Assembly: GCA_964510165.1 (NCBI GenBank) | Contig: CAZEBC010000015.1 | Span: forward strand, 18,664 to 39,005 | DNA length: 20,342 nt | Direction: 5' to 3' | Source: an uncultured bacterium | GTDB lineage: Bacteria > Abyssobacteria > SURF-5 | Part shown: one piece after another, positions 1 to 20,342 of the stretch | Numbering within the stretch: position 1 is the stretch's first letter | How the letters are laid out: each line of letters starts with the position of its first letter | Program-made: the position numbers and the translations under genes | Notes under the pieces: generated by a model | What the model was told of the DNA's origin: nothing | Database searches by the model: none | What the model saw: the letters and a program-made list of their open reading frames with translations, nothing else

Positions 1-1877
1 GCGTCGGGATTCTCATAGACATTCACCTGTCCGGAGAACACCTTCTTCAGCCTGAACCCCTTCGGCATCGTGTTCGGCGGCGCCGGCTCGGGATAGAGAG
101 CGCGTCCGGGGTCCTCCACAATCAGCCGCGCTCCGAGAAGGTTGAGCATATGTGGATACGCACTGTCTGAGGCCCACCGAAGCGCGCCGGTGAACGGCAG
201 TTCGCGCGAAGGCAGGCCACCTTCCTCAAGATACGCGCAAAACTCGGCGTATCGCTGCAATGTGAGCGATTCATAGCCCGTCGTGGTCCGAATCTTCTCG
301 ATCATCCCGAAGTTCGCGTTGAGCAGGTAATTCTTCCAGTCGTGCGTCCGGCGAAAGATATGAACGCGATCAAGCCCCGCATGCTCCCTCACAAACTGCT
401 TTTCCTTCTCCATCTCGGGAAACACTTGCGGGGTGATCCAGGGATACGTGACCGGGTTCGACACGTAGAGCGAAAGGTCGAGCGCGACAAGAAGAATGGC
501 CAGCACGCCGACCGCCGACGCCGACCTCCCACGGGCGCCAATCAGCACGCCCACAAGCAGAATGAACACATATACTCCCGCGCCCCTCGGAACCAACAAG
601 AGGAACGCCGCGCACAGCCCGATGAACACGCCGCACTGCGCGAGGAATATCCTTGACGCGCCTTCCGAGTTTTCCAGCACGTCGTTAATGAGATGTTTCA
701 ATCCGATCGCCCCGAGCGTGGCAACCGAAAAGGCCGCCAGTATCAGCAGCCGGTTCGGGAGCCGGAACCAGTCCGATGTCGGCAATAACATGTAGATGTC
801 GAACAGCGGCGTGTGCCCGCCGAACGCGATGAGCGCCGACACGACCGCCATCGCGAGAAAGAAACCAGTGTCAGCCCAGCGCCCGCGCTTCGTGAGGGCG
901 AAGACCGCAAGCGCCAGCGTGACAATCCCCGGATACAACGTATATTGCTCCCACTTATGCGAACCCGGATTTGTCAACGCGGCCAGAAACATCGAGGGAT
1001 AGAGTGAGCCGCCAACGAGGACGGCCTCCCGCGTGAGCCCCCCTGTCGGCCGCGTGCTCAGCGCCGAGAGTTCATAGGTGGGCAGCAATTGGACTGCGAT
1101 CAGAAGCGCTGGCAACAATGTCAGTCCGAACAGGGTAAGAGCGAACGATCTCCCGAATGCGCCGGATTCACGCTTGCCACGTATGATTTCGAGCACTGCC
1201 AGATAAATGACGTATGCGAACGCGCCGTACAGCGTGTAGACGAACCCTTGCAGGTAGCCGGCGAGGAATTGACATGCGACGGCAACTCCCAAGAGCGCGG
1301 CGTCGGTGGGCCGCCCGCGACGAAACGTCCGGTGAATCAGCAGAAACACCAGCGGTATCCACGTATGGCACAGCGTTATATGTGGCCACGTGAGTATGTA
1401 TACTACAAAAGAGCACAGCATGAAGGCCGTGCCGCCGAACGTCGCTGACAGGTTGTCCCCGCCGATCTCGCGAACCCAAAGAAACATGAACGCGCCGGCC
1501 ACGAATATGTGCAGCAGATAAATCAGGCTGATGGCACGCGCGGAGTCCGCGAACCAATGAGGAAAGTTAAGAGGATAATACAACGCGGCCTGATACGTCG
1601 CCAGAAAAGGCATGCCACAGTTAGTGTATGGATTCCACAGGGGTATCTCGCCGACCTTGAGCCGGCTGAACCCGAACTCGCGCACGGGCAGATGATACAT
1701 GTACATGTCGGTGTTCGAGCCGGCCAAGATCTTGTCCTTCGCGTCGGTGTGCTGCACGTGCGCCCACCAGAAAATCGCCGCAAAACACACGAGCGCCAGC
1801 ACCCCCAGCGGCGCCGGACTCAGGCGCAGCGAGGGCCGACCCTTCTTCCTCGGCGCAAACACCTCGTGCGGAACCAC
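1..1877 (-). CDS. YfhO-family integral membrane protein (putative GT-C glycosyltransferase); 3' end lies beyond the left window edge
   Basis: Not in the ORF track because it has no stop in the window. Manual minus-strand translation gives GEIPLWNPYTNCGMPF (around 1610-1650), many hydrophobic segments, GYESLTLQRYAEF and GQVNVYENPDA near the edge, all typical of YfhO-like proteins. Start GTG at 1877 follows a GGAGG RBS; the frame is open up to an alternative ATG at 1985. The frame was spot-checked, not read codon by codon throughout. Confidence 0.8.
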   Translation of the reverse strand, partial: MVPHEVFAPRKKGRPSLRLSPAPLGVLALVCFAAIFWWAHVQHTDAKDKILAGSNTDMYMYHLPVREFGFSRLKVGEIPLWNPYTNCGMPFLATYQAALYYPLNFPHWFADSARAISLIYLLHIFVAGAFMFLWVREIGGDNLSATFGGTAFMLCSFVVYILTWPHITLCHTWIPLVFLLIHRTFRRGRPTDAALLGVAVACQFLAGYLQGFVYTLYGAFAYVIYLAVLEIIRGKRESGAFGRSFALTLFGLTLLPALLIAVQLLPTYELSALSTRPTGGLTREAVLVGGSLYPSMFLAALTNPGSHKWEQYTLYPGIVTLALAVFALTKRGRWADTGFFLAMAVVSALIAFGGHTPLFDIYMLLPTSDWFRLPNRLLILAAFSVATLGAIGLKHLINDVLENSEGASRIFLAQCGVFIGLCAAFLLLVPRGAGVYVFILLVGVLIGARGRSASAVGVLAILLVALDLSLYVSNPVTYPWITPQVFPEMEKEKQFVREHAGLDRVHIFRRTHDWKNYLLNANFGMIEKIRTTTGYESLTLQRYAEFCAYLEEGGLPSRELPFTGALRWASDSAYPHMLNLLGARLIVEDPGRALYPEPAPPNTMPKGFRLKKVFSGQVNVYENPD

Positions 1878-1979
1878 GAGTTCCTCCCTCAAATCGGGGA
1901 CACCATGCAGCGATCCATGCTCAGCGTCATAGGTCCTTGCGCAAGTCGCGGAGTCCCCGCTACCGTCATTCCCACCACC

Positions 1980-2005
1980 CGTCATTCCCGCAAAGGCGGG
2001 AATCT
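1980..2005 (+). repeat. CGTC-tagged palindromic REP-like repeat
   Basis: cgtcattcccgc-aaag-gcgggaatct: ATTCCCGC/GCGGGAAT inverted arms after a CGTC tag; a partial second copy (cgtcattccc) starts at 1964. Confidence 0.7.
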
Positions 2006-2093
2006 ACAATAACCACTCATAAGAGGTTCGCAACCAACTATGGCGCTCTGTACAGGCAATATTCGCAAACATGACCATGACAAAAACAAGTAT

Positions 2094-2123
2094 ATCATAC
2101 GCTCTTGAGCCGAAAATCGGCAA
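2094..2123 (-). promoter_or_regulatory. Possible sigma70 promoter for the YfhO-family gene
   Basis: Minus strand TTGCCG-18 nt-TATGAT in the divergent intergenic region. Confidence 0.35.
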
Positions 2124-2131
2124 CCGCGCCT

Positions 2132-2161
2132 TTGACGCAACGCGCCATCCCACTGTATTAT
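2132..2161 (+). promoter_or_regulatory. Possible sigma70 promoter for the FAD oxidoreductase gene
   Basis: TTGACG-18 nt-TATTAT. Confidence 0.45.
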
Positions 2162-2220
2162 GCTCTTGGTGTTTTTTTGTTGTTACTCAACCTGAATTCG
2201 CGAGTTTCTGTCGCGTTTTC

Positions 2221-2301
2221 TCCCTCACCCCAACCCTCTCCCACCGGGAGAGGGCGCAGTCATGTTTATCCTCTCCCACCGGGAGAGAGCAGGGTGAGGG
2301 G
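2221..2301 (+). repeat. BoxC-like composite palindromic element (CCCTCACCC...CCCTCTCCC/GGGAGAGGG family), copy 1
   Basis: Terminal inverted arms ccctcaccc / gggtgaggg enclosing two ctctccc-N3-gggagag hairpins; close reverse-complement copy at 13230-13309. Confidence 0.85.
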
Positions 2302-2358
2302 CTTTGGTTGCGGTTACGCTGCGCTGTGTTCTTGGCATCTTGGTAGCTGGAAGACTCT

Positions 2359-3492
2359 ATGAAAATCGCGGACGCCGTAATCATAGGCGGCGGCATTGCT
2401 GGCGCCAGCGTCGCCTATCACCTCGCCAAAGGTGGCTTGAAGGTGGTCGCGCTCGAAAGGGAACCTCTGCTCGGGTCCGGTTCATCGGCGGCGAGCGCGG
2501 GCGTCATCTACCATCATCTGCCCGAGAAGGTAAACCTGCAACTGAGCAAGAAGAGCATGCAGGCGCTGCTCGATTTCGAGAGCGAATTCGACGCGAAGGT
2601 GGATTTCCGACGCAGCGGCTGCATCCAGACAGCGGCCACAGCAGAGGACCACGCCGAGCTTGAGCGGACCGTCGAAGAGCTTGTCCGCATGGGAGTTGAT
2701 GCGCGCTTGCTTGAGCCCATTCAGCTCACCGACATTTTTCCGGGCATGATGGTCAATGACCTGCTCGGCGCCATTCATACGCCGAACGACGGCTACTTCG
2801 ACCCGCACGGAATGCTGCAAGGCTACGCCGCCGCAGCCAGAGATTTGGGGACGAAATTCCTGGCGCGGACGCCCGCGATCGGAATTGAGACGCAACACGG
2901 CCGCGTGACCGGCGTCAGGACGCCCGACGGTGTTATTGAAACGGGTGTAGTCGTCAACGCGGCCGGGCCGCGGGCGTCGGACGTTGCGCGCCTCGCGGGC
3001 ATGGATGGACTCCCCATCACGCTGGTCAAACGTCAGATATTCATTACGGCGCCAACCGGCGTCATTCCCGCGGATGCCCCGTTCTACTTCGACAGAACGC
3101 CGCCGTTCTACTTCAGGCCTGAGAGCGGCGGCCTGTTGATGAGCATCGCCGAGTATGTCGAGACGCGCACGTTCGATGTGAACCTCGACTGGAGCAGCGC
3201 GCCGATACTCGCCGAGCGCGCAGTCCGGCGGCTGGCTTCGCTCGACTCTATCCAAATAATGAGAGGTTGGGCCGGCCTGCGCTGCATGACGCCCGACCGC
3301 ACGGCAATACTCGGCCCTGTTCCTGAAAGTGTCGGCCCAAGAGGGTTTCACCTCGCCGTCGGCTTCAGCGGCCACGGGGTCATGCACGCCCCGCTCACCG
3401 GCCGAATTCTCGCGTCCATGATCATAGACCAACGCCTTGCGTTTTACGAAGACATCGACCTGGCGGCGCTCAAGTATGAAAGATTTGTGTGA
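2359..3492 (+). CDS. FAD-dependent oxidoreductase, DAO/DadA / sarcosine oxidase beta-subunit-like family
   Basis: 377 aa; N-terminal Rossmann motif VIIGGGIAGASVAYHLA, VVVNAAG, GWAGLRCMTPD, GFSGHGVMHAP. Confidence 0.92.
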   Translation: MKIADAVIIGGGIAGASVAYHLAKGGLKVVALEREPLLGSGSSAASAGVIYHHLPEKVNLQLSKKSMQALLDFESEFDAKVDFRRSGCIQTAATAEDHAELERTVEELVRMGVDARLLEPIQLTDIFPGMMVNDLLGAIHTPNDGYFDPHGMLQGYAAAARDLGTKFLARTPAIGIETQHGRVTGVRTPDGVIETGVVVNAAGPRASDVARLAGMDGLPITLVKRQIFITAPTGVIPADAPFYFDRTPPFYFRPESGGLLMSIAEYVETRTFDVNLDWSSAPILAERAVRRLASLDSIQIMRGWAGLRCMTPDRTAILGPVPESVGPRGFHLAVGFSGHGVMHAPLTGRILASMIIDQRLAFYEDIDLAALKYERFV

Positions 3493-3693
3493 GAGTTGCG
3501 CGCGTTGCGCGTTGCAAAGAGACACCGAGAACAAGATCATGCACACGATGAGGGCGCGGACCGTTATGCCATGCTCTTCGGAGGCGCCCGCCGTCCGAAA
3601 GTCTCGTATACAAGTCCTCACTGAAGGCAGCAAATCGAAAACTTTTTTGATGTGGCGGCGGAAGAGTCCGGAACGGGCGCCCGGTGACCCGGG

Positions 3694-5022
3694 TTACTCG
3701 AGCGGGTTTATGACAAGGCCGGAGAGGAGTTTGGGGTAGAAATAAGTGGACTTCTGGGGCATCTTTTCACCCTCGTAGGTGACGGCCTTGACCTGCTCGG
3801 GTTTGGTGGGGTTGAGGAGGAGCGCGATTTGGGCGTCGCCCGCGCGCACCGACGTCAGCGCGCCCGCGTCGAACGGCGTGTAGCGCACATGGTCTTCCTT
3901 TGGGAGCGCCGGGGAGCCGATACCGAGTATGGACTTGAGGATGACGGCTTCGGCGATGGCCACGTCGAGAGTGCGATAGCTTTCGCAGTGGGCCTTATCG
4001 ACCATGTTGCGGAGCTTGATGTCGTCCCTGGAGCGGAGCAGTTCGAGCTTGTCGCCGCCGAGGTAAAGGCCGAAGGCGTGCGTGGTCTCGCCGAGTCGGC
4101 CAAGGTCGGCCATCAATTTCTTGGCGGTTGTCTCGCAGTTGGAGCAGTCGAAGAACGAGGGAGTAACCTCGAAGTATTCTTCGAGCCTCTTGCGGAAGAG
4201 ATGTGGGTCGAAGTCTTGCAGGCCGTGAATGAGCCGATGAATCGGATAGATGGTGACGCCTTCGCCGTCGAGGTTGACAAACATCATCATCGTGTAGTTG
4301 TACGGGGCATCTTCGGAGTCCGCCGGTTTTTCACTTCGGCGGATATGGCGATAGATGAGGGCGGTCTCGTAACGGTGGTGTCCGTCGGCGATGATGATGG
4401 GCTTGTCTCTCATCTGGGACGAGATGTCGTCGATGACTGCGGGGTCAGTCACGACCCAAAGCCGGTTGCGCACCGCGTTGTCATCCACGAAATCATAGAC
4501 TGGCGGCGTGAACGCGATTTCCACTAGCGTGCTGTCAATGGAGCCGCCTGGCTGGGAGTAGAGCGAGAAGATGGGGCTGAGGTTGGCCTTGCATTCCCTC
4601 AGCAGGTTAAGGCGGTCGCGCTTGGGCAGCATGTGCGTTTGTTCGTGTCCGAGGATGGCGCCGGAGGTTTCGTCCTCGAGCCGGGCGAGCGCGATGAAGC
4701 CTCTGCGGACGCGGGGGCTGTCGGCTGAGTATTTGTATTCCTGTTCGTACACATAGATGGCGGGCCGGTCGTCTCTTCGGAGAACGCCGTCTGCCGCCCA
4801 TCCAAGCAGGTCTTGGCGGGCGCGTGTGTACTTGTTGTTTTGGGCGTCATCATCGGGCATGTCCTTGGGATTGGTGAGCCGGGCAATGTTGTTCGGATGC
4901 CGCCGATGGAGGAACTCGTTCTGTTCGTCGGTGATGACGTCATAAGGAGGCGCGACAATGTCTCCGGGGTTCACCCTGGAAGGGTCGTACCGAAGACCTC
5001 TGAATGGAATTATCCTGGCCAT
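3694..5022 (-). CDS. DUF1015 domain-containing protein
   Basis: 442 aa; family motifs IIPFRGLRY, APPYDVI, HEQT, IIADGHHRYETA and C-terminal MPQKSTYFYPKLLSGLV. Confidence 0.93.
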   Translation of the reverse strand: MARIIPFRGLRYDPSRVNPGDIVAPPYDVITDEQNEFLHRRHPNNIARLTNPKDMPDDDAQNNKYTRARQDLLGWAADGVLRRDDRPAIYVYEQEYKYSADSPRVRRGFIALARLEDETSGAILGHEQTHMLPKRDRLNLLRECKANLSPIFSLYSQPGGSIDSTLVEIAFTPPVYDFVDDNAVRNRLWVVTDPAVIDDISSQMRDKPIIIADGHHRYETALIYRHIRRSEKPADSEDAPYNYTMMMFVNLDGEGVTIYPIHRLIHGLQDFDPHLFRKRLEEYFEVTPSFFDCSNCETTAKKLMADLGRLGETTHAFGLYLGGDKLELLRSRDDIKLRNMVDKAHCESYRTLDVAIAEAVILKSILGIGSPALPKEDHVRYTPFDAGALTSVRAGDAQIALLLNPTKPEQVKAVTYEGEKMPQKSTYFYPKLLSGLVINPLE

Positions 5023-5118
5023 AAGCTATGTACACTTCACTTGCGCATTGCGGTTGACACTGTGAAACGATACTGGCAGGAATGAGTGTGTTCCGGTTCT
5101 TCTCGGCGAACGAAGCTA

Positions 5119-5147
5119 ATAATATCGGCGTCGCTCAGGTTTGTCAA
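5119..5147 (-). promoter_or_regulatory. Sigma70 promoter for the DUF1015 gene
   Basis: Minus strand TTGACA-17 nt-TATTAT about 100 nt upstream of the start codon. Confidence 0.6.
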
Positions 5148-5197
5148 GGAGAAAGAGAAATCCCCGCGAAGCCGAATGACAATTGATCCGGGGCGGC

Positions 5198-5761
5198 CTA
5201 TTTTTTCGCGCGCTCGACGAAGGAATTATCCCGCGTATCGATTCGGACGACGTCCCCCACCTGAAGGAATTGTGGCACTTTGACGACGATGCCCGTCTCG
5301 AGCGTGGCGCTCTTGGGAGATGCGGACGCTGTCGCGCCCTTGAGCGGGGGCTGGGTTTCGATAATCGCGAGTTCCACCGTGATGGGGAGTTCTATGCCGA
5401 CCGGGGTCCCGTCATGGAAGTCGACCTTCACCTGCGTGTTTGGCAGGAGATAATTGACCGCGTCGCCGAGCACGCCCTTCGGGATTTCGATCTGTTCGTA
5501 TGTGCTCGTGTCCATGAAGGTGTACGTATCGTCAGAGTGATAAATATATTCCATCACTTTGCGGTCCAACTGCACTGTCTCGATAGTGTCTTCCGAGCGG
5601 AACCGCACGTCGTAATAGCTGTTGCTCTTCAGGCTGTAGAGTTTGGCCTGCACGATGCCTCGCTTGTTGCCCGGGGTGATGTGCGTGATGCCGCTTACCC
5701 GGTAGAGCTGCTTTTCGTGCAGGATGATCATTCCGGTTTTTAGTTGAGTGGCCGATACCAT
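5198..5761 (-). CDS. efp: Translation elongation factor P
   Basis: 187 aa from ATG at 5761 (MVSATQLKTG...); EF-P motifs YTFMDTSTYEQ, GIELP, KSATLETGIVVKVPQFLQVGDVVRIDTR. The ORF track start at 5794 adds 11 non-conserved residues. Confidence 0.96.
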   Translation of the reverse strand: MVSATQLKTGMIILHEKQLYRVSGITHITPGNKRGIVQAKLYSLKSNSYYDVRFRSEDTIETVQLDRKVMEYIYHSDDTYTFMDTSTYEQIEIPKGVLGDAVNYLLPNTQVKVDFHDGTPVGIELPITVELAIIETQPPLKGATASASPKSATLETGIVVKVPQFLQVGDVVRIDTRDNSFVERAKK

Positions 5762-5868
5762 GTTGCTTGTTTTGTCCTCGCGTTTTCCGAACAAGATTAG
5801 ATTTGAGGCGAAACGCCGACAAAGCCGTTCGCCACGAAGCGCCGACTTCAGAACCTGGTTTCTTTCTT

Positions 5869-5897
5869 ATTATAAGACAGGCGGGTGAAAAAATCAA
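5869..5897 (-). promoter_or_regulatory. Sigma70 promoter for efp
   Basis: Minus strand TTGATT-17 nt-TATAAT. Confidence 0.6.
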
Positions 5898-5987
5898 TCA
5901 AGGAGGCCGCAAGGCCGCAAGAAGATTCGAATCATTATTCGACTTGCGCGAAAGTGGGTCATTTTATGAATGTCTTTCATTTTTCAC

Positions 5988-6015
5988 TTGACAAACGGAG
6001 TTTTCGTGGTATACT
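5988..6015 (+). promoter_or_regulatory. Sigma70 promoter for the radical SAM-TetR operon
   Basis: TTGACA-16 nt-TATACT with extended -10 TGn. Confidence 0.7.
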
Positions 6016-6033
6016 GACTGACACGTAAGTCAG
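6014..6033. promoter_or_regulatory. Palindromic operator candidate (TetR-type)
   Basis: CTGACT-gacacgta-AGTCAG overlapping the -10 element and predicted transcription start. Confidence 0.6.
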
Positions 6034-6051
6034 CGTGCTCAAGAAGCCCTA

Positions 6052-6087
6052 GTCGGACAGGTCAGACCAGTCGGACGGGTCCGACGG
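6052..6087. repeat. Four tandem degenerate 9-mers (GTCnGACnn)
   Basis: gtcggacag gtcagacca gtcggacgg gtccgacgg. Confidence 0.7.
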
Positions 6088-6138
6088 CGCGTAAACAAGA
6101 GTGTGAATCACGGACAGATTCAAAAGGGGGGTATCCGT

Positions 6139-7896
6139 ATGAAGCGCGTGTTGTTGACCAATCCTTACGGTCCGTACGATCTTCAATGGGGTGAGAATCA
6201 GTTCGACATCCTGAGTTCGCGCTTGCAGCGCGGGCAGGGGCCGTTCTCGCTGAAGTCATACACGCCGTGCCTGGCGTTGTATCTGATTGCGGAGAACCTG
6301 AACGCGCAGAGCACGGTCATGGAATTTCCGCATATCGAGGATTACGTTGAAGAACTCAAGAAGGGCTATGATTACGTCGGCATCCAGGTGATCTCGATGT
6401 CTATCAACAAGGTTGCTCGGATGGTGAAGATCACGAAGGAGGTTGCGCCACGGACCAAGATAGTGATTGGGGGCTACGGGGTGCTCCAGCTTTATGATCC
6501 GCCGCCGGGCGAGAAAAGCGGCGACGGCGAATACATCTTGAAGAACGCGGACCACATCTGCCAGGAAGAGGGCGTTCGGTTCATGCGAAAGCTGCTTGGC
6601 GATGAGCCTGTGGACCGGCCGATAACACAGAAGTATCTTCCGCTGAACGAGAGCCATTTCCCGGGGGCCGAGAGCTTCTCCTATTCGGCCAAGTCGATGG
6701 CGGCAATGGCGCTGGTAGCGCTGGGGTGTCCGAACGGGTGCGAGTTCTGCTGCACATCGGCGATGTTCAAGAAGCAGAAATTCTACGTGGCATCGCCGGA
6801 AGAGACGTTTGGCATACTGAAGCATTACTGTCGCCGCAACGGCGGCCAGGCGACGACCGTTTCGTTGCTGGATGAGGACCTGCTGCTCAACGCGGAGTAT
6901 GTGCGGAGCCTCGGGAAACTGATCCAGCAGGACAGGGAGTATGGGCTTCGTAAGCTGAGCTATTTCTGTTTCAGCGACCTGCGTTCGCTGACGCAGTTCA
7001 GCATGGAGGAACTGCTCGAGTTCGGCGTGGACTCGGTGTGGGTGGGCGTCGAATCGAGCTTCAACGATGTCATCACGTCCTCGCACAAGATAGAGAAGCG
7101 CACGTGCGACGATGTGAAGGCGACGCTGCATGGGCTGGCGCAATACGGAATCGGCACGACAGCCTCGACAGTGCTCGGCTGGGATTTCCACACGAAGGAC
7201 AACATCGTGGAGGATATCGACTACTTTGTCGGCCTGGCGCCGGCGGCGTACCAGATAACATTCCTGACCGCGTGTCCGGGCACCGAGTTATACAAGAGGA
7301 TGAAGGAGACGGGCCGGCTGAACCCGAACCTGACATACCAGGACATTCAGCAATGCAATCCCGGCACGCACAAGCTTGAGAATTTCGAGTTCGGCGAGTT
7401 GAAGCAGTATTTCGATCTTGCGCATAAGAAATTGTACGAGACAAACGGACCGGGCATCTTCCGCAGTTTCCAGATCAATCTCAACGGTTACGAGACGTGC
7501 AAGAATTCGCGCCGTCCTCTCTTGAGAGAGGAGAAGGCGCCGTTCTTTGCCGAGCGATGCCAGAGGACGTATCCGATATTGGAGGCGGTCGCAACGTATG
7601 CGCCCAGCGAGACGGTGCGGGAAAAGGTCCGGGCGGCCGAGGAGAAATATCGCAGTTTGTTCGGCGAGCCCACGGACGCGCAGATGCTGTTCAGCAAGGG
7701 CTTCCTCAATCTTGTGGAGCAACGAATCGAGAAGATGAACGAACCGCGTTCGCTGGAGCCCTTCGACCCTCCGATAAGGCGGATGTATTACAGTCCGGCG
7801 TGGCCGACCCCGAAGGTCAAACACGGGCGCGAGGCTGGCGAGCCGGTTCCCTATGTGATATTTGATGAGGCCGAGCCGGCATCGGCGGCGTGTTAA
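6139..7896 (+). CDS. Cobalamin-binding-domain radical SAM protein
   Basis: 585 aa from ATG at 6139 after an AAAGGGGG RBS; CxxxCxxC motif GCPNGCEFC; N-terminal B12-binding-like segment (YDYVGI...KIVIGGYG); LTACPGTELYKRM motif near the barrel end. Confidence 0.88.
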   Translation: MKRVLLTNPYGPYDLQWGENQFDILSSRLQRGQGPFSLKSYTPCLALYLIAENLNAQSTVMEFPHIEDYVEELKKGYDYVGIQVISMSINKVARMVKITKEVAPRTKIVIGGYGVLQLYDPPPGEKSGDGEYILKNADHICQEEGVRFMRKLLGDEPVDRPITQKYLPLNESHFPGAESFSYSAKSMAAMALVALGCPNGCEFCCTSAMFKKQKFYVASPEETFGILKHYCRRNGGQATTVSLLDEDLLLNAEYVRSLGKLIQQDREYGLRKLSYFCFSDLRSLTQFSMEELLEFGVDSVWVGVESSFNDVITSSHKIEKRTCDDVKATLHGLAQYGIGTTASTVLGWDFHTKDNIVEDIDYFVGLAPAAYQITFLTACPGTELYKRMKETGRLNPNLTYQDIQQCNPGTHKLENFEFGELKQYFDLAHKKLYETNGPGIFRSFQINLNGYETCKNSRRPLLREEKAPFFAERCQRTYPILEAVATYAPSETVREKVRAAEEKYRSLFGEPTDAQMLFSKGFLNLVEQRIEKMNEPRSLEPFDPPIRRMYYSPAWPTPKVKHGREAGEPVPYVIFDEAEPASAAC

Positions 7897-7905
7897 GGCA
7901 GAGAC

Positions 7906-8511
7906 ATGGCGCGAACACGAGCGGCTGAAATCGCGCGAGAGATTACCAGGAGAGAGCTTCTGGGCGCGGCGCTCGCCGTGTTTGTCGAGAAAGGTTATCC
8001 GGCGGCCACGATTTCGGATATCGTTGGGGCCGCCGGCGTGACCCAGGGAACGTTTTACCTCTATTTCAAGAACAAGGCCGACATCTTTTCGGCCATCCTC
8101 CAGGAATATCGGCATCTCATTATCTCGGGCCTGTTCGACGTGGACCTGAATTCGGTCAGGACCGCCGAGGACTGGCTTCGGATGGCAGACCGGATCGCCG
8201 GGTTCATTATCCTCCACATCAAGACGCATGGCGACTTCATACGCCTGTTCATGGCGGAGGCGGCGACCATAGGGTCCGGCTTTCTTGATGAGGCGAATGC
8301 CTTTTCGGCGGGGATCACGCAAGAAATCAGCAGACTCCTCCGCCACGGCATGAACATGAAGCTGCTCCGCGAGATAGATGTGGATGCCGCGGCCGTGGCA
8401 AGTATGGGCGCGCTCAAAGAAGCGATCCACCGGTGCTTCTTCGGGTCGAGAGACCCGCATGACATAATCCCGCGCGTCGTCCGCAGCCAGGCTCAATTGT
8501 TGTTGAAGTGA
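7906..8511 (+). CDS. TetR/AcrR family transcriptional regulator
   Basis: 201 aa; HTH signature AALAVFVEKGYPAATISDIVGAAGVTQGTFYLYFKNKADIF. Confidence 0.95.
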   Translation: MARTRAAEIAREITRRELLGAALAVFVEKGYPAATISDIVGAAGVTQGTFYLYFKNKADIFSAILQEYRHLIISGLFDVDLNSVRTAEDWLRMADRIAGFIILHIKTHGDFIRLFMAEAATIGSGFLDEANAFSAGITQEISRLLRHGMNMKLLREIDVDAAAVASMGALKEAIHRCFFGSRDPHDIIPRVVRSQAQLLLK

Positions 8512-8556
8512 ACTTCTCCACCCCCCTGCCCCGCCGAAACTTCGAAATAAAAACTT

Positions 8557-8578
8557 GCAGGCTGGAAGCCTGCGCTAT
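8557..8578 (-). repeat. Degenerate GTAG-type REP-like hairpin
   Basis: Minus strand atagc-gcaggc-ttcca-gcctgc: 6-bp stem preceded by a near-GTAG tag (ATAG), downstream of tetR. Confidence 0.5.
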
Positions 8579-8757
8579 AGGTTTCGACATAGATCCTTCC
8601 GCTGAGTGCAGTTGACATCTGCAACATACCTGTTGTGAATATCTACAATATAACTCTAAGGTTTTCAGTGTGTTACAAAACTATAGAGAAATGCATCACT
8701 TTTTGGGATTTCTTTGTCAATCTTATCAAGCATGGGGATATCGCAAAACATAAATGT

Positions 8758-8770
8758 TATCAAAGAGTTA
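8758..8770 (+). promoter_or_regulatory. IHF binding site
   Basis: TATCAA-AGAG-TTA matches WATCAANNNNTTR exactly, with AT-rich sequence upstream, about 28 nt before the -24 box. Confidence 0.65.
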
Positions 8771-8797
8771 CGATATGACCTGAAATGGGGCGGCTTC

Positions 8798-8813
8798 TGG
8801 CAGGCATGTTGCA
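8798..8813 (+). promoter_or_regulatory. Sigma54 (RpoN) -24/-12 promoter
   Basis: TGGCAGGCATGTTGCA: GG-N10-GC spacing, one mismatch to TGGCACG-N4-TTGCW, about 57 nt upstream of the 8870 start. Confidence 0.8.
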
Positions 8814-8869
8814 TAAATATTCATCCGACAGCGTAAGGCAAATCCGAATTTCGGAAAAGGAACCAAGTC

Positions 8870-9610
8870 ATGCACCTGCTTCTGGCCATCCTGACATTCG
8901 CGATACTTATTGGTGTGAGTCTCCTGTCTGAGTTTCTCAAGAAACGGACCTTTTCGAAGGCAGCCTTTGAGGCGGCAGTGTTGCCGGATCATTCGATAAG
9001 CGAGGGGATGACGGCTTCTCCGCCGACTATAGCCGTACTTCCTTCGGGCGAAGATGGGCGTCGGGTGGAGGGTTACATCCTCCCTGAATCGCTTTATTAC
9101 CACCAGGGGCATTCGTGGGTTGCTCCCCAGGGGGAGGAAACCGCGCTGGTCGGGATGGACGAATTCGCGTGCAAGCTGATCGGCCGCCCGACCTCGATAG
9201 TTGTTCCTAAGGTGGGCGAAACGTTTCGACAGGGAGAGAAGGGGTGGATGGTCAAGCGAGGGGACAAGGCTGCGAACATGGTGTTTCCGCTTGACGGCAA
9301 GGTGGTCGCGGTAAATGAAGCAGCGCTGAGGCATCCGGAGCTTATGACAAGCGAGCCGTACGGGCGGGGATGGTTGTTTATGGTGAAGACCAGGAGCCTG
9401 AGGTGGAACGTGCGGAATCTTCTCAGGGGCGCGGTCGCGCGGCGGTGGATGGAGGAGTCGGCGGCGGAGCTGAGGGCTTTATTCGACGGAAAGATCGGAT
9501 ATGTGTTTCAGGACGGCGGTTTGCCTGAGGAAGGGGTGGCCGACCGTTTGGGGGCGGCACAATGGCGCGAACTGGCTCGGCGCGTGTTTCTGGTCGAGCC
9601 GAAGGATTAA
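8870..9610 (+). CDS. Membrane-anchored glycine cleavage H-protein-like protein 1 (no canonical lipoyl Lys)
   Basis: 246 aa; N-terminal hydrophobic helix; H-protein motifs LYYHQGHSWV, VGMDEFA, PLDGKVVAVNE, SEPYGRGWLF; C-terminal FQDGG extension. Confidence 0.88.
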   Translation: MHLLLAILTFAILIGVSLLSEFLKKRTFSKAAFEAAVLPDHSISEGMTASPPTIAVLPSGEDGRRVEGYILPESLYYHQGHSWVAPQGEETALVGMDEFACKLIGRPTSIVVPKVGETFRQGEKGWMVKRGDKAANMVFPLDGKVVAVNEAALRHPELMTSEPYGRGWLFMVKTRSLRWNVRNLLRGAVARRWMEESAAELRALFDGKIGYVFQDGGLPEEGVADRLGAAQWRELARRVFLVEPKD

Positions 9611-9642
9611 TACGAGGCTTCTGAACAAAGGAGAATACGAAA

Positions 9643-10374
9643 ATGATTCCGGTAGCCCTGCCATTCGCGATTCTGGTGGTCACGTTCCTGGTCCTTGTTC
9701 TTGTGTCATTGGGGGTTTTGCTGGGATCAAACTACCTGCTTGGATTGATCGGGCTGAGGACGAAGGAGGCGGCTGAAAAGGGAGCGCTCGCCGGACCGGC
9801 CGTGTCTCGGGTCGAGGGTTACAGTCTTCCCGAACACCTGTTCTATCACGCCGGGCACACATGGGTTTGCCCGCAGGGACTGGATATGGCGCTGGTCGGG
9901 GTGGATGAGTTTGCCGGAAAACTGATTGGCCGCCCGACTTTTGTTTCGATCCCGCAAGTAGGACAGCGAGTGATGGAGGGCCAGAGAGGATGGACCTTGC
10001 ATCGAAAGGGAAGAGACCTCGATATCCGGATGCCTATGGATGGAGAGGTCATAGCCCTTAACGAGGAGGCGCTCCGAAATCCCGACCTCCTGGCGAGAGA
10101 CCCGTACGGCAAGGGTTGGCTCGCGATGGTGCGGGTAAGAGACGTGAGGCGGGGTCTGTCGGGCCTGCTCAGCGGCGCGGCTGCGCGTGACTGGATGGAG
10201 CGTTCGGCGGCCGAGCTGCGGTCAATATTCAGCGGCAGATTCGGGCTTGTGTTTCAGGACGGCGGCTTGCCGCAGGAAGACCTGGCCGAGCATGTCGGCG
10301 TGGAAGAATGGGACACGCTTGTGGACCGCTTCTTCCCGAGCGCTTCAAAAAGCATGAAACAAAACGCCCTGTAA
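9643..10374 (+). CDS. Membrane-anchored glycine cleavage H-protein-like protein 2 (no canonical lipoyl Lys)
   Basis: 243 aa; AGGAG RBS; N-terminal TM; LFYHAGHTWV, VGVDEFA, PMDGEVIALNE, DPYGKGWL, FQDGG; clear paralog of the preceding gene. Confidence 0.88.
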   Translation: MIPVALPFAILVVTFLVLVLVSLGVLLGSNYLLGLIGLRTKEAAEKGALAGPAVSRVEGYSLPEHLFYHAGHTWVCPQGLDMALVGVDEFAGKLIGRPTFVSIPQVGQRVMEGQRGWTLHRKGRDLDIRMPMDGEVIALNEEALRNPDLLARDPYGKGWLAMVRVRDVRRGLSGLLSGAAARDWMERSAAELRSIFSGRFGLVFQDGGLPQEDLAEHVGVEEWDTLVDRFFPSASKSMKQNAL

Positions 10375-10406
10375 CAAACAACCTGATGAAAGGAGAGGTA
10401 CACGAG

Positions 10407-11114
10407 ATGGTTCCCGTCGCAATCGCGGGGATAGCGTTGGCGTTCATTGTGGTGGACGTGGCGATCCAGTTCATACAGCACAGGCGCGGCAAGGTGGTGT
10501 ATGGCTTCTTCCTACCGGACCCGCCCGAGGCGCATTCGGCGCAGCCGGCGAATTACGGCAGGATGCTCGAATGTCTGAGAGGGTTCGGCATCGCGCCCGC
10601 GCAGAACGTGTTTGTTCACGCGGGCCACACCTGGGCCGCCATCGAGGAAAGCGGTCAGGCGGCGATTGGCATGGACGCGTTTGCGCGGAATGCGATTGGC
10701 AGGATCAACGAGGTCACACTTCCCCGCGTGGGCCAGAAGGTCCGCCAGGGGGAGCGGCTGTTTTCGGTGCGGCAGGGCGGCCGCATCGCGGAGTTCGTGT
10801 CGCCGATTAACGGCACTGTCACTGCATTGAACGAGTCGCCGAAGAGTCAAAGCGCCGGGTCGGCCTGGCTGTGCAAGGTCAACCCGAGCAACCTCGCCAA
10901 GGATGTCAAGGCTCTTCGGATCGCCGAAAACGCGGTGAAATGGATGTACGGCGAGTTGTTCAGATTGCATGAACTGGTGGCCGGCCAGATACCCAGGCTG
11001 GAGACGGTCGGGGCAACCATGCAGGACGGCGCGGTTGCTCTGGATAATCTGCTCGAGTCTCTCGACGACGACGCCTGGAAGCTTTTCCGAGAACAATTTC
11101 TCCAGAATTCCTGA
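10407..11114 (+). CDS. Membrane-anchored glycine cleavage H-protein-like protein 3 (no canonical lipoyl Lys)
   Basis: 235 aa from ATG at 10407 after AGGAGAGG; N-terminal TM; FVHAGHTWA, IGMDAFA, SPINGTVTALNE, MQDGA; lacks the DPYG segment. Confidence 0.85.
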   Translation: MVPVAIAGIALAFIVVDVAIQFIQHRRGKVVYGFFLPDPPEAHSAQPANYGRMLECLRGFGIAPAQNVFVHAGHTWAAIEESGQAAIGMDAFARNAIGRINEVTLPRVGQKVRQGERLFSVRQGGRIAEFVSPINGTVTALNESPKSQSAGSAWLCKVNPSNLAKDVKALRIAENAVKWMYGELFRLHELVAGQIPRLETVGATMQDGAVALDNLLESLDDDAWKLFREQFLQNS

Positions 11115-11132
11115 TCCATCGGAGGTACAAGA

Positions 11133-11942
11133 ATGAGCAAGGGAATGTTGATAGATACTACCATGTGCATCGGGTGCCTGTCGTGTGAAGTGGCGTGCTC
11201 CGAGAAGAACCAGTTGGGAGAGTGCGACGAGTCGGACCTGTCGGCATGCAAGTTCACGAAGGTGTTCGAGCGGGGCGATTATTATGTCAGAAAGATGTGC
11301 ATGCATTGCAAAGAGCCGGCGTGCGCATCGGTGTGTCCCGTCGGCGCGCTGACCAAGCTGGAGGAAGGCCCGGTCATTTACGATGAGAAGAAATGCATCG
11401 GATGCAGGTACTGCATGCAGGCGTGCCCCTTCCAGATACCTACGTATGAATGGGCCAGCGCGCTTCCGCGCGTGAGGAAATGCTGGTTCTGTTATGACCG
11501 CGTGCTTGTAGGCGAGCAGCCGGCCTGCGCCGAGGTCTGCCCGACCGGCGCGACCATGTTCGGGGACCGCGCCTCGCTGCTGGTCGAGGCCAGGAGGAGA
11601 ATCAAAGAAAACCCGGGCCAATACCATGACCACATCTTTGGGGAGCGCGAGGTGGGAGGCACCTCGATGTTATTCCTCTCGGCCGTCCCGTTTGACCAAA
11701 TCGGTTTCAAGTCGAACCTTATCGAGAAGCCGCTGCCGCTTCTCACCTGGAACGTGCTTTCGAAGATACCCGATTTCGTGCTGGTGGGCGGCACGCTGCT
11801 CGGAGGGGTGGCGTGGGTGATCAACCGCCGCATGCAGCTTGAGGACGAGAGGATACGCGAGGCCGAGGAGCGCCGGATGAACGGCCTTGAGCCTCCGAAG
11901 AAAGGGTTGGCGCGCTTGTTTGAGCGGATCAGGAAAGGTTAA
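11133..11942 (+). CDS. HybA/FdnH/HmcB-like 4x[4Fe-4S] electron-transfer subunit with C-terminal TM helix
   Basis: 269 aa; four Cys groups CIGCLSCEVAC, CMHCKEPACASVC, CIGCRYCMQAC, CWFC...PACAEVC; HIFGEREVGGTS motif; C-terminal hydrophobic helix; GGAGG RBS. Confidence 0.92.
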   Translation: MSKGMLIDTTMCIGCLSCEVACSEKNQLGECDESDLSACKFTKVFERGDYYVRKMCMHCKEPACASVCPVGALTKLEEGPVIYDEKKCIGCRYCMQACPFQIPTYEWASALPRVRKCWFCYDRVLVGEQPACAEVCPTGATMFGDRASLLVEARRRIKENPGQYHDHIFGEREVGGTSMLFLSAVPFDQIGFKSNLIEKPLPLLTWNVLSKIPDFVLVGGTLLGGVAWVINRRMQLEDERIREAEERRMNGLEPPKKGLARLFERIRKG

Positions 11943-11944
11943 TC

Positions 11945-13192
11945 ATGGCTCTGCCGATGGCCATCAAGAATAGAAAGGTTGACGCAATGAACCGAAAATG
12001 GATTCCCAAGATAACGTTCTGGAGAGTTGTCTTCGCAATGATCTTCGTGATGGGACTCTATGTGACGTACATCAGGCTTTTCAAGGGACTTGGCGCATCG
12101 ACCGCGCTGAGCGACAAATTCCCGTGGGGGCTGTGGGTTGGATTCGACGTGTTGTGTGGAGTCGGCCTGGCGGCGGGCGGCTTCACGATAACATTGGCCG
12201 TGCATGTATTCAACCTGAAGAAATACAAGCCGATCCTTCCCTCGACGGTGCTGAGCGCGTTTCTGGGTTATAATCTTGTGAGCGCGGGACTCATGTACGA
12301 CATCGGGAGGCCGTACCGGATATGGCATCCGCTGATTTTCTGGAACCATCATTCGGTGATGTTCGAGGTTGCGTGGTGCGTGATGCTGTATACGAGTGTG
12401 CTCGCGCTGGAGTTCAGCCCGATGGTGTTGAAAAGGCTGAACTGGGAAAAGCCGCTCCGGATAGTGAAGGCGATTACGATCCCACTGGTGATTGTGGGCT
12501 TTATCCTTTCGACACTGCACCAGTCATCGCTCGGGACGGTGTTTCTCATCGCTCCCGGCAGGCTGCATCAATTGTGGTATACTCCGATTCTGCCGCTGAT
12601 GTTCTTCACGTCGGCGATTGCGGCGGGTCTCTCGATGGTGATTGTCGAGTCCTACCTGAGCCGGCGCGCGTTTCAGAAGCGGCTTGAGTTGGACCTTCTT
12701 AGCGGGGTGGGGCGCGCACTCGTGGTGGCGCTCGCAGTGTACCTCGTTCTGAAGTTGAAGGACTTATACAATAGGGATGCATTCGGGCTGCTGTTCAACG
12801 GCAGCCATGAGAGCGGAATGTTTCTGGTCGAACTGGGTCTCGGAGTCGCGGCGCCTTTGGGGCTCCTGGCCACTCGGCGCGTTCGCGAGAGCCAGGCCGG
12901 CCTGTTCATCTCGGCGCTGATGGTTGCGCTCGGGTTTGTTGTCAACCGGCTCAACGTGAGCATTACCGGCATGATGCGCTCGTCAGGAGTCGTCTATTTC
13001 CCGTCGTGGATGGAGATAGGGGTCACCATGTTCCTGGTGGCGATGGGATTTGCGTTCTTCGCGCTTGCGGTGAAATATCTGCCGATCTTCCCCGAGGAAA
13101 AGGCGACCGAGGAGCCGGCGGCGGAAACCCTGAGGTATCTGGCCCCCGCACGCCGGGCCGCGGGTGACGAGGGCGAGCTTCAGGCGTCGTAG
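11945..13192 (+). CDS. hybB: NrfD/PsrC-family integral membrane subunit, HybB/HmcC-like
   Basis: 415 aa; LSDKFPWGLWVGFDVLCGVGLAAGGF, DIGRPYRIWHP, SVMFEVAWCV, LSTLHQSSLG, NRLNVSITG, YFPSWME. The symbol reflects family similarity only; no hydrogenase subunits are adjacent. Start may be 11987. Confidence 0.88.
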   Translation: MALPMAIKNRKVDAMNRKWIPKITFWRVVFAMIFVMGLYVTYIRLFKGLGASTALSDKFPWGLWVGFDVLCGVGLAAGGFTITLAVHVFNLKKYKPILPSTVLSAFLGYNLVSAGLMYDIGRPYRIWHPLIFWNHHSVMFEVAWCVMLYTSVLALEFSPMVLKRLNWEKPLRIVKAITIPLVIVGFILSTLHQSSLGTVFLIAPGRLHQLWYTPILPLMFFTSAIAAGLSMVIVESYLSRRAFQKRLELDLLSGVGRALVVALAVYLVLKLKDLYNRDAFGLLFNGSHESGMFLVELGLGVAAPLGLLATRRVRESQAGLFISALMVALGFVVNRLNVSITGMMRSSGVVYFPSWMEIGVTMFLVAMGFAFFALAVKYLPIFPEEKATEEPAAETLRYLAPARRAAGDEGELQAS

Positions 13193-13229
13193 GGCGGTTA
13201 TGTGGAGCGTCAATAGCACCGAATTCACC

Positions 13230-13309
13230 CCCCTCACCCTGCCCTCTCCCACTGGGAAAGGTAAACACGAGTACGCCCTCTCCCGCTGGGAGAGGGTTGG
13301 GGTGAGGGA
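13230..13309 (-). repeat. BoxC-like composite palindromic element, copy 2 (inverted relative to copy 1)
   Basis: Reverse complement aligns to 2221-2301 with about 9 differences by manual alignment. Confidence 0.85.
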
Positions 13310-13345
13310 CAAGAACACGATAAAACGAAGAAATACAGAACTTGC

Positions 13346-13374
13346 TTGACCAGCGGCAATTTATTTATTAGAAT
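13346..13374 (+). promoter_or_regulatory. Sigma70 promoter for the kinase-cytochrome-qrc unit
   Basis: TTGACC-17 nt-TAGAAT in an AT-rich stretch. Confidence 0.55.
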
Positions 13375-13488
13375 AATGATAGGATTCCTTCTCGGTTGGG
13401 GGTCGAGGCCGGGAGATCCTATCCCTCTTTGCTTACACCCCATAGTATAATGGTGTACAAGCCTGTTCCGCCCCAATAGGCCAAGACG

Positions 13489-15138
13489 GTGAACCCAGTC
13501 AAGAGATTGTTCAGCGTTTCCAGCAGTTTGGCGGTCAAGCTCATCATGTGTGTGGTGGGCAGCGTCGTGATCATATTCGGGGTGTTCGGCTACATCAACA
13601 TAGAGAACAGCCGGGAACACCTCGAGGGTCTGGTGCTGACGAGCGCACAGGGTGTCGGCGACATCGTCAAGAGGAGCACCCGGCTCTCGATGCTGAAGAA
13701 CCGTCGTGATGAACTCTATCATATGATCAACCAGATAGGAAACGAGCCGGGCATACACAAGATCCGGATTCTGAATAAAGAGGGCAAGATCACGTTCTCG
13801 ACGGACGAGGCCGAAGTGAACACGTATGTGGACAAGAAGGGTGAAGCCTGCTATGCGTGTCATACGCGGCAGCAGCCGCTGGAGAAGCTTTCCCGTCCCG
13901 ACCGCGCAAGGATATACAGGGTGAATGGCGAGCGGTTGCTTGGGCTTATCCAGCCGATCGAGAACGAACCGGACTGCTATACGGCTCCCTGTCACGTGCA
14001 TCCGGAGTCCAAGACGGTGCTCGGGGTTTTCGACATCAATCTTTCGCTCGCGAAGGTGGACGAGAGCATCGGCGAGTATCAGCGGAATTACGTGATGAAC
14101 CTGCTCGTCGTGATGGTCGCCGTCTCGATTGTTTCGGCGGCGTTCGTGTGGCTGATGATTTACGGGCCAGTCAAGAAGCTGATCACGGGCACCAAGCGAA
14201 TCGCGATGGGCGACATGGATTACCGGATCGACACGAAATCGTCGGACGAACTGGGATTGCTGGCCGTTTCCTTCAACAAGATGACGAGCGATCTGAAGAA
14301 GGCGCAGGACGAAATCACGGAATGGACGAAAACGCTTGAAGACCGCGTGGCCCACAAGACCGAGGAGCTGCAGAAAGCCAACGATCTGATACTCCAGGCG
14401 GAGAAGCTGGCGTCGGTGGGAAGGCTGGCGGCGGTAGTGGCGCACGAACTGAACAACCCGCTCGCGGGAATCGTCGCGTACTCCAAGCTGCTGCTCAAAC
14501 GGATGGACAGAAACAGCTTTTCGGAGAACGGATATGAGAAGAGCAGGGAAATCACTTCGATGATCATGAGCGAGGCGCTTCGCTGCGGCGAGATCGTAAA
14601 GAACCTGCTTCAGTTCTCGCGGCAGTCAGACGTGGTGCTTGCGCCAAACGATATCTGCGCCATCATCCGTGATTCGACCCGGCTGATTGAACACCTGGTG
14701 ACCCTCCGGAGCATAGACCTGCAGCTTGACCTTGACGAGGGAATACCGCTTGTGCACTGCGACGCTCAAAAGATCAAGCAGGTCTTGCTCGCGCTGCTCA
14801 TAAACGCCTGTGATGCGATAGCGGACGAGGGTCTGCTCAGGATCGGCTGCCGCCGTCTGGCGTCCTCGAACGGCGTGGAAATCACGGTACAGGACAACGG
14901 GGTTGGGATGGACGAAGACACGATGCGGCATATCTTCGAGCCGTTCTTCACGACGAAGGAAGAAGGCAGCGGAGTGGGCCTGGGCCTTTCCGTCGCCCAC
15001 TCGATAATCAAGCGGCACGGCGGCACGATATCGGTTCGAAGCACCGTGAATGAAGGCGCCGCGTTCACGATTCTGCTGCCGGTGACTCCGCGCGTGTTCA
15101 ATGACGAGATGCCGACAAAGGAGCATGTGAGCTTCTGA
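13489..15138 (+). CDS. HAMP-domain sensor histidine kinase with periplasmic c-type heme motifs
   Basis: 549 aa, GTG start; two TM helices around a sensor domain with CYACH and CYTAPCH; HAMP (DELGLLAVSFNKM); H-box AHELNNPL; N, G1 (DNGVGM), F (FEPFFTTK) and G2 (GVGLGLS) boxes. Confidence 0.93.
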   Translation: MNPVKRLFSVSSSLAVKLIMCVVGSVVIIFGVFGYINIENSREHLEGLVLTSAQGVGDIVKRSTRLSMLKNRRDELYHMINQIGNEPGIHKIRILNKEGKITFSTDEAEVNTYVDKKGEACYACHTRQQPLEKLSRPDRARIYRVNGERLLGLIQPIENEPDCYTAPCHVHPESKTVLGVFDINLSLAKVDESIGEYQRNYVMNLLVVMVAVSIVSAAFVWLMIYGPVKKLITGTKRIAMGDMDYRIDTKSSDELGLLAVSFNKMTSDLKKAQDEITEWTKTLEDRVAHKTEELQKANDLILQAEKLASVGRLAAVVAHELNNPLAGIVAYSKLLLKRMDRNSFSENGYEKSREITSMIMSEALRCGEIVKNLLQFSRQSDVVLAPNDICAIIRDSTRLIEHLVTLRSIDLQLDLDEGIPLVHCDAQKIKQVLLALLINACDAIADEGLLRIGCRRLASSNGVEITVQDNGVGMDEDTMRHIFEPFFTTKEEGSGVGLGLSVAHSIIKRHGGTISVRSTVNEGAAFTILLPVTPRVFNDEMPTKEHVSF

Positions 15139-15139
15139 T

Positions 15140-16522
15140 ATGAAGTGCGCTGATAGAAAAACCAAGGGGGCAAATCGTGTGCGAATGAATTCGGGCCTAA
15201 AAAACGGCAAGCCGGCAAAGACTGTAATCGCGTGTGTGATGCTGTTGCTGGTCTCGGCGGGCGTATGGGCGTCCGAACAGGCGGTGGACAACCAGGCGTG
15301 CATTGATTGTCACGGGGACAAGAGAAAAGTCAGCAAGCAGTTCAGCTTCATCGATCCGGCGGTCATCTCCGAGTCGGTACATGCCGAGACGCTGTGCATG
15401 GATTGTCATTCCGACGCGAAGCTGACCGAGGCGGATGAGCAGGGAATCCCGCACAGGAAGGATTTGGGCGAGGTCAACTGCTCTCAGTGTCATTACAGAG
15501 GAAATGGCGAGGGCGCTCCCAATTTCAGCCCGATGCAGGAATACAAGACGAGCGTCCACGGGCGCGCCTCGCTGGAGCGGGGGGACCGCGACGTAGCGAC
15601 GTGTTCCGCGTGCCACGGCAAGCATAACATCAGGCCAGCGTCGGACCCGCAGTCCACTATCTATCGCGCCAATATCCCGAGCACGTGCGCGGTGTGCCAC
15701 GACAACATGCAGATGATCCTCAAGCACAATATCCACGCGGAGCAGCCGTACAGGGAATATGAGCAGAGCGTACATGGAAAGGCGCTGTTCAAGGACGGCC
15801 TTGTGACGCTGGCGGCGGTGTGCACCGATTGTCACGGCGTGCACGACATCCAGCCGAACGGGTCCGAGGACCTCAAGCCGCATCAGCCGGGCACGTGCGG
15901 CAGGTGCCATCTGGAAGAGTACAACGCGTACAGCCGGAGCATTCACGGAACCGCTTTCAAGGATGGAATAATGGATGCGCCTTCATGCTCAGACTGTCAC
16001 GGCGAGCATAAGATCGCCGCTCCGTGGAACCCCGATTCCAGCGTTTCGGCGCTGCACGTGGCAAACACGTGCGCGGGCTGTCATGACGACCTTACCAAGA
16101 TGAGCAAGTACAACATCCTGACCAACAAGGTGTCCACGTACAGGAAAAGCGACCACGGCGTGAGCAAAGACCTCGGCATCGTGTCGGTGGCCACGTGCGT
16201 GAGCTGTCATGGGTATCACGTGATACTGCCGGCCAACGACCCGCGCTCCTCGATCCACCCAGTGAATCTGGCGAAGACGTGCGGAGAGCCCATCTGTCAT
16301 CCGGGCGCGCCAAAGGAGCTGTTGCAGTCCAAGATTCATGTGGACACTGCCACTGCCGATTTCAAGAACCTGCAGCGCATACGAACCGTCGCGATCTGGT
16401 CGCTTGCAGCGATGGCGGCGATGGCGGTCGTCACGGGCGTGGGGCTTTTCGTCTCGCGCGTGGGGAAGTGCTTTTTCGGAGCTGCATCCAACGGGAGCGC
16501 GGACGATTCGGAGAATGAATGA
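15140..16522 (+). CDS. Multiheme cytochrome c (10 CxxCH + 1 CX4CH), signal peptide and C-terminal TM anchor
   Basis: CIDCH, CMDCH, CSQCH, CSACH, CAVCH, CTDCH, CGRCH, CSDCH, CAGCH, CVSCH and CGEPICH; repeated Y..S.HG modules; signal peptide ending VWA. True start may be 15179 or 15185. Confidence 0.92.
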   Translation: MKCADRKTKGANRVRMNSGLKNGKPAKTVIACVMLLLVSAGVWASEQAVDNQACIDCHGDKRKVSKQFSFIDPAVISESVHAETLCMDCHSDAKLTEADEQGIPHRKDLGEVNCSQCHYRGNGEGAPNFSPMQEYKTSVHGRASLERGDRDVATCSACHGKHNIRPASDPQSTIYRANIPSTCAVCHDNMQMILKHNIHAEQPYREYEQSVHGKALFKDGLVTLAAVCTDCHGVHDIQPNGSEDLKPHQPGTCGRCHLEEYNAYSRSIHGTAFKDGIMDAPSCSDCHGEHKIAAPWNPDSSVSALHVANTCAGCHDDLTKMSKYNILTNKVSTYRKSDHGVSKDLGIVSVATCVSCHGYHVILPANDPRSSIHPVNLAKTCGEPICHPGAPKELLQSKIHVDTATADFKNLQRIRTVAIWSLAAMAAMAVVTGVGLFVSRVGKCFFGAASNGSADDSENE

Positions 16523-16558
16523 CGGGCAAGCGGAGCCGCAAGGGAAAGCACGAGGCAA

Positions 16559-17194
16559 ATGAGCACATTGCAGAAGCGTAAAAACTCAGCGCAGGCGCTG
16601 GCCATCTTCCTGGCCGGATTCGTCGTCTTTCATATCACCGGACGCACGGTGGTGCCCGCGCTGATGCACACTAAGAGCAGGCAGCCGGTGGAATTCAGCC
16701 ATATGATACATGGAAGGGACGTCGGGATATCGTGCGAGACGTGCCACTTCTTTTACGAGGATGGCAGTTGGTCGGGAATTCCGACGCTCGAGGTCTGTTC
16801 CAACTGCCATGCCGAGGTATTGGGGGAATCGGAGGCCGAACAGCATTTCGTGACGAACTACATCAAGGAGAACAAGGACGTGAAATGGGGCCTCTATTTC
16901 CGGCAACCCCAATGCGTTTCCTTCTCGCATTCATCGCATGTGAAAGGCGCCAAGCTCGCATGTGAGACCTGCCACGGACCGCAGGGCCTCTCCGGGCGTG
17001 AGACGCGGTATCTGACCAATCGAATTACGCAGTACAGTTACGTCATCTACGATGGGGAGACCTCGAATAATCCCGGTCCCAAGGGCGCCGCGAAGACTGA
17101 GAAGAAGACATGGGGAACCATGGGAATGGACGAGTGCGCGCAATGTCATCGGGCCAGAGGGACAAGCACCGCGTGTTTCATATGTCACAAGTAG
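16559..17194 (+). CDS. qrcA: Quinone reductase complex multiheme cytochrome c subunit (QrcA/ActA-like, 5 hemes)
   Basis: 211 aa; N-terminal TM, QPVEFSH, five CxxCH (CETCH, CSNCH, CETCH, CAQCH, CFICHK at the C-terminus), QPQCVSFSH; followed by qrcB- and qrcC-like genes. Confidence 0.88.
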   Translation: MSTLQKRKNSAQALAIFLAGFVVFHITGRTVVPALMHTKSRQPVEFSHMIHGRDVGISCETCHFFYEDGSWSGIPTLEVCSNCHAEVLGESEAEQHFVTNYIKENKDVKWGLYFRQPQCVSFSHSSHVKGAKLACETCHGPQGLSGRETRYLTNRITQYSYVIYDGETSNNPGPKGAAKTEKKTWGTMGMDECAQCHRARGTSTACFICHK

Positions 17195-17242
17195 GGGCGT
17201 CCCTGTGTGGGCGCCCGGGCGGCCACGCAGGGCCGTCCCTAC
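17191..17242. repeat. Inverted dimer of GTAG-tagged REP sequences (REPIN-like)
   Basis: GTAGGGGCGTCCCTGTGTGGGCGCCC (17191-17216) followed directly by the reverse complement of GTAGGGACGGCCCTGCGTGGCCGCCC (17217-17242). Confidence 0.85.
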
Positions 17243-17283
17243 AACAAAAAGGCGAATTGGCGACACCAGGAGAAGGGTCATAA

Positions 17284-19665
17284 ATGAAGGTTGATAGAAG
17301 GCAATTCATCAGAGCGCTGACATTCGCCGGAGGCGGAGCGCTCGGCTTTATGACATCGCCCGCCCCCTGGCATCTGGTCAGAGACCTTGCCAGGTGGACC
17401 CAGAACTGGCCATGGGTTCCCGTGCCGCCTCATGGCAAGCCGTCGCATCTCAACGGCATCTGCGGGATGTGCGACGGCGGATGCGGGGTTACCGTACGAA
17501 AAGTGGATGACCGACTGGTGGGAATCGAAGGCAACAAGAAGCATCCGGTCAACCGCGGCCTGATGTGCCCGCACGGCACTGCGGGTTTGCAGATGGTCTA
17601 TGGGCCTTCCCGCGTGAGAGAACCGCTGAAACGCACGGGCACGAAGCAGGAGCCGAAGTGGGAACCGGTCACCTGGGAGCAGGCCATCAACGAGGTGATC
17701 GGCAAGATACGGGGACTCCGCTCGGGAGCGAAATCACATGCGCTTGCCTGCATCACGAACAACTGCGATAGCACTGTCAATCTGCTTCTTGAACGGTTTC
17801 TGCAGGCGGTCGGATCGCGCAACTTCATGAAGATGAATTCCGGCAGAGACGCCCGCGACGTTGTGGCGCGGCTCATGCAGGGGACGGGCGGGAATCTGGC
17901 GTACGATTTTGAGAGGACAAATCTGATACTCAGCTTCGGTTGTTCGCTTCTCGATGGATGGGGCTCCTGCACGAGGATGCTCGGCGCATATACGGGATGG
18001 ACGACCGGAGCCGATGAAAGTCGGACGCAGATAATTCAATTCGAGCCGAATCTCTCCGTCACCGCCACAAAGGCGTCCCAGTGGGTTCCGATTAAGCCCG
18101 GTTCGGAAGGCGCCCTGGCGCTCGGATTGGCCCATGTCCTCATAAGGGACGGGCTTTACGATGGGGAGTTCGTCAGCGAGTATTGCTTCGGATTTGAAGA
18201 TTGGACGGATAAGGACGGAACGAGGCGAAAGGGATTCAAGTCCCTCGTGCTCGCCGATTACTCGCCTTTGGCCGTTGAGAAGATGACGGCGGTGGAGGCC
18301 CACCAGATCGAGAAGCTGGCGAAAGAGTTCGCGGCGCACAGGCCTTCGCTGGCAGTCGCGGGAGGCGGCACGGGCGAACTGTTCAACGACCTGTATGAGT
18401 TGATGGCGATTCACAGCCTGAATGCGCTGGTTGGAAACCTCAACAAGCCGGGCGGGGTGTTCATCAAACCCGATCCGCCGCTGACGCCGTTGCCGCCCGT
18501 CATAATGGACGAGGAGGCCGAGCGCGGGTTCGCGGTCGGAAGGGCGGACGGAGCCGGGAGCGAAGCTTATCCATTTTCGCCGTATTTGCCGTGCAATCTG
18601 AATCCAGATGAGATCGAGGTTCTTCTCGTGCATGAGGTGAATCCGCGTTACTCACTTCCCGACAGCGAGACGGCGAATAAGATATTCGAGCGTGTACCTT
18701 ATATAGTGAGCTTCTCCTCGTACATGGACGAGAGCGCGGCAATGGCCGACCTTGTGCTTCCGATACCGACGCGTTACGAGAGATGGGACGATCAGATTGC
18801 CTCGCCCGAATCGCCGTTCCCGGTTTACAATCTCACTCGACCGCTCGCGGAGCCGGTCTACCAGACGAAACCGGCGGGCGAAATCATTATCCAGATGGCC
18901 GGCCGGTTGGGCGGCTCAATTGGCGAATCGTTCCCGTGGGCCGACATGCAGGAACTGCTCAAAGTTCGGGCAAGGGGACTCTATGAATCTGGCCGGGGAG
19001 TGATTGACACGTCGGAGGCTCTCGTGGCGACGGACAGGAGACCGCCACCCGTGATGACATACAGCTCATTCGTCGCGATGTGGGAGAAACTCGTCGAGAA
19101 CAATTGCTGGTTCGATCCGAACCCGGAGTATGCAGACCTCAAGAGGGAGATAGCGACGCCAAGCCGCAGATTCGAGTTTTATAGCAGGCGACTGAAGGAA
19201 GCGTTCGGGTTCCAGAACGATGTTGACTGCATGCCGCATTACGTTGGGCCGCCGGCCAATCCGGAGGGGTTTGACCTTCTGATCATGCCCGAGGTCATGC
19301 TCGTCGTTGCCGATGATGGAAAGCCCACGCCGCCGTTCCTTATGAAACAGATAGACGACGATGTGCTCGAGAGAGACAGGCTGTTCGTGCAGATCAATCC
19401 GATAACTGCGATGTACAGGGGCCTAAAGGACGGCGACGACGTCATCGTGGAGACCCCCCGCGGAAAAGTGAAGGCGGGTCTGCGCACGTTCGAGGGCGTG
19501 CGCGAAGGCGTGGTGTTGATACCGCTCGGTTTCGGCCACACGGCGTATGATGAATTTCTGCGGGGCAAAGGAGTCAATGCGCATGACATCCTCGAGGCGA
19601 GGAAGGACAGGCTCAGCGGATTGCCGGTCTGGTGGTCAACGCCCGGCAAATTAAGCAAGGCATGA
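17284..19665 (+). CDS. qrcB: Quinone reductase complex molybdopterin-oxidoreductase-like subunit (QrcB)
   Basis: 793 aa; Tat motif DRRQFI; QrcB-typical SPAPW...RWTQNWPWVP; CGMCDGGC...C motif; DMSO-reductase-family motifs PIKPGSEGALALGLAHVLI, ESAAMADLVLP, GFGH. Confidence 0.88.
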   Translation: MKVDRRQFIRALTFAGGGALGFMTSPAPWHLVRDLARWTQNWPWVPVPPHGKPSHLNGICGMCDGGCGVTVRKVDDRLVGIEGNKKHPVNRGLMCPHGTAGLQMVYGPSRVREPLKRTGTKQEPKWEPVTWEQAINEVIGKIRGLRSGAKSHALACITNNCDSTVNLLLERFLQAVGSRNFMKMNSGRDARDVVARLMQGTGGNLAYDFERTNLILSFGCSLLDGWGSCTRMLGAYTGWTTGADESRTQIIQFEPNLSVTATKASQWVPIKPGSEGALALGLAHVLIRDGLYDGEFVSEYCFGFEDWTDKDGTRRKGFKSLVLADYSPLAVEKMTAVEAHQIEKLAKEFAAHRPSLAVAGGGTGELFNDLYELMAIHSLNALVGNLNKPGGVFIKPDPPLTPLPPVIMDEEAERGFAVGRADGAGSEAYPFSPYLPCNLNPDEIEVLLVHEVNPRYSLPDSETANKIFERVPYIVSFSSYMDESAAMADLVLPIPTRYERWDDQIASPESPFPVYNLTRPLAEPVYQTKPAGEIIIQMAGRLGGSIGESFPWADMQELLKVRARGLYESGRGVIDTSEALVATDRRPPPVMTYSSFVAMWEKLVENNCWFDPNPEYADLKREIATPSRRFEFYSRRLKEAFGFQNDVDCMPHYVGPPANPEGFDLLIMPEVMLVVADDGKPTPPFLMKQIDDDVLERDRLFVQINPITAMYRGLKDGDDVIVETPRGKVKAGLRTFEGVREGVVLIPLGFGHTAYDEFLRGKGVNAHDILEARKDRLSGLPVWWSTPGKLSKA

Positions 19666-19672
19666 GGAGCGT

Positions 19673-20342
19673 ATGGAGAAGTCTGACCGAGTGAAGCCGA
19701 TTCGTTACGGCATGGTGATAGATGTGGACAAGTGCACCGGCTGCGGGAACTGCGCGGTGGCGTGTCATATGGAGAACAATGTCGCCGTCATGAAGGACGA
19801 GAGCGACAAGTCGCGCAACATGGCTTGGCTCCGCGTGTACAAGGTGACTAATGGAGCGCCCTATCCAAACGTGCGCATGGCCTACTTCGCGCGGCCGTGC
19901 ATGCAGTGCGACCGTCACACGCCGTGCGTGTCGGTGTGTCCCGCCAGCGCGACCAACTATGACAAGGAAACCGGCCTCGTGGACCAGATAAACACCCGCT
20001 GCATCGGATGCCGGTATTGCATGGCGGCGTGTCCGTATATGGTTCGGTGCTTCAACTGGTGGGACCCGGTGTGGCCCGGCGACATGGAAAAGTATCTGAA
20101 TCCTGATGTCGCCCCCCGCATGCGAGGGGTGGTGGAGAAGTGCACGTTTTGCTCGCATAGATACATCAAGGCGAAAAACCTCGCGCATCAGGAAGGCCGC
20201 AGCGTTCTGAGGAAAGGGGAATACGTGCCGGCATGCGTCGAGGCGTGTCCGGTAGGCGCAATGCACTTCGGCGATCTGAATGACCCGGAATATGAAGTGC
20301 ACGCCCTGGCGAAGGGGCCCCGCGCATTCAGGCTGCTCGAGA
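19673..20342 (+). CDS. qrcC: Quinone reductase complex iron-sulfur subunit (QrcC), truncated by the right window edge
   Basis: Manual translation from ATG 19673 (GAGGAG RBS): RYGMVIDVDKCTGCGNCAVACHMENN, RPCMQC..TPCVSVCP, RCIGCRYCMAACPY..RCFNWWDPVWP, PRMRGVVEKCTFC, PACVEACP. Confidence 0.92.
   Translation, partial: MEKSDRVKPIRYGMVIDVDKCTGCGNCAVACHMENNVAVMKDESDKSRNMAWLRVYKVTNGAPYPNVRMAYFARPCMQCDRHTPCVSVCPASATNYDKETGLVDQINTRCIGCRYCMAACPYMVRCFNWWDPVWPGDMEKYLNPDVAPRMRGVVEKCTFCSHRYIKAKNLAHQEGRSVLRKGEYVPACVEACPVGAMHFGDLNDPEYEVHALAKGPRAFRLLE

Follow-up and report, generated by a model that had tools for sequence, protein, structure and literature searches.

The window analysed here (the whole stretch of 20,342 nucleotides) belongs to a relative of the Abyssubacteria, and since its nearest relatives are Ca. 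Abyssubacteria and not Desulfobacterota, the Desulfobacterota framing given to the locus in an earlier note was wrong. The ten co-oriented genes listed in that note are all present where it placed them on the forward strand, as confirmed by the ORF list and family scans, and its claim that the locus encodes no catalytic substrate-oxidising subunit also holds. The host genome carries dsrA and aprA, two of the markers at issue in the earlier note, as well as dsrMKJOP. A full dsr/apr/qrc gene set for sulfate reduction is thus found in the Abyssubacteria lineage; the first described Abyssubacteria genomes were reported without dsrAB in the available text of PMC6121073.

The first three genes encode GcvH-like proteins, each with a single GCV_H domain in Pfam: protein 1 (8870..9610, 246 aa, E 4.6e-20), protein 2 (9643..10374, 243 aa, E 2.7e-17) and protein 3 (10386..11114, E 3.2e-15), the latter two being 49% and 31% identical to the first in alignment. 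The longest ORF of the third gene opens at 10308, but its start is probably at 10386 or 10407, because gene 2 ends at 10374 and because of the position of the membrane helix. Protein 1 consists of an N-terminal membrane helix, a linker, an H-protein fold and a helical C-terminal extension; in its AF2 model (pLDDT 86.6) these are a transmembrane helix at residues 2-31, the fold at 64-181 and helices at 187-240, and the model superposes on the H-protein 1onl with a TM-score of 0.93 (normalised to 1onl), an rmsd of 1.5 A and 31% identity. The three proteins score 80, 76.5 and 52.4 bits against the GcvH equivalog model, all below its cut-off of 117, and no gcvT or gcvP lies near their genes. The position of the lipoyl-lysine is occupied by Asp132 in protein 1, with a lysine at +1, and by glycine in proteins 2 and 3, with arginine at +1 and lysine in neither column. 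Across the 95 members of the GcvH-like family this position is a lysine in only four, and an N-terminal hydrophobic helix is found in 92. Lysines and arginines around this helix average 0.33 before and 3.1 after it, with 83 members having more after and none fewer. By these features the GcvH-like proteins are membrane-anchored, predicted to face the cytoplasm and devoid of the canonical lipoyl-lysine.

Elsewhere in the host genome, the neighbours of dsrMKJOP include a kinase paralogue with haem motifs and a protein in which a receiver is fused to GCV_H (receiver::GCV_H), which provides an independent tie of the GcvH fold to NrfD-type complexes and to signalling; the fusion is present in 8 of the 11 genomes of the phylum. 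The GcvH fold is hence seen in two forms, membrane-tethered in the window and fused to a phospho-receiver beside dsrMKJOP.

Upstream of the first gene, a sigma-54 (-24/-12) promoter-like element, TGGCAG-N5-TTGCA (8798..8813, forward strand), ends 56 nt before the first GcvH-like ATG. It is the sole match with one mismatch in the window, although the seven matches in total do not exceed chance, and its GG-N10-GC core aligns in all six of the family upstream regions. Further upstream, the sequence reads as an imperfect palindrome, TGCAACA-N4-TGTTGTG (8620..8637, forward strand), a candidate enhancer site for a sigma-54 activator, and a related TGCAACA/TGTTGCA element aligns upstream of the family loci.

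The GcvH-like genes are followed by an FeS protein of 269 aa with four predicted [4Fe-4S] clusters and a C-terminal membrane helix (11133..11942), and by an NrfD-family quinone subunit of 415 aa with ten hydrophobic segments, predicted to be helices with both termini inside (11945..13192, NrfD E 2.7e-27). The earlier note had labelled the pair hybA- and hybB-like. Its assignment to FeS and NrfD proteins stands, but both are slightly closer to HmcB and HmcC (250.2 bits against a cut-off of 420 and 327.6 against 550) than to HybA and HybB (200.5 against 263 and 291 against 450), and reach neither cut-off; the NrfD subunit scores 150 bits against QrcD. The HybA-HybB module of Escherichia coli hydrogenase-2 was rejected as a model, given the sub-cut-off scores and the 0 matches to the [NiFe] hydrogenase large subunit (PF00374) in the host genome, which is 97% complete.

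The placement of the FeS protein is puzzling. Its ORF opens at the first cluster motif, its match starting at profile position 36 (HmcB) or 40 (HybA), and cannot be extended upstream owing to an in-frame stop at 11112-11114; neither a Tat signal nor any export signal of its own was read at the N-terminus. The Tat signal is likewise absent in all seven family members, and among the 31 cassette FeS homologues an RRxF(L)-type signal occurs in 13 and is missing in 18. It can be asked, then, whether the Tat-less protein is turned towards the cytoplasm in the manner of SoeB on SoeC, with the module oxidising menaquinol and passing electrons inward, the GcvH-fold proteins serving for docking and the Qrc described below completing a periplasm-quinone-cytoplasm relay that feeds sulfate reduction. 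SoeABC is oriented towards the cytoplasm, the GcvH-fold domains are predicted to lie there, and the dsrA, aprA and dsrMKJOP genes imply a need for cytoplasmic electrons. Outside the family, moreover, a cytochrome with at least three haems accompanies 1 of 11 Tat-less loci against 9 of 13 Tat-bearing ones, these loci being related and not independent. SoeABC is also listed among the NrfD-type complexes (PMC8076601). Yet the topology of the membrane partners points outward in both classes: lysines and arginines of the NrfD subunit are biased alike (in the window, both termini and the even loops together hold 24 and the odd loops 9; in locus L062 the counts are 14 and 4), its invariant residues fall in loops predicted periplasmic in 29 of 29 sequences, and an Arg/Lys-rich tail follows the C-terminal helix of the FeS protein, which would leave the FeS domain outside. 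In addition, the host genome encodes a second Tat-less HmcB-like protein in an Hmc-like operon, where NrfD is fused to a hexahaem cytochrome and a periplasmic FeS protein is expected. We therefore consider the inward orientation unlikely; the topology signals predict a periplasmic FeS protein, for which the missing Tat signal leaves no known export route.

Between the NrfD gene and the next gene lies a REP-like palindromic repeat (13231..13309, no strand assigned) with a predicted hairpin of -62 kcal/mol, whose core occurs in 113 copies in the genome. Public contigs break at this repeat, and word depth rises at it (30- to 40-fold in X1, 50- to 80-fold in X3 and about 10- to 15-fold in X2). It is followed by a sigma-70-like promoter, TTGACC-17-TAGAAT (13346..13374), which agrees with the consensus at 10 of 12 positions and is the only such site found on the forward strand in 8400-20342. 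The earlier note was right to place a repeat and a promoter at 13.2-13.4 kb. Downstream of this promoter, a sensor histidine kinase of 549 aa (13489..15138) has HAMP, HisKA and HATPase domains in Pfam. Two membrane helices flank its periplasmic PDC/PAS-like domain, which carries the motifs CYACH (CXXCH) and CYTAPCH (CX4CHxH) and has no family match at the sequence level. Both motifs are conserved across phyla, with CXXCH in 29 and CX4CHxH in 26 of the 29 cassette kinases aligned, and the AF2 model (pLDDT 80.4) matches the folds of WalK, KinD and the haem-c sensors GSU0935 and GSU0582. Just 1 nt past the kinase stop begins a gene for a membrane-anchored 11-haem cytochrome c of 460 aa (15140..16522) with a signal peptide. 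Its ten CXXCH motifs, one CX4CH and C-terminal hydrophobic segment, predicted as a helix, are kept in all six family orthologues, and no relative with a solved structure was found by sequence.

The qrc genes complete the window. QrcA, a pentahaem cytochrome c with five CXXCH motifs (16559..17194), and QrcB, a molybdopterin-like protein with the twin-arginine signal RRQF (17284..19665), exceed their NCBI equivalog cut-offs (NF041781, 192.4 bits against 180; NF041783, 459.5 against 440). The FeS subunit QrcC is cut by the window end (19673..20342) and its 223 aa reach 350.7 bits against a cut-off of 400 (NF041782); the G010 orthologue, 84% identical, reaches 388.9 bits against the same cut-off. 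As predicted earlier, qrcD is located just outside the window (G000:C15:39136-40362) and passes its cut-off as well (602 bits against 570), confirming that the locus holds two NrfD-type quinone subunits, that of the cassette and QrcD. It is followed by an ORF for a 68-aa membrane protein, and as the contig ends 327 bases after qrcD, the response regulator sought there by the earlier note is not visible on it. From the kinase to qrcC no promoter-like or intergenic terminator-like site was found on the forward strand, and qrcA begins 36 nt downstream of the cytochrome gene, so that expression of this qrc copy would depend on the kinase operon. Co-transcription, as well as the sigma-54 promoter as target of the regulator described below, is suggested by the sequence.

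The genome comparisons place the boundary within the locus differently from the earlier note, which had divided it into halves at 13.2-13.4 kb. All five family genomes with enough contig preserve the order GcvH-like genes-FeS-NrfD-kinase-cytochrome (a sixth family contig ends after NrfD), and NrfD-kinase adjacency recurs in other phyla, so the GcvH-like, FeS and NrfD genes form one set with those of the kinase and the 11-haem cytochrome, and the true seam is between the cytochrome and qrcA. In the three genomes G007, G008 and G009, the next genes after the cytochrome are those of a sigma-54 regulator and an archaemetzincin; G010 has qrcABCD and a c554-like cytochrome between the cytochrome and the same regulator. 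At the start of contig C107 of the host, in the gene order of G010, are the c554-like cytochrome, the regulator and the archaemetzincin, which are 74%, 77.5% and 77% identical, respectively. The join of C107 to the window contig, C15, is made by synteny, the contig ends sharing no overlap. In G004 no regulator follows qrcD in the stretch fetched. The Qrc unit is hence nested between cytochrome and regulator in at most three genera (G000, G010 and G004), which look like one clade by protein identity and may record a single rearrangement. Public contigs from three runs of three studies span the cytochrome-qrcA junction, one of the runs possibly being the source sample, and the juxtaposition is therefore not a one-off mis-assembly.

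We surveyed 49 loci holding the GcvH-like family, 46 of them outside the phylum. FeS and NrfD genes together occur in 32 and NrfD in 36; a kinase is found in 38, with CXXCH in 31; the regulator is present in 33 and the archaemetzincin in 31. Having membrane-anchored GcvH-like proteins, the FeS-NrfD pair and a periplasmic CXXCH in its kinase, the window belongs to this cassette, of which we found no published description. In six of the 49 loci the GcvH-like genes accompany the regulator and archaemetzincin with NrfD absent nearby, which means that the GcvH-fold proteins may not be NrfD subunits at all. Qrc was detected in a single locus, an Abyssobacteria record, and in none of the 46 outside the phylum. 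Even among the five family genomes, it is absent around the cassette in G007 and G008, for which about 9-13 kb were fetched on the regulator side, with little or nothing upstream of the cassette in G007, where the contig ends.

The qrc genes, in turn, occur without the cassette. The host genome holds a second complete qrcABCD elsewhere, and 7 of the 11 phylum genomes have two copies of qrcD. The window-type qrc lies with the c554-like cytochrome on contigs apart from the cassette in G007, G008 and G009, and in G002 it adjoins rSAM-TetR genes with no cassette. Taken together, qrcABCD, the conserved 68-aa membrane ORF and the 8-haem c554-like cytochrome plausibly constitute a separate unit.

These distributions bear on the earlier proposal that QrcABCD joins the FeS-NrfD pair of the cassette and the 11-haem cytochrome in one super-assembly resembling alternative complex III (ACIII), or in a relay of two quinone sites bridged by the cytochrome. 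The nesting of qrc directly behind a membrane-anchored cytochrome in three genera, the sequencing runs that cover this junction and a second, different qrc paralogue unit in G009, which ends some 500 bp upstream of the cassette and has its qrcD at a distance of about 7.6 kb, would all suit such an assembly, and the Qrc-related ACIII does possess two NrfD-like subunits, ActC and ActF (PMC8076601). However, the two NrfD genes stand behind different promoter elements, QrcB and QrcC are separate, unfused proteins as opposed to ActB, and the additional complete qrcABCD of the host lies elsewhere. Since Qrc is missing from all 46 loci outside the phylum and from the fetched surroundings of the cassette in two of the five family genomes, and since it occurs cassette-free in G002, an obligatory two-NrfD assembly is unlikely, and we regard the proposal as a whole as quite improbable.

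The opposite view, that respiratory genes simply cluster and that qrc landed once in the regulatory operon by rearrangement and was passively carried, appears doubtful, if less so. Protein identities are highest among the three nested genomes, whose arrangement may go back to one event; rSAM-TetR genes flank both the window cassette and the cassette-free qrc of G002, suggesting local reshuffling; stand-alone qrc operons have sigma-54-like promoters of their own; and Qrc is confined to the phylum among the cassette loci. Against this, qrcA of the window starts close behind the cytochrome gene and lacks its own promoter-like site, the arrangement persists in three genera, and the proximity in G009 is independent and involves the other paralogue. 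With nesting in three genera and proximity in a fourth, the two parts are not the never-adjacent chance pair that the earlier note had allowed for.

We favour, with a probability of roughly 0.5, a reading in which two evolutionary units are joined by regulation and coupled via the pools of quinone and cytochromes, and do not build one complex. Unit 1 would comprise a sigma-54-dependent operon of three GcvH-fold proteins, an HmcB-like FeS protein and an HmcC/HybB-like NrfD, and a regulatory operon of the periplasmic haem-c sensor kinase and, here, the 11-haem cytochrome, ending in the sigma-54 regulator and archaemetzincin, which for the host would be those on C107. Unit 2 would be qrcABCD with the 68-aa membrane ORF and the c554-like cytochrome, nested in this regulatory operon. 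Qrc and the cytochromes would move electrons from periplasmic cytochromes c to menaquinone, and the haem or haems of the kinase would read the periplasmic redox state, perhaps via the co-translated 11-haem cytochrome. The phosphorylated regulator would then fire the sigma-54 promoter, adding a second, Hmc/Nhc-core-like FeS-NrfD module for electron exchange between periplasmic cytochromes and the quinone pool, and the GcvH-fold proteins on the cytoplasmic face could be subunits with a structural or regulatory, non-catalytic role. Communication between the two NrfD modules would run through the pools, not within one assembly. If Qrc reduces menaquinone and the second module re-oxidises it to cytochromes, the result could be a futile cycle, except where the cytochrome pools have different potentials.

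On this favoured reading, the locus as a whole would be a widespread self-regulated membrane electron-transfer cassette into which a complete Qrc operon was inserted in a few uncultured sulfate-reducer-like bacteria, as opposed to a single large assembly or to genes brought side by side by chance. A bolder proposal, which we consider speculative and rather doubtful, is that lipoate-less GcvH-fold proteins are cytoplasmic control subunits of proton-coupled NrfD-type quinone modules, and that in Abyssubacteria a dihaem kinase set in a Qrc/multihaem chain measures periplasmic redox pressure and switches on the second module as a valve; or else that the Tat-less FeS protein points inward and Qrc and the module form a new periplasm-to-cytoplasm route for sulfate reduction.

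NrfD-type modules are a common membrane link of anaerobic respiration whose regulation and cytoplasmic partners are poorly known. In many phyla the cassette unites such a module with H-protein folds devoid of the cofactor, a putative haem sensor kinase, a sigma-54 switch and a protease, and it poses the puzzle of Tat-less FeS subunits whose partners and anchors predict a periplasmic location. In its Abyssubacteria form it is, in addition, directly linked at the gene level to the well-studied Qrc, which offers an entry to what the cassette senses and does.

Compared with known systems, the GcvH-like proteins share the barrel-sandwich fold of GcvH (PDB 1onl) but differ in being membrane-anchored and in their helical C-terminal extension of about 60 residues. 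The kinase sensor belongs to the same PDC/PAS-like fold class as Geobacter GSU0935 and GSU0582 (PDB 3b42 and 3b47; Foldseek E 7.5e-5 and 3.8e-3), and all carry CXXCH; the window kinase adds the conserved CX4CHxH, haem binding being predicted, and its output is a HAMP kinase and not a chemoreceptor.

In Desulfovibrio, QrcB has a Tat signal and QrcC has none, a pattern repeated in the window, where no catalytic substrate site is evident. The four genes and their order are also those of Desulfovibrio vulgaris, whose QrcABCD is a type I cytochrome c3:menaquinone oxidoreductase (PMC6303296, PMC8076601), and the window qrc may have the same activity. Within the genome set of PMC8076601, as far as its available text goes, QrcD was found only in Deltaproteobacteria. 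Unlike the Desulfovibrio vulgaris Qrc, that described here belongs to an Abyssubacteria relative with two paralogous operons in its genome, and the window copy lacks a promoter-like site of its own, sits within a two-component operon downstream of an 11-haem cytochrome and is followed by the small membrane ORF and an 8-haem cytochrome.

To our knowledge, ACIII (ActABCDEF) is the only complex with two NrfD-like subunits, and its architecture is related to that of Qrc. Unlike in ACIII, the two NrfD genes of the locus are in different predicted transcription units and have different phyletic distributions, and there is no ActB-type fusion. A separate candidate ACIII is encoded on contig C16 of the host, where an ORF of 967 aa with a Tat signal precedes one of 445 aa; these have weak BLAST similarity to QrcA/QrcB and the FeS protein.

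For the cassette itself, a further comparison is with the Hmc complex of Desulfovibrio and with Nhc and Ohc, its reduced forms. The Hmc/Nhc core combines a C-terminally anchored four-cluster FeS protein, a 10-helix NrfD subunit and a multihaem cytochrome c and has no catalytic subunit. Proteins of these kinds are encoded in the cassette, again with no catalytic subunit, and HmcB and HmcC are the best NCBIfam matches of the window pair, at scores far below the equivalog cut-offs (250/420 and 328/550 bits). NhcC is a listed NrfD-like family (PMC8076601). In contrast to Hmc, the FeS protein of the window has no Tat signal, HmcE and HmcF are replaced by three GcvH-fold membrane proteins, the cytochrome gene is part of the regulatory operon, which has a promoter-like site apart from that of the pair, and the cassette brings its own haem kinase, sigma-54 regulator and archaemetzincin.

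All ten ORFs that the earlier note had listed between 8870 and the window end were found on the + strand, and their Pfam and NCBIfam matches agree with the families it had named. Three GcvH-like genes (8870-9610, 9643-10374 and 10308-11114) encode one GCV_H domain each (E-values of 4.6e-20, 2.7e-17 and 3.2e-15), the third more likely starting at 10386 or 10407 than at 10308. They are followed by a four-cluster FeS protein (11133-11942), scoring 250 bits against HmcB (cut-off 420) and 200.5 against HybA (263), and by an NrfD-family protein (11945-13192) with 327.6 bits against HmcC (550), 291 against HybB (450) and 150 against QrcD. A HAMP-HisKA-HATPase kinase (13489-15138) and a cytochrome with 10 CXXCH motifs and one CX4CH (15140-16522) precede QrcA (16559-17194; 192.4 bits, cut-off 180), QrcB (17284-19665; 459.5 bits, cut-off 440) and QrcC (19673 to the window edge, where it is incomplete; 350.7 bits, cut-off 400). 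The expectation that qrcD lies just past the edge was borne out by a QrcD match of 602 bits (cut-off 570) at 39136-40362 of contig C15, on which the window covers 18664-39005 and which ends at 40689. Contigs from three public runs, each of a different study and one of them possibly the source sample, span the cytochrome-qrcA junction (X1, 15881-20342; X2, 14388-16671; X3, 15962-17013). A read-through fusion of the third GcvH-like gene with the FeS gene was rejected because in G010, another genome of the phylum, the two are in different frames, although they share one here. Contig C22 carries, at 4565-6903, a tandem pair of genes paralogous to that of the 11-haem cytochrome (tblastn identities of 48% and 39%); a sequence search of solved structures gave no match for this cytochrome. 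Just after qrcD (C15:40394-40600), an ORF of 68 aa contains a single hydrophobic helix and has no NCBIfam match. tblastn placed it after qrcD in all nine other qrc loci that were searched, of both paralogue types (45-73% identity), and it may represent a fifth subunit of Qrc that has gone unrecognised.

A comparison of 11 genomes of the phylum shows where these units separate. The order GcvH-like genes-FeS-NrfD-kinase-cytochrome is conserved in G004, G007, G008, G009 and G010, while the G005 contig stops after NrfD. In G007, G008 and G009 the cytochrome is directly followed by a 450-aa sigma-54 response regulator and an archaemetzincin. In G010 it is followed by qrcABCD and an 8-haem c554-like cytochrome and then the same regulator, and in G004 by qrcABCD, with no regulator within the fetched stretch. 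Contig C107 of the genome under study (G000) starts with the c554-like cytochrome, regulator and archaemetzincin (74-77% identical to the references); its end and that of C15 do not overlap, and the order across the two is likely that of G010. Two qrcD copies occur in seven of the 11 genomes. In G007, G008 and G009 the qrc copy most like that of the window, always accompanied by the c554-like cytochrome, is found on a contig other than that of the cassette. In G009, ~500 bp separate the cassette from the end of the other paralogue unit upstream of it, which comprises qrc, additional ORFs, a 14-haem cytochrome and a PAS kinase and whose qrcD is ~7.6 kb away. The two halves proposed earlier are more aptly viewed as a cassette whose regulatory operon has a Qrc unit nested within it. 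Our favoured reading, to which we assign a probability of about 0.5, is one of two separate quinone modules connected through regulation and through common quinone and cytochrome pools. Upstream of the cassette, the window also carries genes for a B12-binding radical SAM protein and a TetR protein (6103-8511). A TetR gene likewise precedes the cassette in G010, the radical SAM gene adjoins qrcA in G009, and in G002, which has no cassette, qrcABCD adjoins both genes; this placement hints at how the composite arose.

Within the window, only TGGCAG-N5-TTGCA (8798-8813) fits the sigma-54 -24/-12 consensus with a single mismatch; the ATG of the first GcvH-like gene comes 56 nt later. As the consensus scan gave seven matches against 9.4 expected, an uninformative count, this site is singled out by position and conservation only. 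Its GG-N10-GC core aligns in all six family upstream regions, which also have in common a TGCAACA/TGTTGCA-type element further upstream; across the 49 wider loci described below, sigma-54 matches (at most one mismatch) were patchy, partly since crude ORF starts overrun promoters. Between the NrfD and kinase genes lies a hairpin (13231-13309, -62 kcal/mol), considered REP-like because the genome contains 113 occurrences of its core (CCCTCTCCC...GGGAGAGGG). In two public metagenome runs the word depth of the contigs climbs ~30- to 80-fold at this palindrome, and those contigs break there; no Logan contig spans the element at 13261-13309, contigs breaking inside the repeat. After the hairpin, the sigma-70-like element TTGACC-17-TAGAAT (13346-13374) matches at 10 of 12 positions. 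The genes from kinase through qrcC are separated by 1, 36, 89 and 7 nt, and neither a promoter-like site on the + strand nor a terminator-like site between genes was found in this stretch. A sigma-70-type sensor operon, comprising the kinase, cytochrome and Qrc genes through the regulator, would likely control a sigma-54 target operon of the three GcvH-like, FeS and NrfD genes, as far as sequence can tell. Pure chance juxtaposition, which the earlier note had named as its refutation, is disfavoured by persistence of the nesting in three genera, by the window qrcA having no promoter-like site of its own and by the second, independent qrc-cassette proximity. The same three observations make a passive co-location of Qrc and cassette unlikely.

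A pattern scan reaching past the phylum, based on the GcvH-like family alignment, gave 80 loci, of which 31 with ordinary GcvH were excluded before counting; the other 49 (L039-L087) have the long, C-terminally extended form. BLAST of all ORFs against the window proteins found NrfD in 36 of the 49, FeS together with NrfD in 32, the kinase in 38 (31 with CXXCH), the regulator at ≥40% identity in 33, archaemetzincin in 31 and a cytochrome with at least three haems in 17; contig ends truncate many of the loci, which makes the absences lower bounds. Six of the 49 hold GcvH-like genes, regulator and archaemetzincin without NrfD, and Qrc occurs in one, an Abyssobacteria record. Cassette records come from Acidobacteriota, Bacteroidota, Myxococcota (Anaeromyxobacter), Thermodesulfobacteriota and Desulfobacterota groups, Planctomycetia, Calditrichaceae, Ignavibacteriota and Krumholzibacteriia. 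The distributions of cassette and Qrc argue against an obligatory complex of the two NrfD subunits, and we regard the larger assembly suggested earlier, with both of them, as improbable. A literature search that reached few subscription journals found no publication on the cassette combination, none joining GcvH with NrfD or archaemetzincin with sigma-54, and none on qrcABCD together with dsrAB in candidate phyla.

The orientation of the FeS protein deserves separate consideration. It begins directly at its first cluster motif, leaving no room for an upstream extension, and the twin-arginine (Tat) signal is absent from all seven family FeS proteins. Among 31 cassette homologues, 18 have no such signal and 13 a clear one. 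The Arg/Lys bias of the NrfD partner is alike in both classes (24 vs 9 in the window), invariant NrfD residues sit in predicted periplasmic loops, and an Arg/Lys-rich tail follows the FeS C-terminal helix in both. Together these features predict a periplasmic FeS domain, albeit one with no visible export route. No orphan Tat-bearing catalytic subunit able to carry it out was found in G000: the molybdopterin homologues on C129, C119 and C2 have no Tat signal, and among the proteins examined the motif occurs only in QrcB and a 967-aa QrcB-like ORF on C16. An inward-facing relay, with the Tat-less FeS protein facing the cytoplasm, finds some support in the rare occurrence of a cytochrome in Tat-less cassettes outside the family (1/11 vs 9/13 Tat-bearing); given the NrfD bias, loops and FeS tail, we consider it rather doubtful.

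The nearest proteins belong to Ca. Abyssubacteria (82% identity), and one related locus is from Ca. Abyssobacteria SURF_17. A profile search of the 97% complete genome placed aprA and all of dsrMKJOP above cut-off, and dsrA twice with equal scores of 567.2 bits (C8:7853-9007 and 22141-23295), each followed by a dsrB-like match; the pair reflects either a true duplication or a repeat in the assembly. When the lineage was described in 2018, sat and aprAB were reported as present and dsrAB as absent, with Qrc unmentioned in the parts available (PMC6121073). No [NiFe] hydrogenase large subunit was found in this genome. A second full qrcABCD is located on C26, where a near-consensus sigma-54 element, TGGCACAGTTCTTGCC, lies ~96 nt upstream of qrcA (15371) in a stand-alone operon; a similar element precedes qrcA in G007. 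In an Hmc-like operon at C25:2897-7752 (L134), genes for DsrK/HmcF-like and TmcC/HmcE-like proteins are joined by one for a further HmcB-like FeS protein that has no Tat signal, and a 649-aa HmcC-like NrfD carries a hexahaem cytochrome domain fused to its C-terminus. On C16 there is a candidate ACIII, indicated only by the sizes of its ORFs, a Tat motif and weak similarity in BLAST.

In the AF2 model of GcvH-like protein 1 (pLDDT 86.6), a disordered linker joins a membrane helix to an H-protein fold (TM-score of 0.93 to 1onl), and two additional helices follow at the C-terminus. A Protein Atlas query returned only the GCV_H family. A hydrophobic N-terminal helix is present in 92 of 95 family members. 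Arg/Lys residues are more frequent after it than before (mean 3.1 vs 0.33; 83 members with more, nine equal, none fewer), and the GcvH-like domain should therefore be cytoplasmic. At the lipoyl-lysine position, protein 1 has Asp with Lys one place later, and proteins 2 and 3 have Gly with Arg next; Lys is found there in only 4/95 members. Elsewhere in the genome (C8:28196-36545, L038), downstream of dsrMKJOP lie a protein-kinase-like gene, a haem-motif kinase paralogue (29% identity to the window kinase over 538 aa) and a receiver::GCV_H fusion of 261 aa that lacks the lipoyl lysine, the fusion being conserved in 8/11 phylum genomes. This neighbourhood ties the GcvH fold to signalling and NrfD-type complexes.

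Sequence searches of solved structures gave no match for the kinase sensor region. The periplasmic domain carries CXXCH in 29/29 and CX4CHxH in 26/29 aligned cassette kinases, among them the paralogue beside dsrMKJOP, and possibly binds two haems. Its AF2 model (pLDDT 80.4) has a PDC/PAS-like domain between two long helices. Given these motifs and the matches of the model to WalK, KinD and the Geobacter haem-c sensors GSU0935 and GSU0582, a haem sensor kinase is a well-supported prediction.

Follow-up and report, generated by a model that had tools for sequence, protein, structure and literature searches.

The window analyzed here, a stretch of 20,342 nucleotides from an uncultured Abyssobacteria bacterium, carries three tandem genes for proteins that keep the fold of the glycine cleavage H protein (GcvH), lack its lipoyl site, and carry a new helical tail with a QDGG motif. 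As judged from sequence, a structure model and comparative genomics, these H paralogs belong to a cassette of conserved linkage whose other members are predicted to be an HmcB-like FeS protein, an HmcC-like NrfD protein, a heme-Cache histidine kinase, a sigma-54 activator and an archaemetzincin. Because the lipoate site has been lost and the genes reside in a cassette with a quinone-linked FeS module and a heme-motif kinase, the H proteins are probably signaling adaptors and not metabolic carriers. A signaling role for the H domain seems likely to us, and the more specific proposal that H1 through H3 are cytoplasmic, membrane-anchored adaptors of a two-component cassette that senses quinone redox state is one we hold to be evenly balanced. 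We found no description of such an H/FeS/NrfD/kinase cassette in the literature, and it is apparently unstudied.

Three membrane-anchored H proteins without a lipoyl site

The genes for H1 (8870..9610, 246 aa), H2 (9643..10374, 243 aa) and H3 (10407..11114, 235 aa) lie on the plus strand, as do all features described below. The longest open reading frame for H3 starts at 10308, inside H2, and the ATG at 10407 that defines the coordinates given here has a ribosome-binding-like AGGAGAGG. All three proteins exceed the cut-off of the Pfam family GCV_H (E 4.6e-20, 2.7e-17 and 3.2e-15, respectively). An AlphaFold2 model of H2 (mean pLDDT 87.9) matches known H proteins in a Foldseek search (1onl, E 8.4e-14, rmsd 1.5) and by VIA-align (1dxm, Z 18.6, rmsd 1.5 over 131 aligned residues). 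The initial description of three tandem reading frames with an N-terminal transmembrane (TM) helix, a GcvH-like barrel and a shared tail is thus borne out, and the frames are intact.

Each H protein begins with a single hydrophobic helix (residues 1-19 in H1) that has no Lys or Arg before it and three or four within the next 20 residues. The same bias, with more Lys and Arg after the helix than before it, is evident in 114 of the 119 TM-bearing proteins among 129 family members examined. H1 and H2 are 54% identical over 176 aa and share one clade (support 1.0), with H2 a lineage-specific duplicate of H1. H3 is a divergent paralog (28-32% identity to H1 and H2) from the class found just before the FeS gene, and its clade (support 0.85) contains a fusion protein in which a TM helix and a receiver domain are joined to H. 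The triplication is lineage-specific.

Members of the GcvH family (1onl, 1dxm) and the LbpA proteins of sHdr resemble H1 through H3 in their barrel-sandwich fold, over approximately 125-130 residues at 26-31% identity and an rmsd near 1.5. In the available text of 10.64898/2026.10.01.755906, the lipoyl lysine is described as strictly conserved in GcvH and LbpA. In contrast, this column holds Asp in H1 and Gly in H2 and H3 when aligned to the canonical GcvH of the same genome, Lys occupies it in only 5 of 132 H-family rows, and the ES.K motif occurs in none of the 132. The window proteins also differ from GcvH and LbpA by their TM anchor and by a C-terminal helical QDGG tail of ~50 residues, whose key positions are well conserved among the 132 rows (W184 in 114, D206 in 127, G207 and G208 in 124 each, W223 in 113). 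Two further polar residues, H69 (127/132) and D88 (125/132), are like D206 near-invariant and are not found in canonical GcvH.

These observations bear on the alternative that the proteins are ordinary lipoylated carriers (of the type of GcvH, LbpA or GcvH-L) or else copies in decay. The shared fold is compatible with a carrier function, as is a Lys in both H1 and H2 that misses the lipoyl column by one residue. However, H1, H2 and H3 miss the GcvH cut-offs (TIGR00527: 73, 69 and 52 versus 115.85 bits; PRK01202: 80, 77 and 52 versus 117 bits), and score at most 35 of the 144 bits required for the chlamydial GcvH-like family TIGR03077 and at most 31 of 150 for GcvH_rel_desulf NF045810. A complete gcvT-H-PA-PB-lipB locus sits elsewhere in the same genome, and profiles built from single sequences of that locus detect gcvT, PA, PB or lipB in none of 80 H loci. 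Decay is at odds with intact reading frames whose conservation extends to 7 of 11 genomes from the phylum, and with a family of 1142 clusters at E<=1e-30 (a number that may include canonical GcvH). To judge from these sequence features, this alternative appears to be already largely refuted and retains very little credibility, and the earlier idea that the H fold has been repurposed without lipoate gains support. Since such proteins are routinely annotated as 'glycine cleavage system H protein', a large family is mislabeled across phyla.

An HmcBC-like FeS/NrfD pair

Downstream of H3 are genes for a 4x[4Fe-4S] protein (11133..11942, 269 aa) and for an NrfD/PsrC-family membrane subunit (11945..13192, 415 aa). 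The intergenic gaps from H1 through NrfD are 32, 32, 18 and 2 nt, and from these gaps we infer that the five genes are co-transcribed. The FeS protein has four directly visible 4-Cys cluster motifs, the first preceded by just 11 residues, and a C-terminal TM anchor (residues 212-230). Matches above cut-off to PF13247 and PF03916 in adjoining genes identify a 4x[4Fe-4S]/NrfD module, as had been annotated. Its assignment as HybA/HybB-like did not hold, as evident by the higher scores for HmcB (NF045715, 250 bits, cut-off 420) and HmcC (NF045714, 328 bits, cut-off 550) than for HybA and HybB (200 and 291 bits), although all four scores are below cut-off.

The pair belongs to the same two-subunit NrfCD/PsrBC module type as HybA/HybB of hydrogenase-2 and QrcC/QrcD, and retains the quinone-site Asp/Asp/Ser. 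Among aligned NrfD rows, D119 and S137 are present in 80/80 and D68 in 69/80, and all three align with columns of the same genome's QrcD. Quinone-site and proton-path residues of QrcD are given as D70, D120 and S138 in the accessible part of PMC13059093; the correspondence with D68, D119 and S137 is by numbering and by alignment to the host's own QrcD, not to the published sequence. The window NrfD falls in a clade separate from the QrcD and DsrP of its genome.

A conserved catalytic subunit was not found among the 80 loci, where QrcB-like genes (0/80) and the L1 plus L2 motif pair of NiFe large subunits (0/80) were sought. Unlike the host of a hydrogenase-2 (HybOABC), this genome, which is 97% complete, has no match to NiFe hydrogenase (PF00374), with positive results for controls. 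The window FeS protein has no Tat signal; such a signal is present in 44 of 76 scored loci and absent from 32, a few of which are mis-picked or broken ORFs. A Tat-less FeS protein hints at an exported partner encoded elsewhere, which counts against the adaptor reading.

Another of the closest known systems is the Hmc complex of Desulfovibrio (HmcABCDEF), which shares a tail-anchored FeS protein and a HybB-like membrane subunit with the cassette and supplies the best NCBIfam matches. The window pair differs in falling short of both cut-offs and in its Tat-less FeS protein. The window has no hmcA, hmcE or hmcF, and an HmcF-like match occurs in 2/80 loci. Conversely, the six Hmc subunits listed in the available portion of 10.1101/2023.11.02.564894 include no H-fold protein, heme kinase or protease. 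In some relatives, the H paralog encoded after NrfD starts with a helix resembling HmcD; 6 of the 13 proteins scanned gave such matches, all below the cut-off of 34 bits for the HmcD model (NF045712) and none above 33.8. The adaptor reading would hint at a function for the small subunit HmcD.

The main alternative to signaling adaptors, and the one nearest to the initial annotation, is that the H proteins belong to a small respiratory complex of the Hmc type, with a structural or assembly function. Such a complex would link quinone with cytochromes, with Qrc or with a partner whose gene lies elsewhere, the H helix would take the HmcD role, and the two-component genes would merely regulate transcription. 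We consider this unlikely. In its favor, most membrane-type loci place H genes immediately next to the FeS and NrfD genes, and the position of the HmcD-like helix after NrfD mirrors the hmcC-hmcD order (10.1101/2023.11.02.564894, in the text available). HmcC and HybB have been proposed to be electrogenic quinone reductases (PMC6303296, in the part accessible), a decaheme cytochrome and Qrc are adjacent in the window, and one relative (G009) has TmcC/TmcB-like genes and a 14-heme cytochrome upstream. Against these points, the window proteins do not match the HmcD model (H1 and H3 at E<=0.1, H2 at E<=0.001) and the H1 helix does not align to the HmcD motif. Moreover, the HmcBC-like pair elsewhere in this genome (C25) has no H gene, as is also true of its second Qrc (C26) and ACIII-like NrfD (C16) loci, and multiheme ORFs of any kind occur in only 17/80 loci.

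Conservation of the cassette

The 80 loci collected with an H query, which come from related genomes and are not independent events, include FeS in 71, NrfD in 73, the heme kinase in 58, a sigma-54 regulator in 58 and archaemetzincin in 54. When only the 35 loci spanning 19 kb or more are considered, the corresponding counts are 33, 33, 31, 34 and 32, with glycine cleavage genes in none. Recurrent linkage to FeS/NrfD and kinase genes, and not to gcvT/P, agrees with the neighborhood anticipated at the outset. The archaemetzincin HExxH motif is intact in 43 of 46 proteins. According to record titles, the mislabeled H family spans Desulfobacterota, Acidobacteriota, Bacteroidota, Gemmatimonadota, Planctomycetota and others.

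An evenly drawn sample of Acidobacteriota has the H family in 18 of 151 genomes. The 18 non-seed loci carry FeS/NrfD in 12, the heme kinase in 12, the regulator in 13, the protease in 13 and glycine cleavage genes in none; four have only the two-component half. Three loci (two near contig ends) combine H with FeS/NrfD and have no two-component genes, and two have neither; these five count against an adaptor function.

A heme-motif kinase and the downstream genes

The gene following NrfD (13489..15138) encodes a membrane histidine kinase (HAMP-HisKA-HATPase by Pfam) whose periplasmic domain has a Cache fold and contains a CxxCH and a Cx4CH motif. Among 60 rows, C121, C124 and H125 are retained in 58-59 and C163, C168 and H169 in 51-58. 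The sensor-domain profile matches the heme sensor 3b42 (E 8.8e-6), and a structure model matches WalK and 3b42. A heme-sensor profile finds exactly two kinases in the genome, both adjoining a lipoyl-less H fold. The second site is a receiver-H fusion after dsrMKJOP, an arrangement repeated in a relative, and the cassette may therefore bear on regulation of sulfate-respiration genes.

The sCache_heme sensors (GSU0582/GSU0935; PMC12889525, as far as its available text describes them) share the periplasmic Cache fold, Cys-His heme motifs, and HAMP plus signaling output. The window kinase differs by having two motifs (CxxCH and Cx2-4CH), a score of 20.9 bits for PF21563 (cut-off 27), and a cassette with a quinone module. 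Its Cx4CH sits where sCache_heme domains insert CxxCH, before the last strand, and its canonical CxxCH lies earlier.

Given the kinship of the Cache-fold sensor with Geobacter heme sensors, the cassette might be a two-component system responsive to NO or another gas, with FeS/NrfD as a regulated effector, H as a modulator of the kinase, and no quinone-redox input. Signal-fused sCache_heme domains are reported to be NO sensors, and one to bind NO tightly, in the accessible part of PMC12889525, and so the quinone pool may not be what the window kinase senses, a point against the main reading. However, the protein characterized there is a single Pseudomonas HAMP receptor, the window sensor has two Cys-His motifs and not one, and no NO-detoxifying gene family recurs among the clustered neighbors. 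We regard a gas-sensing cassette as very improbable.

Next comes a decaheme cytochrome c gene (15140..16522) with 10 CxxCH motifs and a C-terminal hydrophobic stretch, which is kept in kin and is not universal. It is followed by qrcA and qrcB and by the beginning of qrcC (16559..20342), the first two above cut-off for NF041781 and NF041783. The qrc genes occupy this position in three kin only; G004 and G010 carry them here, and G007, G008 and G009 carry the sigma-54 regulator and protease instead. The decaheme cytochrome and QrcABCD are possible respiratory partners and as such count against the adaptor reading. In the host genome, a regulator-protease pair on another contig (C107) lies behind the orthologue (69%) of a cytochrome gene located after qrcD in two kin, and is therefore probably the continuation of the window operon. 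The unit of H1-H3, FeS and NrfD first described is thus real and incomplete, as the kinase comes next and relatives add the activator and archaemetzincin.

H proteins without the redox pair

Soluble, Cys-rich H proteins with the QDGG tail were represented by 18 hand-picked loci, of which none has the FeS/NrfD pair, 10 have the regulator, 10 the protease, and 11 a kinase (12 with a weak match). TM-anchored forms likewise persist with kinase, regulator and protease and no FeS/NrfD (L178, L179). Fusions include receiver-H (P0149), TM-receiver-H (L047), a periplasmic binding protein-TM-H (L094, PF12849) and cytochrome c-TM-H (P0151, P0205), and one protein is a tandem H-H (P0124). The receiver and periplasmic-binding fusions would have no role in a respiratory scaffold. 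The persistence of H without the pair, these fusions and the HmcBC-like nature of the pair speak against the earlier proposal, as the main reading, that the H proteins do no more than form part of a HybAB-like membrane complex. Among the scaffold, ligand-binding and regulatory options originally offered, the regulatory one fits best.

Some observations point the other way. In one locus (L136) a cytoplasmic FeS/MvhD redox enzyme carries the H+QDGG domain as a fusion, which favors a respiratory role, and soluble H cassettes often flank HdrA-like flavoproteins; both also fit an enzyme-accessory function. The heme sensor can do without H: among the 30 best Desulfobacterota matches, only 15 have a listed H within 15 kb, and of 20 loci chosen because they lacked one, 2 showed an H.

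Another possibility is that the H domain is a ligand or metal sensor, or a substrate or adaptor of archaemetzincin in a proteolysis switch acting on the sigma-54 activator, with the kinase not its partner. The near-invariant H69, D88 and D206 could serve such a function, H often adjoins the protease gene in soluble cassettes, and protease and regulator are slightly steadier neighbors than the kinase (32 and 34 versus 31 of 35 long loci; 13 and 13 versus 12 of the Acidobacteriota loci). This proposal strikes us as improbable, given that those residues may be structural and that H occurs with kinases and no protease in six loci (L126, L127, L133, L135, L144, L145) and at the dsr locus.

A proposed model for redox sensing

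In the mechanism proposed for H1-H3 as adaptors, the FeS/NrfD pair would exchange electrons with the menaquinone pool and, because the cassette has no catalytic partner, may equilibrate the c-type heme(s) of the kinase, directly or via a multiheme cytochrome. The kinase would phosphorylate the sigma-54 activator, which would drive respiratory genes, probably including the window operon. The TM helix could keep the H domains beside the module as protein-binding adaptors on the cytoplasmic side, likely paired, where they would tune kinase or regulator output, and archaemetzincin may reset or process some component. For the full chain from quinone pool through heme kinase to sigma-54 activator with H adaptors, we see the chances as equal on either side.

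More tentatively, an NrfCD-type module may have become a dedicated sensory electrode, one that signals the redox state of menaquinone across the periplasmic face to a Cache kinase with two hemes, with the lipoate-free H fold as a general receptor output domain on the cytoplasmic face. Inputs as varied as the redox module, a Cys-rich metal domain, a receiver, a periplasmic binding protein and cytochrome c would then, across many phyla of anaerobes, converge on a single kinase/sigma-54/protease circuit. If the adaptor reading is right, the H fold gains a cofactor-free role in signal transduction, an NrfD-family module serves sensing and not respiration, and anaerobes without well-studied quinone sensors could have a concrete route for monitoring the quinone pool.

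ArcB and RegB are kinases that read membrane redox state, and pyruvate dehydrogenase kinase is bound by a lipoyl domain (1y8n), an analogous case of a GHKL-family kinase on which a lipoyl-type fold docks. However, ArcB and RegB are not known to use a dedicated FeS/NrfD module for quinone sensing, and the docking of the lipoyl domain needs the lipoyl-lysine. Two-component genes also often adjoin an operon under their control without physical coupling, which counts against the adaptor reading.

A candidate sigma-54-type promoter motif lies at 8798..8813, ~57 nt before H1, as defined by the -24/-12 consensus. It is the single match in the window, and 13 of 100 shuffled sequences also yield one. 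Similar motifs occur upstream in only 8/72 loci (background, 61/3000 windows), which counts against the adaptor reading, and a comparable site is found upstream in three of seven kin loci, counting the window.

Three membrane-anchored H-fold proteins without a lipoyl site

Three H-fold genes on the plus strand, H1 (8870-9610), H2 (9643-10374) and H3 (10407-11114, with the longest open reading frame starting at 10308), precede genes for a 4x[4Fe-4S] protein (FeS; 11133-11942) and an NrfD-family membrane subunit (NrfD; 11945-13192), with successive gaps of 32, 32, 18 and 2 nucleotides. This five-gene row lies at the positions given by the initial annotation. All three H proteins match the Pfam GCV_H model above its cut-off and miss the GcvH family cut-offs. 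In an AlphaFold2 model of H2 (pLDDT 87.9; 43-row alignment), a long N-terminal helix is followed by an H barrel, which superposes on solved H proteins at ~1.5 Å, and by a helical C-terminal extension. When the whole model was used for fold searches, only the barrel and the N-terminal helix aligned, and a search of the ESM Atlas returned GCV_H clusters only.

The H fold is what these proteins share with GcvH, whereas the lysine that defines GcvH is missing. Aligned to the canonical GcvH of the same genome (G000), the lipoyl-lysine column reads D, G and G in H1, H2 and H3, respectively. Lysine occupies this column in only 5 of 132 family rows, and the ES.K motif occurs in none of the 132, which bears out the earlier proposal of an H fold lacking the lipoyl lysine. 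This lysine is reported to be strictly conserved in both GcvH and LbpA (10.64898/2026.10.01.755906). The absence of lysine and motif leads us to reject a lipoylated-carrier identity, and it is most improbable that H1-H3 are ordinary H proteins despite their fold.

The shared C-terminal extension noted at the outset proves to be kept across the family, with W184 in 114, D206 in 127, G207 in 124, G208 in 124 and W223 in 113 of 132 rows. Two polar residues with no counterpart in canonical GcvH are similarly widespread (H69, 127/132; D88, 125/132). An excess of K/R follows the transmembrane helix in 114 of the 119 members that carry such a helix (129 examined), and this charge distribution suggests that the H domains face the cytoplasm.

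In a FastTree of 179 H domains (27 dropped) whose deep nodes are weak, H1 and H2 form a local duplication (support 1.0), and H3 groups with the class that precedes FeS genes, which also holds a TM-receiver-H fusion (support 0.85). We therefore rejected triplication as a general feature. Within the phylum, the H cluster is present in 7 of 11 genomes, as six triplets and one pair. In relatives, the paralog that follows NrfD has an HmcD-like N-terminal helix: of 13 proteins scanned, 6 match it, none of them reaching the cut-off. No such helix was found in the H proteins of the window.

A redox pair of the NrfCD type

The FeS and NrfD proteins had been described as a HybA/HybB-like pair. Their NrfCD-type character holds, but HybA/HybB rank second to HmcB/HmcC in profile searches, with all scores below cut-off, and HybAB membership was rejected. 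The pair shares a module type with Hyd-2 and Hmc and belongs to neither. Searches of the 97%-complete genome, with positive controls, detected no NiFe hydrogenase.

Candidate quinone-site residues of NrfD are well conserved, with D68 in 69, D119 in 80 and S137 in 80 of 80 aligned rows. All three align with the genome's own QrcD and correspond by numbering to D70, D120 and S138 of published QrcD (PMC13059093). The spacing fits the published HybB numbers only in part (D58 and D109 exactly; S129 and E133 off by two residues; S105 and S190 not at all), and for this reason we rely on the QrcD comparison. No solved structure was matched in sequence by the NrfD protein. HmcC and HybB have been proposed to be electrogenic quinone reductases, with the role of HmcC termed uncertain (PMC6303296).

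The FeS protein is anchored at its C terminus and lacks a Tat signal. Such a signal is present at 44 of 76 scored loci and missing at 32, and the NrfD partners of signal-less FeS proteins group together in a 28-member clade (support 0.998) that comprises the window lineage, Acidobacteriota and one other locus. A clade of signal-less, C-terminally anchored HmcB-like FeS proteins comprises those of the window (11133-11942) and of the compared loci L031-L036, L048 and L095-L119. Signal-less examples in the literature are co-exported by hitchhiking on a neighboring hydrogenase that carries the Tat signal (10.1101/2023.11.02.564894). At the signal-less loci studied here, no conserved gene for such a partner was found.

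The gene unit extends to a heme-motif kinase

The five genes originally proposed as the unit are all present, but the real unit is larger. NrfD is followed downstream by genes for a HAMP-containing histidine kinase and a decaheme cytochrome and by qrcAB(C), and the notion that no redox partner is nearby was rejected given this cytochrome and Qrc. The periplasmic domain of the kinase has a Cache fold related to the heme-c sensors of Geobacter and carries two conserved Cys-His motifs. It is improbable that the kinase instead senses NO, as is reported for signal-fused sCache_heme domains (PMC12889525).

In three related genomes the cytochrome is followed by a sigma-54 regulator and then an archaemetzincin protease, whereas in three others, including that of the window, Qrc comes next instead. 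The best-scoring sigma-54 regulator and protease of the window genome are on contig C107, behind a cytochrome gene. In two relatives the orthologue of this cytochrome, 69% identical to it, comes directly after qrcD; C107 is probably the continuation of the window contig, C15. A small hydrophobic open reading frame of ~68 codons lies after qrcD at the end of C15 (after 40362).

A sigma-54-like motif lies at 8798-8813; a match of this kind arises in 13 of 100 shuffles. The motif is kept in 3 of 7 related loci, and in the wider set just 8 of 72 loci show it. Scanning for sigma-70 promoters and terminators gave nothing decisive. Two similar G+C-rich, partly palindromic intergenic elements, at ~13225-13310, between NrfD and the kinase gene, and at ~2200-2300, are possibly REP-like repeats. 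Upstream, at 6103-8511, are a gene for a B12-binding radical SAM protein and a TetR regulator gene, and a similar pair precedes the cassette in the related genome G010.

Linkage across phyla

A profile search with the H family gave 1142 clusters at E<=1e-30, which may include canonical GcvH. At least 589 matches were confirmed, and neighbors were tabulated for the 80 that scored best, a set biased to the HmcD subtype by its narrower, HmcD-type query alignment. Linkage to the redox pair and to kinase genes, named by the initial annotation as supporting evidence, recurs in this set (FeS 71/80, NrfD 73/80, heme kinase 58/80), joined by the sigma-54 regulator (58) and the protease (54), and none of gcvT, gcvPA, gcvPB or lipB appears. 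Multiheme reading frames occur at 17 of these best 80 loci, and neither a NiFe motif pair nor a QrcB-like gene occurs at any. Of the 35 loci that span 19 kb or more, 33 carry FeS, 33 NrfD, 31 the heme kinase, 34 the regulator, 32 the protease and 0 gcvT/PA/PB/lipB.

Among 151 evenly drawn Acidobacteriota genomes, the H family is present in 18 (the seed genome included) and the heme-sensor domain in 39. The 18 non-seed loci carry both halves of the cassette in nine cases, the FeS/NrfD half only in three, the two-component half only in four and neither in two. For 201 Desulfobacterota genomes, proximity was counted with 73 of the 150 stronger H matches (239 others were weaker) and 32 of 113 sensor matches; a heme sensor lies within 15 kb of 17 of 28 membrane-anchored H loci versus 1 of 45 of other types. 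Of 20 hand-picked H loci, 18 are of the soluble, Cys-rich type; none of these carries FeS/NrfD, 10 carry the regulator, 10 the protease and 11 a kinase (12 if one weak match is counted). At one of the 18 loci the gene map missed the H reading frame. Conversely, only 2 of 20 sensor loci chosen for having no listed H proved to carry one, and thus the heme sensor is widely used without H. At L154-L157 the sensor domain occurs both in a kinase and as a stand-alone ~280-residue membrane protein, near 7- and 12-heme cytochromes and without H genes.

The cassette is real and apparently undescribed, assembled from known parts. Searches of a full-text library with few subscription papers showed no description of it or of lipoyl-less, membrane-anchored H proteins, and the terms 'glycine' and 'kinase' do not occur in a review of NrfD-containing complexes (PMC8076601).

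A possible redox-sensing role

Gene anatomy, residue conservation, linkage and fusions are what the analysis shows, and they are read most economically as a cassette that senses redox state. In this reading, the FeS/NrfD pair would equilibrate with menaquinone, the heme kinase would read the redox state of the pair, and the sigma-54 activator would respond to the kinase, with the H domains serving as cytoplasmic adaptors tethered beside the FeS/NrfD module. We give this full chain, for which we infer the interactions, the signal, heme attachment and co-transcription, an even chance; that the H domain itself acts in signalling is more likely. Complex prediction for the kinase cytoplasmic dimer with H1 (46-row alignments) scored 0.00 twice, in runs whose controls did not fold, and weighs neither for nor against an interaction.

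H domains are fused to diverse partners, as receiver-H, cytochrome c-TM-H, tandem H-H, TM-receiver-H, periplasmic binding protein-TM-H and Cys-rich-H proteins. The heme-sensor profile finds two kinases in the window genome. The second is encoded after dsrMKJOP and before a receiver-H fusion that lacks both the lipoyl site and the QDGG tail (G000:C8:27638-36548), an arrangement also seen at L037 and repeated in the related genome G004. In two Bacteroidota proteins (L088:6153-7835 and L094:6029-7810), a transmembrane helix connects a large domain in the periplasm, which in L094 is PBP_like_2, to a cytoplasmic H domain with the QDGG tail, and this architecture is receptor-like. That the H domain is a metal or ligand sensor, or a switch linked to the protease, is unlikely.

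Two findings count against a purely signalling view. A 997-residue cytoplasmic protein with FeS, MvhD and molybdopterin-binding domains ends in an H domain with the QDGG tail (L136:7050-10040), and soluble H cassettes often flank HdrA-like flavoproteins. An alternative in which the H proteins are respiratory accessory subunits is the main rival, and is clearly less probable than the redox-sensing cassette. Reading frames of the L136 size occur in two more Desulfobacterota genomes. Soluble Cys-rich H cassettes adjoin reading frames of 1400-1500 codons at L123, L124, L128, L129, L139 and L140; the one scanned, at L124, encodes an HdrA-like FAD/FeS protein. Protein P0140 (1391 residues) has three GCV_H domains followed by an FAD oxidase that resembles GlcD and by a CCG/FeS domain.

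Other redox loci of the window genome, whose names here reflect resemblance only, include a second HmcBC-like module without an H gene (G000:C25:2897-7752), in which a signal-less FeS protein accompanies an NrfD that carries a fused six-heme domain, and HmcF-like and HmcE-like genes are also present. Behind a second qrcABCD-like set lie Tmc/Hmc-like genes and one for a 14-heme cytochrome (G000:C26:15371-25706), and a separate cluster resembles alternative complex III (G000:C16:22457-28258).
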